Virus record (IMG/VR): IMGVR_UViG_3300028625_000001
Location: 1 to 64,000 of that record
DNA length: 64,000 nucleotides
Direction: 5' to 3' (one strand)
From: a virus
The notes under the pieces were generated by a model that was given only the letters and a program-made list of their open reading frames with translations, was not told where the DNA came from and searched no databases. Below are positions 1 through 64,000 of the stretch, piece after piece (position 1 is the first letter of the stretch; each line of letters opens with the position of its first letter). The position numbers and the translations under genes are program-made.

Positions 1-117
1 GTTTAGAATTATCTTCTTATCGCTATACCTTACAATCGGTGTACTGTATAGGACCACTACAGTTTCACCGTTCAAATATGTTACGGTAGTGGCTTTCTTT
101 CTCTTTAATGCGACCAT
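1..117 (-). CDS. hypothetical protein, N-terminal 39 aa only (gene runs off window start)
   Basis: Minus-strand ATG at 117. GGAGG (rc of 126-130) lies 8 nt upstream. Frame stays open to position 1. Absent from the ORF track because it is truncated. Confidence 0.4.
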   Translation of the reverse strand, partial: MVALKRKKATTVTYLNGETVVVLYSTPIVRYSDKKIILN

Positions 118-136
118 TGTTCTAACCTCCTTTGTA

Positions 137-159
137 GGCCCCGGCGTTATGCCGGGACC
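137..159. repeat. GC-rich hairpin repeat, copy 1 (GGCCCCGGC-GTTAT-GCCGGGACC)
   Basis: 23-nt sequence identical to 357-379. Sits between the stop of minus ORF 164-340 and the RBS of minus ORF 1-117. Confidence 0.8.
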
Positions 160-163
160 GTGC

Positions 164-340
164 TCAGACCGTATACGTGTACGGTCTGTTTATGTTTGTG
201 TTCCAGAAGTTCAGATCAATGTTTGGCAGGTATGGCGACGTAAGTCGCCACCCAATGTATACCAGTGCTGTGTTCTGTTTTAGTATTCTCTCTCTGATTT
301 CTTTTGCTTTGCTGTATGTTTCTTTCAACCTTTTGTTCAT
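164..340 (-). CDS. hypothetical protein (58 aa)
   Basis: ORF track 164..355 trimmed to the internal ATG at 340, which follows GAGGAGGG (rc) with 6-nt spacing. Confidence 0.5.
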   Translation of the reverse strand: MNKRLKETYSKAKEIRERILKQNTALVYIGWRLTSPYLPNIDLNFWNTNINRPYTYTV

Positions 341-356
341 GTTATCCCTCCTCAAA

Positions 357-379
357 GGCCCCGGCGTTATGCCGGGACC
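357..379. repeat. GC-rich hairpin repeat, copy 2
   Basis: Identical to 137-159. Lies 3 nt after the stop of minus ORF 383-661 and just before the RBS of ORF 164-340. Confidence 0.8.
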
Positions 380-382
380 GTC

Positions 383-661
383 CTATACGTCGTTGCAGTA
401 TTTATCAAGATTCTCTTCGTTCATCACCAGAAGATCGCCACACTCGTTCCAGACGAGATAATATCCCTCTGGCAGATTAGCTTGAAGTTCTCCCTCATCA
501 AACTCGAACCCGTCAAGGTTCGGTCTCTTCAGAGGTTTCCTGCCGATCAATTCCCTAATCATGTTCTGTCTTTCGAGGATTGACCGGTTGTTATCAACAA
601 GGACTCCAAACCCGCCGTTCTTGTCGACCTCATCAATCAAAACCTTAATCTTTCTCTTCAT
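383..661 (-). CDS. hypothetical protein (92 aa)
   Basis: ORF track 383..709 trimmed to ATG at 661 (MKRKIKVL...), preceded by AAGGGAGGT (rc). Confidence 0.6.
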   Translation of the reverse strand: MKRKIKVLIDEVDKNGGFGVLVDNNRSILERQNMIRELIGRKPLKRPNLDGFEFDEGELQANLPEGYYLVWNECGDLLVMNEENLDKYCNDV

Positions 662-694
662 TTTTTGACCTCCCTTATTTAGTTGTCTCTTCCC

Positions 695-736
695 TTGCTC
701 AATACTCAACTATCATATTTCATAGTGCTTTGTCAA
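695..736 (-). promoter_or_regulatory. candidate leftward promoter A
   Basis: On the minus strand: TTGACA (rc of 731-736), 18 nt, then TAGTTG. The downstream box TAGTTGAGTATTGAGCAA is shared with 854-895. Upstream of ORF 383-661. Confidence 0.35.
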
Positions 737-824
737 GTGGTAGTTATGTAACAGTTTAATGAACGTGGTGACTATCGGTGTTCTGGAATAAAAACCTGAA
801 TCGGTGTTCTTTGTGTGTTCTATA

Positions 825-926
825 GACGGCTGACTTGGTTGTGTTCTATCTCGTTGCTTCAATACACAACTAACATGGTATTGAAGACTTGTCAAGTTAC
901 GGGTTGGTAACGTGTTTGTGTTCTAT
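825..926. repeat. GTGTTCTAT motif x3 (825-833, 841-849, 918-926)
   Basis: Exact 9-mer occurs three times here. GTGTTCTATAG recurs at 3213-3223. GTGTTCT cores also at about 776, 803 and 3729. Confidence 0.7.
854..895 (-). promoter_or_regulatory. candidate leftward promoter B
   Basis: On the minus strand: TTGACA (rc of 890-895), 17 nt, then TAGTTG followed by TGTATTGAAGCAA. Paralogous to 695-736. Confidence 0.3.
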
Positions 927-1163
927 CAATGAACCATATCCCACGTAAATAGATGATAGAATTTTTCGCGCGTGGGAGAGACTACCCGGTCCGATTGGTC
1001 AAACACCGATCGAACAACCCATGACGCAACAAAAAATGGTACGAACGTACCACCGGGTAACGATATATATTCTCGAACAATATACAACTAACCCGAAAAA
1101 CATCATAAGTCAATAGGTATACATAAGTGTATTTTAAGTAAGTCAATTGACCGAATATAAGAC

Positions 1164-1192
1164 TTGACAATCTGATAGCGCGATGATAGACT
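1164..1192 (+). promoter_or_regulatory. sigma70-type promoter
   Basis: TTGACA (1164-1169), 17 nt, TAGACT (1187-1192). Confidence 0.45.
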
Positions 1193-1496
1193 TGACTGAC
1201 TTTGTGAAAAAATACAACCGAATACCATTTTCAAACGACCGACTGTCAGCTATAATCAGCCATGCAAGCCGTACATAAACGAAAACGTCCATAACGCGCT
1301 TTCACAAAGGCAACGATATGATTATACATCGAACCCAAAAAACATTCAACGTCGATCATTCTGACACGTCTATTCTAAAACACGCATTATAAGCCGATTA
1401 TAACCATGGTCAAATGACTGAAAACGAACTCGCGGCGTGACGCGTGCGACCGGCCGAATAACCCATGTAACGATAGAAAAGTTTACAAAAAACCAT

Positions 1497-1526
1497 TTGA
1501 CAAAGCTAATTCAAACGTGATAGAAT
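1497..1526 (+). promoter_or_regulatory. sigma70-type promoter (extended -10)
   Basis: TTGACA (1497-1502), 18 nt, TGaTAGAAT (-10 at 1521-1526). About 90 nt upstream of ORF 1619. Confidence 0.55.
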
Positions 1527-1618
1527 AGAAGCGTAGCGACGAAGACAAGAAGCATTCAAGGCCACCATTCATTCAGTCGATCGACTTATTAGATAGTCGG
1601 TCGGAAAGGAGAAGAAAA

Positions 1619-1864
1619 GTGATAATCGGAAGAGAAGAACTAGAGTACGCAAGAACGGAAGCCGCGCGCGACCCGCGCGAGTATTACGTCTATTCCCCCG
1701 AGACAGACATGTATAGCAGGACCAGCAACCCAGCAGAAACCGACCAGGTCATTTTTGACCCATACCAAATTTTAGATGTGTGTAAACACCTGACCATCGA
1801 AGAAGAGAACGAAATATTACAGGCAGCAGCATTGCTTAAGATCTTGAAAGAGATCTCGCAGTGA
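1619..1864 (+). CDS. hypothetical protein (81 aa)
   Basis: GTG start after GGAAAGGAGAAG. First gene of a rightward operon. Confidence 0.55.
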   Translation: MIIGREELEYARTEAARDPREYYVYSPETDMYSRTSNPAETDQVIFDPYQILDVCKHLTIEEENEILQAAALLKILKEISQ

Positions 1865-1878
1865 GAGGAGGAGAGAAC

Positions 1879-2055
1879 ATGAAGATAACCATCATCGGTG
1901 GAAGGAAGACCTACGGACGGCATGGCAACGCTTTGCGCCTTGCCATCGCCGAAGCCGCCTACCGCCACCAGAACACCATTCTTCATTTCGCCCTAAGGAC
2001 CGACCAACCGATAACCGACATGCCAGCCTATAGCCTTTGGCATGGCTGGCATTGA
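1879..2055 (+). CDS. hypothetical protein (58 aa)
   Basis: ORF 1861..2055 trimmed to ATG 1879 (MKITIIGG...), preceded by GAGGAGGAGAG. Confidence 0.5.
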   Translation: MKITIIGGRKTYGRHGNALRLAIAEAAYRHQNTILHFALRTDQPITDMPAYSLWHGWH

Positions 2056-2067
2056 TAGGAGGATAAC

Positions 2068-2595
2068 ATGACTAGAGCAGGAAGAGAAGAACGGGAACTG
2101 CTAGAAACCCGGAGGATCGAGAACCGGGAAGAGAGAGAGAAACGGATACGACGGGAGCTTATCCGAGGATACTGGAACTCTTATAACAACGGAGATCCCA
2201 TAGGCGCGAGTCAGCGCCTTGGGAACGCGTTGGAAGAGTGGATATCGAAACTGACCAAGCCGTCAAGCGTTTTTTCGTGGCTCATGGACCAAGTGAGAGT
2301 GAACGGAGAAATATCGTTCGTCAGCAGCGACCCGGCTGACGTGATATATGCCGGGAGCTTCCATCTTTTGGGAGAGTCCGGAGGAAACCTCCCAGAAGAG
2401 ATGGTGCCTTATGTCTATCGTTGGAGCACCGGTCCCGCGGCCAATCTACCAGGTTTGATTTTACGCAAGCTCCAAGAGTACACCCCGACCGATATCATCT
2501 TCCAGTCCGTCAATCAACCGAACCGCAAGAGGTTCGGATATGTCTTAAAGACCAAGCGCCCGAGCGCGCAAGTCTTCAAGACCACTAAACCGTAA
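2068..2595 (+). CDS. hypothetical protein (175 aa, Arg/Glu-rich N-terminus)
   Basis: ATG after TAGGAGGA. Followed by a strong terminator. Confidence 0.6.
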   Translation: MTRAGREERELLETRRIENREEREKRIRRELIRGYWNSYNNGDPIGASQRLGNALEEWISKLTKPSSVFSWLMDQVRVNGEISFVSSDPADVIYAGSFHLLGESGGNLPEEMVPYVYRWSTGPAANLPGLILRKLQEYTPTDIIFQSVNQPNRKRFGYVLKTKRPSAQVFKTTKP

Positions 2596-2610
2596 CGCCC
2601 CCCGCACGAA

Positions 2611-2635
2611 GGCGCCGCAAGGCGCCTTTTTTTTT
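2611..2635 (+). terminator. rho-independent terminator
   Basis: GGCGCC-GCAA-GGCGCC hairpin followed by T9. Confidence 0.85.
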
Positions 2636-2768
2636 ATCATCACGAACCAGGAAACGCCCCCCGTTCGACCACTTCATCAAAACTTTCCGCGCGCCAAACA
2701 CCCGGAGCCCCCTTTCACCAAACCAAACCCAACCAATCCGAAAGAGAACCAGACCAGAAGAACCAAAA

Positions 2769-2842
2769 GACCAATAGACAGAAAACAGAAGACCACAGGA
2801 CATGACCAATAGACCACAGACCGTTGACAAGGGACAATAGAC
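2769..2842. repeat. GACCAATAGAC-type direct repeats x3
   Basis: Copies at 2769-2779, 2804-2814 and 2833-2842 (the last lacks one C). Embedded in an A/C-rich, T-poor stretch. Confidence 0.7.
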
Positions 2843-3008
2843 GAAGGGGACCGTTTCATGCCCACAAAAAACGCCTCAAAGCCGCATCAGCAGCCGGATT
2901 TGTTCGTTGCCGCGTGACGGCGCCGTACACAATGCGATACCGCTATACCCATTTATTCGTTTCAGGCAAAAACCACGCGTACTTTCTATGAAGATCCCCC
3001 TCTCACAC

Positions 3009-3113
3009 ACAGTCGGTCCGTCACGCAGTCAGTCGGTCAAACAGTCTGTCGGGCATGTAGTCAACCATACGGTCAATCATATAGTCGGTCGGTGTCGGTC
3101 ATACAGTTGGTCA
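3009..3113. repeat. AGTCGGTC-type short repeats (at least 6 copies)
   Basis: AGTCGGTC at 3011 and 3031, and a double copy at 3083-3100. Degenerate copies AGTCTGTC and AGTTGGTC. ATAGTCGGTCGG also occurs near 1593. Confidence 0.65.
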
Positions 3114-3516
3114 GGAACGTTTTTTATACAGTCTTGTTCTATTGTCTATATAAACTGTCTATGTATGCGGGGGAGAGTTGAATTTACTGGCTGGTTAAAG
3201 ATATGGTTAGGTGTGTTCTATAGGGTGTTTTTGGTTAGGGGGGTATTGGAGTTAGCCTCGCGGATTCTGCCCGCGGAAATTTTTGACTAACCATGCGGGT
3301 TCTAGCAGGGGCGGTCTATTATCATACCCCTGGCAAGTATGCGGCAAAACAGAGTCAAGCTAGGTTTTGACGTAGGTCTAGATAGCCTTTTAAGCCAATC
3401 ATAGTAAAATTGCCACTTCTTACGGACACGGTGGCAAAATCTCTCCTTTTTACTGTAACCGGCTTATATAGCCAAAACTTACAAAAGTCCCCCTTTTCTA
3501 CCATTGAGAAAAGCCG

Positions 3517-3612
3517 AATTTCACAAAGTTTTCGTTTTTTAAATATCGGCTTTTTATGCGGTTCTCCTAAGATTTTTTCCTAGACAGAGTGTCATTTTAA
3601 ATTTCACAAAGT
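3517..3612. repeat. AATTTCACAAAGT direct repeat x2
   Basis: Exact 13-mer at 3517-3529 and 3600-3612. Core TTTCACAAAG also at 1300-1309 (+) and 1200-1209 (rc). Confidence 0.75.
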
Positions 3613-3714
3613 CGGGTCAATTCGAGAATTTTTCGACTTATTTCATGGCTATATTTGACGTAAATACATAGACTTATTGATATATAAGGCTTGCATCAAT
3701 TTGGAGCATATCGC

Positions 3715-3743
3715 TTGACAAAAGACAAGTGTTCTGATACTAT
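3715..3743 (+). promoter_or_regulatory. sigma70-type promoter
   Basis: TTGACA, 17 nt, TACTAT. About 95 nt upstream of the methyltransferase gene. The spacer contains GTGTTCT. Confidence 0.55.
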
Positions 3744-3837
3744 CTAGTTGTGGTTATGAAAGAGGTTGGTCTTTGACATATTAATAGGCAAGAGATACTT
3801 ATATTTAAGGCTGAAGTGAGAAAGGAGAAAAGGACAA

Positions 3838-4809
3838 TTGGAAGTAGATAGAATCATACATGGCGACTGCCTTGAGGTATTGAAGACATTAGACGGAAAC
3901 AGCATAGATTGCTGTGTCACTTCACCCCCTTATTGGGGTTTGAGAGATTACGGAGTAGAGGGACAATTAGGACTCGAGAACACACCGGAAGAATACATAG
4001 AGAAACTTGTCTCTGTCTTTCGTGAAGTAAAACGAGTGTTGAAAAGAGAAGGAACACTTTGGTTAAATCTTGGAGATAGTTATAGTGGCAGTATGAAAGG
4101 TATTGGCAGCGATGGAACTGCCTATGCTGGTAAAAAGCAAGTGACAAATCGTGGGAGCGTAGGGATATATCACGAAAAACCACCATCTACCAATGCTATT
4201 GGGTTAAAACCCAAAAACCTTATAGGGATTCCCTGGCATGTGGCCTTTGCCTTGCAAGCTGACGGCTGGTATCTGCGTTCAGATATAATATGGCACAAGC
4301 CTAATCCCATGCCTGAATCCGTTAGAGACAGACCAACAAAGGCTCATGAATATATATTTCTGATGAGCAAATCTTCTAGATACTATTATGACCAAGATTC
4401 CGTTAGAGAGAAGTATATCGAGCCTATCAATCGGTGGGGAGGCCAACACATACGTAATGTAAAAAACAAAAGCTCTTGGGATGAAGCCACAGGGCAATTA
4501 ACGTATCGTCAACGAAATATGAGACCAAACTCAAAAGGCAGAAACAAACGCACTGTTTGGACTGTATCAACAAAACCTTTTAGAGAAGCTCACTTTGCAA
4601 CGTTCCCGCCAGACTTAATTAAGCCTTGCATACTTGCTGGATGTCCCTCTGGCGGACTTGTGCTTGATCCATTTTTCGGTGCAGGAACAACAGGCTTGGT
4701 AGCTATGAAAGCTGGCAGACATTTCATTGGCATTGAACTGAACGAAGAATATATAGAAATTGCTAAAAAGAGACTGAATGTGGAACAAATGCAACTTGGC
4801 ATGAATTAA
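3838..4809 (+). CDS. DNA methyltransferase, beta-class N6-adenine/N4-cytosine (orphan)
   Basis: DCCVTSPPYWGLRDYG (SPPY catalytic motif) near the N-terminus and LDPFFGAGTTG (AdoMet motif) near the C-terminus. TTG start after AAGGAGAA. No adjacent restriction endonuclease ORF. Confidence 0.8.
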   Translation: MEVDRIIHGDCLEVLKTLDGNSIDCCVTSPPYWGLRDYGVEGQLGLENTPEEYIEKLVSVFREVKRVLKREGTLWLNLGDSYSGSMKGIGSDGTAYAGKKQVTNRGSVGIYHEKPPSTNAIGLKPKNLIGIPWHVAFALQADGWYLRSDIIWHKPNPMPESVRDRPTKAHEYIFLMSKSSRYYYDQDSVREKYIEPINRWGGQHIRNVKNKSSWDEATGQLTYRQRNMRPNSKGRNKRTVWTVSTKPFREAHFATFPPDLIKPCILAGCPSGGLVLDPFFGAGTTGLVAMKAGRHFIGIELNEEYIEIAKKRLNVEQMQLGMN

Positions 4810-4824
4810 TAGGAGGCTCTTTGT

Positions 4825-5262
4825 ATGGATATGTATGAACGGATAGGTTGCCCCGGGAAGCCGCCCGTCGGGGCAATGCGACAGGAAATATACGAAGACA
4901 GAGGCAATTGGGAGGCAAAGAAGATAGGCGACTGGATGCTGAGTAATGGTGAAATCTATCTTCATAAGGTTTTCATTAACTTTTATAAGCCGGTAGAGAA
5001 GAATGTCCCGCGGTTTATGCCCGGCGACAAGGTCTACTTCAAAAAAACTGCTCGTGTAGGCCATTTTATGCCATTCATAGTTCAAGATGTCGTTATTGAT
5101 GGTTCTGACGTGCTTTATTTCCTTCATTTCTCAGGGACTATTACACAAGACCAGTTCGTCTCTGAGCGAGAAGCTTATTTGCTGTATGAGCAACACCTTC
5201 AAAACACTTTACAGGAAGTAAGAGAAAAACTGAAGGGCTTTGAGAAGGAGGTTGGTAGATGA
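4825..5262 (+). CDS. hypothetical protein (145 aa)
   Basis: ATG 8 nt after AGGAGG. Confidence 0.6.
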   Translation: MDMYERIGCPGKPPVGAMRQEIYEDRGNWEAKKIGDWMLSNGEIYLHKVFINFYKPVEKNVPRFMPGDKVYFKKTARVGHFMPFIVQDVVIDGSDVLYFLHFSGTITQDQFVSEREAYLLYEQHLQNTLQEVREKLKGFEKEVGR

Positions 5263-5636
5263 TAAAGGTTAAGGTCGAAAAGGTTTGGGAAGGCGAAAAG
5301 AAGAAAGTGAAACTGATTGGATTCAAAGGTTTGGGTTCGCATTCTTTGCCGAGAGAGTATATGACAACACAACCCAAAGACGGGAAATGGGAAGCTTGTG
5401 TGGTTGTTAACGAAAGACACTGCCTGATTAGGCCAGCTCATGAAGACATTGAAAAATGGGCGACTGTTTTTGGATTGGTGTTTGGGACTTGGTATAAATT
5501 CGTACCCAACAACTGTCTGACTCTCCAACAATGGGATTTGGTTAGAGAAACAATCTCGAAAGCGGGGAATAGACTTAAACGCATCAACGACAAAATACGT
5601 AAAGAATGGTCTGGAACGAAGGTCTATAAGTGGTGA
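5259..5636 (+). CDS. hypothetical protein (125 aa)
   Basis: ATGA overlap with the upstream stop. RBS GAAGGAGG. Confidence 0.6.
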   Translation: MIKVKVEKVWEGEKKKVKLIGFKGLGSHSLPREYMTTQPKDGKWEACVVVNERHCLIRPAHEDIEKWATVFGLVFGTWYKFVPNNCLTLQQWDLVRETISKAGNRLKRINDKIRKEWSGTKVYKW

Positions 5637-5645
5637 GGTGAGTTC

Positions 5646-6161
5646 ATGTTCATAAAGAAAACTAAAGACGGACTCAGACAAGCAACTGAAGAAGAGGTTA
5701 AGGCTGCTTTCGCCGATCGATGTATGATGGGTAAACCCATCGAGTGGGCTGTGATGGCGGACATAATGAAGAAAGGTCCCGGTTGGTATTCGGGTAGAGA
5801 TGGGACAGAATACGCCTGGTGTGAAGAGGTCGAAAGCCCGGAGAGCAATAAGTTGTTCGTCGGGATATTGACCAAAGAGACAAAGGAACTTGTGGTTGTT
5901 GGCGGGCAGACCCCAGCGCAAGCCTACCATCACATCTTACAGGGGAAATTCCTAGCCTCTCATCCGCAAGCCACCGAGACGACAAAAGTCGAAATACTCG
6001 ACGAAGAGTTCAAGACCATTAACCATGCTATATGGGAAGCCCAGGGACTGATATCGAATCCCAATTCTTGGAGCCATAAAAGACTTGCAAAAATTCCAAG
6101 GTTGGTAGCCCATACTGAGACAGCCAGGCCAGATAAACAAGAGGAGGTTGAACAATGCTAA
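5646..6161 (+). CDS. hypothetical protein (171 aa)
   Basis: ATG after GAGGTGAG. Confidence 0.6.
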   Translation: MFIKKTKDGLRQATEEEVKAAFADRCMMGKPIEWAVMADIMKKGPGWYSGRDGTEYAWCEEVESPESNKLFVGILTKETKELVVVGGQTPAQAYHHILQGKFLASHPQATETTKVEILDEEFKTINHAIWEAQGLISNPNSWSHKRLAKIPRLVAHTETARPDKQEEVEQC

Positions 6162-6271
6162 TAGCGTTTCTAATCCTGTTAGGTATAGTCGGTTATTCGG
6201 TTTTTTGGTTATCCGGGACAATTAGCCAGGAAGAAGAAAAGCAAATAAAAAAGGAGGCGGCGAATGACTAG
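6155..6271 (+). CDS. small membrane protein (38 aa)
   Basis: ATG overlaps the stop of the upstream gene. RBS GAGGAGG at 6141. MLIAFLILLGIVGYSVFWL is a single TM helix. Below the ORF-track length cutoff. Confidence 0.4.
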   Translation: MLIAFLILLGIVGYSVFWLSGTISQEEEKQIKKEAAND

Positions 6272-6575
6272 AGTTCTAAAAGGTGTAGTCCTGGTTCTGT
6301 TAGTAGCAACGATAATTATTCTTATAGCATCGATAATCTCTATGGCGTTCTTCGGCATAATGAGTCATTATCATAAAGTCAATAATCCTGCCCTTTTAGC
6401 CTTCTTAGATTATGAGGTCGGGGAAATGTCCCCGCCGCTGACGGCTTTGATTGCTCAACATGCAGCTTATGAGTTTTGGGAACTATTCAGTTTAGCAGTT
6501 ACACTTATTTCTTTTGTCGCTCTTGGAGTCTTTGCTTATATCGGCAGTGTGACGGATGCTTTCGAGGAGTATTAA
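6264..6575 (+). CDS. membrane protein (103 aa, 3 predicted TM segments)
   Basis: RBS AAGGAGG. Hydrophobic stretches VLVLLVATIIILIASIISMAFFGI and LAVTLISFVALGVFAYI. Confidence 0.6.
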   Translation: MTRVLKGVVLVLLVATIIILIASIISMAFFGIMSHYHKVNNPALLAFLDYEVGEMSPPLTALIAQHAAYEFWELFSLAVTLISFVALGVFAYIGSVTDAFEEY

Positions 6576-6814
6576 TGAAAAAGACGTGGGTACATATAAG
6601 AAGGTCTCCTTACAAAGAAGCCATGTATATTAATGGTAATAAAGCCTTAGAAGATGATGTATATCTCGATGCTATTGATTTGACACGAAAGATAGCGTCT
6701 ATTGGCGAGGGAATATCGCTTGAAGTAACCTTCGATGAAGTATCAGTAGAGCCCGGAACTGAAGCTGCCCCCTTTCCCACGAAGATAACCCGTGCCGACA
6801 TCCTTGATTATTAG
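6575..6814 (+). CDS. hypothetical protein (79 aa), paralog of 42210-42476
   Basis: ORF 6476..6814 trimmed to ATG 6575 after GAGGAG. MKKTWVHIRRSPYKEAMYINGNK aligns with KTLWVHVRSSGSYQALYINGIK of 42210. Confidence 0.6.
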   Translation: MKKTWVHIRRSPYKEAMYINGNKALEDDVYLDAIDLTRKIASIGEGISLEVTFDEVSVEPGTEAAPFPTKITRADILDY

Positions 6815-6845
6815 GAGGTCCATCCTTGAAAAAACTAAGAAGGAA

Positions 6846-7137
6846 AAACGATGAGACTTCAAGTCAACGACCCCCGGCTGAAGCCGGGAGCTTGTAGCTC
6901 AGGTTGACTAGCCTGAGTGCTTCGGACACTACGTTACCGACAAATGTATAGGCACCATAGGATGCGTTCCCAAGTCTTATGCTCTGCGGTTAGTGGTTAA
7001 ACAGTCCTGATGGGTAGGGACAGTACTGCTAACGAGAAACTGTCGGATAACATTGGCGATGGGAGAATTACTCCGTAAGGAGGTAGGCTATAGATTAGCC
7101 TACACGGAGCTGGAGAGATCCAGCTCCTTACCACTAT
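6846..7137 (+). ncRNA. IscB-type omega-RNA (HEARO-like), ORF-less copy; putative guide 6846-6861
   Basis: From 6862, AGTCAACGACCCcCGGCTgAAGCCGGGAGCTTGTAGCTC... is about 85% identical over about 95 nt to the leader of iscB (40656 onward). Further shared blocks: CTGCGGTnAnTGnTTAAACAG and GATAACATTGGCGA. Confidence 0.65.
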
Positions 7138-7197
7138 GTGAAAGGAGGCAGGCGGCTTCCTCCCCACAGCTAAAGCAGGGGTTCTCCGCCGATTAAT
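6862..7197 (+). mobile_element. miniature (iscB-deleted) IS200/IS605-like OMEGA element: left end/omega-RNA plus right end
   Basis: The left part matches 40656-40890. The last 60 nt (7138-7197, GTGAAAGGAGG...GCTAAAGCA...) match the 60 nt after the iscB stop (42148-42207), with covarying hairpin stems. Confidence 0.6.
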
Positions 7198-7200
7198 ACG

Positions 7201-7434
7201 ATGAATCTAACCCTTTGGAACGCGTTGAACATAGAGACAGAACCTGACATATTAGTCAATCTTGAGGTGACTAGCTACAAAGGATCGGTCGGGTTTATGC
7301 CGGTGTTCGAAACGAAAGAGGCGATAGAAACTTATCTAAAGTCGGTTAATGCCCCAATCGACAATTATCATGAGGTGGCAGTCCCGACTGCCGCGTTTAT
7401 AAAAGAAGAGGAGGTTGATAAAACAAATGAGTAA
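7201..7434 (+). CDS. hypothetical protein (77 aa)
   Basis: ORF track entry. Its ATG directly abuts the mini-element right end. Confidence 0.5.
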   Translation: MNLTLWNALNIETEPDILVNLEVTSYKGSVGFMPVFETKEAIETYLKSVNAPIDNYHEVAVPTAAFIKEEEVDKTNE

Positions 7435-7978
7435 TCTACTAGACGAAGCAAAGCATCTCAAGGCTATAGGTGAGTTCTCCAGCACGGAAGAGGCAATAAA
7501 CTTCATCATCTTTGATACAGTTACGCCCAAAAAGGAGATTGAAGAGATGAAAGAATCCGCTACGCAAGAAGGGATCTCGTTCTGCAAGGTTTGTGGCTCG
7601 GCAATGATCGATGGAGAATGTTATCTATGCAAAAAAGTCAGCGAGTCAAGTCAATGTGTTCAAACCGATCAGCCCGCAGAGGTTCTTTACAAGAGCAAAG
7701 AGGTAAAAGACCTGACTTTAGGCAGTGTCGTTGCCGCGGTTGATGAAGACGACGAAGACGAGAAGGCGACAGTAGTTACTCTATTCAATGCGGACTATAC
7801 CTATGAGGTCCTGGTCGAGCTAGACATAGCCTATCTGTATTATTACCTGATGGACTGTAAGAAAATCTCACTTATCTTCAATCCAGAGACTGTTCTTCTG
7901 CATATAGAGCTTGCACAAGGCGAAGAGTCTCCTTTCGCGGCGATGGCTACTAAAGTGGTTTTGCTGGAGGTTTATTGA
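7427..7978 (+). CDS. hypothetical protein with CxxC...CxxC zinc ribbon (183 aa)
   Basis: Trimmed to ATG 7427 after GGAGG. CKVCGSAMIDGECYLCKK. Confidence 0.55.
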   Translation: MSNLLDEAKHLKAIGEFSSTEEAINFIIFDTVTPKKEIEEMKESATQEGISFCKVCGSAMIDGECYLCKKVSESSQCVQTDQPAEVLYKSKEVKDLTLGSVVAAVDEDDEDEKATVVTLFNADYTYEVLVELDIAYLYYYLMDCKKISLIFNPETVLLHIELAQGEESPFAAMATKVVLLEVY

Positions 7979-8565
7979 TGCTTACACCAGGAAAGTTGAT
8001 AGACGCGCTCCTTCCCCACGGTGCGGTGTTTATCGATAAAACCCCCGTTGTTGCTAGTAACGAACCGGAAGTAGTAGTGACTTTTATAAAACAAACGACG
8101 GGTCGCTACCGGTACATCTTCTATAAAGGTGAACTGGTTCGGATAACGAAGAAACTGTCAGATACTGAAATAAAGATTGTTTGGGATAAAGTGCTCCCCT
8201 GGTACGAAGACCGGCGGTTAGTACTCCTTGGCATAATAAACGACTATCTTTGGGAATACGTCAACAAAGACCAGTATAAAATGACGGTGACGCAATTTGA
8301 GTATGACGCGAACTGCGATTGTGCGAGCATCGATATCAAGATCGATTTCCCGAAGAGATTGACGTCCGCGACTATTCCCTTCTTTATTCCTAAGGAGGGA
8401 GACATCCAGATAGATATTGCTATCGATCCCAACAGATTGTCCCTTGATAATTTCTGGATTGCCCTGGGCATACTTATGGGTCCGTGGCGGTGTGTTCATT
8501 GTGGGGAACCTACCGGAGACCCGAATAAGGAGTGCTATCGCTGTCGTCATCGCAAAAATGAATAA
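7975..8565 (+). CDS. hypothetical protein with C-terminal zinc ribbon (196 aa)
   Basis: ATGA overlap with the upstream stop. CVHCGEPTGDPNKECYRC at the C-terminus. Confidence 0.6.
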   Translation: MMLTPGKLIDALLPHGAVFIDKTPVVASNEPEVVVTFIKQTTGRYRYIFYKGELVRITKKLSDTEIKIVWDKVLPWYEDRRLVLLGIINDYLWEYVNKDQYKMTVTQFEYDANCDCASIDIKIDFPKRLTSATIPFFIPKEGDIQIDIAIDPNRLSLDNFWIALGILMGPWRCVHCGEPTGDPNKECYRCRHRKNE

Positions 8566-8770
8566 ATGTTGCGAATGGTGCGAGCCGCTATGCGCTTTCT
8601 GTATCTACTCGGAAGATCGAGACGGTAAACAGGTCTATTGTGCTTTGGCCGAGAAGGTCCGACGGGAGGACTACTGGTGCTGGTATTTTCATTGCAAAAA
8701 CAACCACATAGCACTCCCAGAGTTCTCAGAGCATGTAAGACGTCAATTCTACAGAGGAGATAGTTGTTGA
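8558..8770 (+). CDS. Cys-rich small protein (70 aa)
   Basis: ORF 8417..8770 trimmed to ATG 8558. MNKCCEWCEPLCAFC...CWYFHC. Confidence 0.5.
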   Translation: MNKCCEWCEPLCAFCIYSEDRDGKQVYCALAEKVRREDYWCWYFHCKNNHIALPEFSEHVRRQFYRGDSC

Positions 8771-8941
8771 ATGAAAAACAAAACTAGATTAAGTATTTCA
8801 ATTCCCAATACTATGTACGACTACATAGAGAGGAAAGCGTGGTCGCTGGGGCTGTCCAAAAACGCGGTAATCCTCCTGATGCTTAACGAGGTGTTTAAGA
8901 GTGACAAGAAGCGAAGTCGAGAGAAAACTAATAAAACTTGA
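8771..8941 (+). CDS. ribbon-helix-helix (CopG/Arc-like) DNA-binding protein (56 aa)
   Basis: ATG 8771. TRLSISIPNTMYDYIERKAWSLGLSKNAVILLMLNEVF fits a beta-strand/helix/helix RHH pattern. Below the ORF-track cutoff. Confidence 0.5.
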   Translation: MKNKTRLSISIPNTMYDYIERKAWSLGLSKNAVILLMLNEVFKSDKKRSREKTNKT

Positions 8942-9323
8942 GGTTCGGGGAAACTCCTCCTTTCCTCCCGAATCTTTCAAAGATCAGCGAAATACGGCCC
9001 AGGCTATGGCGCAAATGCTTCTTTGGATGTTGACGGGTGGTTTTATCAGTCTCCCTATAAAAACTCAATACAGACCCATTATAACGCTAGATATCGAAGG
9101 GGATTTTGCCCAGGCCGCCTGGCGGTATGAAGCGAGTCGGGGACATGACAGCGGAGAATATGAGTTCTATAAAGCTAAATGGATAACAACGAAGGATTTA
9201 CTCGAAGCCGCGGCAAATATTACGGAAGAGTCCCGCTCACTCCTATCGTCTAATATAGTCCTCAACGAAGTAAAGAGAGAGGCGCGAACACAAAAGATAG
9301 AGGAGGACGAGGAAAATGTTTGA
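8901..9323 (+). CDS. hypothetical protein (140 aa; start uncertain)
   Basis: GTG start 9 nt after GAGG. Overlaps the end of the RHH ORF by 41 nt. Confidence 0.45.
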   Translation: MTRSEVERKLIKLEVRGNSSFPPESFKDQRNTAQAMAQMLLWMLTGGFISLPIKTQYRPIITLDIEGDFAQAAWRYEASRGHDSGEYEFYKAKWITTKDLLEAAANITEESRSLLSSNIVLNEVKREARTQKIEEDEENV

Positions 9324-9801
9324 CTTAGTAGCCACGTTTGAAGAAGAGGCCAAGCGCACGACTCCAAATATCCCACACGCAGTAATTTCTATAACAAGCG
9401 AGGACAGGGAGGTTGATTTTCCGCCTAACCCGTATAGGAAAGTCCTCTTGAGGCTGAGGTTCCACGACGAAGAACGCCCACGGAACAACTATACAACGAT
9501 GTCCTCTCTTGATGCGGCAAGAGTTTGGAGCCTGGTTCAGAAAGTTCAGGGAGAGATCGGGTTATTGATTATCCATTGTCTTGCGGGATTCTCAAGGTCG
9601 CCCGCAATAGCCGCGGCAATAGACGAGGTTTTGGATATATATGACGACAATCGATGGTTTACGAACTATTCCCCGAATAGGCATGTGTATAGAATTATGT
9701 TGAACACTTACCACTTCTACGATGAAGCCGTTGAAGGGCTTAAAAAGAAAGGAATCAATCTGGAAGAATATGGGATTGTGCATCCTCTATTCTTGAAGTG
9801 A
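9316..9801 (+). CDS. Cys-based protein phosphatase (dual-specificity/PTP-like)
   Basis: IIHCLAGFSRSPA matches the HCX5R(S/T) P-loop signature. RBS GAGGAGGA. Confidence 0.6.
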   Translation: MFDLVATFEEEAKRTTPNIPHAVISITSEDREVDFPPNPYRKVLLRLRFHDEERPRNNYTTMSSLDAARVWSLVQKVQGEIGLLIIHCLAGFSRSPAIAAAIDEVLDIYDDNRWFTNYSPNRHVYRIMLNTYHFYDEAVEGLKKKGINLEEYGIVHPLFLK

Positions 9802-10142
9802 GGTCGAGATTTGTGAAGATTATAGTCATAGCAATTATAGTCCTGATTGTAATTGCTATTGCAGGGTCGATGATTTTGCAATTGGGTATGAAACAGGCAC
9901 TTACCGTAACAATTACGAACAAAGAACGGGTAATGAAGGATAAGGATAGCTACTATCTTGTCTGGACTGATAAAGAAGTCTTCTCCCTGAAGGATTCGTT
10001 TTGGAACTTTCAGTTTCGCTCCTCCGATTTATATGGGAAGCTTCAGCCGGGCAAAACTTACGAAGTCGTTGTCTATGGTCTGAGAATCCCGTTCTTCTCC
10101 TGGTATAGAAACATTATCAGCGTAAAGGAGGTTTTTGAGTGA
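9798..10142 (+). CDS. membrane-anchored protein (114 aa)
   Basis: N-terminal TM helix IIVIAIIVLIVIAIAGSMIL. GTG at 9798, or alternatively 9813. Confidence 0.55.
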   Translation: MRSRFVKIIVIAIIVLIVIAIAGSMILQLGMKQALTVTITNKERVMKDKDSYYLVWTDKEVFSLKDSFWNFQFRSSDLYGKLQPGKTYEVVVYGLRIPFFSWYRNIISVKEVFE

Positions 10143-10525
10143 GGAAGTTAGAGATCAACATAACAGAAGACGGGCCAAAGGCGATTGCCTGTTTTCAAGT
10201 CTCTAATCCTCAACAACTAAAAATACTTTACTCTATCCTCATAGAGTTCACGGAGGCCGGGGTAATCAAAGAAGGTTTAACTCCTGAGCAAACAGAAGAA
10301 CTCGAAGTCATTCTTGCCCGGGACAAAGAAGTTGCGAAATACATGGCGGCGGAGATTGCTACAGTCCTGTCCGCGCAGGGACACATAGACCAAGTAAATA
10401 AATACTTCAGAGAAGTAATTGTCGATGGGAAGACAGAAGAGGAAGTTACCGAAGAGATGCTAAAAGAACTCAAAGCGAAAGCGGAAAAACTCACTGAGGA
10501 GGATACGGAATGTTTGGATGGGTAG
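10139..10525 (+). CDS. acidic hypothetical protein (128 aa)
   Basis: GTG after AAGGAGG. Confidence 0.55.
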   Translation: MRKLEINITEDGPKAIACFQVSNPQQLKILYSILIEFTEAGVIKEGLTPEQTEELEVILARDKEVAKYMAAEIATVLSAQGHIDQVNKYFREVIVDGKTEEEVTEEMLKELKAKAEKLTEEDTECLDG

Positions 10526-10743
10526 AAGTTAATGGCATAATGGTTCGGATAAGAGACATTATCGCTCTCGGACCAATTATCCAGACTGAAGTTACGCAAA
10601 AGTTCATGTTCTATGTTCAGGGCACCAGGGAAAGATATTACTCGCAGTCTTATGACTCCAAGCTCGCGGCCAGTGTCCATTGGGCCAACATCTTAGACGC
10701 TATTTCCAAGTACGAGAAATCTTTTTGCCATAACGCATTATAA
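10510..10743 (+). CDS. hypothetical protein (77 aa)
   Basis: ATG after GAGGAGGA. Confidence 0.55.
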   Translation: MFGWVEVNGIMVRIRDIIALGPIIQTEVTQKFMFYVQGTRERYYSQSYDSKLAASVHWANILDAISKYEKSFCHNAL

Positions 10744-10758
10744 ACGGAGGTAAAACCT

Positions 10759-11109
10759 ATGGCCCGCTTGCTCCTGGGACCCACCTTTGATATTTATTTG
10801 ACTATAGACGAAACGGCTGAACTTCTCAGCAAGTCGCCTGAAGAAATAGAGAAAACTTTTGACCTCTATCAGTTGAATGGCAAGGGTGAGTATTATGTCT
10901 GTATGTCTCAGACCTTCAAAGACCTAAACAGTCCGAAAGCCAAATATTTGATGGATCTTTTTTCGTCGGCCATAGGTGATATACAGACAATTGTCGAAAC
11001 CCTACAGCTTATTAGTAGGGATCTTGTTGAGTTATTGAAAAAAGAGCACTTTGAGATAGTTGAAAAATCGCTGCCACAAAGGGGGCGGGGGAGATCCCGG
11101 AAGCAATAA
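10759..11109 (+). CDS. hypothetical protein (116 aa)
   Basis: ATG after ACGGAGGT. Confidence 0.55.
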   Translation: MARLLLGPTFDIYLTIDETAELLSKSPEEIEKTFDLYQLNGKGEYYVCMSQTFKDLNSPKAKYLMDLFSSAIGDIQTIVETLQLISRDLVELLKKEHFEIVEKSLPQRGRGRSRKQ

Positions 11110-11141
11110 TACAGACCAGCTACTTCTTAAAGGTCATAAAA

Positions 11142-11453
11142 TTGGGGATTTTAGAGAGGGCGGTATCTATTTCGCCTGAACCCCCGCCGGGGATAGACCT
11201 TCCATGCTACCCCGCCCTTATCCCTCCCTTATTTTTACAGCAAGACTTCTCAAGAGACGGAAACACCTTGATGTATCGCCGCAAGTATTTTCGTCAATTA
11301 ATGAAGTTAGATCCCTACAAAGTCTTAAAAGACTTAGGCGGAAAGATCCTGTGTTGTACAGAGGACTCGGAGATTTTCTGTCATAGACACTTGATCTCCG
11401 AGTGGATATACGTCGAGACAAAACACTTCATAACGGAGATTTACATTGATTGA
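11142..11453 (+). CDS. DUF488-like protein (start uncertain)
   Basis: KILCCTEDSEIFCHRHLISEWI resembles the LLC.C....CHR motif of DUF488. Weak RBS with TTG start. Confidence 0.4.
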   Translation: MGILERAVSISPEPPPGIDLPCYPALIPPLFLQQDFSRDGNTLMYRRKYFRQLMKLDPYKVLKDLGGKILCCTEDSEIFCHRHLISEWIYVETKHFITEIYID

Positions 11454-11465
11454 AAGGACTCTTTT

Positions 11466-11714
11466 TTGCCACAATACGATATCTGGAAAGGTTATCTCTA
11501 TAACTTCCCTGCCCGGGAGACTACTTATATCACTTTCGATTCTCAGACAGGAGACATGTATATGTATGAGGTATTCGAAGTTCCTTATCTCATAGACTAC
11601 TTAGAACTGGAGGACGAGATTGAACAAACCAATGACTATACTGATGGTGACTTGGTTGCCAATGAAGAGACGGTATCAGTTCAAGAAACTGAAAGCCTTG
11701 CCGCAGAACCTTGA
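11466..11714 (+). CDS. acidic hypothetical protein (82 aa)
   Basis: ORF track entry with TTG start. Confidence 0.45.
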   Translation: MPQYDIWKGYLYNFPARETTYITFDSQTGDMYMYEVFEVPYLIDYLELEDEIEQTNDYTDGDLVANEETVSVQETESLAAEP

Positions 11715-11937
11715 CAACCTTTCACTTTTAAAGGTCGCGGAGAAGTATGGAGAAGAGTTTGAGATAGTGGCGGTTTACGATATAGGCAACTTAGGAACTC
11801 TCCCCACGACCCTTGCCGCGGCAACCGGCAAGACCACCTATGACCAGCTCACCATTCCACAATGGCAAATCTTCTGGGCGCTAGAACAAGCGGCGGGATT
11901 TACCCCGCATCGAATAACGAAGAAGGAGGCAATATGA
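11662..11937 (+). CDS. hypothetical protein (start uncertain)
   Basis: ORF 11620..11937. The internal ATG at 11662 still overlaps the upstream ORF by 53 nt. Confidence 0.35.
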   Translation: MKRRYQFKKLKALPQNLDNLSLLKVAEKYGEEFEIVAVYDIGNLGTLPTTLAAATGKTTYDQLTIPQWQIFWALEQAAGFTPHRITKKEAI

Positions 11938-12410
11938 AAGAAGGATATACCAACTTTTCAGACGAAGAAAGAATAGTCGGGATAAAAGAGAGGCTGAAGG
12001 ACTACAGAGGAATAGTTTCTAAGATAAAAGAGAAAAACAAAGACGATGAATCTTCTATCTGGTATAACTTAGCCATAAAAAAGCTTGCTTTTGCCGACTT
12101 CGCGGAGGGCGACATCGAGTTTTTGTTATCTAAACTCGAAAGTTCAGAAGATAGGTTAGACAATTCTCGACAAAACCTGTATCGACAGGTAAAGAAGTTT
12201 TCTCAAGACCTACTAGACATCTTCAAAGACGAAAAGTCTTATATCGCCTTCCTGGATAAATTAGCCGACGAATACTTTTCACCTAGCGGGCGGCAACGAT
12301 CGCTTATGTTCAAACAACTTAAAAATGCCAATACCCAGACCGAACCTTTCGTAAGTAAAATGGACGCAATCGTTCTTATAGTCTCTCTTATAGAAGAGCT
12401 TTATACTTGA
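11934..12410 (+). CDS. hypothetical protein (158 aa)
   Basis: Trimmed to ATG 11934 after GAAGGAGG. ATGA overlap with the upstream stop. Confidence 0.55.
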   Translation: MKEGYTNFSDEERIVGIKERLKDYRGIVSKIKEKNKDDESSIWYNLAIKKLAFADFAEGDIEFLLSKLESSEDRLDNSRQNLYRQVKKFSQDLLDIFKDEKSYIAFLDKLADEYFSPSGRQRSLMFKQLKNANTQTEPFVSKMDAIVLIVSLIEELYT

Positions 12411-12427
12411 CCGGTGCCAGAGAATTG

Positions 12428-12454
12428 CTTAAGGAGGGGAGTACCCTCCTTAAG
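12428..12454 (+). terminator. terminator-like hairpin
   Basis: CTTAAGGAGGG-GAGTA-CCCTCCTTAAG, an 11-bp perfect stem, followed by TTATGTT. Confidence 0.5.
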
Positions 12455-12477
12455 TTATGTTACAGCTTAAAGATAGC

Positions 12478-12506
12478 TTGACATTCGTAAAGTCATATGA
12501 TATTAT
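12478..12506 (+). promoter_or_regulatory. sigma70-type promoter
   Basis: TTGACA, 17 nt, TATTAT. Confidence 0.6.
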
Positions 12507-12563
12507 CTAATCGTGGAACCTAGAAAAGCCACTTACAGAACTTAATATCATAGGAGGTAAAAG

Positions 12564-13079
12564 ATGGAAGAGCTTAGGAAAATGAAAGTCTATAGCAGAG
12601 CAAGTAAGAAAGTAGGATTTGTAGAACGGTTTGACAGAAAGCACGGACTTGTAGTGAGTTGTGAAAAGAATGGAATAGTAGAGATCGAGAACATACTTCC
12701 TGCCGATGCCGTCTTCCTGGCAGATGCGAAAATTGTCGATCATGCCGGGCAACCCCTCTTCGAATACGACTACATAAGGCACTATCTCCACGGGGAGATA
12801 TCCAGCAACTTCTACATTCTTCGCTTCGGGCCTTACCAATTCGAAAATTATAGACACATAGGCTTCTATCTTGAAAAAGTCGGTTATGTCGATGCTAAAG
12901 GAGACTGTAAGGAAAAAAGCCTCAAGATGAAAGAGAGAGAGACTTTCCCTATAGGCGTCTTATTTGAGAACTTTAATAACTCCTTCTATGTTGACGGTAG
13001 TCTCCTGGATGATCCTAAAAGATTCAAGCCGGAAAAAGAAATTATCCCGGAGCTGGAGGTTGCGAGATTTACGATATAG
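12564..13079 (+). CDS. hypothetical protein (171 aa)
   Basis: ATG after TAGGAGGT. Confidence 0.6.
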   Translation: MEELRKMKVYSRASKKVGFVERFDRKHGLVVSCEKNGIVEIENILPADAVFLADAKIVDHAGQPLFEYDYIRHYLHGEISSNFYILRFGPYQFENYRHIGFYLEKVGYVDAKGDCKEKSLKMKERETFPIGVLFENFNNSFYVDGSLLDDPKRFKPEKEIIPELEVARFTI

Positions 13080-13176
13080 TCCGGTTGATCTTCATCGATA
13101 TAACTCCCAAAGTCTTCATTGTTGCTGTGTTACTCTACCTAGTTTTCAAACTCGAAGATGACGAAAGGAGAAGACG

Positions 13177-13497
13177 TTGATTGAGAAGGAAGACTTTTTG
13201 GAATACGTAAAGGCGGCCGACGAAGCCGTCCAGAGGCTTAAAAGGATTGCAGGAGATCCAGAGACTAAGAGAATTTTTCTCTTTGAAAAGATAGGACCAG
13301 GGCACCATATCCCGCTTGATTATGAACTTATATGGGACATCGACGACCAACTAATTCCAGCTTCAAGACTTATCAACAAAGACACTCCCCGCGGGACCGA
13401 ACTACTAACCACCTTAAATAAAGCCTTAGCAGAAGAAGCCTTATACCAGATCATAAGCTGGAGACTCAAACAAGACCTAAAAAAGAAAGGAAACTGA
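13177..13497 (+). CDS. hypothetical protein (106 aa)
   Basis: TTG start after AAGGAGAAG. Confidence 0.5.
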   Translation: MIEKEDFLEYVKAADEAVQRLKRIAGDPETKRIFLFEKIGPGHHIPLDYELIWDIDDQLIPASRLINKDTPRGTELLTTLNKALAEEALYQIISWRLKQDLKKKGN

Positions 13498-13589
13498 TAA
13501 AAGGAGGATAAGCGCAAATAATGGAAGAAGGGGTTAAGAGATGACTTATAAAGACATCGAAGAAGCAAAAAGCTTAAGGAGGAAGATGA

Positions 13590-13943
13590 ATGAAGCCTGA
13601 AAAGTATACAACAAAAATCCTGGTAGAAGCGATGAAACTAACCAAGAGAAACCTACACTGGATAAAAGATTGGCTAGGGCAACATGGATATATAGACTTT
13701 GAGGTCGATCTTTATGGTTCTTGCGGCGATGTCCGCCGGTTAACACCAGGCTCGGCGACAGACATGAACGATGACTACGAAGTATTGACTCTTACTGCGA
13801 TGAGTGCAACCGAAGACAAAATAACGATAACAGGTGACGATTGGCTGGTCAAACTACCGACAAGCAAGTTTATTTGTGTCCCTGAGAAGCTATTTGAGGC
13901 GGTTTATGAAGAATGGGAACCGCTATACGCAGCACAAGGATAA
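13590..13943 (+). CDS. hypothetical protein (117 aa)
   Basis: ATG after AAGGAGGAAG. Confidence 0.55.
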   Translation: MKPEKYTTKILVEAMKLTKRNLHWIKDWLGQHGYIDFEVDLYGSCGDVRRLTPGSATDMNDDYEVLTLTAMSATEDKITITGDDWLVKLPTSKFICVPEKLFEAVYEEWEPLYAAQG

Positions 13944-13954
13944 GGGAGGTCCTA

Positions 13955-14227
13955 ATGTCGAACAACGAACATTGGTTTGCCAGAGATCACGCTCTCCCCG
14001 AAGGCGAGAAGAGATGTTATTCCGGGAGAGAACTAGATAGATTTAAGAAAACGTGGCGTTTCGAGATGACTAACCACAAAGGGGAAGTTGATGACGTTAC
14101 AAATGACGTCGAGGAGTTGTGGGAACAGGGTGGCAGAGGTTTTTATAGTGTGCTGCTTACTAAGGCTGGTCCGCCAGAAGTTTGTTGTTTTAATATCCCT
14201 GGTGAAATACAGATGGTTAGGAGGTAG
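13955..14227 (+). CDS. hypothetical protein (90 aa)
   Basis: ORF 13913..14227 trimmed to ATG 13955 after AAGGGAGGT. Confidence 0.55.
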   Translation: MSNNEHWFARDHALPEGEKRCYSGRELDRFKKTWRFEMTNHKGEVDDVTNDVEELWEQGGRGFYSVLLTKAGPPEVCCFNIPGEIQMVRR

Positions 14228-14230
14228 TGT

Positions 14231-14398
14231 ATGTGTTACGATGGTTTCACGTCTACTTCTTCTCAAGCGCCGTTGTGTGTTTGTTGCGGCGCCAAGATTA
14301 CCGACCTCACCCTTCATTGGTCAAATAAAGAAGGCGGGTATGTGTGCGAGAAATGCTTGGCGGAAATTGAGAAAACATTGAGGAGTGCTGGAAAATGA
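14231..14398 (+). CDS. zinc-ribbon protein (55 aa)
   Basis: ATG 14231 after TTAGGAGGT. CVCCG...CEKC. The stop overlaps the next ATG. Below the ORF-track cutoff. Confidence 0.5.
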   Translation: MCYDGFTSTSSQAPLCVCCGAKITDLTLHWSNKEGGYVCEKCLAEIEKTLRSAGK

Positions 14399-14814
14399 AG
14401 CCGAAATTTAGTATGTGGATACCTGAACATAAGCTACTTTGTTTAGTTGAGACTATCGATTTTGCTATGAATGGCGACATTGCCTATGTTATGCCCGAAA
14501 TCCCCGACCCGAAAAATCCTGCATATAGAGCATATGATCCGAAAGAGGTAGTTTTACTTCTTGGGACAGGAAAGATAGATAAAAATGGATTTGAGATATT
14601 TGAGGGTAACATCATAGAGCATAAATATAACAGTCCTCTTTCTGGTGAAGAAGTTATCCATAGATATCAAGTTGTTTGGAATGAGACATTTGCTATGTTT
14701 AGCGCGGTAGGCATAGGAATTAGAAACCAAACCAGTCTAAATAGTTCAGCCCGACGTTTTGAAATTATTGGGACTATCTATACTGATCCAGAGCTATTGG
14801 GAGTAGAGAAATGA
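14395..14814 (+). CDS. YopX-family protein, paralog 1
   Basis: Typical YopX pattern: MKPKFSMW..., LLLGTGKIDKNGFEIFEGNII, C-terminal FEIIGTIYTDPELL. Confidence 0.65.
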   Translation: MKPKFSMWIPEHKLLCLVETIDFAMNGDIAYVMPEIPDPKNPAYRAYDPKEVVLLLGTGKIDKNGFEIFEGNIIEHKYNSPLSGEEVIHRYQVVWNETFAMFSAVGIGIRNQTSLNSSARRFEIIGTIYTDPELLGVEK

Positions 14815-15029
14815 AAAGAAGAAGCGAGGAGATATTTTTCGAAAGGTATGTCGGCGGGGAATATCTTCGCGTTGTCAAGGTTTCTGAAGCGACACCTCCT
14901 TTTCGCGCATATGGTGTTTCACCTTCTCAAGTCACAACAATAATGGGCTTTACGTATACAGAGCTAATGGACAATATTCGAAGGGATAAACCCGAATGGG
15001 CGAAAGAAATTGATATGGCAGGGGCTTGA
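14811..15029 (+). CDS. hypothetical protein (72 aa)
   Basis: ATGA overlap with the upstream stop. Confidence 0.5.
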   Translation: MKRRSEEIFFERYVGGEYLRVVKVSEATPPFRAYGVSPSQVTTIMGFTYTELMDNIRRDKPEWAKEIDMAGA

Positions 15030-15077
15030 AGGAGGCAGAGAAAAATAATATACCAAAATGAAGATGTAAAACTCATT

Positions 15078-15323
15078 TTGAAGAGGCTGGAAGACAGGTA
15101 CGAAGTCAAAATGTACACAGACTTCGATTATAACCAAATAACTATTATGAGGCGCGAGTTTAGGACTAGAGATGAGGCCGCCGAAGCATTTCAACGAGCA
15201 AAGGAGCTCATTGAGTTCTTCGAAAAAGCAACACTACCGCCCAGGCCGAAGAATCCGCGAATAATCACATTAGACGAAATAGGCACAATAGAAAGTCGAG
15301 ATTACCTAGATCACTACGACTAA
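15078..15323 (+). CDS. hypothetical protein (81 aa; start uncertain)
   Basis: ORF track entry with TTG start and no clear RBS. Confidence 0.4.
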   Translation: MKRLEDRYEVKMYTDFDYNQITIMRREFRTRDEAAEAFQRAKELIEFFEKATLPPRPKNPRIITLDEIGTIESRDYLDHYD

Positions 15324-15422
15324 CTAAGCGTTAAAAAAAGGCAAGGAATGACATCCACAGGGGTTTTTCGAAAGGACTAAGCGCGACTCTAGTTGTAAGA
15401 ACTACGAAAGGAGGATAGATAG

Positions 15423-15929
15423 ATGAACCCTAAATTCCGAATATGGGTAAAGCAAGAAAAGAAGATGTTTCCAGTTGCTGGATTAGCCTTTTCTAAAGAA
15501 GGAGAAATAGAAGAGATTTATCCGTTTCTTCCTGAAATAGAAAAGTTTGGCGATTGGCCTGAACCGTATTGGTCTAACCAAGTAGTTCTTATGCAATCGA
15601 CCGGGCATAGGGGCATCGATGGCACGGAGCTTTTTATAGATGATGTATTTTTTAACCCCGAAGATCCCTCACAAGAGTTGTTTACGATAGCCAGCTTAGA
15701 GGACTGGTTCTCGTTCAAATCAAGTTATATTTTTGCCGAGATAGAGATCCTTGGGAACATTCACGAAAACCCAGAGCTACTTATCCAGATTAACGAGGCA
15801 GATAAGAAACGTTGGGCTGATGAAGAAGTTGAACCAGCGGCATCGTACCAGGCACATGCGCTAAAGATGTTGTCCGCATTAGACGAAGAAGGAAAAGAGG
15901 AATGGCGCCAAAATATAGAGCTTGGATAA
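15423..15929 (+). CDS. YopX-family protein, paralog 2
   Basis: MNPKFRIW..., MQSTGHRGIDGTELFIDDV, EILGNIHENPELL. RBS AAGGAGGA. Confidence 0.65.
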   Translation: MNPKFRIWVKQEKKMFPVAGLAFSKEGEIEEIYPFLPEIEKFGDWPEPYWSNQVVLMQSTGHRGIDGTELFIDDVFFNPEDPSQELFTIASLEDWFSFKSSYIFAEIEILGNIHENPELLIQINEADKKRWADEEVEPAASYQAHALKMLSALDEEGKEEWRQNIELG

Positions 15930-16459
15930 GAAGTGCTAAAGAGATGCTTTATAAGGGGTATAGCATTAGTTTTGATGAAAACACAGGACATCCTTATCTC
16001 ACAACCCGTTCGCGCGGGGTTAACAACTATTATCCCCACGAAAGTTCTAATTTCATCCTAATGCAGACGACGGGACTGAAAGATATGCTAGACACAGAAA
16101 TCTACGAGGCAGACATCTTGCTTGGATGCGACAATTCCCGAGACTACTTCAAAAAGGTAATCGTTGTCTGGGACAGAAAGAAAGCGGCTTTTAGGTTATT
16201 AAACGCTCCAATAAAACAAATCGACTTAGAGGTATTATTCACTACTCAAAAGCCCCCAGAGGTATGGAGTGTTACTGAACCAAGAGGTTTCGACTTACAA
16301 AAGCTACATACATTATACCGACCGGTGGTAATAGGGAATGTTTTCGAGACGCCGTGGCTGGTTTCAGAATTACCCGACAAATACACCACCAACACAACTG
16401 ACACAACAAGTAGGGGGATTGAGTTTATAGCCAGTCAATCTAGCGAACAGATGGCTTAA
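15902..16459 (+). CDS. YopX-family protein, paralog 3
   Basis: MAPKYRAW..., MQTTGLKDMLDTEIYEADIL, VVIGNVFETPWL. Confidence 0.6.
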   Translation: MAPKYRAWIRSAKEMLYKGYSISFDENTGHPYLTTRSRGVNNYYPHESSNFILMQTTGLKDMLDTEIYEADILLGCDNSRDYFKKVIVVWDRKKAAFRLLNAPIKQIDLEVLFTTQKPPEVWSVTEPRGFDLQKLHTLYRPVVIGNVFETPWLVSELPDKYTTNTTDTTSRGIEFIASQSSEQMA

Positions 16460-16479
16460 CAAAGAAAGGAGGCTAGGTA

Positions 16480-17142
16480 ATGGGAGAAAAATGTCAGCGT
16501 TGCGATTGGGTTTATGAGACTGTTTATCGAATAGACGACAGTCTCTGGGAAAGGATATCTCCAAAGAAATCTAAAGCTGGATTGCTTTGTCCAGAGTGCG
16601 CCGACGAACTTGCAAGACGACAAGGGATTACTCTCTTCTGGGAGGCGAAGCAGGGGGAATATCCATCAGTTGTTGCCGCAAAGGGGCGGGACATACTTTC
16701 TGAAGCCTTGATGGAAATAAGGGCTTATGCCGATCTAAAGTTTGAAGAGACGAAAAATAAGTATTTCGAAGTACTGGCGGGCATAGCCAACGAAGCTTTA
16801 GATGAAGTATTTTATATTGATGGGAGACTTAAAGACTTAAAGGAGATTGAAACCAAAATAGAGGAATTACAGGCAATGGTCCGGTTTTGGGGCAACAGGT
16901 ACGTCCAGCTTCTACAAGACTTCATAAAATACACGAATCACTATTCTGAGTTGGCGCGACGAGTAAGGCGTGCGCCGGGGGCGTCCGGCAAAGACAGAGC
17001 GGCGAACGATTCTGCTATTAACGATCTTTGCCTTATCGCAGAAGACAGCCAGCGAGACTTTCAGAAAGCCGTAGAAAAACTAAAAGAACTCGATAAGATC
17101 GCAGAAGCTTGCCTAAAAGAGAGATTGAATGAAAGAAACTGA
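16480..17142 (+). CDS. hypothetical protein with N-terminal zinc ribbon (220 aa)
   Basis: CQRCDW...CPEC. RBS AAGGAGG. Confidence 0.55.
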   Translation: MGEKCQRCDWVYETVYRIDDSLWERISPKKSKAGLLCPECADELARRQGITLFWEAKQGEYPSVVAAKGRDILSEALMEIRAYADLKFEETKNKYFEVLAGIANEALDEVFYIDGRLKDLKEIETKIEELQAMVRFWGNRYVQLLQDFIKYTNHYSELARRVRRAPGASGKDRAANDSAINDLCLIAEDSQRDFQKAVEKLKELDKIAEACLKERLNERN

Positions 17143-17824
17143 TCTTGCACAACCAATCATACATTGTCTTGAATCCCGGAATTGGGATGTGTATCAAGAA
17201 GTACCTTGTGGATCTGGTGTTGCTGATATTGTGGCTGTCCTCGACAATAAGATATGGGTGGTTGAACTCAAAAAGTCTCTATCCCTGCAATTGCTTGACC
17301 AAGCAATTTATAGATGCGCCAGGGTTCATTATGTTTCTATTGGTATTCCGAGCCGCAAATATAATCTAGGAAGAAAAAACTACGCAGTAAGGACAATCTT
17401 AGATCACTACGGAATAGGTGTATTTATGGTAGGTGTAAGCGGGAGGCTGGATGAGGAAAGAAAGCCGAGACTGAACGAAGATCCTTTTCGTTATGATCTC
17501 AACAAAACTTTCAAAGCCCTTCATCCAAAAATGAAGCAAAATAAAGCAGGCTCATTGCCCGGAAATAACTGGACGCCGTGGAAGGAATGGAAGGCAGATG
17601 TTGAACACATTGTGGCCGAAAACCCCGGCATTACCCCTAAAGAGATGGTGGACAGATTAAAAACACTATACCCCTACAAAAAGCCTGAAAATGCGATGCA
17701 CGCGGCAGTTTATTATGCAAGAAGCGGACTTATAGAAGGTGTCGAAGTCCGTAAAGAAAATAGACGTCTTCGGCTATATCCAGTTAAACAATTCAAACCT
17801 AAAGGAAAAGGCATGTGGGGATAA
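17129..17824 (+). CDS. PD-(D/E)XK-fold nuclease-like protein (Hjc/Mrr-like N-terminal domain)
   Basis: GSGVADIVAVLDNKIWVVELKKS fits a D...(D/E)xK core. The assignment rests on this motif only. Confidence 0.4.
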   Translation: MKETDLAQPIIHCLESRNWDVYQEVPCGSGVADIVAVLDNKIWVVELKKSLSLQLLDQAIYRCARVHYVSIGIPSRKYNLGRKNYAVRTILDHYGIGVFMVGVSGRLDEERKPRLNEDPFRYDLNKTFKALHPKMKQNKAGSLPGNNWTPWKEWKADVEHIVAENPGITPKEMVDRLKTLYPYKKPENAMHAAVYYARSGLIEGVEVRKENRRLRLYPVKQFKPKGKGMWG

Positions 17825-17850
17825 CGGAAGTGGAAAAGGAGGCATGTTTA

Positions 17851-18423
17851 ATGGGTTTAGAAACATTTTCTATGGAAGAAAAGGTTGATCTAATGCTGAA
17901 AAAGTTAGAGTATTTAGAGACAAAGATATCAGAGACGGGAGCAAAAAGAGGCAAGCCAAAACTCTTTAACGCTATGAGGGACGATCTTTGTACAACCAAC
18001 GGGAATCGATTAAAGAGGATTGCCACAGCACCTTATGCGTCAATCAGGAATATTGCCGACAATCGTGTCAATCGGTTTATTCGGATCTCTACAAGGTACG
18101 TGAAGAACTACCAAGACTTTCTCGGCGCGGCACAGATAATCCAGGCAAACGAGAACACAATCTTCATTGTCCCTGAACGAACCTCTTTATCTATATGGCA
18201 ACAGTCAAAGATTACCCAGACGAAAATCTCATACCATAGCGCATCGATAGGGTTTATATTGCCGAACGAAGTCAACCTAGGAAACTTCATTAGCGCTTAT
18301 TGTCATGCTAAGGTTGAAAAACGCTATATAAAGATCGATCTGAATTATGTAGTGCATCCAAAGACTGGTGAGTTGGTTTCTATGTGGGACAAATACAATC
18401 AGATGATAATAGGGGTCAACTAA
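17851..18423 (+). CDS. hypothetical protein (190 aa)
   Basis: ORF 17815..18423 trimmed to ATG 17851, which lies 8 nt after AGGAGG. Confidence 0.5.
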   Translation: MGLETFSMEEKVDLMLKKLEYLETKISETGAKRGKPKLFNAMRDDLCTTNGNRLKRIATAPYASIRNIADNRVNRFIRISTRYVKNYQDFLGAAQIIQANENTIFIVPERTSLSIWQQSKITQTKISYHSASIGFILPNEVNLGNFISAYCHAKVEKRYIKIDLNYVVHPKTGELVSMWDKYNQMIIGVN

Positions 18424-19118
18424 TGAAACATTACATAGCCTCATGGAGCGGGACGGCATCTTCCGTAACGTTAATAGATGCAATGGGAGATGAAGACCGG
18501 ATCTGTCAAGTTGCAAGAATTAGTTATAATAGGGAAGATGCAAAAGAAGGGTCGCGGCTAATCGCCTTCCTCTTAGAGCAAAAACACATGTCCCCCTTTG
18601 AGCATGTCGAGTTCGAGTTCTTTATCCATACTCCAATTCCGATAAGGACTCAGCTATTCAGGCATAGGACAGCCTCTCCTAACGAGTTGTCGGGCCGCTT
18701 TGTTTCCGCCAAAGACAGCGGGATCTATTTTCCTAACGCTCCTATGGATCTTCAAGGTAGACTTCAAAGTCTATACGAGGCTTCTTTAGAACTGTATAGC
18801 GACCTTTTAGCCAGTGGCATACCCAGAGAGGTTTCCCGTATGGTCCTCTTACAAGGACAAATGACTAAGTTTTATTTCAAGGTCAATGCCAGGAGTCTAA
18901 TCAACATCTTTGAACAAAGGTTATCCGATCATGCGCAATATGAAATGGTTGAGCTGGCAACAATGATGTTTAATGCCTTCGAACACATCTTACCCACAGT
19001 CGCGGAACGTTTTACCTGGATGCACCCGGTACTATATAGCAACATCTTGAAGTTAAGGAAAGGGATTGTTAAAGAGGAAGATCCCTGGAATCCAAAGATA
19101 AAGGGAGTTATGAAGTAA
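18423..19118 (+). CDS. thyX: flavin-dependent thymidylate synthase ThyX
   Basis: MSPFEHVEFEF... and the ThyX signature LFRHRTASPNELSGR (RHRxxSxxxxSxR). Trimmed to ATG 18423. Confidence 0.85.
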   Translation: MKHYIASWSGTASSVTLIDAMGDEDRICQVARISYNREDAKEGSRLIAFLLEQKHMSPFEHVEFEFFIHTPIPIRTQLFRHRTASPNELSGRFVSAKDSGIYFPNAPMDLQGRLQSLYEASLELYSDLLASGIPREVSRMVLLQGQMTKFYFKVNARSLINIFEQRLSDHAQYEMVELATMMFNAFEHILPTVAERFTWMHPVLYSNILKLRKGIVKEEDPWNPKIKGVMK

Positions 19119-19119
19119 G

Positions 19120-19148
19120 AGGCGGGGGATAATCCCCGCCTTCTTATT
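19120..19148. terminator. bidirectional terminator hairpin between convergent genes
   Basis: AGGCGGGG-GATAAT-CCCCGCCT followed by TCTTATTATT. Lies between the thyX stop and the stop of minus ORF 19147. Confidence 0.75.
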
Positions 19149-19761
19149 ATTCAAAGACGTACTCGAAGCAAGCCCTTTCTACAGGCGTAATAATCCAGAC
19201 CCTTATCCACTTTGTGTTTTCGTCTATAATCTCTTCGGAGTCTGAAGTCTTCTTGGGGAAAGCAAACGTGTTTAGACAAAAATAATATCCGTCTGCCAGC
19301 CTTTTAACTTCGTCTATGACTTTTACCTCCACTTTCACCTTTTTCCCCTTGTCGTTTATAAGGAGGATGTCAGTTATTTCGGTAAAGGAGGATTTTGAAT
19401 TAATATAGTCTCTATAGGGATAGTTATCTGAGTATAGAGATACCGCAATTATCCAACGCTGCTTAGTCATAGCCAGATTTTCTTCTCGGTATTTCAGGCG
19501 TTCTTCTTCGGTGAAAAAGTTGCGCTCTGCATGATAATCGGCGTTATGTATCAAGTATTCCGGGGTAAGGAACACCGCCTTTGAACTACTTCCCCAGACT
19601 GAGTTTTCAGTCTCTAATGTAACGCAAGAAAGATATCGCTGATGCACTTCGTCCATTGTGAGTTCTTCCGGCTCATGCGTCACGGGGTTCGGGATGGTTG
19701 CCGTGGCTAACATCGCCGCGGCTAAAACCAACGACACAACTACCAACAAAACTTTTTTCAT
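19147..19761 (-). CDS. secreted/exported protein (204 aa)
   Basis: N-terminal signal-like MKKVLLVVVSLVLAAAMLATATI. RBS GGTAGGGGA (rc). Confidence 0.6.
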   Translation of the reverse strand: MKKVLLVVVSLVLAAAMLATATIPNPVTHEPEELTMDEVHQRYLSCVTLETENSVWGSSSKAVFLTPEYLIHNADYHAERNFFTEEERLKYREENLAMTKQRWIIAVSLYSDNYPYRDYINSKSSFTEITDILLINDKGKKVKVEVKVIDEVKRLADGYYFCLNTFAFPKKTSDSEEIIDENTKWIRVWIITPVERACFEYVFE

Positions 19762-19800
19762 ACATTTTCCCCTACCTTCTTTATAGAATTTCCCCCACTC

Positions 19801-21270
19801 TTATGAAAGGACAGTTCTATCAGCCTCGATAAGGCTATCCATAATGATATGTTTCAAAAGTTCAGTATTGGTCTCTGTGACCACCACGGGTTTTACTCCA
19901 AAGCTCTTAAGCTTATCCCAAACCTTATGGCTGGCGAAACTTACATTCAAGACATTTACATGAGCCTTGATTATTGTGTCTGGCGGCCTTACTGGAGAAT
20001 ATATGTTAATTATGACATTATATTTCTTCATTTCGCCTACAATATAAGCATCGAGGCCGAAGTAGTTAACTACTTTCGGTGATTCAAATGGCAAATAATC
20101 ATTTCTCTTGATTTTCTCCTGGAGACTTGATATTGTGTCTATCAACGCTTTCTTCTCTTCTTCCAAAGAAGAGACATCTTCTGAAAGCCTCTGGTTTTCA
20201 TTGTATAATTCGTCCATCTCTCTATATAAATCCTTTTGATCGGAATTGTTTACGACAGGCATTGCTTCTGACTGTTTGATTCTCAATTCGCGCGATTTTG
20301 ACGCGAGTTTTCTAGCCATAACCGCAAGTCTTTCCTCCATACACATCTTGTCGTCTTTGTATTGCTCTAAAAATCTTCTGAACACAGCCTCTCCAGATTT
20401 ATCGGATTCCCTCATTTCTTTGATCTCTTCTTCAATAATGGTTATTCTGTTTAGAAGCACATAGTTGTAGGTGGCTGTTGCAAGAAAATGGCGTGCGGTA
20501 TTTTCAGACACAAGCAACTCATCGCCGACTCTTTTAGCTTCCAAGAATCTCACTACGTTGTCATCTATCTCTATGTCTTCAAACTTTTCTACTCCAAATA
20601 ATTTTCTTGCCTCACCTAGATAATGACTATCTACAACAGGATAAAGAGTATCCATCAAAAACGAAGATATCATGGTGTCGTTCAATTTTTTCGATATAGC
20701 TAAAGACGAGTCGTAATGATTTTTCATCTTGTCATCGTTTATATGGCTGGCAAATTCAAGCAATTCCACGACTCTGACGAAGTATTCAACAGGTCTGTTT
20801 CTCACTATCGAGTCGTACATCATCCAGAAGAAGGGAGTGCATTTCCATGTAATCGTATCTCCGCCAAGTATGTCGCTTTGTTCTGAAGAAAGTCTTTCGA
20901 GATCGTCGAGCGTAAATTCTGAATAGTTTTGATTTTTCTCATAACTGGTTTTCCAGTGATAATACCATTCCTTCATTACTGGCTTGGCATTTTCAGGGGC
21001 ATTTCCTGTTTCGCTTATAAACAGTATTATGCCGACGAAAGTACTTATAGAAGCGGACATGAAGTCGTCACCTTTTTCAAAAGAAGAGTATTTTTCTATC
21101 TCTTTGTTCAAAGCCTCTGCTTTTGAGTTGTTTACTCCGCTAACAAGAAATTCTGTTAGTATGCCAGCATTTGCTTTAACGCCAAGAGTTTTTTGTGATT
21201 CTCCTAAAGTCTTAGCCAGTTTTTTCCAGAACATAATGTGTGGTTCTCTCGCTATCTTGAATTTTGGCAT
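19801..21270 (-). CDS. hypothetical protein with central coiled coil (489 aa)
   Basis: Long minus-strand ORF with RBS ACGGAGGT (rc). Heptad-rich segment ...LYNENQRLSEDVSSLEEEKKALIDTISSLQEKIK. No family recognised. Confidence 0.6.
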   Translation of the reverse strand: MPKFKIAREPHIMFWKKLAKTLGESQKTLGVKANAGILTEFLVSGVNNSKAEALNKEIEKYSSFEKGDDFMSASISTFVGIILFISETGNAPENAKPVMKEWYYHWKTSYEKNQNYSEFTLDDLERLSSEQSDILGGDTITWKCTPFFWMMYDSIVRNRPVEYFVRVVELLEFASHINDDKMKNHYDSSLAISKKLNDTMISSFLMDTLYPVVDSHYLGEARKLFGVEKFEDIEIDDNVVRFLEAKRVGDELLVSENTARHFLATATYNYVLLNRITIIEEEIKEMRESDKSGEAVFRRFLEQYKDDKMCMEERLAVMARKLASKSRELRIKQSEAMPVVNNSDQKDLYREMDELYNENQRLSEDVSSLEEEKKALIDTISSLQEKIKRNDYLPFESPKVVNYFGLDAYIVGEMKKYNVIINIYSPVRPPDTIIKAHVNVLNVSFASHKVWDKLKSFGVKPVVVTETNTELLKHIIMDSLIEADRTVLS

Positions 21271-21307
21271 CGATTAACCTCCGTAAGTTTTCTTTACTAA
21301 CTGACGT

Positions 21308-21363
21308 AGATCTTAAGATCTTAGATCTTATTACTTAGTATCTAAAGAGCATATAAAAGATCT
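21308..21363. promoter_or_regulatory. AGATCT palindrome cluster (candidate operator)
   Basis: AGATCTTA x3 in tandem (21308-21330) plus AGATCT at 21358-21363. Lies 40-90 nt upstream of minus ORF 19801-21270. Confidence 0.5.
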
Positions 21364-21490
21364 TTGCAACGCCGTGCCAGTCAGCTAAAACCATTTTCCA
21401 ATCGGCGACACAGACGTTATTTAGAATCGTTTGAATGTAATAAAAAATAGTACTATTTTATATTACATCCTACAGGACCTAATAAAAAAA

Positions 21491-21616
21491 AGAACTATAC
21501 AAACGTATTATGTAATAGAATATAGAACTATACGAATGTATTATGTAATAAAAAAAAGAACTATACAGATGTATTATGTAATAGAAAAAAGAACCATACA
21601 AACGTATAACCTAATA
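21491..21616. repeat. four 33-bp-period iterons (parS/centromere-like)
   Basis: AGAACTATACAAACGTATTATGTAATA-type 27-mers start at 21491, 21524, 21557 and 21590 (exact 33-bp period). They lie immediately 3' of the par operon, like sopC. Confidence 0.7.
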
Positions 21617-21623
21617 GATTCTA

Positions 21624-22415
21624 TTACTTTTGATTTAGGGTTTTTTCAACGACCAAAGAGATAAGCTTATCGTACGACTTCAAGCTGCGGACTCTTATGT
21701 ATTCTTTTAGATTATCCTCAGAACCTCCGAGCGATTTGAGAAGTGCTCTTAGTTGTTCGCCGTTTATGATTACCGACTTGGCAAAGGTTATCTTATTGAT
21801 ATCGTCCAGGAGCTCATAAATGTCCTTGCCATATATTTCTTTGATGTCATCGGAAAGTTTATCGGTACGGATCTTGGTTATTTTCATGACCGGTGTTTTG
21901 TTCAGAGTCTCTTCTTTCTTCTCAAGATACCACGCCTTTTCGGGCGGGACCCATTCGATTCCATTTCCATTAGTCACAGGAAGATTCACGGTATAGCTGA
22001 TATGTCTTTCGGAAGGTTCTCCAGACTTAAGCGTCATTCTCTGATAGATAGAAATGAGTCCTTTAGAAAGGAGTTTGTCGAAAACACCCTTCATATTCTG
22101 AAGAGATATATTGGTATGCTTACATATAGTAGTCTTACTTATGAATCCGGTTCTTCCGGTAGGCAAATTACTCTCGAATGGTTTATACCCGTACGCCATT
22201 GAGTAACAGACAATATACGCCCTGAGTTCCATTTCTGTTATTTCCGACTTCAACACCAGGCTCATGAGGTCGCAAGGGAGCATTATGAAGTTACCTTTAT
22301 AGGAAAAGGCATCTACTTTCTCCTCGACTTCTTTCTTCTCGTCGAGCTTATGTTCGATATCGTCTATGTATTGGTTTAGTCGCTCAAGTCTTTCCTTATT
22401 GTCTCGCTTTGCCAT
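21624..22415 (-). CDS. centromere-binding partner of ParA (winged-helix protein; possibly a Rep-like initiator)
   Basis: Start overlaps the parA stop by 20 nt. wHTH-like segment FISKTTICKHTNISLQNMKGVFDKLLSKGLISIY. Function inferred from operon position. Confidence 0.45.
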   Translation of the reverse strand: MAKRDNKERLERLNQYIDDIEHKLDEKKEVEEKVDAFSYKGNFIMLPCDLMSLVLKSEITEMELRAYIVCYSMAYGYKPFESNLPTGRTGFISKTTICKHTNISLQNMKGVFDKLLSKGLISIYQRMTLKSGEPSERHISYTVNLPVTNGNGIEWVPPEKAWYLEKKEETLNKTPVMKITKIRTDKLSDDIKEIYGKDIYELLDDINKITFAKSVIINGEQLRALLKSLGGSEDNLKEYIRVRSLKSYDKLISLVVEKTLNQK

Positions 22416-23220
22416 ACGTCCACTCTAAAAATTCAGATACGAACTCTTCCCATTCTTCGGCGGCGGTGGGGAATCCTCGTTGCCCGGGAGCTCTTCTTTC
22501 AGGGGCAAAATCTGTCAGAGATTTTCTCTCGAAGAAAGCCCTGGGGAAAACCTTCAGCCTTGGAACAATAGACTTGAAGGCGTCGTCTCTCGCCGCTATC
22601 CTGCGGGCCATAGTCATATCGTCGGTTACTGTCCTGTTTATACTACTGGCAAGATATCTAAGTTCCTTACCTTTTATGTTGTAGTGAATCATTAATTCCT
22701 TGAATCCCGCAATACCAACCCACGAATGTTCAGACGGGTCAAGAGGTACTATTATGTGAGTCGAAGCGAATATGCCGGTAACGAACATAAAGGAAACAGA
22801 CGGGGCATAATCTAGCAAAACATAATCGAATGTAGATAGTCTTCTTGACCTGAGAAACATTTCCTGTAAATAGTCATATGGTTTATTGGCGAAAGCATAC
22901 GACTCTTTAACTGCCAGAAGAATGTCGGTTGATGGTACTATATAAGCATTGAGGTCGGGTATTGGTGATATGAGGTCGTCGATTTCGACTTTCTTCTCGG
23001 TTAGGATCTTTTTTATTCCCCCGGGAAGGGGGACCCCATACGCAAGAGTTTTGGTAAGGTTTGCCTGTGGGTCGGTATCTATGAACAAAACCTTCTTGCC
23101 CAGCTTAATAAGTTCTAACCCCAGCAAACCGCACAAAGTAGTTTTCCCTACTCCGCCTTTGAAATTAGTAAGTGAAACAACAATTGCCACAAGCTCACCC
23201 CCGATGCGCTTATTGTTCAA
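22396..23220 (-). CDS. parA: ParA/SopA-family partition ATPase
   Basis: Deviant Walker A LTNFKGGVGKTT, VLFIDTDPQANLT, and Walker B-like YVLLDYAPS. Confidence 0.85.
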   Translation of the reverse strand: MNNKRIGGELVAIVVSLTNFKGGVGKTTLCGLLGLELIKLGKKVLFIDTDPQANLTKTLAYGVPLPGGIKKILTEKKVEIDDLISPIPDLNAYIVPSTDILLAVKESYAFANKPYDYLQEMFLRSRRLSTFDYVLLDYAPSVSFMFVTGIFASTHIIVPLDPSEHSWVGIAGFKELMIHYNIKGKELRYLASSINRTVTDDMTMARRIAARDDAFKSIVPRLKVFPRAFFERKSLTDFAPERRAPGQRGFPTAAEEWEEFVSEFLEWTYGKARQ

Positions 23221-23348
23221 GGGTAGTATATCACATAACGCGAGCTATCCCTAATCCTTGTAATGAAATTACACCACCTATCAAACTCGCCATTTTAAGC
23301 CACATTTAGCAGCTCCTCAATCCTTACCGTGTAAATTTTATAGGTAAT

Positions 23349-23390
23349 ATATTCTATTACTTACTAGATTCTAGTACATAATATATTCTA
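23349..23390. promoter_or_regulatory. A(T/G)ATTCTA repeats with 17-bp period upstream of parA (candidate operator)
   Basis: Copies at 23349, 23366 and 23383. The same AGATTCTATTAC occurs at 21616-21627 beside the iterons. Confidence 0.5.
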
Positions 23391-23491
23391 GCACATACTA
23401 TAATCAAGAATACAATACAATATAGCACTTAATAAAAAGTAGCATGTAATATAATATATTACTTTCCGGCAGAATCTACATAACAAACCAC

Positions 23492-23520
23492 TTGACAACC
23501 ATCACACATAATGATATCAT
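23492..23520 (+). promoter_or_regulatory. sigma70-type promoter
   Basis: TTGACA, 17 nt, TATCAT. 22 nt upstream of ORF 23542. Confidence 0.6.
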
Positions 23521-23541
23521 ATAAGGTGTAGGGAGGCAGAG

Positions 23542-24024
23542 ATGGAAAAGTTTAGAGAAGACATAATAGAGTTTCTTAAGAAAATGCCAAAAGAGCTATT
23601 ATCGACGGCTATATTCATTGAAGAAGATTGGAAGCCTCTATACTTTTCTTTAGCTCTTCTCTCTGTAGGGCAGGGAGAAGCGGCGACCGTCAAGTATATA
23701 GGACTGCAACCGTTGGCAAGGTTCACAGGAATGAAGACGGTTAGAGTTTCTTCCATTCTTGCCAACATGAAGATAAAAGGGCTTATAGACTCTGTATATG
23801 TCGAACATGGTGTTGGAAGCCTTTACATAGTCCGCGCGGCCGACAATTCATTAGAGCTAAAGCCTATGCCTCAGTTCATGCCTGACCTCCTTCCGGCAGA
23901 AAAAACAATAGAAAGAGAACAAGAACTATACAGGGCTATGGGTAGATACCCTTACATTGCCGAGGCGAACAAAAAGATCGAGACAATTCTAAAGATAGAC
24001 ACCTTGAGGTATTTCTTGAAATAA
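23542..24024 (+). CDS. hypothetical protein, possible winged-helix DNA-binding (160 aa)
   Basis: RBS GGGAGG. TVRVSSILANMKIKGLIDSVYVE is HTH-like. Confidence 0.5.
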   Translation: MEKFREDIIEFLKKMPKELLSTAIFIEEDWKPLYFSLALLSVGQGEAATVKYIGLQPLARFTGMKTVRVSSILANMKIKGLIDSVYVEHGVGSLYIVRAADNSLELKPMPQFMPDLLPAEKTIEREQELYRAMGRYPYIAEANKKIETILKIDTLRYFLK

Positions 24025-24087
24025 CCAGGGTAAGACTCCCCCTTATTACAGTATGAGTCAAACACTATAACCTTTAAGGGGGCTTTT

Positions 24088-24831
24088 GTGAGAAACAGAA
24101 AAGAGAACTGGTCAGGTTTTGACCAGACGGTATATGAAAATATTATTCCTTCACTTATAGCGACGGAAGACATCCCAAAGACTATTGAAAAGAATGATTT
24201 GAAGCAGTCCCTGTTTCTTTTATACTGGACGGAGCGCCAGCGATTCAATAACAGGGATGTTGTCGCGCGCTGGCTTAAAGGCGCGCTACGGAATATTATT
24301 GTCGGGCTTCAATACAGACACTACCCTTCAATGGAGTATGTCATAAAGGATTCTGACTTCCATGACCTGGCTAATTATGTTTTGACTTCGCAAGAACTAG
24401 AGGTCTATGTTTTACGCGTGGGCAGTGCTTACCAATTTATAACCAACGTCAAAGACTATAGCGACGAAGATACAGAAGTAGACGATTCTTATCAGAGATG
24501 GTATATCGCCACTGTCAGAAGATTGATAAACAAAATCTTTGCGGAGACTTATTCAAGACCTTATCTAACCAACGAACAATGCGACGCATATCTCAACTTC
24601 TTATTGAGGAAGGTCACAAAAGAAGACTTCATTATTATCTTAAAGAAGACCCACGCACTCCCCTGTCGGAGCTCCAGGTTTATCAACCGACTTAACAAAC
24701 AACTTGCCGCCGGGCTATTCAAAGAAGGCTTAGTTTCTGAGCAAAAATTAATGGCTCTCGGCATTTCTGGCTGGAGAGAAAGGCTAGGCATTGTAGAAAA
24801 AGGGAATGTCAGTGAACTTACTGTTGAGTAA
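24088..24831 (+). CDS. hypothetical protein (247 aa; in the position of a small terminase subunit)
   Basis: GTG after AAGGGGG. Immediately upstream of the large terminase. No motif support for function. Confidence 0.45.
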   Translation: MRNRKENWSGFDQTVYENIIPSLIATEDIPKTIEKNDLKQSLFLLYWTERQRFNNRDVVARWLKGALRNIIVGLQYRHYPSMEYVIKDSDFHDLANYVLTSQELEVYVLRVGSAYQFITNVKDYSDEDTEVDDSYQRWYIATVRRLINKIFAETYSRPYLTNEQCDAYLNFLLRKVTKEDFIIILKKTHALPCRSSRFINRLNKQLAAGLFKEGLVSEQKLMALGISGWRERLGIVEKGNVSELTVE

Positions 24832-24879
24832 ATAAAATGTTACTATGATGTACACAGCGCCAGTTTCTTCTACTATTAT

Positions 24880-27366
24880 ATGTTGCCAAAAACAAGGACG
24901 GTGTTTGTTTTGAAAAGATTAGTCAGAGACAAGATTGACGAGGATCTGAAAAAGATACTCGGCAAAGACGCCAACCTTGACCTATTGACTAGGCAGGACA
25001 TGGTTGAATTGGTGGCCGCGGCCATGCTTCCGGGCAACCAGAAAGTTTTTACAGATAGAGCGAAAGGCATATACGCCGCCAGACTCAAAGAGTGGGAAAA
25101 GGATGAAGAGACCCGTTTGCTTCAAGAAGAGAAAGAGCAAGCGCAGAAGGAGCGAGACCAGGCGTCCGCTTTAGATCCTAATGATCCTCTCTTTGACGAT
25201 GAGAACTATACGTATTATCGAAAGCACGGGCCTAAGAAATTTATTTCTAAACGAAGGAAAGAGTTTGCTAACGAATACGACTTGAGCAACCCGGCCGACT
25301 CTTCTCAAATCCATACAGTAATAGTCGCGGAGCTCAGGCTCATGCAACTTACTGAGCAAGTAGAGATGTTGATTGCTGAGAATGAAGTCATTGGGAACGA
25401 TCTATACAGAGACATAGAAACGACTAGAATTTCGCTCTCGAAAGCGTTGTCTGACCTGTCGATACTAAAAAGGTTCAGGCCGGAGGACGAAACTAAAAAC
25501 AACCTTGCGGATCTCGTTAAGTTATACGATAAGTATTACGATATACCTCAGAAAGACTTGCTAAGGCATATACGAAATGAAAAAGTTGGCAAGACCTTGA
25601 CTGAAGAACAGATTGAAGAGATATCCAATCTAAGAAAGAAAATTAGGAACGATGAAGAAAACCAGGTTCCGATCCCCAAGCATTACCTTGAAGCTGTAAA
25701 AAAAAATATCTTGACTGAATCTGAACTTCTCTTTATAGAACATCTAAGAAACGACCCGGTTTATGCTGCCAAAGTCTTGTACGATATTTCTCTTGACTGG
25801 TATCAGGTAATGGTGCTTAGGAGCTGGTGGCAATTTAAGCCGTTTTATATGTATCTTGGAGCCCGTGGTGTTGCCAAGACTTTTCTCGGAGGGTTATATT
25901 CACTTTTGGTAATATCTCTCTTCACGAAAGAGATAGTGATTATTGTTGCCCCCTCTTTTAGACAGTCTTCGCAGATGTGGCAAGAAGCATCGAATGTTGT
26001 GACCGGGCAAAAAGGCAACGATTCTGATGTCGGACTTGCCTGTCTCGATGGCGAACCAAAAAGGAACCCGGACCAGAGAGAAATCAACTCAAAGACCGGT
26101 TCGAGAATCCTTGCACTCCCTTTAGGAACTGGCGAGAAGATAAGGTCGAAGCGCGCCAGTCGCCTAATGATCGACGAAAGGCAAGATGTGCCGCAATATG
26201 CTTTAGATGTCGTTGTAAAGCCTTTTGCCAACGTCAGTCAGAATCCTATGGAAAGGATTAGACAAAAACAGATGGGTATGGAGGCCGACCCCGCTTTCAG
26301 CATCATAAACTCCGGGACTGCCGGATTTGAAGATACCCCTTACCATAAAGACTTCCTTCATTTCATGGGAGAAGATGGAGACAAATATCAGCTAGACATA
26401 ATTACGATTGACGATCCTTCGCCAGGCTATATCAACGAAGACATTGTAGAAGACGTTAAAAGGTCGTTGAAAGACGATACGGGACTTTTCGGAGCGGAGT
26501 ATTATGGGAAGTTCATTTCGCAACAAAACATCTTCTATCCCCCATCTCTATTCTTAGACGCTTGTAGCGAACGGTGCCCCGTAAGGCTTATGGGACATCC
26601 AGGGAAAGAATACTATCTCGGGATTGACCCTATTAGCGGCGGCGAGACTACCGGAGATGTCATGGTTGTTTCAGTTTTTGAATATGACCCGGCGTTTGAT
26701 TATGCCAACCTTGTTTACCTGAAAGGTATTCATTTTGAATATGCTAAAGACCTAGCAAACTTTATCAGGGAACTGGTTGTCAGCTTTGAACACAATAATG
26801 GAACGGTCGCGGGAATAGCTCTTGAAATGCGTGGTGGAGGTTTCTCTATAAGAGAAAGACTTATGGAGGAAGGAGTCGTGAAGAACCCATTCACACTTAA
26901 AGACGCCAGAGTCCCCCCGCTTATTCCGGTCGATTCGCCTGACGACATTATCGGTCGGCGGCTGGTCCATTGCATTTTCGGAAATTCAACATTGAACATG
27001 GTTCACCATTTCAACTTCAAAGAAGCACTCAACAACCACGAACTTTACTTACCTAAAGAAGCCACTACACAAGACAAACAATTGGACAGGCAGTATTTTG
27101 CCGAAATCCAGTCGATATTTGATGAGTTTATCATTCTTCGACAGGAGGCAAAGAGCCTGGTGACTAAAACCACCAGAGGTGGTGATATTGTTCTACAACC
27201 CCCTTCTGATAGATATCACGACGACTATGTATTTGCCTCGATTAGAGGATATTCGCTTGTAAAAGAGAGACAACTTCAGGGTAGCAAACGTAAAGCGAAA
27301 ACAAAATTGATTATCCATGATGGCTCTCTTTGGGCTACGGGAGGCAACGCCTATGGAATTAGATAA
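24880..27366 (+). CDS. terL: terminase large subunit with long N-terminal extension
   Basis: Walker A-like LGARGVAKTF and Walker B LMIDERQD at about aa 325-430. Followed by the portal-sized ORF. No RBS at 24880, so the start is uncertain. Confidence 0.65.
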   Translation: MLPKTRTVFVLKRLVRDKIDEDLKKILGKDANLDLLTRQDMVELVAAAMLPGNQKVFTDRAKGIYAARLKEWEKDEETRLLQEEKEQAQKERDQASALDPNDPLFDDENYTYYRKHGPKKFISKRRKEFANEYDLSNPADSSQIHTVIVAELRLMQLTEQVEMLIAENEVIGNDLYRDIETTRISLSKALSDLSILKRFRPEDETKNNLADLVKLYDKYYDIPQKDLLRHIRNEKVGKTLTEEQIEEISNLRKKIRNDEENQVPIPKHYLEAVKKNILTESELLFIEHLRNDPVYAAKVLYDISLDWYQVMVLRSWWQFKPFYMYLGARGVAKTFLGGLYSLLVISLFTKEIVIIVAPSFRQSSQMWQEASNVVTGQKGNDSDVGLACLDGEPKRNPDQREINSKTGSRILALPLGTGEKIRSKRASRLMIDERQDVPQYALDVVVKPFANVSQNPMERIRQKQMGMEADPAFSIINSGTAGFEDTPYHKDFLHFMGEDGDKYQLDIITIDDPSPGYINEDIVEDVKRSLKDDTGLFGAEYYGKFISQQNIFYPPSLFLDACSERCPVRLMGHPGKEYYLGIDPISGGETTGDVMVVSVFEYDPAFDYANLVYLKGIHFEYAKDLANFIRELVVSFEHNNGTVAGIALEMRGGGFSIRERLMEEGVVKNPFTLKDARVPPLIPVDSPDDIIGRRLVHCIFGNSTLNMVHHFNFKEALNNHELYLPKEATTQDKQLDRQYFAEIQSIFDEFIILRQEAKSLVTKTTRGGDIVLQPPSDRYHDDYVFASIRGYSLVKERQLQGSKRKAKTKLIIHDGSLWATGGNAYGIR

Positions 27367-28687
27367 TCTTGTGCTTGAGTTCAATCCCGGCATATTCTCT
27401 CTCGGGACAATAAAAAGCGTAGCGATGAAGACTATTAACGGAAGCCCTCTCTCTATTTCTTCTTCAGACGAGATGTCGTCAGACGAAATAGTCTTGATGC
27501 AGAACTGTCTTGACGCGTATTTTAATGATGAAATCGTCGGTGGAGCCATAGAGATTGCTGTGGGATTGAGCATTTCAGATTATACCCTTACACAGGTAGA
27601 TGAACAAAATGCGGATCTATATAAATGGTATATCGATGAGATTCTTGACATAGACAGCTTTCTTGAAGATGTTTTTTGGGGACTTCTTGTCACAAATAAT
27701 GTATATCTTCAGAGAATACTAGGGGTTGAAGAGGTCCCTAACGACATCAAAATAAAGAACTCAAAAGCGATTGTCGGGCGGTATCAGAATATAAACCCTC
27801 TTTCGGTCATTATTGAAGGGGCTTTGAATGAGCCTGACAAACTTACATACATAGTTACTACCGAAGGGGATGACGCAGAAGAAGAGACCCTAAAGGCTGA
27901 GGAAATAATTCATATATCCGATAAAAGACCATATCAACGCTATGGAATACCGATGCTTAAGAGGGCATTGCCCGCGCTGCTTCGTAAAACAAAAATGAAT
28001 CAGGCGGACGTAGCCACGCTCAATGGAATAATCCATCAAATAGTTTTGATAACACTTGCTTCTCCCGAAGAAGGAGAGTTAGAAGATATAAGCAGTAAGT
28101 TGACGAACATCGCTAGAGCGATGACAATTGTCTATGATGACAGGTTGAAAGTCGAGTTTAAGCACCCGGACACCAACATCCTTAATCCGACCAAGTATAA
28201 CGATGTCAATGACACTATAGCAAATGCGACAGGCGTCAACTTTGGGTTTACCAACAAAGAAACCAGTTATGCTTCAGGGACAATAGACTTAAGGTTGCTA
28301 ATTAAGAGACTAACCAGACTACGTAAGATTGTTGCCAAAGTCATAACGAAAGAGCTTCGCCGTTTTGCAACTGCCGTTGGATTGAAAGACCGTGTTCTTT
28401 TCAAGTTTAAACCGTTCGATCTTGAGAATGAGAAGTATATAGGCTCCGTTCTCTTGCCACTCCGCCGGGAAGGTCTCCTTTCTGCAACTACAGCACTTAA
28501 CAGCGCAAACTTCAATCCTGACTATGAGTTTAAGCAACTTCAGGAGGAATTGGCGCTACAAAAGAAGGGGTTGTTGCTTCCGTTCAATAACAGTCCAAGA
28601 GCCGGGAGACCTGCCGGGACCACATCACAAAACGACTATCCAGAAGAAAGAAATGAGATCACCGACTCCCCAACGGGCAATCAATAA
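27317..28687 (+). CDS. portal protein (positional call)
   Basis: 456-aa ORF overlapping the terL 3' end. Size and position are typical for a portal protein. No motif recognised. Confidence 0.5.
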   Translation: MMALFGLREATPMELDNLVLEFNPGIFSLGTIKSVAMKTINGSPLSISSSDEMSSDEIVLMQNCLDAYFNDEIVGGAIEIAVGLSISDYTLTQVDEQNADLYKWYIDEILDIDSFLEDVFWGLLVTNNVYLQRILGVEEVPNDIKIKNSKAIVGRYQNINPLSVIIEGALNEPDKLTYIVTTEGDDAEEETLKAEEIIHISDKRPYQRYGIPMLKRALPALLRKTKMNQADVATLNGIIHQIVLITLASPEEGELEDISSKLTNIARAMTIVYDDRLKVEFKHPDTNILNPTKYNDVNDTIANATGVNFGFTNKETSYASGTIDLRLLIKRLTRLRKIVAKVITKELRRFATAVGLKDRVLFKFKPFDLENEKYIGSVLLPLRREGLLSATTALNSANFNPDYEFKQLQEELALQKKGLLLPFNNSPRAGRPAGTTSQNDYPEERNEITDSPTGNQ

Positions 28688-28701
28688 GGGGGTGTATTAC
28701 C

Positions 28702-29970
28702 TTGCTTGAAGGGTTAAAAACGACCATCGTCGTGCGGCCGGACGACATAAAAATTGCCGCAAACGCAGCCGACGGCAAGCCCAGCAAACTTGAGATGAAA
28801 TATATCCTTCTTCATACCCTGCCGATTGAATTTGGCAGCGATATTGAAAAGGTGAGTAAATTCTTCAATGGGAATGGGCTTGGCTTTTTGGATGAAGACG
28901 TAAAAAAGACCTATGCGACCATTAACGGCTCTCTTGTTAGGGTCGAGCACAACCCCAGAGAAAACATTGCCGCGAACATAGCCTCTGAATACACTGAAGC
29001 GACAGCTAACGAGGGCGGCTATATCACCGTTACGGCAATACTTGATCTTGAAGCAGTAGACGATTGGGTTTTGTCAGCTCTTGTAGATAAGAAGGCGTCC
29101 TTCTCTATGGAGGTTTACTTCAAACACTTCAAATATATGTGGGCTGATAAAGATGGGGAGATCAAAATAACAGATTACTATCCGTTGGGCGGAGATGACA
29201 TTACTTTTATTGGATGGGTTGCAAGTGAAATTGCTGAGTTTTCCGGTAGTGCCGTCACACTGAATCCGGCAGATAAGGGAGCCGTCTTATTGGAGATCAC
29301 AGATGCCTCCGACAGTCGTTCCATTAGAGAGTCTGCCTCTATGAAGGAGAAGAACGTTGGGTCAGAAGCCGATAAAGAAGATGCTGAACCGGAAACGGGA
29401 GAGACACCTCCAGGACCTTCAGAGGATCAGCATGACGTGGCAGACTCAACGGATATTGCGGAGCCGACTCCAGAGCCTGAAAAAATAGACGCGGAGGAGG
29501 AGAAGCCTGAAGAAGAAACAGTCACGCCAGAAGGAAGAGATCAAGAAGAAACTGATGTTGTCGAAAATATTCTCATTGAAAAGGCCAGACTGGATGAACT
29601 TCTTGCCAAAGAAAGGGAGCTCGAAGAGACCAAAGCCGCACTTGAATCGACAAAAGCTTCCGAAAAGATTTATAAGGAGCTCTCCGAATCTCTTCAGAAC
29701 AAGCTTACAGCAAATGAAAGCGAGCTAAAGGAACTCGCTTCGAAGATAAGGTTTAACGAAGTTAAGAATAGGCTGACAACAGAGGAAATCTCTCTTTCCG
29801 AAGAGGAAACGAAGGCTCTTGCTTCTAAGACCGACGAGGAAATAGAGTTTATCATCTCTCTTGCCAAGAAGGCAGGGGGGAGCAAAGGAAAGCCGCTCAA
29901 CACAGAACTCACAATTGGAAAAAGCAACGAAAATCCATTTACGAGATATAGGGAATCGCAAAGGGGGTAA
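28702..29970 (+). CDS. scaffolding protein (possibly a protease-scaffold fusion)
   Basis: Acidic Pro/Glu-rich linker followed by a long coiled coil (EKARLDELLAKERELEETKAALES...). Lies between portal and capsid genes. Confidence 0.45.
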   Translation: MLEGLKTTIVVRPDDIKIAANAADGKPSKLEMKYILLHTLPIEFGSDIEKVSKFFNGNGLGFLDEDVKKTYATINGSLVRVEHNPRENIAANIASEYTEATANEGGYITVTAILDLEAVDDWVLSALVDKKASFSMEVYFKHFKYMWADKDGEIKITDYYPLGGDDITFIGWVASEIAEFSGSAVTLNPADKGAVLLEITDASDSRSIRESASMKEKNVGSEADKEDAEPETGETPPGPSEDQHDVADSTDIAEPTPEPEKIDAEEEKPEEETVTPEGRDQEETDVVENILIEKARLDELLAKERELEETKAALESTKASEKIYKELSESLQNKLTANESELKELASKIRFNEVKNRLTTEEISLSEEETKALASKTDEEIEFIISLAKKAGGSKGKPLNTELTIGKSNENPFTRYRESQRG

Positions 29971-29976
29971 ACTAAC

Positions 29977-30384
29977 ATGTTAGTTGTCCAGAATACTTAT
30001 GCTGAAAATATTCAAGTCTATTGGGCTCCTGGTGTAGTTAGCCAGCAAACCAACATGGTTGCCGCCGCCGATCTTGTCAGCGGCCAGCCAGTCAAGAGAA
30101 GCGAGGGCAAGATTGCCGCTATAACCGACACTGACACTCCTGACGGGTTTGTCCTTCACACAGTGGCGGAAGGAGAATATGTCGTTATAGTAGCCAACAT
30201 TTCCAAGGTTCAGCTCAAGGTTTCTAGTGCGCTTTATACTGATATAACCTTCGAGGTTGACGATACCGTTTATTGGAGCACTGACAACTCCAAATACACC
30301 GAGACATCAAACGCCGACGATACAGTAGAAATCGGGAAGGTTGTTGCTGTCGAGAGCGACTATATCATAGTCGTTCTGAAATAA
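29977..30384 (+). CDS. small head-associated protein (decoration/DUF2190-like, positional)
   Basis: 135-aa ORF directly upstream of the capsid gene. Confidence 0.35.
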   Translation: MLVVQNTYAENIQVYWAPGVVSQQTNMVAAADLVSGQPVKRSEGKIAAITDTDTPDGFVLHTVAEGEYVVIVANISKVQLKVSSALYTDITFEVDDTVYWSTDNSKYTETSNADDTVEIGKVVAVESDYIIVVLK

Positions 30385-30420
30385 CTCGTATTTTTAAGTC
30401 CTATCAAGGGGGTTTTGCAA

Positions 30421-31398
30421 ATGTCCAAAGCAGCTATGACACCAGAAGAAATAATGCAATTAAGGCAGCTTTATAGAGAAACGGCCAGTGGAAACCCTGA
30501 AGCGATAAGAAAGAACAACGAAGATTTGTCTCTGGGGGTAGAGGAAGATACTGAAGAAGTAATGAAGCAGATCGGTGCCTACACTCCTCCGACGAATATC
30601 TCTGATACCGTTGCTCTTAACACTATCGACGTCGGGTATGCCAGAAAGCTTCTCGGATTCAAAAAGCTCACAGATCCCACTATGGTTCCTGGGTTTATCA
30701 ACACAAATGCCAACGTCAAACTCAGGATCATCACGATAAATAAGTACGGAGGTATGCCACAGGAAATTATCGCCGAGCCTGGTTTCACGACATTTACCGA
30801 ATATATGATCGGCGATACTGTTTATGTACCGGAAAGCAATGTCCTCAGTGGGAATCTCGATGAAAGAAATAATGCAAGAAAACAGCTAGTAAACAACCTT
30901 CTTTATAAAGAAGACCAGGACTTCAAAATCATCCTCGCGGAGGCCATCAACAAAGACAATTACGACAACACGACCTCATGGGGATCTGATGAAGTCACCA
31001 CGGCAAACCTTAGACGGGTCGTTTCCTGGTTTGCCGACAACGGCATGACCGACGAGTCAAAAATAATCGCTCTTATGCCGTTTACTATTAAAGAAGCTCT
31101 AAACGAAAACGCACTGGCAACATATAAGCTCAACCTTGCCGATAGATTCTCCGGCACTGTCCTGACGGTTCCTGTCTCTGAAAGAGACGGCGACCTTAAG
31201 ACGACCTTTGAAGCCGATGAGATTTACTTCATCTACAACGATACCTATCAGGGGAGAATTTGGTCAAGAGGTAATACGAACATTCTTCAAATGGAGAATA
31301 GAAGAGGCGAATATCTTGTTGGATATAGAGGGGACAGAGCTCTGGCTATGGGTATATTCGACCCCTATCACTTCTACAAAGTAACAATTACTGCCTAA
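30421..31398 (+). CDS. major capsid protein (positional call)
   Basis: 325 aa. ATG 30421 after AAGGGGG. Follows the scaffold gene and is followed by a strong terminator. Confidence 0.55.
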   Translation: MSKAAMTPEEIMQLRQLYRETASGNPEAIRKNNEDLSLGVEEDTEEVMKQIGAYTPPTNISDTVALNTIDVGYARKLLGFKKLTDPTMVPGFINTNANVKLRIITINKYGGMPQEIIAEPGFTTFTEYMIGDTVYVPESNVLSGNLDERNNARKQLVNNLLYKEDQDFKIILAEAINKDNYDNTTSWGSDEVTTANLRRVVSWFADNGMTDESKIIALMPFTIKEALNENALATYKLNLADRFSGTVLTVPVSERDGDLKTTFEADEIYFIYNDTYQGRIWSRGNTNILQMENRRGEYLVGYRGDRALAMGIFDPYHFYKVTITA

Positions 31399-31403
31399 TC
31401 TTG

Positions 31404-31437
31404 GGAGCGGGCTAATCCCCGCTCCTCTTCTTAGTTT
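31404..31437 (+). terminator. rho-independent terminator
   Basis: GGAGCGGG-CTAATC-CCCGCTCC followed by TCTTCTTAGTTTT. Confidence 0.7.
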
Positions 31438-31453
31438 TGGAGGTGAAACGTTA

Positions 31454-31813
31454 ATGTTCTATAAGAATGTCACAGAGAAGATGCTTGTCGTCAAGAACTA
31501 TTTAGTTGCTCCTGGTAAGCAGGTGTATATAACGCCAAGAGATGAAGAGCGCGCAAGAGACTTCATAGATAAACTCATCGAAAAAGGAAAACTCGTCAAA
31601 GTAGAGACTGGCGAATACATGAAGGCTAACGGTAAAGCACCGGCCAATCCAAAGCAGATAGCAGAAGCTATCGATGCCGGGGCAATGGTCGCGCAAGAAA
31701 TTATCGAAGAAAAAACCGAAGAGTCTCCAGCGGACGAAATTTCTTCGGAGCAACCGGAAGAGAAACAAAAAGAATCAGCTCCCAAAAAGAGAGGAAGACC
31801 GAATAGGAAGTAG
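31454..31813 (+). CDS. hypothetical protein with Lys/Glu-rich C-terminus (119 aa)
   Basis: RBS TTGGAGGTG. Confidence 0.55.
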   Translation: MFYKNVTEKMLVVKNYLVAPGKQVYITPRDEERARDFIDKLIEKGKLVKVETGEYMKANGKAPANPKQIAEAIDAGAMVAQEIIEEKTEESPADEISSEQPEEKQKESAPKKRGRPNRK

Positions 31814-31833
31814 CACATAGGGGGGCGATACCT

Positions 31834-32226
31834 ATGACGATCTCAGAAGATGTCCAAAAAGTTATAGATAAGTCCAGAAGACTTGCCAAGAAACACATAC
31901 TAGGGATCAGCGACGCTGATCTAGTCGGATATATCGAAGACGCAATAATCTCTATCCCGTCGTCTATAGCGACTCTTGAAGACGGAGAACTTGTAATCAC
32001 TAATTCCGACACCAATTATGCCACTTACTTCATAGCCTTACATGTGGCTAAAAAAGTCATTTTAGGCAGCGACATTGAAGATTCCCAGAGAATCACTATG
32101 GGTACGCTTACGGTATCTAAGGGGAGAAGAGGAGAGAAAGAAAACCTAGTTAGACAATTAGAGGATGAGATAAAGAAATTGAGCCGACAGCTTAGAGATT
32201 ACGGCGCTGTCATCAAGTTCGAATAA
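31834..32226 (+). CDS. head-tail connector/adaptor candidate (130 aa)
   Basis: RBS AGGGGGG. Position downstream of the capsid gene. Confidence 0.4.
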   Translation: MTISEDVQKVIDKSRRLAKKHILGISDADLVGYIEDAIISIPSSIATLEDGELVITNSDTNYATYFIALHVAKKVILGSDIEDSQRITMGTLTVSKGRRGEKENLVRQLEDEIKKLSRQLRDYGAVIKFE

Positions 32227-32238
32227 GGGGGTCTTCCT

Positions 32239-32670
32239 ATGGACGAACTACACGACGCCCTGACGGAGCTTTTTACAACCGTCTATTCATATTCTGAGAA
32301 CGTCTTCAAGAGGACTCTAAAAGTCAAGTCTGCCTTCCCGCGAAGCAATTACCCTTTTGCCCGTCCTTTACCTGAGCAAACAACTATCTCTGACTTTGTA
32401 GTTAAAATCCCAAAAACTGATTTTGGATATCAAAGTTTTCTCCCCGGCGGACCTCTAGTCTCCTCATCTGGTGATTCTTACATACTTATTAAAGCCTCAA
32501 GCGAGCTATTTACTGATATAGATTGGGACATGGTGAAGGAAGTTTTCATTACCGATGAATGGACTGGCAAGGAAGTAAAAGAATCCACGTATGAAGTATT
32601 GGAAAAACTCCCCGTGGGTACTTCCAATAACCCTGTTGGACTTATCCTTACCATAAAGAAGACGGTATGA
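32239..32670 (+). CDS. head-tail joining candidate (143 aa)
   Basis: RBS AAGGGGG. Positional call. Confidence 0.4.
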   Translation: MDELHDALTELFTTVYSYSENVFKRTLKVKSAFPRSNYPFARPLPEQTTISDFVVKIPKTDFGYQSFLPGGPLVSSSGDSYILIKASSELFTDIDWDMVKEVFITDEWTGKEVKESTYEVLEKLPVGTSNNPVGLILTIKKTV

Positions 32671-33356
32671 AGTTTAAGGTCAAAGTAACTGAAAAGAACG
32701 CGAAGAAGAATCTTGAAAAGTTTCTCTCTAAAGTCAGAGACGAAGTAAAGACCAATATCGACGAAATCCAAGACTCTTTGTTTTGGAGCATCATGGGTAT
32801 TGCCGGATGGATATCTCCGAAGCCTATTTATGAGCCGGAGTTTAGATATATCTACAATAAATACCTTGACTATCTCAGAGATCAAAATGTCCAATTCTAC
32901 TATAAGTCCGGCGGCGGTTTCGGGGTAGGTTGGCTTACAGTAACGGGACTGGACGATGCGACGCGGGCGAATTATCCAGTGGACGTAGCAGTCCAAATGT
33001 ATAAAGACAAAGAGATCAGAACTCTTACTTATGCCCCGGAAAGGATTGTTCCATACTGGCGCTTACTTGAATGGGGACAATACCTAGAAAAGGAAAAGAA
33101 CCTCTCTCCCAATCCGAAAGGCGAAAGTCCTAGACACACAGAAGTCTGGTATTTGCCGGTGGGGGAAATCATTTCTGGTCCAGCGTCGGGAAAACCTTTC
33201 ACTTATTTTACATATAATGTCAGAGAAAATTGGGATTCCTCAATAGTACCCCCTTACGAAGTGTTGAAAAAATTATGGTCGAAGACATATCCAGACTTTA
33301 GGCAGCTAGTCAGACAAGCTATATTGAAAAACCTGCCCCAGGCAAAGGGGGGTTGA
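32667..33356 (+). CDS. head-tail joining/neck candidate (229 aa)
   Basis: ATGA overlap with the upstream stop. Positional call. Confidence 0.4.
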   Translation: MKFKVKVTEKNAKKNLEKFLSKVRDEVKTNIDEIQDSLFWSIMGIAGWISPKPIYEPEFRYIYNKYLDYLRDQNVQFYYKSGGGFGVGWLTVTGLDDATRANYPVDVAVQMYKDKEIRTLTYAPERIVPYWRLLEWGQYLEKEKNLSPNPKGESPRHTEVWYLPVGEIISGPASGKPFTYFTYNVRENWDSSIVPPYEVLKKLWSKTYPDFRQLVRQAILKNLPQAKGG

Positions 33357-33357
33357 C

Positions 33358-34128
33358 ATGGCTAATTCACCGACCAAGAATCTTTTTTACTTTTTACAAT
33401 ACGAATTACTTAAGTTAAATCACTATCGGCGGGTAACAGAGCAAGCGAGACGTATAAAAACCGGAATCTGGGAAGTCTCAACCAAATTCCATTCGGTGTT
33501 TATGCAAGTAGGAGACACGGACCTATCACCAACAATAACGATCGACGGCGAAGAGTATCAAAACTTTCTACAATTAGCACCAGGCGAGTTCTCAGAAGAA
33601 TTAGGGGAGTCTCCGACGTTTCGCTATTCTCCTCTTAACGGACTTATAGAGACGTCGGCGGCGATAGACAACACCACGGAAGTCTATCTCACTTTCACCA
33701 AACCAACTTACACAGTTATAGACGGATACTTCAAATATCACGTTGACACCAACCTTCTTAGATCCATTGTTCCCTTTTATGTTGTCGGGTTCAACATGAA
33801 CAACTTCAATGCGTTCGAACTTGGCGGAGGACTGACCCGGAGCACTATGTCCGTCACGATAGAACTTGTCGCTTCTTACGGCGACCAAATTGAAGAAATG
33901 AGCAACATTTTAGGAGAACTTCTTGCTTCATCAGGGGTTTTAGAAATTGACTTAACACAAGAGCCATTGACTCAAGATCCTTCTGTGGGTTATGCGTTTG
34001 TAAATCTTGAATACGACCATAAGGTCATAGGAGGTTGGGATGTCAACCGAGTGCCGATCAGGAACGTTAGTTTCGGATACGGCGACCTCAATGCGTACAG
34101 GGCAGTCACAGAGATATTTTTGAGCTAA
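33358..34128 (+). CDS. tail terminator/neck candidate (256 aa)
   Basis: Start abuts the upstream stop. Positional call. Confidence 0.4.
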   Translation: MANSPTKNLFYFLQYELLKLNHYRRVTEQARRIKTGIWEVSTKFHSVFMQVGDTDLSPTITIDGEEYQNFLQLAPGEFSEELGESPTFRYSPLNGLIETSAAIDNTTEVYLTFTKPTYTVIDGYFKYHVDTNLLRSIVPFYVVGFNMNNFNAFELGGGLTRSTMSVTIELVASYGDQIEEMSNILGELLASSGVLEIDLTQEPLTQDPSVGYAFVNLEYDHKVIGGWDVNRVPIRNVSFGYGDLNAYRAVTEIFLS

Positions 34129-34141
34129 AGGGGGAGAAACA

Positions 34142-35572
34142 ATGCCTAAAGAAGTCATTCAACAGAAGCAATTAAGGCCGTTTGTGAACGGTCATAATAT
34201 TTATCGTGCTGAAGAGAGCACCGGCTCACCGAGAATAACTGCCGCCAAGTCCGAAGAGCTCGGCGCGCCGAATATCCTTGGAGTCGATGTTGAAGAGATA
34301 AACTCTGACATAACACTCAGGATAAGAGAACAAGGTAGCCTTTATCCCTATCTTGCCATCTTTAAGGATTATTCCTACGACCTCGAAGAGGCCGCGCTTC
34401 CTACCTCACTTTCTACTCTTGATATGGTCTCAAGTTTTGCCAACTTCGTGTTCCCCGTTATCAAGAAAGAAGAAATAGGCGACCCGAAACCGACGATCTG
34501 GAGAAACTATGTCATGGATAAGGCAGGAGTTACCAGCATCGGCTGGAATTTCAACGTCGATGGTCCGAGCACGATTAACATCTCTCTTCAGGGGTCAAGC
34601 TACAAGATATTCAAAGATTCAGCCATCCTCGTGGAACGTCACGCGGCGGTGACGGCCGGAGCTGTTACGCCTGAGCAAACTCCGACGAAGGTTATTAGGG
34701 TTATAGCAGAAGGCCCAGAGGAAATAGCCGGAGAAGATATAACGGATGTTTGTTCCGTTGGCACTGGAACTATAGCAGTTGGCACGTTTAACGGAGAAAC
34801 CCCGACTATGGTTACGGTGGTATATTCTTATGAGCAAACTACCGGAGATCCCGCATTGTTTTATGGGAGAGTTCTCTCCGAGACCGTAGAGGCCGAAGGT
34901 GTCGATTCGCTTACTGTTACTCACAATGTCACCAACATCATTGGAGTCAGGACAACTGCCGGAGTAATTGTTGCCGGGCCGTGGACTATCGACTCTAAAG
35001 ACCCCAAAACCATTACCGGGGGTACGGTGGTTGCAGAAACAAGTTATGTAGTCAACTATATAACTGCGGACGAACCGGCGGGACTCCTTAGACAGGCGAC
35101 GAAAGGCAAAATCAAGATATACATGGCGGAAAGTTACGCTACGAAAGGCGGAAGACTCAGAGGGGTTTCTTCTGTAGCAGCGAATTGGGGATTAAACTCC
35201 GATAGCAGACAGGAGCTTGGAAGTGAAGATCCATATCTCACGATAGCCAACCTCCCGGCGGAAATCACCGTTGATCTATCACTTGATGAGACTGAAGACA
35301 TAGACACTTTCCTTGCCAAGATAATCGATGTCGGAGAAGACGATCCTCTTATCGACCTCAAGAACATTAACCATGACATGAATCTCTACGTTGAGGTTAT
35401 AGGTCTTGATGAATCTGGCGATGAAGAAGTTAAGTTGGTCTACAAGTTCCCGAGGCTCATGCTTACATCTACAAGTTCAAGTCTTGCCCTCGGCGGGACG
35501 GTCAACAGACCTCTCAGCTTTACTTCCGACGATGTAATAATCACGACAAACACTGAATTAAGTGGTTTATAA
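34142..35572 (+). CDS. major tail protein candidate (476 aa)
   Basis: RBS AAGGGGGAG. Last structural ORF before a strong terminator. Thr/Val/Gly-rich and beta-like. Tube versus sheath is unresolved. Confidence 0.4.
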   Translation: MPKEVIQQKQLRPFVNGHNIYRAEESTGSPRITAAKSEELGAPNILGVDVEEINSDITLRIREQGSLYPYLAIFKDYSYDLEEAALPTSLSTLDMVSSFANFVFPVIKKEEIGDPKPTIWRNYVMDKAGVTSIGWNFNVDGPSTINISLQGSSYKIFKDSAILVERHAAVTAGAVTPEQTPTKVIRVIAEGPEEIAGEDITDVCSVGTGTIAVGTFNGETPTMVTVVYSYEQTTGDPALFYGRVLSETVEAEGVDSLTVTHNVTNIIGVRTTAGVIVAGPWTIDSKDPKTITGGTVVAETSYVVNYITADEPAGLLRQATKGKIKIYMAESYATKGGRLRGVSSVAANWGLNSDSRQELGSEDPYLTIANLPAEITVDLSLDETEDIDTFLAKIIDVGEDDPLIDLKNINHDMNLYVEVIGLDESGDEEVKLVYKFPRLMLTSTSSSLALGGTVNRPLSFTSDDVIITTNTELSGL

Positions 35573-35598
35573 CGTCTCACTTTCCTTCTTATCTTATA

Positions 35599-35632
35599 GG
35601 GCTATCTATCTCGAATAGGTAGCCCCTTTTTT
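35599..35632 (+). terminator. rho-independent terminator
   Basis: 10-bp stem GGGCTATCTA/TAGGTAGCCC followed by CTTTTTT. Confidence 0.85.
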
Positions 35633-35651
35633 CTAAAAAGGGGGTCTAAGC

Positions 35652-35903
35652 ATGATTGGACAAGACAAGATCCTTCACTTCATGTTTTCATTTATCATCG
35701 CTTTAGTCCTCGGTCTTTCAACCAGTTCTCCTATTCTTGGGTTTATGGGATCTCTGGGGATTGGTGGTGCGAAAGAGATTTATGATATGATCTCGCCCAC
35801 GGGCTTTGCTGAATTTGGCGACTTAATCGCCAATTCGATAGGGGCAGGAATTGCCACTATCTTATGCTATATAGCTCTAAAAGTCAATTCAGAAGCCAAA
35901 TAA
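35652..35903 (+). CDS. small membrane protein (83 aa, 2-3 TM segments)
   Basis: RBS AAAGGGGG. FMFSFIIALVLGL, ILGFMGSLGIGG, SIGAGIATILCYIAL. Confidence 0.55.
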   Translation: MIGQDKILHFMFSFIIALVLGLSTSSPILGFMGSLGIGGAKEIYDMISPTGFAEFGDLIANSIGAGIATILCYIALKVNSEAK

Positions 35904-35923
35904 AAAAATTCTTTTCATATCAC

Positions 35924-35952
35924 TTGACAAATAAAAAGTCATGTGTTATATT
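35924..35952 (+). promoter_or_regulatory. sigma70-type promoter (extended -10) driving the tmRNA/tRNA cluster
   Basis: TTGACA, 17 nt, TGtTATATT. 44 nt upstream of the tmRNA 5' end. Confidence 0.6.
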
Positions 35953-35995
35953 TAAGTTGTTGAAGGAAGACGGCTCATTGAAAAGTAAAAAAGTT

Positions 35996-36295
35996 GGGGA
36001 TGACAAGGTTTCGACAGGGCTGTACAAGTATTGACCTCATGCCGTCGAGAGACGTAAAACCTAAACTAAGAACTGACAACCCATTACTTGAAAGAGCGGC
36101 TGCTTAGTCGCTCCCCGTCCGAAAATTTCCTACTCTTATATCGGGTTACGGGTCATAAAGAGTAGGGCTACGAGCCCCAAGTTTGTGTAGAAGTTCTTGT
36201 TAAAAACTTCTATTCGCCTCCAAGCATAGGAAAGCATGTAAAGGGTCGGCATGGAACAGTTTTGGACCCGGGTTCGACTCCCGGCATCTCCACCA
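35996..36295 (+). ncRNA. ssrA: tmRNA (one-piece SsrA)
   Basis: 5' GGGGATGACAAGGTTTCGACAGGG and 3' GGACCCGGGTTCGACTCCCGGCATCTCCACCA form the tRNA-Ala-like domain. An internal frame ends ...D-N-P-L-L-E-R-A-A-A-TAG (stop 36105-36107). Confidence 0.85.
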
Positions 36296-36357
36296 GCTCT
36301 TTTGCCAGTGCACACCAGTAGAACGGAAAGACCTTTTTCATCAAACCTCCTTTCAAG

Positions 36358-36399
36358 CGGGGTCATGGTTTAGGCGGGGTTCGATTCCCCGCGGCCCCG
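36358..36399 (+). other. tRNA-like acceptor/T-arm minihelix (no D or anticodon arm)
   Basis: GGGGTCA pairs with CGGCCCC (6/7 including a G-U). CGGGG-TTCGATT-CCCCG is a perfect T-arm. Only 9 nt separate the 5' acceptor strand from the T-arm. Confidence 0.45.
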
Positions 36400-36443
36400 T
36401 CAGAGTTGGACAAACTCATTACTGGCATTTCGTTTGAAAGAAC

Positions 36444-36517
36444 TGAGAGATAGTGTAATGGAAACACACTTGATTTTGGCTCAAGTGATATAGGTTCGAA
36501 TCCTATTCTCTCAGCCA
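36444..36517 (+). tRNA. tRNA-Gln (UUG), CCA encoded
   Basis: Acceptor TGAGAGA/TCTCTCA. D-arm GTGT-AATGGAA-ACAC. Anticodon arm CTTGA-TTTTGGC-TCAAG. T-arm ATAGG-TTCGAAT-CCTAT. Ends G-CCA. Confidence 0.85.
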
Positions 36518-36568
36518 GTCTCATAAGAGACGACGGTGCTTGCAACTGAAACTCACCCCTAAAATAAA

Positions 36569-36647
36569 GCCGATGTCTTCTAAAAGGAAAGATAAGCTCC
36601 TGCCGTGAGAGGGGCAGAGAATGTGAGTTCGAATCTCACCATCGGCT
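36569..36647 (+). tRNA. tRNA-like gene with oversized anticodon region (identity unresolved; GCC at nominal 34-36)
   Basis: Perfect acceptor GCCGATG/CATCGGC. U8, A14, G18G19 and A21 present. T-arm GTGAG-TTCGAAT-CTCAC. The region between D- and T-arm is 6 nt too long, and the best hairpins have 8-nt loops. No CCA. Confidence 0.5.
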
Positions 36648-36787
36648 TTAGTTTTGTCGGCCACAAAACGTACAAACGTTTGTCTTGCAGAGCTACTTTT
36701 GTCGGGTCTTTTTACCCGGCAATTGTCGCTCGTCGGGGGGTGCCGGTCTTGGTGCCGACCCCCCGATATTTTTATGGAGGAAGTGAG

Positions 36788-37480
36788 ATGCAAAAATTGA
36801 TAGTTGCGTTCGAAGGAATCGATGGTGCGGGAAAAACAACACAGATCCGAATGGCAGAGAGTTATCTTCAAGATAAGGGAGTTCTCTGTAAAAGGTTCCG
36901 AGAGCCTGGCGGCACAAAACTTGGCGAAACCTTAAGGGATATTATACTTAATAATCCTGATATAAACATCTATTCTGAGACAGCCCTATTTGCCATAGCC
37001 CGCCGGGAATTGATAGAAAATGAAGTTTGCAAAGCTGTGCAAAATGGCGAAATTATTTTACTCGATCGATCTTTCTATTCTTCTTTAGCTTACCAAGGAG
37101 TGCGTTTTGGCTATGATGGTACGTATATAGTGCGAGAAATCAATTACAGCATCCTTGGTGGATTAAAAGAATATCTTCCTACTCATATATTCTTCTTTGA
37201 CCTTTCGCCAGACATAGCCTTGGCAAGGATTGATAAAAGGGGACAACAGGCGACTCGTTTTGAAACATCTTCTGATGGGGATTATCTCAGTAAAGTTGCC
37301 GAGAAATATAAACTGGTTTTGTCCAGTTCCTGGAGTCCTATTGCCTCTGAGACTTTCTTTTTCAATGCAAACCAACCCCCTTCGACTATTTTTTTGAAAG
37401 TGAAGACCGTATTAGATTACCTTATTTTTCTACGAGAAACCGAGTTAGACCGAATACTAAAAAAGGAGGAGTCGGTGTGA
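36788..37480 (+). CDS. tmk: thymidylate (dTMP) kinase
   Basis: FEGIDGAGKTTQ P-loop and REPGGT motif. ORF 36605..37480 trimmed to ATG 36788 after GGAGGAAG. Confidence 0.85.
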   Translation: MQKLIVAFEGIDGAGKTTQIRMAESYLQDKGVLCKRFREPGGTKLGETLRDIILNNPDINIYSETALFAIARRELIENEVCKAVQNGEIILLDRSFYSSLAYQGVRFGYDGTYIVREINYSILGGLKEYLPTHIFFFDLSPDIALARIDKRGQQATRFETSSDGDYLSKVAEKYKLVLSSSWSPIASETFFFNANQPPSTIFLKVKTVLDYLIFLRETELDRILKKEESV

Positions 37481-37872
37481 CAAGAAAGAAGTTAATTCTA
37501 GTCCTTTCAGCTGTCGTAGTAGCCTTCATTATCACGGGCTGTGTGCAGATTACAGGACTTCCGAACCTAAGCGGTGCCTGGACTCTTACGATGAATCCAT
37601 ATGCTCAAGACATAGAGTTCGACATGACAGTTATCCAGGAAGAAGGTTCTTTATCCTTTGAGGCTGAGGCTGATAACCCTGCAATAATCGTGTCTGGCGG
37701 GGCAGTAACCTACAGCCCGATAAACAGAGTAGGGATGACGGTAACAGTTAATGGACATCTATACTCTCTGTTTGGGGAAGTGAAAACAGACCTACTGACT
37801 GGCTTTTTGCGAGACGGAGTTTATGGTGACGTAGTAGGCCATTGGTCTGCTACCAAAGGAGTGATGGAATGA
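37477..37872 (+). CDS. lipoprotein (131 aa)
   Basis: Signal peptide LILVLSAVVVAFIITGC with lipobox I-T-G-C. GTG after AAGGAGGAG. Confidence 0.6.
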   Translation: MTRKKLILVLSAVVVAFIITGCVQITGLPNLSGAWTLTMNPYAQDIEFDMTVIQEEGSLSFEAEADNPAIIVSGGAVTYSPINRVGMTVTVNGHLYSLFGEVKTDLLTGFLRDGVYGDVVGHWSATKGVME

Positions 37873-38492
37873 GAAAACTTGTATGTATTCTTACTCTTAT
37901 CCTGGTGGTGACATTAATCTTCGGCATAAAAATAGCTCCCTTTGTAGATGCTGACAGTTTTGGGAAGCTTGACGTGGGGGCGGAGCTCTTCCTTACCGAA
38001 GATATAGTAGACCTGTCTGTGAAAGGAGTATATGATGTTCCAGCAAAAGACCTATATCTTGACGGATTGCTCACCCTTAAAAACGACATAGGTTTTCTCA
38101 AAGTCAAAGGGAGTTATGAAACGACCGGTGCTTCACCTACGATAGGATTTTTGGCAACAACCTCACCACTAAAGCTTGATGTTTTTAGTATCTATGGAAT
38201 AGCTGGAACTGGAGATTTTAGAAACAACGATTTTGGCAACAAGGTGCTTGGGGACCTCTTGGCAGACAATAAAGCGCTCTCTGTGTTGGGGGGCGCGAAA
38301 CTAGGACTCGGTTATACGTGGTTTGATCTATCTGCTAAGTTGGAGGCTGGGTACTTTATAAAAGCTGAAGAATACCAGGTGGCTGCTATTGTTGATGGCA
38401 AGTTATTTACTCTGATTGATGTAAAAGCTAAACTTGTACTACTTCCTGAATTTTCATGGTCTGTCTTTGCGCAAACGACTTTTGAGTTCTAA
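37869..38492 (+). CDS. secreted beta-rich protein, possible outer-membrane beta-barrel (207 aa)
   Basis: Trimmed to ATG 37869 (overlaps the upstream stop). Signal peptide MRKLVCILTLILVVTLIFG. Alternating-hydrophobic strands. C-terminal ...TTFEF (terminal Phe). Confidence 0.5.
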   Translation: MRKLVCILTLILVVTLIFGIKIAPFVDADSFGKLDVGAELFLTEDIVDLSVKGVYDVPAKDLYLDGLLTLKNDIGFLKVKGSYETTGASPTIGFLATTSPLKLDVFSIYGIAGTGDFRNNDFGNKVLGDLLADNKALSVLGGAKLGLGYTWFDLSAKLEAGYFIKAEEYQVAAIVDGKLFTLIDVKAKLVLLPEFSWSVFAQTTFEF

Positions 38493-38507
38493 TTATTGAT
38501 TGAAAGT

Positions 38508-38629
38508 TGCCCCGTGGCGGAATGGTAACGCCTAGCAAAACGGTAGGTCGATACGGTGGGGGTGTCCCCGCCGTCCAAACAGCTCGGAAGAGTCTGGATT
38601 CGTTGTGGGTTCAAGTCCCACCGGGGCCG
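38508..38629 (+). tRNA. tRNA-like gene with about 50-nt extra structured insert (122 nt)
   Basis: Acceptor (T)GCCCCG/CGGGGC(C). D-arm GGCG-GAATGGTAA-CGCC. T-arm GTGGG-TTCAAGT-CCCAC. Internal 8-bp hairpin at 38554-38573 and a GGAA-tetraloop hairpin at 38582-38593. No canonical anticodon arm found. No CCA. Confidence 0.45.
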
Positions 38630-38638
38630 TTATATATG

Positions 38639-38714
38639 GGTAGTTTAGGTTAAATTGGCAAACCGCTTTGGCTCATAAGCCAGAGAAGCGCGGGTTCAAA
38701 TCCCGTAACTGCCC
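38639..38714 (+). tRNA. tRNA (CAU; Met/Ile2-like) with an irregular 8-nt anticodon loop
   Basis: Acceptor GGTAGTT/AACTGCC. D-arm GGTT-AAATTGGCA-AACC. T-arm GCGGG-TTCAAAT-CCCGT. Anticodon arm CTTTGG-CTCATAAG-CCAGAG is 20 nt rather than 17. No CCA. Confidence 0.55.
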
Positions 38715-38720
38715 ACAGAC

Positions 38721-38894
38721 TTGACGGTGGCGGAACTGGTAGACGCTATCGTGGCCTTTTGGCAACGCACAACAAAAGTGCGACCTTGCAGTTATATGAC
38801 TGTATTTGGTGGGGCTCGATGAGAAAACATCGAAAACAAACTTGCTAGAAGATAGACCCCAATCTTCGTATAGGTTCGAATCCTGTCCGTCAAG
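38721..38894 (+). tRNA. class-II-like tRNA-like gene with about 90-100-nt insert (174 nt)
   Basis: Perfect acceptor TTGACGG/CCGTCAA. Leu-like D-arm GCG-GAACTGGTAGA-CGC. T-arm ATAGG-TTCGAAT-CCTGT. Variable-arm-like hairpin GAAGAT/ATCTTC (38848-38867). Several internal hairpins. No CCA. Confidence 0.45.
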
Positions 38895-38923
38895 TTAGTA
38901 ACTTTTCTCCTATCTAAGGAGGA

Positions 38924-40378
38924 TTGGTCTATTTTTACAAGGGGGAGGGAACTGAATTGATTGTAGAAGATTTAGTCGTTAAAGAATTATCCGTGGGCAA
39001 TTCATATTCAAAAGAAGGTGTCTTGGACAAAGACAGAGTTTTGACAGTTAGCAAGGTAAAAATCGGCGATAAGACTAGCAATGTTGAAACGATCGATGAG
39101 GAACGAAACGCTTATCTAAAGACCGTACACATTGGGACGCCGGAGTCTAGTATTGAGATCATTGACGAGGACGGCAACGTCCTTCAGAGGCTCCCGGTTG
39201 GCGCTCCGGCGATAGCCACCGCCGCTTCAACCGACTTAACAATCTCTGGTGGAGTATCTAACGGAGAACTAATCGTTATTGGCGACTCTATTATTGAAGT
39301 CAATGACACGACCGCCAGTGATGAAGGTTATGAGCTCCTTAATACTGCCGAAGGAACGAAGACACAGGCCAGCGGTGAAATTACCGTGAGTGCTGCCCCA
39401 GCACACCTCGATTATGTCCAGGTCGGGGAAGACATATACGTTATGGACCTTATTGGAGACGGAGTGAGCGCGGGGGCTATCCAGGTCGATCTTTCAGCTT
39501 TTTATGAAGCTTCAACTGCTACCCTCGCTTTTTCAGACGTAGTATCCGATGGGGAAGTTGTAGAAATCAACGGAGTTAGTTTTGAGTTTGATACCGACGG
39601 CGAGATCACCGAAGGAAATGTAAGAGTTTGGATTGGCGCAAACACCACTGCGGGCGCTGCAATTATTGCTCTCGCTTCAGTTATCAGAGGCAACACGGCT
39701 TGTGGCGTCAATGCAGTCGATGGTGACGGAGACACTTTGGTTGTTACAGCTAGAACATTAGGTACTGTCGGCGACGCCATTACTGTTTCTACCACCTGCG
39801 CGAACGCCTCCTGGGGCGTTGATGTAACCCATCTTGCAGATGGAGCCAGTGCAACTCCCGCAGAGACCATAGCGGCTATTGTGGCAGCTTCTGCCGGTGG
39901 AACGGAAGCCGTTACCATAACTGCCGGTGAAGGCGACGATGCAGGCAAATTACTTATTGCCGCAACTGCCGCTGGTGTTCTTGATGGATCTGCCGGTAAC
40001 TCATGTGTGCTTGCGGTTTCCGGGGCTGGATTTACAGCAAGCGCTTCTACTCTTGAGGGAGGCACCGACATGACGGCAGCCGAGGCTATAGCGGCCCTTG
40101 ACGGAGTAGAGCTCCCTGAAGCAACTCTTGAGGCTGGTGAAGGACTTGTGGCAGTTACAGCCAACGAAGCTGGAGTCGCGGGAAACGCGATTGAAGTCTC
40201 TACGACTATGGAAAATGCCGCCTTTGATGGTGAATACCTTGAGGGCGGCATTGACGGCGGGGAATATACGGAAGCCGATGCGAGAATTGCCAGATATGCC
40301 GACGGTTATCTATATATAGGCGAATGGGTAAACGGGGCAATGAAATGGTATGCCTGGCAGGGGACTGCCTTGAACTAA
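38924..40378 (+). CDS. Ala/Gly/Thr-rich protein (484 aa), possible virion fibre/decoration protein
   Basis: TTG start after AAGGAGGA. Long low-complexity A/G/T/V-rich core. The Ala-rich minus-strand ORF 39502-40251 is its shadow. Confidence 0.55.
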   Translation: MVYFYKGEGTELIVEDLVVKELSVGNSYSKEGVLDKDRVLTVSKVKIGDKTSNVETIDEERNAYLKTVHIGTPESSIEIIDEDGNVLQRLPVGAPAIATAASTDLTISGGVSNGELIVIGDSIIEVNDTTASDEGYELLNTAEGTKTQASGEITVSAAPAHLDYVQVGEDIYVMDLIGDGVSAGAIQVDLSAFYEASTATLAFSDVVSDGEVVEINGVSFEFDTDGEITEGNVRVWIGANTTAGAAIIALASVIRGNTACGVNAVDGDGDTLVVTARTLGTVGDAITVSTTCANASWGVDVTHLADGASATPAETIAAIVAASAGGTEAVTITAGEGDDAGKLLIAATAAGVLDGSAGNSCVLAVSGAGFTASASTLEGGTDMTAAEAIAALDGVELPEATLEAGEGLVAVTANEAGVAGNAIEVSTTMENAAFDGEYLEGGIDGGEYTEADARIARYADGYLYIGEWVNGAMKWYAWQGTALN

Positions 40379-40390
40379 AGAGCAACGAGT

Positions 40391-40460
40391 AAGCGGGAAA
40401 GCTCATTGGAGAGCGCCCTAACAGATGGGGAGGTTGTGGGTCCGAATCCCGCCTCGCTTA
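40391..40460 (+). tRNA. tRNA-like gene with a short (15-nt) anticodon arm, loop AACAGAT (CAG with A33)
   Basis: Acceptor AAGCGGG/CCTCGCTT, extendable to 9 bp. D-arm GCTC-ATTGGA-GAGC. T-arm GTGGG-TCCGAAT-CCCGC (TCC rather than TTC). No CCA. Confidence 0.4.
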
Positions 40461-40483
40461 CTAGATTAGTTAGGGGGGAGAAC

Positions 40484-40609
40484 ATGATAAAGCGATTGAC
40501 TAATTGGTTCAAACGTCAGTGGAAGAAAGATATTGCGATAAACAGACAGCATACAGAAAGCATATATAACGCGTCGGACATTTTCGGAATCCCAGGAATA
40601 AGAGGTTAG
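40484..40609 (+). CDS. small basic protein (41 aa)
   Basis: ORF 40406..40609 trimmed to ATG 40484 after AGGGGGGAG. The upstream part overlaps the tRNA-like gene. Confidence 0.35.
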   Translation: MIKRLTNWFKRQWKKDIAINRQHTESIYNASDIFGIPGIRG

Positions 40610-40613
40610 GAGT

Positions 40614-40657
40614 AGGAGCGTAACTCAGTTGGTTAGAGTGCTGATCTGATACGTCAG
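40614..40657 (+). pseudogene. 5' two-thirds of tRNA-Ile (GAU), truncated at the omega-RNA scaffold
   Basis: AGGAGCG-TA-ACTC-AGTTGGTTA-GAGT-G-CTGAT-CTGATAC-GTCAG is a canonical acceptor 5' strand, D-arm and anticodon arm. No variable loop, T-arm or 3' acceptor strand follows. Confidence 0.7.
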
Positions 40658-40897
40658 TCAACGACCCACGGCTAAAGCCGGGAGCTTGTAGCTCTTGTTG
40701 ACCAGCTTGAGTGTTTTGAGCACTACGTTACGGGTGAATACATAGGCACTCCGGGGTGACGCCACCAGCCCCGGACACTGCGGTGAATGATTAAACAGGT
40801 TGAGGGTCTAAACCAGTGTTGTTCACATTAAACCACTTGATAACATTGGCGAGGTGGACTTTACCGGCGTATGCCGAGAATTGAGAGGTAACTATCT
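40640..40897 (+). ncRNA. IscB omega-RNA (putative 16-nt guide 40640-40655 plus about 240-nt scaffold)
   Basis: Structured leader directly upstream of iscB. Homologous to 6862-7137. Contains conserved hairpins such as CCACGGCT-AA-AGCCGGG and AGTG-N7-CACT. Confidence 0.7.
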
Positions 40898-42207
40898 ATG
40901 CAACGTGTATTTGTAGTTGACAAAAACAGAGAGCCACTGATGCCGTGTCATCCAGCGCGGGCAAGGGAATTACTAAAAAATAGACGGGCAAAAGTGTTAC
41001 GCCGCTACCCGTTCACCATCATCCTGCTGGACCGTGAGGGTGGTGATGTACAACCAGTTGCATTGAAGATTGACCCGGGTAGCAAAACTACAGGGTTGGC
41101 GCTGGTCGCTGATGGCCAGCGTGGGAAACGCGTGGTATGGGCAGGCGAACTTAACCACCGTGGAGAACAGATAAAAGCAAGTATGCTGTCAAGAAAACAG
41201 TTGCGGCGTGCACGCAGATCACGTAAGACTCGCTACCGTCAGCCGCGTTTCGACAATCGCCGCCGGGCCGAGGGGTGGATACCGCCGTCGCTGCGAAGTC
41301 GCGTGGACAACGTGTTGACATGGACAGAACGATTGCGTAGGTTCACACCTATCTGCGCCGTGAGTATGGAGTTGGTGAAATTTGACACACAGGCTATGCA
41401 AAACCCGGAAATCAGTGGTATTGAGTATAAACAAGGCGAATTGATGGGATATGAAGTGCGTGAGTATTTGCTTGAAAAGTTTGGTCGAAGGTGTGCTTAT
41501 TGCGGAGCGACTGGCGCGCCACTAGAAATCGAACATATTATTCCAAAGTCTCGTGGTGGGTCAAATAGGGTAAGCAACCTAACACTGTCTTGTACCGTAT
41601 GTAATCAGCATAAAGGCAATCAGACGGCAACAGAGTTCGGACATCCAACAATTCAGGACAAAGCGAAGCAACCATTGAAAGATGCGGCGGTTATGAATAC
41701 AACACGTTGGACACTTTATCGCAGCTTAAAACAATTAGGCTTACCAATGGAAGTCGGTACTGGTGCACGGACTAAATACAATCGAGTACGACAGAATTAT
41801 CAGAAAGAACACTGGATTGACGCAGCCTGCGTGGGTGTAAGCGGAGAAAAAGTGTATATATCTTCTGGCACAATACCACTGGTTATTAAGGCTACCGGTC
41901 GCCAGTCACGTATCATGTGTCGCCCGGATAAGTACGGTTTCCCGCGCACGAAAGCTAAACAAGGCCGTGTTCACTACGGTTTCCAGACGGGCGACATCGT
42001 GCTGGCAACAATTCCTGAAGGTAAACATACCGGGGTACATATTGGACGTGTGGCAGTTCGTAACAGACCATCGTTTCGACTGAACGATTTTGATGTACAT
42101 CCAAAATACTTAAAAGTTTTGCATCATTCAGACGGCTACAGTTATCAGTGAAAGGAGGGAGCGCCATTCCTCACCGCGCTAAAGCACGGTGTCCCCTGGC
42201 GCAATTT
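40656..42207 (+). mobile_element. IS200/IS605-superfamily OMEGA element (omega-RNA + iscB + right end), no tnpA
   Basis: The boundaries are where similarity to the 6862-7197 copy starts and stops. The right-end hairpin CACCGCGC-TAAA-GCACGGTG covaries with CCCCACAGC-TAAA-GCAGGGG in the mini copy. Confidence 0.6.
40898..42151 (+). CDS. iscB: IscB RNA-guided nuclease (PLMP, split RuvC, bridge helix, HNH, TID)
   Basis: REPLMPCHPARAR (PLMP). KIDPGSKTTGLAL (RuvC-I). RRARRSRKTRYRQPRFDNRRR (bridge helix). MELVKFD (RuvC-II). CAYCG...EIEHIIPKSRGGSNRVSNLTLSCTVCNQHKGN (HNH). EHWIDAACVG (RuvC-III). 417 aa. Confidence 0.85.
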   Translation: MQRVFVVDKNREPLMPCHPARARELLKNRRAKVLRRYPFTIILLDREGGDVQPVALKIDPGSKTTGLALVADGQRGKRVVWAGELNHRGEQIKASMLSRKQLRRARRSRKTRYRQPRFDNRRRAEGWIPPSLRSRVDNVLTWTERLRRFTPICAVSMELVKFDTQAMQNPEISGIEYKQGELMGYEVREYLLEKFGRRCAYCGATGAPLEIEHIIPKSRGGSNRVSNLTLSCTVCNQHKGNQTATEFGHPTIQDKAKQPLKDAAVMNTTRWTLYRSLKQLGLPMEVGTGARTKYNRVRQNYQKEHWIDAACVGVSGEKVYISSGTIPLVIKATGRQSRIMCRPDKYGFPRTKAKQGRVHYGFQTGDIVLATIPEGKHTGVHIGRVAVRNRPSFRLNDFDVHPKYLKVLHHSDGYSYQ

Positions 42208-42209
42208 CT

Positions 42210-42476
42210 ATGGGAATAAAAGCAAAGACGTTGTGGGTGCACGTTAGGTCTTCAGGTTCATATCAGGCATTGTACATTAACGGAATTAAAGAAATCGAAG
42301 GCGAACAAATAGACATTGTTGAAGCTTTTGACCTCTTGGCCGAAAGAACGAATAACGAAGCCTATATCCTCGATTATACATACGAAGACATAGACGAGGA
42401 AGAAGATCCTTTTGATAATGCAGTAGATCGTGACTTCGATTTCCCGGAATCGCTTGACAAAAAGGACGTTATATAG
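42210..42476 (+). CDS. hypothetical protein (88 aa), paralog of 6575-6814
   Basis: ORF 42189..42476 trimmed to ATG 42210 by alignment with paralog A. The ATG abuts the element right end. Confidence 0.5.
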   Translation: MGIKAKTLWVHVRSSGSYQALYINGIKEIEGEQIDIVEAFDLLAERTNNEAYILDYTYEDIDEEEDPFDNAVDRDFDFPESLDKKDVI

Positions 42477-42560
42477 CAGATAGGGTAGTTTATTCTGCAA
42501 GATGGTCAAAATAAAGAACAAAACTAGAGTTTTGCAGAATAATGCAGAAAAGAAAAACGC

Positions 42561-42689
42561 GGGCGCATGGCAAAATTGGCAGATGCTATCGTGACCGAAA
42601 GGTTAGGAGTCTCGTGAGTGAACACGTGAAAAAGCTCGCTAGAATGGGGATCTTGACCATTCGTACAGGTTCGAATCCTGTCGCGCCCA
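42561..42689 (+). tRNA. class-II-like tRNA-like gene with about 50-nt insert (129 nt), paralog of 38721-38894
   Basis: Acceptor GGGCGC(A)/(C)GCGCCC. D-arm GCA-AAATTGGCAGA-TGC. T-arm ACAGG-TTCGAAT-CCTGT. Shares GCTATCGTG...GCTAGAA...TTCGT with 38721. GAAA-tetraloop hairpin at 42590-42607. No CCA. Confidence 0.45.
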
Positions 42690-42699
42690 TTAGACCCCG

Positions 42700-43000
42700 G
42701 CAGGGTCATATTAAACCAGAGAGCAGTTAAGTCTTTCTGTACCAATAGCCGGGTGCAGTCTCTGTTGTAATCCGTTGGCCCGTTTCAGGTACAGAGACGA
42801 AGCAGAAGCGGGCATAAAATTAACCTCCATATCGGACCTTCCGATGGACGCATCGAGAACGGCTAACCGGTATGGCAGAATTGATCCCCACGTCCGCCCT
42901 GCATGTCGACGGGCAGTGATAGGTCAACGGGCGTGGTAGTTAATCCGCGGGACAGTACGCCGAGCCGCTGAAAGGGAAAGTCCTTATGTGACCGGAGTAC
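42700..43000 (+). ncRNA. candidate structured RNA (about 300 nt, unclassified; some group-I-intron-like boxes)
   Basis: ORF-free and more GC-rich than its flanks. Many perfect helices: CCCGGC/GCCGGG, GTCTCTGT/ACAGAGAC, ATCGGA/TCCGAT, GGCGT/ACGCC. Motifs GAAGCGGGCAT, TAATCCGCGGG and AGGGAAAGTCC. Confidence 0.35.
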
Positions 43001-43004
43001 GAGC

Positions 43005-43075
43005 AGAGGGGTAGCTTAATAGGTAAAGCTGATCTCATCCATGGATGTATGCAGGTTCGAATCCTGCTCCCTTTG
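43005..43075 (+). tRNA. tRNA-like gene, loop CATCCAT (UCC with A33), short variable region
   Basis: Acceptor AGAGGGG/TCCCTTT (two G-U pairs). D-arm GCTT-AATAGGTA-AAGC. T-arm GCAGG-TTCGAAT-CCTGC. 4-bp anticodon stem. No CCA. An alternative perfect 5' strand AAAGGGA lies at 42971. Confidence 0.45.
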
Positions 43076-43089
43076 CTAGAAGGAGTTGG

Positions 43090-43620
43090 TTGGTTGTGTT
43101 TTTTAGAAAAACGTTGAAGGAAATAATTTCCAAGATTACCAAGGGGAATTTAGTAATATGCAACAAGGTCAAGTATGTAGAAGAGGCCGTCAACGACGAA
43201 CGCCAATTGATATATGGTCTTAGCGGCGAGATAAAAGCGCTTCGAGATGCGATAGTAGAGAACCCTTTTGCTAATCCTCAAAAGGGGAATTTATCTATCC
43301 AACAAGAAGTGTATATAGAACACAGCGACGGGGCTAGGGAAAAGACGGACGAACTCCGCCGCTTAGTCCTTGGAGCAACTTATAAACATTTCAAAGGAGA
43401 CAACTATAGAGTCCTTGGACTTGCAAAACACCACGAAAGCGGCGAAATACTGGTAATTTACCAGATGGTATATAACTACCTAAACACTTATTTGTCGATA
43501 GCTACCGTCGGCGAAATCTATGCCCGGCCAATAGATGACTTTCTTTGTCTGGTAGAGCGCGACGGGGAAGTTAAACAAAGATTCCAGCTTATAAGCGAGC
43601 TGAGAAAGGAGGAGACATGA
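43090..43620 (+). CDS. DUF1653-domain protein
   Basis: ATYKHFKGDNYRVLGLAKHHESGEILVIYQ...YARPIDDF resembles the DUF1653 core. Start is TTG 43090 or GTG 43096, after AAGGAG. Confidence 0.55.
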   Translation: MVVFFRKTLKEIISKITKGNLVICNKVKYVEEAVNDERQLIYGLSGEIKALRDAIVENPFANPQKGNLSIQQEVYIEHSDGAREKTDELRRLVLGATYKHFKGDNYRVLGLAKHHESGEILVIYQMVYNYLNTYLSIATVGEIYARPIDDFLCLVERDGEVKQRFQLISELRKEET

Positions 43621-43889
43621 ACGGCGCTAAGGAATATGCAGAGAAATATTTTATAGCAATCAGTGGATATGAAACAGATGTTCGTTACGCCTTAAACATT
43701 GCTTTCTTTAGGAGACTGGCGGTAAGAATGGGCGCCGCCGATGATCCCGATGCGGACGCGCTTCTTAAAAAAGGCGATGAGTTCTATAAAGAAAACAGAG
43801 ATGAAATATTAAAGGCATTACGGGCGAATCCATCTTGGACATCAGAAGAAGAAGCATATATAGAAAAAGAAATAACGGGAGGGAATTGA
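43617..43889 (+). CDS. hypothetical protein (90 aa)
   Basis: ATGA overlap with the upstream stop. Confidence 0.55.
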   Translation: MNGAKEYAEKYFIAISGYETDVRYALNIAFFRRLAVRMGAADDPDADALLKKGDEFYKENRDEILKALRANPSWTSEEEAYIEKEITGGN

Positions 43890-43891
43890 GA

Positions 43892-44245
43892 TTGACTAAA
43901 CGTTTTTGCGATCATTGCGGTGAAGCGATCCCTGACAAAGATAGTTTTTATACCGTTGAACTTAACGGCAAGCAGTATGATTTTTGTTCTATAGCCTGTC
44001 ATGAGGCGTTCGTCGCCGCACATAAAGATGAGATCGAAAAGCATCAGCTTGAAAGAAGAAACAAAGAGCTTGACAAAAGACATAAGGAACTTGAGGCAAG
44101 GATTCATAAGTTAGAAGAGCGAATCTCTTCTCTTGAAATGATGGAAATGTGGAAGGAATTTTTCCCTGTGCAATTCCCTGACTTGCAAGTTGCCTCGGAT
44201 ACTAATGAGAGCGCCAGACTCCCCTTTGTTACTTATACCCTTTAG
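43892..44245 (+). CDS. zinc-binding (CxxC...CxxxC) coiled-coil protein (117 aa)
   Basis: ORF 43835..44245 trimmed to TTG 43892 after GGGAGGG. FCDHCGE...DFCSIACHEAF. Confidence 0.5.
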   Translation: MTKRFCDHCGEAIPDKDSFYTVELNGKQYDFCSIACHEAFVAAHKDEIEKHQLERRNKELDKRHKELEARIHKLEERISSLEMMEMWKEFFPVQFPDLQVASDTNESARLPFVTYTL

Positions 44246-44255
44246 CAAAATACAG

Positions 44256-44329
44256 GGCGAGGTAGAGTAGCGGCCACTCGAAGGTCTCATAAGCCTTATA
44301 GGAGGGTTCAACTCCCTCCCTCGCTCCCA
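44256..44329 (+). tRNA. tRNA-Met (CAU), CCA encoded
   Basis: Acceptor GGCGAGG/CCTCGCT. D-arm GAGT-AGCGGCC-ACTC. Anticodon arm AAGGT-CTCATAA-GCCTT. T-arm GAGGG-TTCAACT-CCCTC. Ends C-CCA. Confidence 0.85.
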
Positions 44330-44382
44330 GGATAGGCATCTTACATACCCGAAAGTAACTTACTCAAGAGTATCTTGTTTGC

Positions 44383-44468
44383 GGCGGGGTAGTCTAATTG
44401 GCAAGGCAGCGGTCTTGAAAACCGTCGGGCGAAAGCCTTTGAGAGTTCGACTCTCTCTCCCGCCGCCA
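44383..44468 (+). tRNA. tRNA-Ser (UGA), class II, CCA encoded
   Basis: Acceptor GGCGGGG/TCCCGCC. D-arm GTCT-AATTGGCA-AGGC. Anticodon arm GCGGT-CTTGAAA-ACCGT. Variable arm GGGC-GAAA-GCCT. T-arm GAGAG-TTCGACT-CTCTC. Ends G-CCA. Confidence 0.85.
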
Positions 44469-44490
44469 GAAAAGATTAGGAGATGAATAG

Positions 44491-44952
44491 GTGAACCCCT
44501 TTTTTAAGTATCTGAAATACCTGCTAAAACATCGTTGGTACGTATTTGTCGAATGTTGTAAGTTAGGAATTCCTTGGCGAGGTTTAACACATGACATAAG
44601 CAAGTTCCTGCCTGATGAATGGATTCCTTATATGCGACATTTCTACATGTCATACATAACCAGACCGGAATGGAAGACGCAATATAACATTGCATGGCTT
44701 AAACATCAAAACCGAAACAGACACCATTGGCAATATTGGCTACTCTGGAAAGATAGCGGCAAGGTCTTACCTCAAGAAATGCCAATGAGATACCGAAAAG
44801 AGATGTTGGCAGATTGGCGTGGCGCCGGACGCGCCATTACCGGGCGAGACGACACAAGAGAGTTCTACCTAAAGAATAAAGACAATATAACTCTCGCACC
44901 AGAAACTAAACGATGGGTAGAGGCAAAATTAGGGATAGATCGATCGAATTAA
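44491..44952 (+). CDS. hypothetical protein (153 aa, His/Trp-rich)
   Basis: GTG after TTAGGAG. LTHDISKF...HQNRNRHHWQYW. No family assigned. Confidence 0.5.
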   Translation: MNPFFKYLKYLLKHRWYVFVECCKLGIPWRGLTHDISKFLPDEWIPYMRHFYMSYITRPEWKTQYNIAWLKHQNRNRHHWQYWLLWKDSGKVLPQEMPMRYRKEMLADWRGAGRAITGRDDTREFYLKNKDNITLAPETKRWVEAKLGIDRSN

Positions 44953-44962
44953 AGGAGGGATA

Positions 44963-45262
44963 ATGCCGTGGCTTAACTTCTATTTTTGGAGGGAACCCAT
45001 GAGCAGAAGCTATACAAAAGCAGTCAGGATTCATCGAGGAAAACCTAAAACGGCCAGAAAGAACAACGCAAGAGTTTGTAGACGGAAAGTAAAACAGTTT
45101 ATCAAAGGCAGGAAGTTGGATAAGGCTGCAAGCTACGCTGGGAAAGACCACTATTCAACATTCTACGAGGTTTGGGAATTAAAGGCTGTCTGGTTTGTAG
45201 AAGAACTCTATAACTGGATATATAAAGGGAAAGAAAGTCTAAAAAAGCTTAGAAGTAAATAG
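44963..45262 (+). CDS. basic small protein (99 aa)
   Basis: ATG after AAAGGAGGG. Confidence 0.5.
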   Translation: MPWLNFYFWREPMSRSYTKAVRIHRGKPKTARKNNARVCRRKVKQFIKGRKLDKAASYAGKDHYSTFYEVWELKAVWFVEELYNWIYKGKESLKKLRSK

Positions 45263-45354
45263 TTAGGTTCGTCGAAGAGGGGTAAGTTTCAATGAGAGCA
45301 ATCATGTTCTCAATGCGACTTACCCTCATTTTTTATCAACAGGAGGCTTTTAAA

Positions 45355-45813
45355 ATGGAAGTCTTTTATAGCAACAAGTTATTGACAATCGCCTTATCCA
45401 TAGTCTTTCTTCTATTGTGTGGAAACTTTTCATTATCAACCTACATGCTCAACGCTCCGCCTCTAGTTATTAGAGGGGATCTCTCTGGCGCGAAAGTCGC
45501 CTATGGCTCCGCTCCGGCAGCGTTTCAGTCTCTCTTTACTATTCATCTTAATGAGAAAGTCGGAAATTATACAACCATCAGGCATGAGTATCAACACTAT
45601 ATACAAAGTGCCCTATTAACTCCATTTGGTGCGGCGATAGGCTATCAATGGCAGCGATGCATATTGGGCAAAAGCTACAATGAGAACTGGTTTGAACTAG
45701 ACGCAGACCGGGCAAGAGAAGACGGCCTGATGTTTGATGTTTTTGTCTGGAACACTAAAGAACTTGTCACCATAATACCAGGACAATACTACTTCGATCT
45801 AGGGGTGGAATAA
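45355..45813 (+). CDS. membrane-anchored HExxH protein (putative metallopeptidase-like), paralog 1
   Basis: Trimmed to ATG 45355 after ACAGGAGG. TM helix LLTIALSIVFLLLCG. IRHEYQHYIQSALLTPFG contains HEXXH. Confidence 0.5.
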   Translation: MEVFYSNKLLTIALSIVFLLLCGNFSLSTYMLNAPPLVIRGDLSGAKVAYGSAPAAFQSLFTIHLNEKVGNYTTIRHEYQHYIQSALLTPFGAAIGYQWQRCILGKSYNENWFELDADRAREDGLMFDVFVWNTKELVTIIPGQYYFDLGVE

Positions 45814-46235
45814 TGGAAAATCTATACACAAACCCGTGGGTAACTATCCCCCTCACGATACTATACGCTTGCCTTGCGTTGAATTTTGCCGGGGCAATTT
45901 TTGCGTTGAACGCCGACCCGATATTGATCCCAATAGAAACCAAAAACCCTTCATTCACAGGAATAACGATAGCGCCTTTCATAATACTTAAAAACGAATG
46001 TTTGACATACACAGATTTAAGACGCGAATACCAGCATTATATGCAGCAATCGTTGTTGACGCCTTTAGGCTTCTTAGGATTCTATATTGGAGAATACTTA
46101 CTTGAGGGTAGTTTTGACAATGTATCTTTTGAACAAGAAGCCGTCAAGAAGGAAAACGATTCTCTTGAGTTTGAGGTGTTCAACATAAAGACTTTTAAGA
46201 AGATGAAAGTATATTCAGACATGGGGGGGGATTGA
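45813..46235 (+). CDS. membrane protein, degenerate paralog of 45355-45813 (REYQH instead of HEYQH)
   Basis: LRREYQHYMQQSLLTPLG aligns with the HEXXH region of the upstream gene. N-terminal TM segments. Confidence 0.5.
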   Translation: MENLYTNPWVTIPLTILYACLALNFAGAIFALNADPILIPIETKNPSFTGITIAPFIILKNECLTYTDLRREYQHYMQQSLLTPLGFLGFYIGEYLLEGSFDNVSFEQEAVKKENDSLEFEVFNIKTFKKMKVYSDMGGD

Positions 46236-46979
46236 ATGAGCGAAAGAGACGACCAGGTAGCGACCCTGGGGATTGAAATAAAAGAAAACGAGGCTGTCAA
46301 AGCTTTACATCCCGAAGATGACGAAGGAATAACCGCCGTCGAGGCGGCGGAGGCTTTTGACACAATCGAGCATGGCTATAAACTCTGGGAGTATGCACCC
46401 GGCGTTAAGTTCAGACTCTATTTCCCCTCCGCGGAAGTTGCGGGAGAAGCCAACTTCGTCTATTCAAAGATGTATCTTACATACATAAAGGGCGGCGCAC
46501 TCCCCTTACAAAAGCTTATGGCTTTAATGGACGCTCAGGGGTTATGGACTAAAGAAGACGAAAAGAAGTTTATGGAAGCAGAAAAAGAGCTTCGAGAACA
46601 ATCCTTGCGCTATTTGAATCTCAGAAAAAAGGTTGTAGAAAACCCTGAAGAAAGACTCGCGGGGGAAGTTATCAATGCCGATGCCGCATATAAAGAAGCA
46701 TATGAGGAATATATAAAACTTAAGGAAACGAAAGAAAACATCGTCAGCCTTTCAGCGGATTCCCTGGCGGACACTCAAAGAAGAGCTTATTACGTATATA
46801 GACTGACTAGACTAGAGGACGGAAGTCCTAAATGGGCTTCTTTCGATGACTTACTAAAAGAGACAGAGATGGTCATAGACAAGATATGGCAACAAATACT
46901 AGCCTTCTATGTCAAGTATGGTGATCGTTTTTTAGGAAGCTTGCCCGTTCAAGACACTGGAAAGACAGACAAAAAGTAG
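46236..46979 (+). CDS. hypothetical protein (247 aa; in the position of a tail assembly chaperone)
   Basis: ATG after GGGGGGGATTGA. Upstream of the tape measure gene. Function is positional only. Confidence 0.45.
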   Translation: MSERDDQVATLGIEIKENEAVKALHPEDDEGITAVEAAEAFDTIEHGYKLWEYAPGVKFRLYFPSAEVAGEANFVYSKMYLTYIKGGALPLQKLMALMDAQGLWTKEDEKKFMEAEKELREQSLRYLNLRKKVVENPEERLAGEVINADAAYKEAYEEYIKLKETKENIVSLSADSLADTQRRAYYVYRLTRLEDGSPKWASFDDLLKETEMVIDKIWQQILAFYVKYGDRFLGSLPVQDTGKTDKK

Positions 46980-47005
46980 GGGAGGAGTTAAATCTCCCCG
47001 TTTTT
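46979..47005 (+). terminator. terminator-like hairpin
   Basis: GGGGAG-N9-CTCCCC followed by GTTTTT. Confidence 0.55.
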
Positions 47006-47038
47006 CGACTTCCGTCATATGCTTCACAAATAAACCCT

Positions 47039-47278
47039 TTGCTTTCCAAATTCATTAGCTATGTTGTTTTTTACAACAACATCTTGTCCGAACCCGTCAA
47101 CAGACCGCCGGACTCAATTATCAAGATCGATGAAAAAGTGGACGAATGGGTCAAGAAGCGCTACGACGATCTTGAGTCTCAGAGAATGGATTATTACCTC
47201 AAGTACATGAGGAATATCAGACCCATAGCTGGTCCTGATGATGACGGGTTCGTCTTTATAGGCGACGGGAACGATTAG
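47039..47278 (+). CDS. hypothetical protein (79 aa; start uncertain)
   Basis: ORF track entry with TTG start. Immediately upstream of the tape measure gene. Confidence 0.4.
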   Translation: MLSKFISYVVFYNNILSEPVNRPPDSIIKIDEKVDEWVKKRYDDLESQRMDYYLKYMRNIRPIAGPDDDGFVFIGDGND

Positions 47279-47290
47279 GGGGGGATAAAC

Positions 47291-50200
47291 ATGGAACCAC
47301 AAGACACCTATGATTATCTATTGACTATGGGCGTTGATGCCAAAAAAGTCTTTGAGACGTTTAACAAGATTGATGAGCGGGCCGATCAGATTGGACAGAA
47401 TATAGACTTGAAAGGTTTACAACGCCTCACCACAGAAATGACTAATGTCCAGAAACAGCTTACCACAATCATAACCGACTTCAATAGACTAGGTACAATT
47501 ACAGGGAAAGTTGCAGCGCCTATCAACACTAAAGGAATAGAAAACGCGAAACAACAAGTAAGTAGCCTCAGCGACGCGATAAACAAGGTGAATCAACAAG
47601 TCGGAGCCTCTATAGAAAGTCAGTCAAAACAGGTAGAACAAAAATTTACCAAGAGTCTTAGCGACTTTGTAAAGAAGAACAAGGAAATAAGCTCAAGTAT
47701 TCCCGCTACATATAAAGACGCTTTCGCCGCGTTATCCGCCGAGGTACAAAAAACGATCCCGAAGATCCAGGAAGAGATGCGAAAGCTCGTCGATATATGG
47801 GATCAGCAATCACCAGAAGTCAAAGGACAAACCCCCCTTAAGAGTCTTATCCCCTCTCAACAAATAGCCTTAGATATGGAAGACGGCAAAAAAGCTATCT
47901 TTGAAGTAACTTATCAGTATGACAGGCTCAAGGACGAAATGACCGCCGTTGTTAAAGCTTCTAATGATGTAGCAAAGTCTATGAAGGATATTCCCACAAT
48001 GAAAGTCTTTGGTCAGGCGGTCGAGCCAGTCGAAAAGGTAAAAACCTCGCTCGAAGAAACGGCAACGACCATCAAGACCAGATATGGAGAAGCTTTCCAA
48101 ACTTTCAATAGACACATCAACGAGTCTTTCCCTAAAGCGGAAGAGAGAATAAAAAAGTTTGCCGATGAATGGGCCAAAATGTCGGAGGAACAAAAAAGAC
48201 AAACCCCCTTAAGTAAGATAGCAGATCCTGACTATTTTGTCATCGAGCTTGAAGACGGCAAAAAAGCTCTTTATGAAATAAGTTATGCCTATGACGAAGT
48301 GAATAAACAAGTAGTAGCCAACGTAAAGGCACATAACGAGTTTGCGAAATCACTTGATGAGATCCCTAACAAAGTCAAGTTAAGCGGCCAGGCTATGGTC
48401 AACAACTTCAGCAATGCAACTGAAGTCACTAGAAAAACACAGAGCGCCTTTATGGACTTGGCGCGGGAGATAAAAGACTCCGTTCCGGTCATGAAAGAGC
48501 AAATGGAAAGTTATGTCCGTGAATGGGAGAAAGTTAGAGGTATTGACCAAGAATCGATTCCTCTTGACGCCATGAAAAAGACCAAGCAATTTGTAGTCGA
48601 TATAGGCAATGGGCAAAAAGCACTCTATGAAGCTACTTATACATTCAACAGAATGACCGGCGAAGTCTCTACCTCCGTGAAGGCGGTTAATGACTTTGCT
48701 AAAGCCTTCGATGGTATACCCGGGAAGTTTGATGTTGCGAAAAGGGCCGGTCGTGGCGTAGTCGATACTCTTAGAAATATTCAGACCGTAGGGCTCGCCG
48801 CGCAAAAGGTTTTTACCTGGTTGGTCGCTACAACCCTAATATATGGGACCATCAGATCCTTCCAGAAATACGTTTCTATGTTGTCGGAGATCGAGGAGAA
48901 GTTTATTACTCTCCAGAAAGTTACAAGCGATACCGGGACAGTCGAGAGATATTTTGAAACAGCAATGGTCCTTGCAGATGCTTACCGCATGAAGATTCAA
49001 GATACCCTCGATGTCATGACCGAGTTTGCACGGCAGGGTCTGAGAGGCGAAGAACTCTTATATGCCACTCAAGCCGGACTTTTAGCGACTCAGGCGACCC
49101 CTTTAAGCGCAGAAGAATCTACTAAAGCGCTTATCGCTATGTCAAAACAATTCAATATAGCGGCTGAGGATCTTGCTCAGACAGTTGACAAGATAACGAA
49201 CGTAGCCAACAACTTTGCAGTAGAAGCAAAAGACCTTACAGAAGGGCTTTCTATCGTGGGACAAGTAGCTTCTATAACCGGGGCTACGATAGATGACATG
49301 TCCGCAATCATTGCCACGGCGGGAACCGTGACTAAAAAAGCGGGAAACGAAATAGGTAATGCCTGGAAGGTGATAATAAGTAGGATTTATGGTAGCGAAC
49401 AATCCCAGAGAGAAATATCTAACCTTCTTGGTCTTCCTATGGTAGATATCGTTAATCAACCGTTGGTGGAGCTCCTGGCTCAAATGGCGGACAGATGGAA
49501 GACGGTAGACGAGTCTCAGAAAAACGCCGTTGCCAGCGCTATTGTCGGACGCAGAAGATATGCCGATCTTGTGGCGGTCCTTGAGAATTTTGATCTCGTG
49601 GTCGATGCGGCCGCAACCTCTATCTCTTCTTTTGGTGCCGCAGAAAGGGCCGTCTCCTTACAGTTTGACAGCTTTAAGAGTGCGGTTCAGGAATTAAAGA
49701 ATACTGCTTATAACCTGACCAGGACTTTTGGAGACGAACTACTCAATGCCCTGGCGGGAGCGATAGACCCGGAAAGGATCGGGGCATTGATTACAGCGAC
49801 AGTAGCTCCCACGGTCATAAACGCTTTCTATAAGATATTCACAAAAACCGCTTTCCTTTCAAAGGGTTGGCTTGGCTTAGTCACCGCGGCTATTGCTGGG
49901 ATAGGTTTCGCAATAGTCTCTCATCTTGAAAAGGTAGAACAACTTAGGCGGCACTACACGAGGCTAGACAATGAAGTAGATACCCTTACAAAAGGATATA
50001 AAGACTTACAAGTTCAGCTTAGTAAAATAGATTCTTCGACAAAAGATGCAGCTTTTGAACAACAGAAATTACAGCTCGCTTTGACCAAGACTAAAGACAG
50101 GATAAGAGAACTCATTCCTTTTGTCACCAAGATAAGTGAGATCGATGGCAAGTTGTCTTTTGACATTGACGAAGAGTCTTATATGTATGCGCAGGAATTG

Positions 50201-53200
50201 TTGGACAAGCTACCAAAAGAGAAGAATATAAAACTCTTGCTTGAGTTCGACCCCGACAATATCAAGGCTGTCCAAGAAGCGCTTTCCGGCTCTCTTCAAG
50301 ACCTACTGGACCAGAAGATAAAAGAGTCAGGGTTTGGCGGCTTAATCAATACAATAACCGGCAAAACGGGGACTTCTTCTGCTTTATTAGCCTTGTTGCA
50401 GAAAGACTTTTATACACAAAGCCTAAAGAGTCCAATGGAGACATATAGGGAAATATTCAGACATCTCTATGGTGTTTCCAATGAAGGTGCATTTTACGAG
50501 TCTCAATTGGCAATCACCGAGATTTTAGGTAAGCGGATGGAAGGGTTAACGAACCTAATCGAAGAGCTTGACCGGTATGAGGCTATCTATAACGAGATTC
50601 TTAGTTTACCAGAGGAAAGAAGAAGTTCCGCAGGGAAGGAGTTCGTGTCCATCTTCGACTCTCTTGACCTCAAAAACGTGAAAAGAGAGTATATGTTACT
50701 TTTCGAAGGTTATAGAAGCTATATAGAACTCTTCCAAGAATATACAAAAGAAATAGAAGGAATGGCCTTCTCGGATTATATTGATGCTAATTTTGATATC
50801 TCTAACCTAGACTTCGACAATGCAGAAAAACTTATAGAAGCCTTACAGGGAGAAAACACAGAAAGGTCCTTGAAGCAGATTCTTATTTTAAGTGCTGCAA
50901 TTGGACAGGCCACAAAGAGGATAGAGGGGTTGGGGAACGAGCTCCAGGATGTCGAAATTCCCCAGGATGATCTTGATGCGCTTATAAAGTCTTTCAATAT
51001 CCAGGAGCAAACAAATGTCCTCGGAGATATAGGAGAGGATATCGAGATCGGTGTTGGTGCAATCAACAAGATTTACTCCGACGTTATGAAGACGATTCTC
51101 TCTCTCGATTCATTCAAAGCGCTTGAACAAATTAAGAACTTACAATCTCAGTTCGCGGCGTATCATATGGTCGAGAAAAGTAGCGTTGTTTATGCTCTTG
51201 ATGACTATTTTCAGACCTTCAAAGACTTGCAGCCACTGGAACAAGTTCTATCAACCACGTTTGGTAAGACTTCGTGGAAAGGGATGTTAGCCAGACTAAA
51301 TCTCCTTGAGAGTACGAAAGAGGAGAGTCTAGCCCCGGAAATAATAGGGATCTATAAACCCTTCTTAGAGGATATGGTAGCAATTCAAGAACTTGCTCTT
51401 GAATACATAACCAATGAGCTTAACTCTCTTAAGGAAATTGAGGATGCAACTTTTGCCACGACAGAAGAGGCAATTAACTATCTCTTCAAGACTAATTTTG
51501 GAGCCAATTGGGAAGACATAGCCCAGCTTGCTATAGGGCAGCCCGGGGTCAGAGGGGACAAACTTGTTTCTCAGCTAGGAATACTTGTCGGACAGGTAAA
51601 GTCGGCGAAACCGGAGGAACTAGACATAGAATCTCTCTATAAAGACATTATCGGAAACCTCGATATGCTTTCTTCTGAAGAGTTCGCAATAGTTCAGAAC
51701 ATGATCCTTGCCGGTGATAGAAGTGTTGACTGGATAAAGAAGTATTCCGACATAATCAATAAGAGAGAGGATACGCTTTCTGAGGCGGAATCGGTCATAA
51801 GACGTCAACTTGACGAGATGAAGCTTTCTATGCCAGACACTCAGGTACGCGATCTCCGTTGGTCCGGGGCGTATTCCCCAGACAAAGAAATAGAGATCGT
51901 TACTAAATACATAAGTCAAGTCTCCGCACTTGTTGCTGCTCAGACTAAGGCTTTAGGCATAGAAGACCCATTAATAATAGAAAAGTTGCAGGACGCCTTC
52001 GATATCGGCGCCGGGAGTTCTTTTATTGAACGTCTTGGTGATTTAGAGCTTCAGATAAAGGAGAATACCGAACAGTTTCTTAGCCAATACCAGAGCGTTC
52101 TTGACGGAGTAACTTTCCCAATAGAGCTGGCGGCAGAAATGCAATCAGACCTGACTAAAAAAGCCGCGGTCATAAGGAATAAGACCAGACATGTTTTTAC
52201 CACAGTCCCAGAGGTCTTGAAGACCTATGTAGATCGATTGATAAATCTCATAGGGTCAAGAGACATGGTATATATCGAGAACGAACTAAACGATATACAG
52301 ACCAGCCTTAAGGAGATCGACCCGACAAGTCTTACTGAACAAGATCTTGATAAACTGTCCGAACTGATGGGATATGTCAATTCATGGTCATCTACCATAG
52401 TAGATGCAATCTATGGAAACGTAGGTTCTACTCAGAAAGAATTAACCAACACCATAAATCTTCTAAGACAGAACCAGAACGAACCCATCTTAGAAGAACA
52501 ATACCAGAATCTATTCGACGCGATCCTTGAAATGTATGATAATATCCTTTCTAATGCCGAATCGATGGAGGATAACCTGGCGATAATCGGGAAAAATACG
52601 CTACGGACAACGATTATCTCCACTATCGAACAGGCAAAAAAAGAGGTTGAAGCGATTGCCAAGCAAGGGACGGGCGCCGATCTCAATAAACTCCAATCCC
52701 TCCTTGATCTATCCTCTGTCCTACAGGCTAGAATTGATAGCTACAATGAACTCTCGGCTAGTATAGAAGCCGGGATTAGCATGTATGACAAGAACGAAAC
52801 CATACAATTGATAGTGAATGGTATGGAGGAGATTTTTGAGCGCGGGGAGAAGAGGCTTGCCGAGTCTCTAACAATCAGGGTAGAAGACATATACGCAATA
52901 ATGAGTTCCTTGATAAGCGGAGATACCGCCGGACTAGCTTTCAGCGAAGATGTGTCTGGACTCATAGCCTCTCTTAATGCCGATCAGAGAAAAGCTGTGT
53001 ACGATAGATTCAATAGAGAGGTTCAAAAAACCAGATTTGGCGCTCAACAGAACATCGAAGCTCTCTTAAACCAGACACAGTACGGTCAGTTTACCGACCA
53101 GATAACCAGCATAGAGAATCTCTTGGGCCTAAACCGTGAACTTGGCGGGACTGGACTCGCAAAGCTTATACAGACCTCTTTAGATCAATTATACGGTGAT

Positions 53201-56200
53201 ATATATGCTTCGATAATAGGGGTTGTAGCTTCTGTGGATTCAGATATCCAATCTTATATAGACTCCGGTTTTGCGGCGGAATATCTTCCCGATCTGACTC
53301 TTCTTAAAAACAGACTTATTTCCTTTTTGGAAACACCTATAACTACTCTTGAAGAGGCAAAAGAGGCGGCAGTAGAGTTAGAAAAGTTTACAGATGAGTT
53401 TGACAGGATCTCGACCGCAACAGCTTCAAGAAGAACCGAAGCACAAAGAGAGGCAGAAAGAATATTAGAGTCGATTGACACAATTATAGGCTCGGATAAT
53501 GAGTCGATTGAAGTATATAGACGTGCTTTGCAAGAGATGCGAACTCTCGATATAACCGATCCATTTGTCAAAAGCCTACTTTCAAAAGAACTCGCTCAAA
53601 GAGAGAAAGAGTACAACGCGGCTATAGCAGATTACTTTGTTATGAATACCGATAACACAGTCTCCAGAGTCATAGAGGAAATAGAGATATATTCAAGAGC
53701 CGAAAGAGGACAGAGAGAGTACGACTATATCGACGACCAGGTAATCGGCTTGAAGGATAATCTAACCTCTCTCCGCGAGACTATAAATGAAGCTTTACAG
53801 TATGGCATCTCTGCCCCTGAAACAATTAGAAAGCTGGATGAATACATTTCGGGGCTAGATTCTATAACTAAAGAGAACCTTCTTGACCAGGGAGTCGAAA
53901 TCCTTGCGAGGTTAGACCTAGAATTAAAGTTTATAACTGATACGTCCAGAGAGGTTAGAGAAGAACAAACTCGCTTCTTGGGGCAATACGAGGGGTATTT
54001 TGACCGTTTCTCCGAACTCTCCCTTGATACGGTTGAAAACATTCGCAAGTACCGTGAGGTATATGAGCAAGCAAGGGCTGAAATCGATACTTCAATCCCC
54101 TTTCTTGCCGAAGGGATGAGGAATGTCGAGGAGAATATTCTATCGGCTTACGAACCACAACTAGACCTCATTAAGAGTCTAGCCGACCTTCATTTCGATT
54201 ACTGGCTTATGGGCTATGGTGGTCCCGAATACGACAAGATCAAAGAGTATATAAAGCAGCTTGAAGCCATGCCTGCACAGGCGACGGCTCCCGGAGAGGT
54301 TTTTACCTACCTCGAAGACATCTTGACCATAAGAGAGTCTGTGGATCTCTGGACTGACGAGTTTAACTCTCTTTCCAACGAATATACCAAGCAGTTCAGA
54401 GACTATCAGAAGAGGTTTGATGAAGTGAGCTCGATGACCTCGATCTATGAGCAAGCCCGTGCAGCGGGACAGCTCAGGGACGAATTAAAGGCTCAAATGC
54501 AGATCCTTCAGACAAAAGAAGTCTCTGCCTATAGCACATATGCTATAAACAATCTGACTGAAATGTTCAATTCCCTTACTGAAATAGTCGATGACTACGG
54601 TACTCAGTTTAAGATGGACTACCTCGGTTCCTTCAAACAAATGGTGATAGAAAGGACCGACACTTCTCAATTCAGGGAACGAATGATCGATCAATCACTT
54701 GATTGGTTGAGCACTCTTTATGGCTATCGTCAGCAATTGACAGAGGCAATGCCGTGGGGATGGGAAGACAGAGGAGGACTACTCTCTTTAATCGATGAGG
54801 CTGTCGCCGCTTTAAGAGGAGAAATTACAGGGACCGATTTCCTTGAAGAAGGAGACTTAAACAATCTCGAAGCCATCATAGCTAAAATGAAGCAAGCGCT
54901 AGTAGATTTGTCTGAGGTCCAGAACGACTTTACTCAAAGATTCGGTTTGACTATAGAACAAATTGGAGAAATATCGCTCAACACCGCAATCTCTCTCCAG
55001 GACTACAACGATAGGCTCATTCAGTTGAAGGCGGATATATCTGAGCATTACGAGGGACAGATCCCGCAAAACGTATTAGAAATCATAGAAGGGCTTGAAA
55101 AGAGTTATGTCAATGCTAAGACCTCTCTTATAGAATCGATTAAGAAGGACGCGGAAAATCTAGCCCTTGGAGAATATTCAAGTATCCTCCTTTCTCTTTC
55201 CGCTGTGGTTGGCGATAACAGGTTGCCCGGGGCGGAAGACGCCCAAGCCATGATAGAAGGATCTTTAACCAAAGAATTGAAGTCTATGTTTAAGAGTAAT
55301 ATCTATCAAATGAGGACCGATCTTATATCCAGAAGAAGATGGTTGACGACCCAACCGAACGCAGGCAAAGACATCGAGACTATCGATGCACTCCTCTCTG
55401 ATTTAGCTTCTATCAATTTTGCAGAAGCTACAGACTTGGCCTCTTTAACTAACGTAGCCAAAAGAGTGGTGGTACTTTCTTCAAACATCAAAGACCTTCT
55501 CGATGGTTACGATAGGATTGAGGAAGAGATTGAGTCTAACACTATTCTTCAGGATCTCCAGGCTGAATTGGAAACGATAAAAGGAGAGAAGGATGTAATA
55601 GTCCAATACCAATTAGCTCAAAAATTCAAAGGAAAGTTGGCCGCGGCAAGCCTCTTCGCCAGCAACATTATCGGGGGTATAATGGGAGACCTCATAGCCC
55701 AACAGATAAATATGTGGCTTAGAGAACTCACCGACATGACTAATATAGACATAAGAGACTCCGAAATAGTCAACATTATCGATATGATAAGGCAAGTCCA
55801 GACTGGATATCCTCATTCACAATCGATGGTTCGAACAACACTTAGAGATTATGTGCTCGGTCTTAGCAGTAATGTATCTATGATAAATGAAGCTGCCAGC
55901 TATGGAATCGGCGGGACTGAACAAGTCTTGTTAGGGATAGAAGAGATAGCGAGGTTGATAGATCAGGCGATAAGCGATCCCAGCTCAGTTAGCCTGACTG
56001 ATCTTGAAAACAAGATCGAAGAAGTCAAAGAACGTATAGACAATATAAAGACCTTCTCTGAAGATGCCCAAAGAAAGTTCTCTTCAAAATACGGATTCGC
56101 AGTAGAGGAGCTTCAACAGAGGGATGTGTCTGACTTAACTGCCGCTTTAGACTTCTTAAATGATTATGTCGAGTTAAGAGACTTGATACTAAGCGATGCG

Positions 56201-57907
56201 GATTATGCCAACGCTCCGGCTATACAAAGTTTGCTTAATAGCTTAAAAGCACGCGTTACAGACAGCACGGCTTTGTCCGCATTTAATATCCAGGAGAACC
56301 TTCTCTGGAAACTGAAGACGACTCAAGAAAACGTCCTCTCGATGACTGGAACTTCAGACCCACAACAGAGATATAAGATGGTCCTGGATATACTCGATCA
56401 GTTAGCTTTTATTGAATCGACGGCTCCGGTGGGGTTTAAGACTAGCTTGACTAAAGGGTTATCCGCTCCATACGCATTGGCCAACGTTGGTAGTTTTCAG
56501 GACGCTTTAGCCTTTAGACTTGCAAATATCATAAACGAGATAGCTTCACCGGAATATCTCAGCGCACTCGCCGCAGATCTTTTTGCAGAAGAAGAGAATA
56601 AGACTTATAAAGACAGCCTAAGCGCGAGCATAAGGGGGAAACTCGCCGACGTAAAACTTCTCTATGACGAGATAGGCTCCCTTGCCGGAGAATACGTTGT
56701 GACTAACTTCTCCCTTCAGACAGAAGAGATGACGAACACTTTCTACGACTATATCTCTAGCGTCAAGAATATCTATGACCAGATGAAAGAAGTAGGACTC
56801 ATAGATAGAGGTTGGTGGGATGAAAATGTTGCCCCGATGTTGGCAACGATGGAGATCCCGGACGGGGAAGTTACCGCCGAACAATTTGTTGCTTTCTATG
56901 AAAAGATTATATCCTTCATAACCATGTTCGAGGAACAAGGGATCGGTGAAGGCGGCTATATCTACCAGAGTATGCTGGATTACATCTCGGAGATAGAAAA
57001 TGCACTTGCACTAGAACCAGAATCGACCTTTGAGGCGAATCTAAAGCGGACAGCACAGGGCTTGCTTGCAGAGAAAAATAAGATAGACTTCGTGAAGTCT
57101 ATGGGCTTTAATACAGAAAGATTGCAACAACTCTGGCTGGAGAAGGTTTTAGAACAGGCTAATAAGGGAGTAGAGGATTACAAAACCTTACTTGAGGAAT
57201 ATCAAGAGGGTTTAGGATTCTATGAAATAGAAGACCCGCAGTATAAGGCGGCACTAGAAAAGGCAATTCAGGAACTTGAGAAGATCGATTCCTTCCCTGA
57301 GATGGTGGAGAAGATGGCTGAGATATTCTCCCTCATTGCCGAAGCGGGGGGCTCCCTTGAAAAATTAAACAACGAGATTGAAAAGACAGCCGCCATTGAT
57401 GAATTGAGAGAAGCGATAGGCACCGGGCTCGGAGGTATTGCCGGGTCTGTGTCTCATCCAGCCTTCAAAGGATTCTTTAACCTACTTTCAGATGCGACAA
57501 AGTTCCTTGACCCGAAGATAACCGAGCAACAAATGAAGGAAGCTTACTCTCTTATGGCGGAGAATTTCATAAACATATTTACTGGACTATTCGATCAAGA
57601 CCAGGGTTGGGTAAAGGGAATGAATATAGGAGCTCAATTCGGTCAGACAGTTGGCCCGGCTCTAACTTCGATGATAGCAAGTATGGGATATTCCAATCCT
57701 ATGATCTCCTTTGGAACCGTTATAGTCTCGGCGCTCGCCGGGGCAATAATCGGTTCTCTTACAGACAATTCAGAAAGTACAAGAGACAATACAGAGGCAA
57801 TAAGAGAACTTACAAGGACTATGAAAGAGTTTAAGTTGCAGACCTTTGCTATGCCGGACGCTTTTTATATGTACGGCATCAATATTCAACGCGGATATTC
57901 TAGTTAA
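47291..57907 (+). CDS. tail tape measure protein (3538 aa)
   Basis: Mostly helical, coiled-coil-like sequence. TP901-type TMP core (...MTEFARQGLRGEELLYATQAGLLATQATPLSAEESTKALIAMSKQFNI...VANNFAVEAKDLTEGLSIVGQVASITGATIDD...). Hydrophobic segments. RBS AGGGGGGA. Confidence 0.85.
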   Translation: MEPQDTYDYLLTMGVDAKKVFETFNKIDERADQIGQNIDLKGLQRLTTEMTNVQKQLTTIITDFNRLGTITGKVAAPINTKGIENAKQQVSSLSDAINKVNQQVGASIESQSKQVEQKFTKSLSDFVKKNKEISSSIPATYKDAFAALSAEVQKTIPKIQEEMRKLVDIWDQQSPEVKGQTPLKSLIPSQQIALDMEDGKKAIFEVTYQYDRLKDEMTAVVKASNDVAKSMKDIPTMKVFGQAVEPVEKVKTSLEETATTIKTRYGEAFQTFNRHINESFPKAEERIKKFADEWAKMSEEQKRQTPLSKIADPDYFVIELEDGKKALYEISYAYDEVNKQVVANVKAHNEFAKSLDEIPNKVKLSGQAMVNNFSNATEVTRKTQSAFMDLAREIKDSVPVMKEQMESYVREWEKVRGIDQESIPLDAMKKTKQFVVDIGNGQKALYEATYTFNRMTGEVSTSVKAVNDFAKAFDGIPGKFDVAKRAGRGVVDTLRNIQTVGLAAQKVFTWLVATTLIYGTIRSFQKYVSMLSEIEEKFITLQKVTSDTGTVERYFETAMVLADAYRMKIQDTLDVMTEFARQGLRGEELLYATQAGLLATQATPLSAEESTKALIAMSKQFNIAAEDLAQTVDKITNVANNFAVEAKDLTEGLSIVGQVASITGATIDDMSAIIATAGTVTKKAGNEIGNAWKVIISRIYGSEQSQREISNLLGLPMVDIVNQPLVELLAQMADRWKTVDESQKNAVASAIVGRRRYADLVAVLENFDLVVDAAATSISSFGAAERAVSLQFDSFKSAVQELKNTAYNLTRTFGDELLNALAGAIDPERIGALITATVAPTVINAFYKIFTKTAFLSKGWLGLVTAAIAGIGFAIVSHLEKVEQLRRHYTRLDNEVDTLTKGYKDLQVQLSKIDSSTKDAAFEQQKLQLALTKTKDRIRELIPFVTKISEIDGKLSFDIDEESYMYAQELLDKLPKEKNIKLLLEFDPDNIKAVQEALSGSLQDLLDQKIKESGFGGLINTITGKTGTSSALLALLQKDFYTQSLKSPMETYREIFRHLYGVSNEGAFYESQLAITEILGKRMEGLTNLIEELDRYEAIYNEILSLPEERRSSAGKEFVSIFDSLDLKNVKREYMLLFEGYRSYIELFQEYTKEIEGMAFSDYIDANFDISNLDFDNAEKLIEALQGENTERSLKQILILSAAIGQATKRIEGLGNELQDVEIPQDDLDALIKSFNIQEQTNVLGDIGEDIEIGVGAINKIYSDVMKTILSLDSFKALEQIKNLQSQFAAYHMVEKSSVVYALDDYFQTFKDLQPLEQVLSTTFGKTSWKGMLARLNLLESTKEESLAPEIIGIYKPFLEDMVAIQELALEYITNELNSLKEIEDATFATTEEAINYLFKTNFGANWEDIAQLAIGQPGVRGDKLVSQLGILVGQVKSAKPEELDIESLYKDIIGNLDMLSSEEFAIVQNMILAGDRSVDWIKKYSDIINKREDTLSEAESVIRRQLDEMKLSMPDTQVRDLRWSGAYSPDKEIEIVTKYISQVSALVAAQTKALGIEDPLIIEKLQDAFDIGAGSSFIERLGDLELQIKENTEQFLSQYQSVLDGVTFPIELAAEMQSDLTKKAAVIRNKTRHVFTTVPEVLKTYVDRLINLIGSRDMVYIENELNDIQTSLKEIDPTSLTEQDLDKLSELMGYVNSWSSTIVDAIYGNVGSTQKELTNTINLLRQNQNEPILEEQYQNLFDAILEMYDNILSNAESMEDNLAIIGKNTLRTTIISTIEQAKKEVEAIAKQGTGADLNKLQSLLDLSSVLQARIDSYNELSASIEAGISMYDKNETIQLIVNGMEEIFERGEKRLAESLTIRVEDIYAIMSSLISGDTAGLAFSEDVSGLIASLNADQRKAVYDRFNREVQKTRFGAQQNIEALLNQTQYGQFTDQITSIENLLGLNRELGGTGLAKLIQTSLDQLYGDIYASIIGVVASVDSDIQSYIDSGFAAEYLPDLTLLKNRLISFLETPITTLEEAKEAAVELEKFTDEFDRISTATASRRTEAQREAERILESIDTIIGSDNESIEVYRRALQEMRTLDITDPFVKSLLSKELAQREKEYNAAIADYFVMNTDNTVSRVIEEIEIYSRAERGQREYDYIDDQVIGLKDNLTSLRETINEALQYGISAPETIRKLDEYISGLDSITKENLLDQGVEILARLDLELKFITDTSREVREEQTRFLGQYEGYFDRFSELSLDTVENIRKYREVYEQARAEIDTSIPFLAEGMRNVEENILSAYEPQLDLIKSLADLHFDYWLMGYGGPEYDKIKEYIKQLEAMPAQATAPGEVFTYLEDILTIRESVDLWTDEFNSLSNEYTKQFRDYQKRFDEVSSMTSIYEQARAAGQLRDELKAQMQILQTKEVSAYSTYAINNLTEMFNSLTEIVDDYGTQFKMDYLGSFKQMVIERTDTSQFRERMIDQSLDWLSTLYGYRQQLTEAMPWGWEDRGGLLSLIDEAVAALRGEITGTDFLEEGDLNNLEAIIAKMKQALVDLSEVQNDFTQRFGLTIEQIGEISLNTAISLQDYNDRLIQLKADISEHYEGQIPQNVLEIIEGLEKSYVNAKTSLIESIKKDAENLALGEYSSILLSLSAVVGDNRLPGAEDAQAMIEGSLTKELKSMFKSNIYQMRTDLISRRRWLTTQPNAGKDIETIDALLSDLASINFAEATDLASLTNVAKRVVVLSSNIKDLLDGYDRIEEEIESNTILQDLQAELETIKGEKDVIVQYQLAQKFKGKLAAASLFASNIIGGIMGDLIAQQINMWLRELTDMTNIDIRDSEIVNIIDMIRQVQTGYPHSQSMVRTTLRDYVLGLSSNVSMINEAASYGIGGTEQVLLGIEEIARLIDQAISDPSSVSLTDLENKIEEVKERIDNIKTFSEDAQRKFSSKYGFAVEELQQRDVSDLTAALDFLNDYVELRDLILSDADYANAPAIQSLLNSLKARVTDSTALSAFNIQENLLWKLKTTQENVLSMTGTSDPQQRYKMVLDILDQLAFIESTAPVGFKTSLTKGLSAPYALANVGSFQDALAFRLANIINEIASPEYLSALAADLFAEEENKTYKDSLSASIRGKLADVKLLYDEIGSLAGEYVVTNFSLQTEEMTNTFYDYISSVKNIYDQMKEVGLIDRGWWDENVAPMLATMEIPDGEVTAEQFVAFYEKIISFITMFEEQGIGEGGYIYQSMLDYISEIENALALEPESTFEANLKRTAQGLLAEKNKIDFVKSMGFNTERLQQLWLEKVLEQANKGVEDYKTLLEEYQEGLGFYEIEDPQYKAALEKAIQELEKIDSFPEMVEKMAEIFSLIAEAGGSLEKLNNEIEKTAAIDELREAIGTGLGGIAGSVSHPAFKGFFNLLSDATKFLDPKITEQQMKEAYSLMAENFINIFTGLFDQDQGWVKGMNIGAQFGQTVGPALTSMIASMGYSNPMISFGTVIVSALAGAIIGSLTDNSESTRDNTEAIRELTRTMKEFKLQTFAMPDAFYMYGINIQRGYSS

Positions 57908-57910
57908 TTA

Positions 57911-57947
57911 GAGGGCGGGGATATCCCCCGCTCTCCTTCTTCTTTTT
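57911..57947 (+). terminator. rho-independent terminator
   Basis: GAGGGCGGGG-ATATC-CCCCGCTCTC followed by CTTCTTCTTTTT. Confidence 0.75.
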
Positions 57948-57962
57948 GAGAGGAGGATCATC

Positions 57963-58406
57963 ATGACCTATAAATGGTTAATTACATACACAGAGGGCAG
58001 CGAACAAAAAAACAAAGAACTGAAAGTAAACCCGACCTCGATGCGAGATGGTTCTTCAGTCTCGGTCCAGAAAGATATCGATTTGAAGAATCAACCCATG
58101 ACAATTATTATTGGCGATTACCAGAGAACTTCTTTCACGGCCGAAATCCTTTATGGCGATGAAGAAGAACTCTTGTTTTGGAATACCCTAGCAGCTATGC
58201 AAACGGTCTTTACAATAAAGGATCATGTGTATCGCAGAGCCGAAAGCGACGGAGTATTTCCCGTGGGTGTAACTACTCTTACAGAGCTGGAACCGTTACA
58301 CAAACACCAGTGCGTGTTATCCAACATAAGTCACACCTATATAACGCGGACTGTCCCCCAGAGATACAACATTACCCTGACTTTTGAGCCTGTGGTGACG
58401 TCATGA
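57963..58406 (+). CDS. distal tail protein candidate (147 aa)
   Basis: RBS GAGAGGAGGA. First ORF after the tape measure gene (positional call). Confidence 0.45.
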   Translation: MTYKWLITYTEGSEQKNKELKVNPTSMRDGSSVSVQKDIDLKNQPMTIIIGDYQRTSFTAEILYGDEEELLFWNTLAAMQTVFTIKDHVYRRAESDGVFPVGVTTLTELEPLHKHQCVLSNISHTYITRTVPQRYNITLTFEPVVTS

Positions 58407-61400
58407 CGTATATAGGGACTCAGAATTTCTTCAATCTAAAGTATAAGGTCGAAGTATATGATGGTGCTTCTTGGGTAGAAGTCCGCCTGGGGACAGGGAC
58501 TCTCGACAGAGACGTCGATTATATCTCTTCGACTCTAACTCTTCAAGGGATAGACGGTGCTTATTGGTATAGAAACTCCGACCCTATTCTGGGAGCCGAT
58601 GATGAGCCTTTATTGAAGGCTGGAAGACGGATAAGGGTAATGAGAATTTGGGGCAAGACCAACCCAATAAGCGAACAACGTTTCGTCGGCTATATAGGGA
58701 CGCCGAAATACGATGCAAAAACAAGAAAAGTCTCTGTAGAGGCTTATTGTGATCTATATTGGGTCTTAAGGTCGGAAGTCGTCTTCGATACGATTAATAG
58801 AAACAACAGCACTAAACGGGTCGTTTCTTTCAATGGAGCTTATGATGAAACTAAGACTTTACTGTATTCAGAGACGACTAATTGGTATGACTTTGCGGGG
58901 CCTACCGGCGGCTTAATTCGCCCGCGGATACAACTTACCATTCCTTCGGCTTATTCTACAAAGCCTTATATATTAGGAAGACTATCCAATATAAAGCTTG
59001 AGATAAAGAACCCCGGCCCATTTCTGAACGATCAGGTCAATATAGAGATGACTACCTTTCTTTATGTCAATGGAGATGAAGACGCACGCGTAGCGGAAGT
59101 GAAGACGACCATCAATAAGTCCGCAAAACCGAATGATGTAATAGAAATTTCCCTGGGGGATATCTCCTTCGCGCTAACTTCTTATCCTAGTCAAATACAT
59201 CTTGGTGCGGATTTTGAACTGCTTGAAGGTTGTGCAATTTTCACTTCTTTAATCCCTGGCCTGGGGAATATCCTTGCGGGCTGTCTTTATAGATATAGCT
59301 ATGATCTGTTTATCACGGGGTATGAAACGACAGACGACATAATAACAGTAGATAAAACGGTAGTTGGAGACGGAATAGTCTTGACTATACAAGACTCATC
59401 AGGCAGTCCGAAAACGATAGATGAGTCTATGTTCGTGGGCGTAAAGATCCTTTCCCCATTCATAAACCCAAAGACAAAAGATTGGTTCACTACAGAAGAA
59501 TTGACAGATGAACAGCCGACTCCGACAGGGCTTATATCGGAAAAGGAGGTCCTGCCGGGGGACCAGGGCTTTGTTTTGGGTGCACTAAAGGGACAGATCA
59601 TTTTACCAAGCACAACAATTCCCAATCATATAAGAGATTACGTAGTCTATCAGAAAGAATGGCTTCTCTCAGACATTATAAAGAACGCCATTATCACGGC
59701 TTATCTCATAGATTCCAACTATTCCCTTCAAGAACTCCTGACCGATCTATTGACCAGGAGCGGCGCGAGCAACTTGAGCCTAACCTCCACTTATCCTACT
59801 CTTGTAAAGGTTGGAAGCTATTCGATCGCTAAGAGGACGAAGTTTGAAGATATTCTACGCGAGCTGAAGGGCGGCGTCTTGCCGCGGAGTTATGTCCTTT
59901 ATTCCGATACGAGCGGACAGGTCAAAGACGATGTTTATTCCGTTTCTTCTGCAAGTCTAAGACAGTTTTCAAGGGCAAAAAACAGGACCCCCGCGGAGAG
60001 ATCCCCCGACGAGCTGGTGACTGCCTATCAGATAACGGTAGGTAAGGTAGACTCCTTAGAAATACTGAAAAATAAGTCGTACTATGTCGGATTAGACTCG
60101 GATAATGAATCTTTTCTAAAGTCGGTCAACAACTATGGAGATTCCTTATTCGAAAAAGACTTGGGTGGAGAGACAACATTATACGCCTTCTTACAACCGG
60201 ACGTCATTCCAAGATACATCGATCTTCAGTTCGAATATATTCAGAACGACGATCCTGTAGAAGTTTCGTCTCAAGTATTCGTAGCTCTTTGGGAAGACTT
60301 GATGGACCTGTCAGGTCCTCTTTCTTTCAGCGATCTCCCCTGGAAGAATGTCGGCGGGCAAGGCAGCAACACTTATCTCGGGAGTGGATTAAGTACGATA
60401 GATATAAGCGGGATGATAAGCAGACCGGTAGCAGCGATTAAGATCGTCCTTGACATAAAAGGAACGGTAGCCTTCAAAAGGTGGTTCCTATACGAGGACA
60501 CAGAGACTAAGCACGTTGAGCTCTCCCCTTATCCGCAAAATGTCCCTGTAAAAGTTGCTAAATATGTTTGGAATGGAGACGAAGAACCGACGGGTGACGA
60601 CGTATCAAATATTGCAGCGACCGGATATATTGACCCGATACCAGGTTCTACGACCTATAAATTGATAGCCACAAAACACTTCCTTTATTCTCCATCATTA
60701 AGCAGGTTCGAGATAGATACCGATAGACCTGTGGTAGGAACCTCGAATAAAAACATCCTATTGCCCTATGAAGGACTTGCCGTATCAAACGAGAAGTATA
60801 TGGCAGCGCCTTTTGCCGACAACTGCAACCGGAACGAGGCACAATACGGTCTTGCTTGCGGAATATTCAAGGCTCGCGGAGAAGGATTGCCCAGAGCGAC
60901 GATAAGTCAGATAGATGTCTGGAGAGTCGGTCATATGGCAGACCAGGAACAATACACTTTCCCGACAAAAGGCGACCTCTCCGGGACTCCGAAAGGAGTC
61001 TTGATATTTACCAACGAGTCTTCCGACGACTCGGGAATAGACCATGACATAATATATATAGAGTCGGCCAATATGACTTATACAGCTAAAAAAATAAGCT
61101 TCACTCTACCGACGATGGTTCATATATTGTTGGTGTCAAGCAACCTTCCGGGAGTTTTAGATAAGAAGGTCAATGCTATTGCGGCTTTCAACTATACTTC
61201 ATCGCAAATCCCCTATATCTCCAGAGATTTAGGCAGAAACGACGCTTTCTTGGTGGATGACGGGATAATGCGATATCTCATGACTTATGCCGCGTTTGAT
61301 ACTATTACTTTCAATAAAGAGTCTTGTCCGGTTACGGTCCCTATAGACGATTCGGGCAATATTGTTGATTTCTTAGATCGAGTCGATATCTATGACCCCG

Positions 61401-61501
61401 ACCTTGATGATTATGTAGCGTCGGTAGTCCTGGCAACGCGAGAAAACTTCAGCGGGGAGTCGATAACGTTCAATTTTGATTTTGGCGTTTTGATTGAATA
61501 A
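58403..61501 (+). CDS. tail tip/baseplate hub protein candidate (1032 aa)
   Basis: ATGA overlap with the upstream stop. Large ORF second after the tape measure gene (positional call). Confidence 0.45.
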   Translation: MTYIGTQNFFNLKYKVEVYDGASWVEVRLGTGTLDRDVDYISSTLTLQGIDGAYWYRNSDPILGADDEPLLKAGRRIRVMRIWGKTNPISEQRFVGYIGTPKYDAKTRKVSVEAYCDLYWVLRSEVVFDTINRNNSTKRVVSFNGAYDETKTLLYSETTNWYDFAGPTGGLIRPRIQLTIPSAYSTKPYILGRLSNIKLEIKNPGPFLNDQVNIEMTTFLYVNGDEDARVAEVKTTINKSAKPNDVIEISLGDISFALTSYPSQIHLGADFELLEGCAIFTSLIPGLGNILAGCLYRYSYDLFITGYETTDDIITVDKTVVGDGIVLTIQDSSGSPKTIDESMFVGVKILSPFINPKTKDWFTTEELTDEQPTPTGLISEKEVLPGDQGFVLGALKGQIILPSTTIPNHIRDYVVYQKEWLLSDIIKNAIITAYLIDSNYSLQELLTDLLTRSGASNLSLTSTYPTLVKVGSYSIAKRTKFEDILRELKGGVLPRSYVLYSDTSGQVKDDVYSVSSASLRQFSRAKNRTPAERSPDELVTAYQITVGKVDSLEILKNKSYYVGLDSDNESFLKSVNNYGDSLFEKDLGGETTLYAFLQPDVIPRYIDLQFEYIQNDDPVEVSSQVFVALWEDLMDLSGPLSFSDLPWKNVGGQGSNTYLGSGLSTIDISGMISRPVAAIKIVLDIKGTVAFKRWFLYEDTETKHVELSPYPQNVPVKVAKYVWNGDEEPTGDDVSNIAATGYIDPIPGSTTYKLIATKHFLYSPSLSRFEIDTDRPVVGTSNKNILLPYEGLAVSNEKYMAAPFADNCNRNEAQYGLACGIFKARGEGLPRATISQIDVWRVGHMADQEQYTFPTKGDLSGTPKGVLIFTNESSDDSGIDHDIIYIESANMTYTAKKISFTLPTMVHILLVSSNLPGVLDKKVNAIAAFNYTSSQIPYISRDLGRNDAFLVDDGIMRYLMTYAAFDTITFNKESCPVTVPIDDSGNIVDFLDRVDIYDPDLDDYVASVVLATRENFSGESITFNFDFGVLIE

Positions 61502-61515
61502 GGGGGGATGGGTAA

Positions 61516-64000
61516 TGAACACCCTTGATAAATATGTTCAAAAACATATAGTGAAATACAGTGGCGCAGGCCCGATAAGTAAAGGCGGCGGGGCTTCTTC
61601 TAATCTATCTATGAGTCTTGACACTGCCGCACTCGCGGGCAGGATAGACGATATTGAAGAACAACTCAAGCTGATTGCCGCATCTCTTAAGAATTATCAT
61701 ACGCTTTCAATTACTTTCGAGAATATAGACCTCCCACTGGTAGATATACATGTCAGCGGAGGAATGGCGGTCTTAAGTGGCTATACAGAAGTTATACCTG
61801 AGACTACGATAACCGTAGACACTTCTTTGTGGGTTGCAGGAGTCAACAAGTATATCGTTTGGTATAACGGGACGATCGTTGTTGCCGATGAAATACTTGA
61901 GGGATATAAGTTACTTGCCTACATAATAATTCCCGAAGATTGGGACGGAACGGTAAGTAATTCATATAAAGACGGCGCGGCTTATATTTCTATTGCCGGA
62001 CCGATAGATGAACTCGATCCCTATTATGGAGAGGTACTGATCCTTGAGCTCGATGCGGAGGCCGGTCCTTTCTTCTGTATTGTCCATGCTTCGTGGGACC
62101 CCCTTGGATCTCCCGATGTTTCTCACTATATCCTTTCTTATACAATAGACGGGAATAACTGGGAGAATATAAGCACGGCGAACCCCGCGGCAAGCTTCGA
62201 GGCCCCGCACAACATCCAAGTCGCAGCCAAGGTCCAGGCCGTGTTCAATAATGGAAGAAAAACTCATTGGTCGGCGACAGAAATTATTCAGACCCCCGGC
62301 GACGACACCATTCCCCTGCCTGTAACAGGTCTTGAGGTCACAAGTCAGTTTGGAATAATTAAAGCTATCTGGGATGAGAGTACAGATATAGACTTTGATA
62401 CGTTTGAAATACAGGTAGCTAGAGACGATCAATTCACAGACCCGGAAGTCACTTTTACCACAAACACCAGCTATGCCTTTGCGGGAGAACCGGAAGCTAC
62501 TTACTATATAAGGGTAAGAGTTATAGACTACTCTAGCAATACTTCTTTGTGGTCTGACACTATAGAGATTGAAACGGTTATGGGCGACGGGAATACTCCC
62601 GCGGCCCCCACTGGGCTAACCCTCGTCCCAATTCTTGAAGACGAGACTTCATACATAACTGCTACGTGGGATAGGAACGAAGAATTAGATATAGTCAGTT
62701 ATGAATTAGCTATCAGCTATGACCAGACTAATTGGGTAGACTACCAGACGCCAAAAACAACCAAGACCATAGAAGTAGTCGGCGGAGTCACCCTTTACGC
62801 AAAAGTAAGGGCTTTAGACAATGAGGGGTTAGTCTCTGCATGGTCCGATATTGTAGAAACAACCACAGCACATGACACTGAAGCGCCTAATATTCCAGTA
62901 GGATTAACTATTACCAATAGTTTTGGTATAGTGTACTTTACCTGGACTGCCAATGGAGAAGCCGACTTTAGTCATTATATAATTCAGATATCTCAAACCG
63001 ATCAATTCTCTACCTATGACGAGGTTATCCAAAGGACAAATAGCTATAGTTTCTCAGGAATCCCGGGGACAACTTATTATGTAAGAATTAAGTCTGTGGA
63101 TTACTCCGGGAATGAGTCAGACTGGTCTTCAATCGCAAGCACGACGGTAACAGCCGGAGACGGGCAGCCGCCCGCGACCCCCACGGGGCTTAGTCTGACA
63201 ACCTATCTTCAATCTTATAGCAGCTATATAGAAGCGACATGGGATGAGAACGAAGAGGTAGACTTACTCGGTTATCAAATAGCCTGGTCGCTCGACCAGT
63301 TGAAATGGAATATACTGTCTGTCAATTCTCCAGAAGCAAATTTTTCTGTCCCGGGCAACAGCACAATCTATGTTAAGGTCAAAGCGCTTGATGTCGAAGG
63401 GTTGGCCTCTCAATGGAGCGACGCAGAAAGCATAACCAGCACAGAGGACGAAGAAGCCCCGGCAACCCCCGTTCTCTTATCAAACATTCCCCTTTACGCT
63501 AGGGCGTTGATAGAGATAGAAGAGCAGGAAGAGTCAGACTTTAGTCACTTTCTTGTCTCTTATAAAGATAGGAGCTTTACGACTTCTACAACCAACATCG
63601 AGATTCCCCTAGACCCTGGAGAATCAGGGGTGTCCGTCTCTATTAAAGCCGTCGATCTTAGCGGAAACGAGTCCCCGGCACTCGCGGTGTCCGCCTCCGC
63701 CAGAACATTGTCGGAAGCTGAAGAAGAGTTCTTTGAACTAATCAACAAGGTTCATGGAGGATCTACCAATACAGAGACTATAGCCTATATAACCGACGAT
63801 CTGGTAGACCATATGAACATCACAAAGCCGACGGCTTTTGATCGCTCCGGGCTACTTAAAGACGATGTATACGACACTATCGACAGGATAGACAACATAG
63901 ATTATGGAGATTTAACCCTCCCGATGGAAAGCGTCTTTGAGAGAATCGATACCGATTTTATAAGTGTCGGCAGCTCACTATTCGAGGCCCGCTCAAAGAT
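61516..64000 (+). CDS. tail fibre/host-recognition protein with tandem FN3-like modules (partial, at least 828 aa)
   Basis: I translated this from ATG 61516 (RBS AAGGGGGGA). The frame stays open to the window end, so it is missing from the ORF track. At least six ~90-aa modules with P-x-x-P-x-G-L...W...Y...Y-V-(K/R)-(V/I)...D-x-(S/E)-G-N/L-x-S-x-W-S. Confidence 0.7.

What the first reader, a model, noticed from the sequence alone, without database searches (positions are those of the whole stretch)
40614..40672. The omega-RNA guide position is occupied by the anticodon arm of a truncated tRNA-Ile(GAU)
40614-40657 is a textbook tRNA-Ile 5' part: acceptor strand, U8, D-arm AGTTGGTTA, and anticodon arm with CTGATAC. 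It stops exactly where the conserved omega-RNA scaffold (AGTCAACGACCC) begins. I could not find a matching T-arm plus CGCTCCT 3' strand anywhere after the element. In IS200/605-type OMEGA elements the guide derives from DNA flanking the element end. The predicted guide (40640-40655) would therefore be complementary to intact tRNA-Ile(GAU) genes. In bacteria these typically sit in rRNA operon spacers. Two readings are possible. It may be a fossil of insertion into a phage tRNA gene (homing target). Alternatively, the nuclease may be aimed at host or rival-phage tRNA-Ile loci.
Basis: partly seen in the sequence, partly recalled or inferred. Interest (0 to 1): 0.7.

Follow-up and report, generated by a model that had tools for sequence, protein, structure and literature searches.

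The report
Phage tRNA-Ile gene truncated by IscB element
A mobile RNA-guided nuclease element (IscB plus its guide RNA) in a large phage has replaced the back half of the phage's own isoleucine tRNA gene, so its guide RNA is positionally the tRNA's anticodon arm; this looks like an insertion scar, though the nuclease might still cut the intact gene in sister phages.

Summary
Positions 40614-40656 are nucleotides 1-42 of a tRNA-Ile(GAU), abutting a HEARO/omega-RNA scaffold (40657-40864) and an intact iscB gene (40898-42151). No 3' half exists in the window.

Two sister phage contigs (L017/L029 and L030) carry the empty site. It holds an intact tRNA-Ile (its first 44 nt are identical to window 40614-40657 in L030), a spacer, and then the ATG of an 88-aa gene. 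In the window, the 1553-nt element (40657-42209) replaces the 140-153 nt between tRNA position 42 and that ATG.

The element's far end abuts ATGG. This is the transposon-adjacent motif (TAM) seen at 8 of 8 independent insertions of this subfamily. The tRNA junction lies at a near-cognate GTGGG.

The guide (40641-40656) is therefore a positional by-product of insertion plus flank loss. It matches sister-phage tRNA-Ile 16/16 and ten other phage tRNA-Ile genes. It matches no tRNA in 185,579 cellular genomes, so host targeting is not supported.

Whether it cuts sister-phage tRNA-Ile depends on whether this IscB tolerates G at TAM position 1, which is untested. This is a new member of a known kind and moderately interesting.

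The parts
40614..40656 (+). Remnant of the resident phage tRNA-Ile(GAU) gene, tRNA positions 1-42. Position 43 (G) coincides with the first base of the element.
   Evidence: Rfam truncated tRNA hit. Window 40614-40657 is 44/44 identical to the intact tRNA-Ile of L030, and is syntenic with the tRNA-Ile of L017.
40641..40656 (+). Predicted 16-nt omega-RNA guide, CTGATCTGATACGTCA (tRNA positions 27-42, the anticodon arm).
   Evidence: These are the 16 nt immediately 5' of the scaffold and element boundary. The guide position rule is taken from Meers et al., PMC10055086. The RNA 5' end has not been mapped.
40657..42209 (+). Non-autonomous IscB (ISC / IS200-IS605-type) element, 1553 nt.
   Evidence: Boundaries come from the reciprocal empty-site comparison of window and L017. 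Homologous copies lie in unrelated flanks in L015, L021, L027, L034, L036, L042 and L043.
40657..40864 (+). Omega-RNA scaffold (HEARO, RF02033).
   Evidence: 134 bits against a gathering score of 83, with the full model 1-211 matched.
40898..42151 (+). iscB gene, 417 aa, intact.
   Evidence: Pfam RRXRR plus HNH. NCBIfam equivalog 'RNA-guided endonuclease IscB' at 458 bits. PDB IscB hits. D59, E158, H213 and H305/D308 motifs are present, and dN/dS is 0.05-0.11 against other copies.
42172..42191 (+). Subterminal hairpin of the far end (CACCGCGCTAAAGCACGGTG).
   Evidence: Conserved, with compensatory changes, in copy 1 and L011. This was read from the sequence.
42210..42213 (+). Cognate TAM ATGG, which is also the start codon of the 88-aa gene (42210-42476).
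   Evidence: ATGG follows 8 of 8 independent insertions of this subfamily. The gene start ATGGGAATAAAAG is native, because it is identical in the element-free L030.
6863..7200 (+). Second copy, lacking iscB: omega-RNA scaffold plus far end (MITE-like) of a sister subfamily, followed by ATGA.
   Evidence: HEARO at 143 bits. The far-end motif and flank are shown.

Best explanation
A non-autonomous IscB/omega-RNA transposon (40657-42209) sits in the tRNA cluster of a large phage. In sister phages the same spot holds an intact tRNA-Ile(GAU), a spacer of about 105-120 nt with the RBS, and then the ATG of an 88-aa gene. In this lineage the element has replaced the 140-153 nt between tRNA position 42 and that ATG. 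The far end abuts the family's cognate motif ATGG, exactly as in every other insertion of this subfamily. The omega-RNA end abuts the tRNA at a near-cognate GTGGG. Both junctions therefore lie at transposase-type target motifs (bottom strand CCCAT and CCCAC). I infer that the element inserted canonically in front of the 88-aa gene's start codon. The flank on its omega-RNA side was then lost back to the near-cognate motif in the tRNA variable loop, either through an aberrant TnpA-type reaction or through recombination between two nearby copies. In IscB elements the guide is simply whatever lies 5' of the scaffold. Read-through from the tRNA cluster should therefore produce an omega-RNA whose guide is the tRNA-Ile anticodon arm. 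The nuclease and the scaffold are intact. The only natural matches to the guide are phage tRNA-Ile genes, where the target is followed by GTGG or GAGG rather than ATGG. I therefore rate the guide as an accidental, probably inefficient retargeting rather than an evolved weapon. What is shown: the anatomy, the empty sites, the TAM regularity and the absence of cellular targets. What is inferred: the order of events, expression of the guide, and the lack of cleavage at GTGG.
For: The tRNA remnant and scaffold junction are shown. The IscB protein is intact and under purifying selection. The empty site with an intact tRNA-Ile occurs in L017/L029 (95-98% identical flanks) and in L030. The missing segment is 153 nt relative to L017 and 140 nt relative to L030; it begins with GTGGG and is followed by ATGG. 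The reciprocal empty site for L017's own element at window 45354/45355 fixes the element's ends. ATGG follows 8 of 8 independent insertions, and ATGA follows 6 of 6 in sister lineages. L030 has the same ATGGGAATA gene start without an element, so the right junction is native. A clean insertion of the same subfamily into a phage tRNA-Glu D loop at ATGG keeps both halves (L034). Another replaced-segment case occurs in L043. The guide matches no cellular tRNA. Published work shows that the IscB guide lies outside the transposon end and needs read-through transcription. It also reports that the GstIscB TAM is TTCAT (ATGAA in the iscB sense) and that single-base TAM changes ablate cleavage (PMC10055086).
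Against: No intermediate allele was found, whether the element plus an intact tRNA-Ile or the element inside the tRNA with the 3' half retained. The order of events is therefore unproven. No TnpA was detected in the window or the fetched loci, although the test was only a weak tblastn, so the agent of transposition or deletion is unknown. In IsrB relatives, and in OgeuIscB, the first TAM position is N (NTG, NTGG, NTGA; PMC9581776; NWRRNA, abstract). GTGG could therefore be a working TAM, which would make the guide functional. The junction is identical in seven or more samples. That fits either a neutral scar or a maintained allele.
Confidence: 0.6

Rival explanations
1. The guide is functional for homing or exclusion. 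This IscB would read NTGG, with TAM position 1 not contacted. The RNP would then cut the intact tRNA-Ile(GAU) gene of co-infecting sister phages at the boundary of anticodon arm and variable loop. Recombinational repair from this genome would copy in the element and delete the tRNA 3' half and spacer. The outcome is a gene drive or marker exclusion analogous to T4 SegB in the T4 tRNA region.
For: The guide matches the syntenic tRNA-Ile of L017/L029 and L030 16/16, with homology on both sides available for repair. IscB is intact and under purifying selection, and the scaffold is intact. The element is co-oriented with upstream genes and tRNAs. IsrB orthologues read NTG, NTGG or NTGA without contacting position 1. 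The allele is present unchanged in seven or more samples. The concept of non-restorative homing between co-infecting phages, and SegB as a precedent, come from PMC13565253.
Against: All 14 insertion sites of this family and its sister lineages have A at position 1, including sites in tRNA D loops that are not start codons. For GstIscB, the closest IscB with a measured TAM (ATGAA), single-base TAM changes ablate cleavage. Alleles with an intact tRNA-Ile persist in what appears, from its accession numbers, to be the same ENA sample series (ERZ27257396 against ERZ27257502).
Confidence: 0.33
2. The origin ran the other way. The element first inserted into the tRNA-Ile gene itself at the near-cognate GTGGG, so the guide is the true insertion flank. 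The 140-153 nt on its far side were then lost up to the next cognate ATGGG. Alternatively, two copies 140-153 nt apart recombined.
For: The tRNA junction lies exactly before GTGGG, a 4-of-5 match to the ATGGG at the other junction. A random position would show such a match about 1.6% of the time by my own calculation. Elements of this family do land in phage tRNA or tRNA-like genes (L034, L030 and L043). The region is an insertion hot spot, with three different insertions within 5 kb among three sister contigs.
Against: This needs transposition into a non-cognate motif never seen among the 14 sites, plus a deletion that starts exactly at the element end and stops exactly at a cognate TAM. That is two exact coincidences, where canonical insertion followed by flank loss needs only one.
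Confidence: 0.3
3. The nuclease is aimed at host tRNA-Ile(GAU) genes in rRNA operons.
For: There is only the general fact that bacterial tRNA-Ile(GAU) genes exist in rRNA spacers (established knowledge).
Against: There were 0 exact matches to TAGAGNNCTGATCTGATACGTCAG in representative genomes of 185,579 species. The guide plus NTGG gave 3 hits, none in a tRNA, close to the roughly 4 expected by chance by my own estimate.
Confidence: 0.03

Closest known systems
IscB/omega-RNA (ISC, IS200/IS605-superfamily) elements, e.g. ISGst5 of Geobacillus stearothermophilus (Meers et al. 2023, PMC10055086)
   Same: It has an IscB with RRXRR/PLMP, a split RuvC and an HNH domain, and a HEARO omega-RNA upstream on the same strand. 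The guide is the flank outside the transposon end. There are subterminal hairpins. Insertion is next to a short motif: ATGG/ATGA here, TTCAT (ATGAA in the iscB sense) in ISGst5. It lacks TnpA, like most ISC copies.
   Different: It resides in phage genomes and moves between unrelated phages. It inserts almost always exactly between the RBS and the ATG of a gene, or in tRNA D loops. In this copy the guide-side flank is not the original insertion flank, because 140-153 nt are missing, so guide and cognate TAM are uncoupled.
Structurally characterised IscB nucleases (OgeuIscB 7XHT/7UTN and others)
   Same: There is sequence homology over the RuvC/HNH core, with E values from 1e-29 to 1e-47.
   Different: It is shorter (417 aa). 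The TAM inferred from insertion sites is ATGG, against NWRRNA for OgeuIscB. There is no biochemical data for this protein.
Phage T4 SegB, a free-standing homing endonuclease that cleaves the tRNA gene region (Brok-Volchanskaya et al. 2008, cited in PMC13565253)
   Same: It is a phage-encoded nuclease located in a tRNA cluster, whose potential target is a tRNA gene of related phages. The expected outcome would be preferential inheritance of the local region.
   Different: SegB is a protein-only GIY-YIG enzyme with demonstrated activity. Here the specificity would be RNA-guided, and activity on the tRNA target is unproven and possibly blocked by the TAM.
IsrB nickases with NTG/NTGG/NTGA TAMs (Hirano et al. 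2022, PMC9581776)
   Same: The TGG/TGA core of the TAM is the same, and so is the placement of omega-RNA and guide.
   Different: IsrB lacks the HNH domain and nicks only. Its position-1 indifference cannot simply be transferred to this IscB.

Membership tests
IscB/omega-RNA (ISC, IS200/IS605 superfamily) element | IscB protein: PLMP/RRXRR N-terminus, split RuvC with an inserted HNH domain | tested here: met
   Pfam RRXRR 3e-74 and HNH 2e-13. NCBIfam NF040563 equivalog at 458 bits against a cutoff of 175. PDB IscB hits. Catalytic-type motifs IDPGS, MELVKFD, EIEHI and HWIDAA are present.
IscB/omega-RNA (ISC, IS200/IS605 superfamily) element | HEARO-type omega-RNA directly upstream of iscB on the same strand | tested here: met
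   RF02033 at 134 bits, full length, at 40657-40864, which is 34 nt upstream of the iscB ATG.
IscB/omega-RNA (ISC, IS200/IS605 superfamily) element | Discrete mobile unit with defined ends, present or absent at otherwise identical sites, with no target-site duplication | tested here: met
   Reciprocal empty sites between window and L017. The same unit occurs in at least 8 different flanks.
IscB/omega-RNA (ISC, IS200/IS605 superfamily) element | Insertion adjacent to a fixed short motif (TAM) on the side opposite the guide | tested here: met
   ATGG at 8 of 8 sites, and ATGA at 6 of 6 sites in sister lineages.
IscB/omega-RNA (ISC, IS200/IS605 superfamily) element | Y1 (HUH) TnpA transposase in the element (autonomous form) | tested here: not met
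   There is no room for one in the 1553-nt unit. A tblastn with an IS200 TnpA sequence recalled from memory found nothing in the window or 45 loci. This is a weak test. The result is consistent with a non-autonomous copy, as for most ISC elements (PMC13565253).
IscB/omega-RNA (ISC, IS200/IS605 superfamily) element | Guide (flank) plus cognate TAM together reconstitute the empty or donor-joint site that the RNP cleaves | tested here: not met
   In the empty sites the guide-matching sequence is followed by GTGGG, not ATGG, and the cognate ATGG lies 140-153 nt further on. For L017's copy the rule is met (window 45339-45358).
IscB/omega-RNA (ISC, IS200/IS605 superfamily) element | RNA-guided DNA cleavage activity and a mature omega-RNA with a guide of about 16 nt | not testable with these tools
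   This needs RNA 5'-end mapping and cleavage assays.
Functional tRNA-Ile(GAU) gene | Complete cloverleaf: acceptor 3' strand, T arm and variable loop | tested here: not met
   Only positions 1-43 are present. No matching 3' half exists in the window. Forcing a full-length tRNA alignment into the omega-RNA lowers the score to 21.7 bits.
Phage homing endonuclease acting on a tRNA region (SegB-like, functional analogy only) | Cleaves the allele of related phages that lacks the nuclease gene, giving biased inheritance | not testable with these tools
   The target match is shown (16/16). TAM compatibility and cleavage are unknown.

The most novel reading that the evidence does not exclude
Loss of the original flank has naturally reprogrammed a phage-borne IscB. 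Its new guide is the anticodon arm of tRNA-Ile(GAU), a 17-nt sequence identical in the sister phages and in ten otherwise unrelated IMG/VR phage contigs. If this IscB reads NTGG or NNGG rather than ATGG, the element would be an RNA-guided homing and exclusion nuclease. It would destroy or convert the tRNA-Ile gene of co-infecting phages. Window-type and L017-type phages would then carry reciprocal drives, since each genome holds a perfect target for the other's omega-RNA.
Probability: 0.3. Interest if true: 0.7.

Novelty: new member of a known kind. Interest (0 to 1): 0.42.

Why it matters
This case gives a fully documented natural before-and-after pair for an IscB element in phages. The same locus is available with and without the element, and a second element shows the reciprocal pattern. 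It shows that these elements move among unrelated phages. They land with single-base precision between RBS and start codon, or in tRNA D loops at ATGG. Flank loss can uncouple the guide from the TAM. That makes two open points directly testable. One is whether OMEGA nucleases act as homing or exclusion nucleases between co-infecting phages. The other is whether the nuclease's TAM is as strict as the transposase's target motif. As it stands, the tRNA-derived guide is most simply an insertion scar.

Tried and rejected
1. I searched both strands of the whole window for a T arm plus CGCTCCT 3' strand and found none. A split or permuted tRNA within the window is therefore rejected.

2. A full-length tRNA fold using the first omega-RNA hairpin as a T arm scores worse than the half alone (21.7 against 26 bits). 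This is rejected.

3. Near-identical phages were not found in INPHARED. IMG/VR searches with the 484-aa neighbour protein, the acceptor/D-arm string and the junction string also found nothing. Relatives came only from the metagenome protein index.

4. I considered that the TGGG at the right junction came from the tRNA variable loop through microhomology fusion. This is refuted because element-free L030 already has ATGGGAATA at the gene start.

5. Simple slippage between CAGT microhomologies works only with an L017-type flank. With the L030-type flank, which matches the window's alleles better, only 2 nt are shared. It is therefore not favoured.

6. Host tRNA targeting is rejected.

7. The guide has no second target in the window. 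The best other site has 3 mismatches.

8. A consensus promoter scan found nothing convincing just upstream of the guide.

9. The guide's own hairpin is weak (-2.1 kcal/mol, z = -0.9), so self-structure is not a barrier.

10. The search for TnpA was negative.

11. The intact version of the tRNA split in L043 was not found.

Full report
**Observation.**
The stretch 40614-40657 reads AGGAGCG TA ACTC AGTTGGTTA GAGT G CTGAT CTGATAC GTCAG. That is an acceptor 5' strand, U8, a D arm and a complete anticodon arm with anticodon GAT. ARAGORN does not call it. The Rfam tRNA model in 3'-truncated mode aligns model positions 1-42 at 26 bits, with E=6e-4 for the 98-nt search. Rfam places a full-length HEARO RNA (RF02033, the IscB omega-RNA) at 40657-40864 with 134 bits.

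A 417-aa ORF follows at 40898-42151. It matches Pfam RRXRR plus HNH, the NCBIfam equivalog 'RNA-guided endonuclease IscB' at 458 bits, and solved IscB structures. No T arm followed by the complementary acceptor strand exists anywhere in the window. The guide is off by one base: the 16 nt next to the scaffold are 40641-40656.

**The element and its ends.**
The window holds a second HEARO copy at 6863-7071 (143 bits). It has no iscB and runs straight into the same kind of far end as the full copy (GTGAAAGGAGG ... GCTAAAGC hairpin).

The exact IscB protein occurs on 11 contigs that are 100% identical to the window. Close homologues at 84-97% identity occur on many phage-like contigs.

One of these is L017 (ENA ERZ27257396 k141_173841, 113 kb), which is identical to JGI Ga0116194_1000082 (L029). 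It is a sister phage, 95-98% identical to the window over window 38195-51297. It carries its own copy of the element (84% identical) at a different place, between window positions 45354 and 45355. Comparing the two genomes there gives TTTTAAA|ATGGAAG in the window. In L017 it gives TTTTAAA|GTCAACGACC...GGCGCAATTTCA|ATGGAAG.

This fixes the element as GTCAAC...CAATTTC(N), with no target duplication, and with ATGG directly after it. In the window the element is therefore 40657-42209.

**The empty site.**
At the position of the window's element, L017 has an intact tRNA-Ile(GAT) called by ARAGORN (L017:2416-2493). It is followed by a spacer with an RBS and then the ATG of an 88-aa gene.

A third variant, L030 (Ga0180028_1173355), has an intact tRNA-Ile whose first 44 nt are identical to window 40614-40657. 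Its spacer ends in GACGTTTTTAAGG, and its gene starts ATGGGAATAAAAG exactly as in the window.

The window thus equals the sister sequence up to tRNA position 42, then the element, then the sister sequence from the ATG of the 88-aa gene. The stretch from GTGGGCGAAGG... to the base before ATGG is missing: 153 nt in L017 and 140 nt in L030. The tRNA piece is a remnant of a resident phage tRNA gene. It was not carried in with the element, and it is not a chance resemblance.

**Target motif.**
Eight independent insertions of this subfamily are followed by ATGG. They are the window, L017, L015, L021, L027, L034, L036 and L043.

Six insertions of sister lineages are followed by ATGA. They are window copy 1, L011, L022:10148, L025:6075, L030 inverted and L044. 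Most sit exactly between an RBS and the ATG of a gene.

Three sit in tRNA or tRNA-like genes.
- In L034 the element lies in a D loop at TAA|ATGG. Joining the two flanks restores a tRNA-Glu(TTC) that ARAGORN calls.
- In L030 an inverted sister element abuts the tRNA-like gene that is intact at window 40392-40463, at a minus-strand ATGA.
- In L043 the flanks are nt 1-15 and the T arm plus acceptor 3' strand of one tRNA. The roughly 33 nt in between are missing, and the far flank again starts with ATGGG.

The motif agrees with published work. GstIscB of ISGst5 uses TTCAT, which is ATGAA in the iscB sense (PMC10055086). BbIsrB reads NTGG (PMC9581776).

**How the junction arose.**
The window's right junction is canonical: a cognate ATGG at a start codon, on native sequence. 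The left junction is the unusual one. It lies immediately before GTGGG in the tRNA variable loop, a 4-of-5 match to the ATGGG at the other junction. So the element has replaced the segment bounded by a near-cognate and a cognate motif (bottom strand CCCAC and CCCAT).

I favour canonical insertion in front of the 88-aa gene. This would be followed by loss of the flank on the omega-RNA side back to the near-cognate motif. Two routes could do this. One is an aberrant TnpA-type strand exchange pairing the omega-RNA-side end with a downstream pseudo-target. The other is a second local insertion followed by recombination between the two 1.55-kb direct repeats.

The converse order is less parsimonious but not excluded. 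In it, insertion into the tRNA at GTGGG is followed by loss of the far flank up to ATGGG. No intermediate allele was found, and no TnpA was detected (a weak test). All of this paragraph is inference from junction sequences.

**What the guide can do.**
IscB guides are the roughly 16 nt outside the transposon end and depend on read-through transcription. Here the upstream genes and tRNAs are co-oriented. The scaffold is intact, and iscB is under strong purifying selection, with dN/dS of 0.05-0.11 against three other copies. An RNP with the guide CTGATCTGATACGTCA is therefore plausible.

The guide matches the sister phages' tRNA-Ile 16/16. It also matches ten intact phage tRNA-Ile(GAT) genes in IMG/VR.

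It matches no tRNA in representative genomes of 185,579 bacterial and archaeal species. There were 0 hits with D-arm context. The guide plus NTGG gave 3 non-tRNA hits, which is about the chance expectation by my own estimate. It has no other site in the window.

In all phage tRNA-Ile genes the target is followed by G (GTGG, GAGG or GTTG), because position 43 must pair with C27. All 14 insertion sites have A there. For GstIscB, single-base TAM changes abolish cleavage. In contrast, IsrB orthologues and OgeuIscB do not read the first TAM position. Whether this RNP cuts tRNA-Ile genes of sister phages is therefore open. I put it at about one in three.

If it does cut, repair from this genome would copy in the element and delete the tRNA 3' half. 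That would be non-restorative homing between co-infecting phages, functionally like T4 SegB in the T4 tRNA region (PMC13565253).

**Comparison and verdict.**
The element passes the membership tests for an IscB/omega-RNA ISC element of the non-autonomous kind. The protein, RNA, discrete ends and TAM features are all met.

One rule is not met here, although L017's copy meets it. The guide and cognate TAM no longer reconstitute the empty site.

The tRNA is a truncated pseudogene. The allele is stable and identical in at least seven samples.

This is a new member of a known kind with an instructive twist, not a new mechanism. Host targeting is not supported. The 'fossil of insertion' reading is supported with the modification described above. 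The 'rival phage' reading remains testable.

Noticed in passing
window 6863-7200: An omega-RNA-only derivative without iscB (HEARO at 143 bits plus the far-end hairpin, 338 nt) of a sister subfamily. Its flank guide is AACGATGAGACTTCAA and it is followed by ATGA. Similar short copies occur at L022 around 10148 and L025 around 6075. It could be a trans-acting guide for an IscB, or just a MITE.
   Followed up: partly
window 45339-45358: ACAGGAGGCTTTTAAA|ATGG is the empty site for the L017-type phage's element. It is a perfect 16/16 target with the cognate TAM for that element's omega-RNA. The sister phage's IscB should therefore be able to cut this genome.
   Followed up: partly
window 40392-40463: A tRNA-like gene (Rfam tRNA 28.3 bits, just under the gathering score; not called by ARAGORN) whose 'anticodon' stem closes a loop of only 5 nt. 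The stem shows a compensatory G-C to A-T change between L017/L030 and the window. In L030 it is interrupted by an inverted IscB-type element.
   Followed up: partly
window 38638-38716; L017:443-521: A tRNA with an 8-nt anticodon loop and a 4-base anticodon (CAUA here, CACA in the sister phage). It may be a frameshift-suppressor-like or otherwise unusual decoder.
   Followed up: no
window about 38509-38628, about 38723-38891, and 42561-42689: Three genes have tRNA-like ends (acceptor plus D arm and T arm plus acceptor) separated by roughly 50-100 extra nucleotides. Only the third reaches the Rfam tRNA threshold (29.3 bits). They could be intron-containing or otherwise expanded tRNAs. L030 has a longer version of the third.
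   Followed up: no
window about 42730-43000: A conserved non-coding stretch upstream of tRNA-Gly that is 94-98% identical in L017 and L030. It is GC-rich with many potential helices and contains GGGAAAGTCC. It has no Rfam match at E<=1.
   Followed up: no
window 35996-36295: A phage-encoded tmRNA (Rfam 108.9 bits; tag peptide VKPKLRTDNPLLERAAA) sits next to the tRNA cluster.
   Followed up: no
L034:2699-2714 and 4272-4333: The same IscB subfamily is cleanly inserted in the D loop of a phage tRNA-Glu(TTC) at TAA|ATGG. Both halves are kept, so there the guide is the tRNA's acceptor/D-stem 5' strand with a cognate TAM.
   Followed up: yes
L043:1199-1214 and 2771-2800: This is a second 'replaced segment' case. 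The element is flanked by nt 1-15 and by the T arm plus acceptor 3' strand of one tRNA, with about 33 internal nt missing, and the far flank starts with ATGGG. An intact copy of that tRNA was not found.
   Followed up: partly
window 42210; L017:7313; L021:7313; L027:7271: Elements of this family sit exactly between the RBS and the ATG of the downstream gene. The TAM ATGG is the start codon plus one base. This separates the gene from its RBS by 1.5 kb, and how the downstream gene is then translated is unclear.
   Followed up: no
window 6575-6814 and 42210-42476: The small genes next to the two element copies are paralogues: a 79-aa gene upstream of copy 1 and an 88-aa gene downstream of copy 2, 31% identical with E=7e-9. 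This may be coincidence or a trace of recombination.
   Followed up: no
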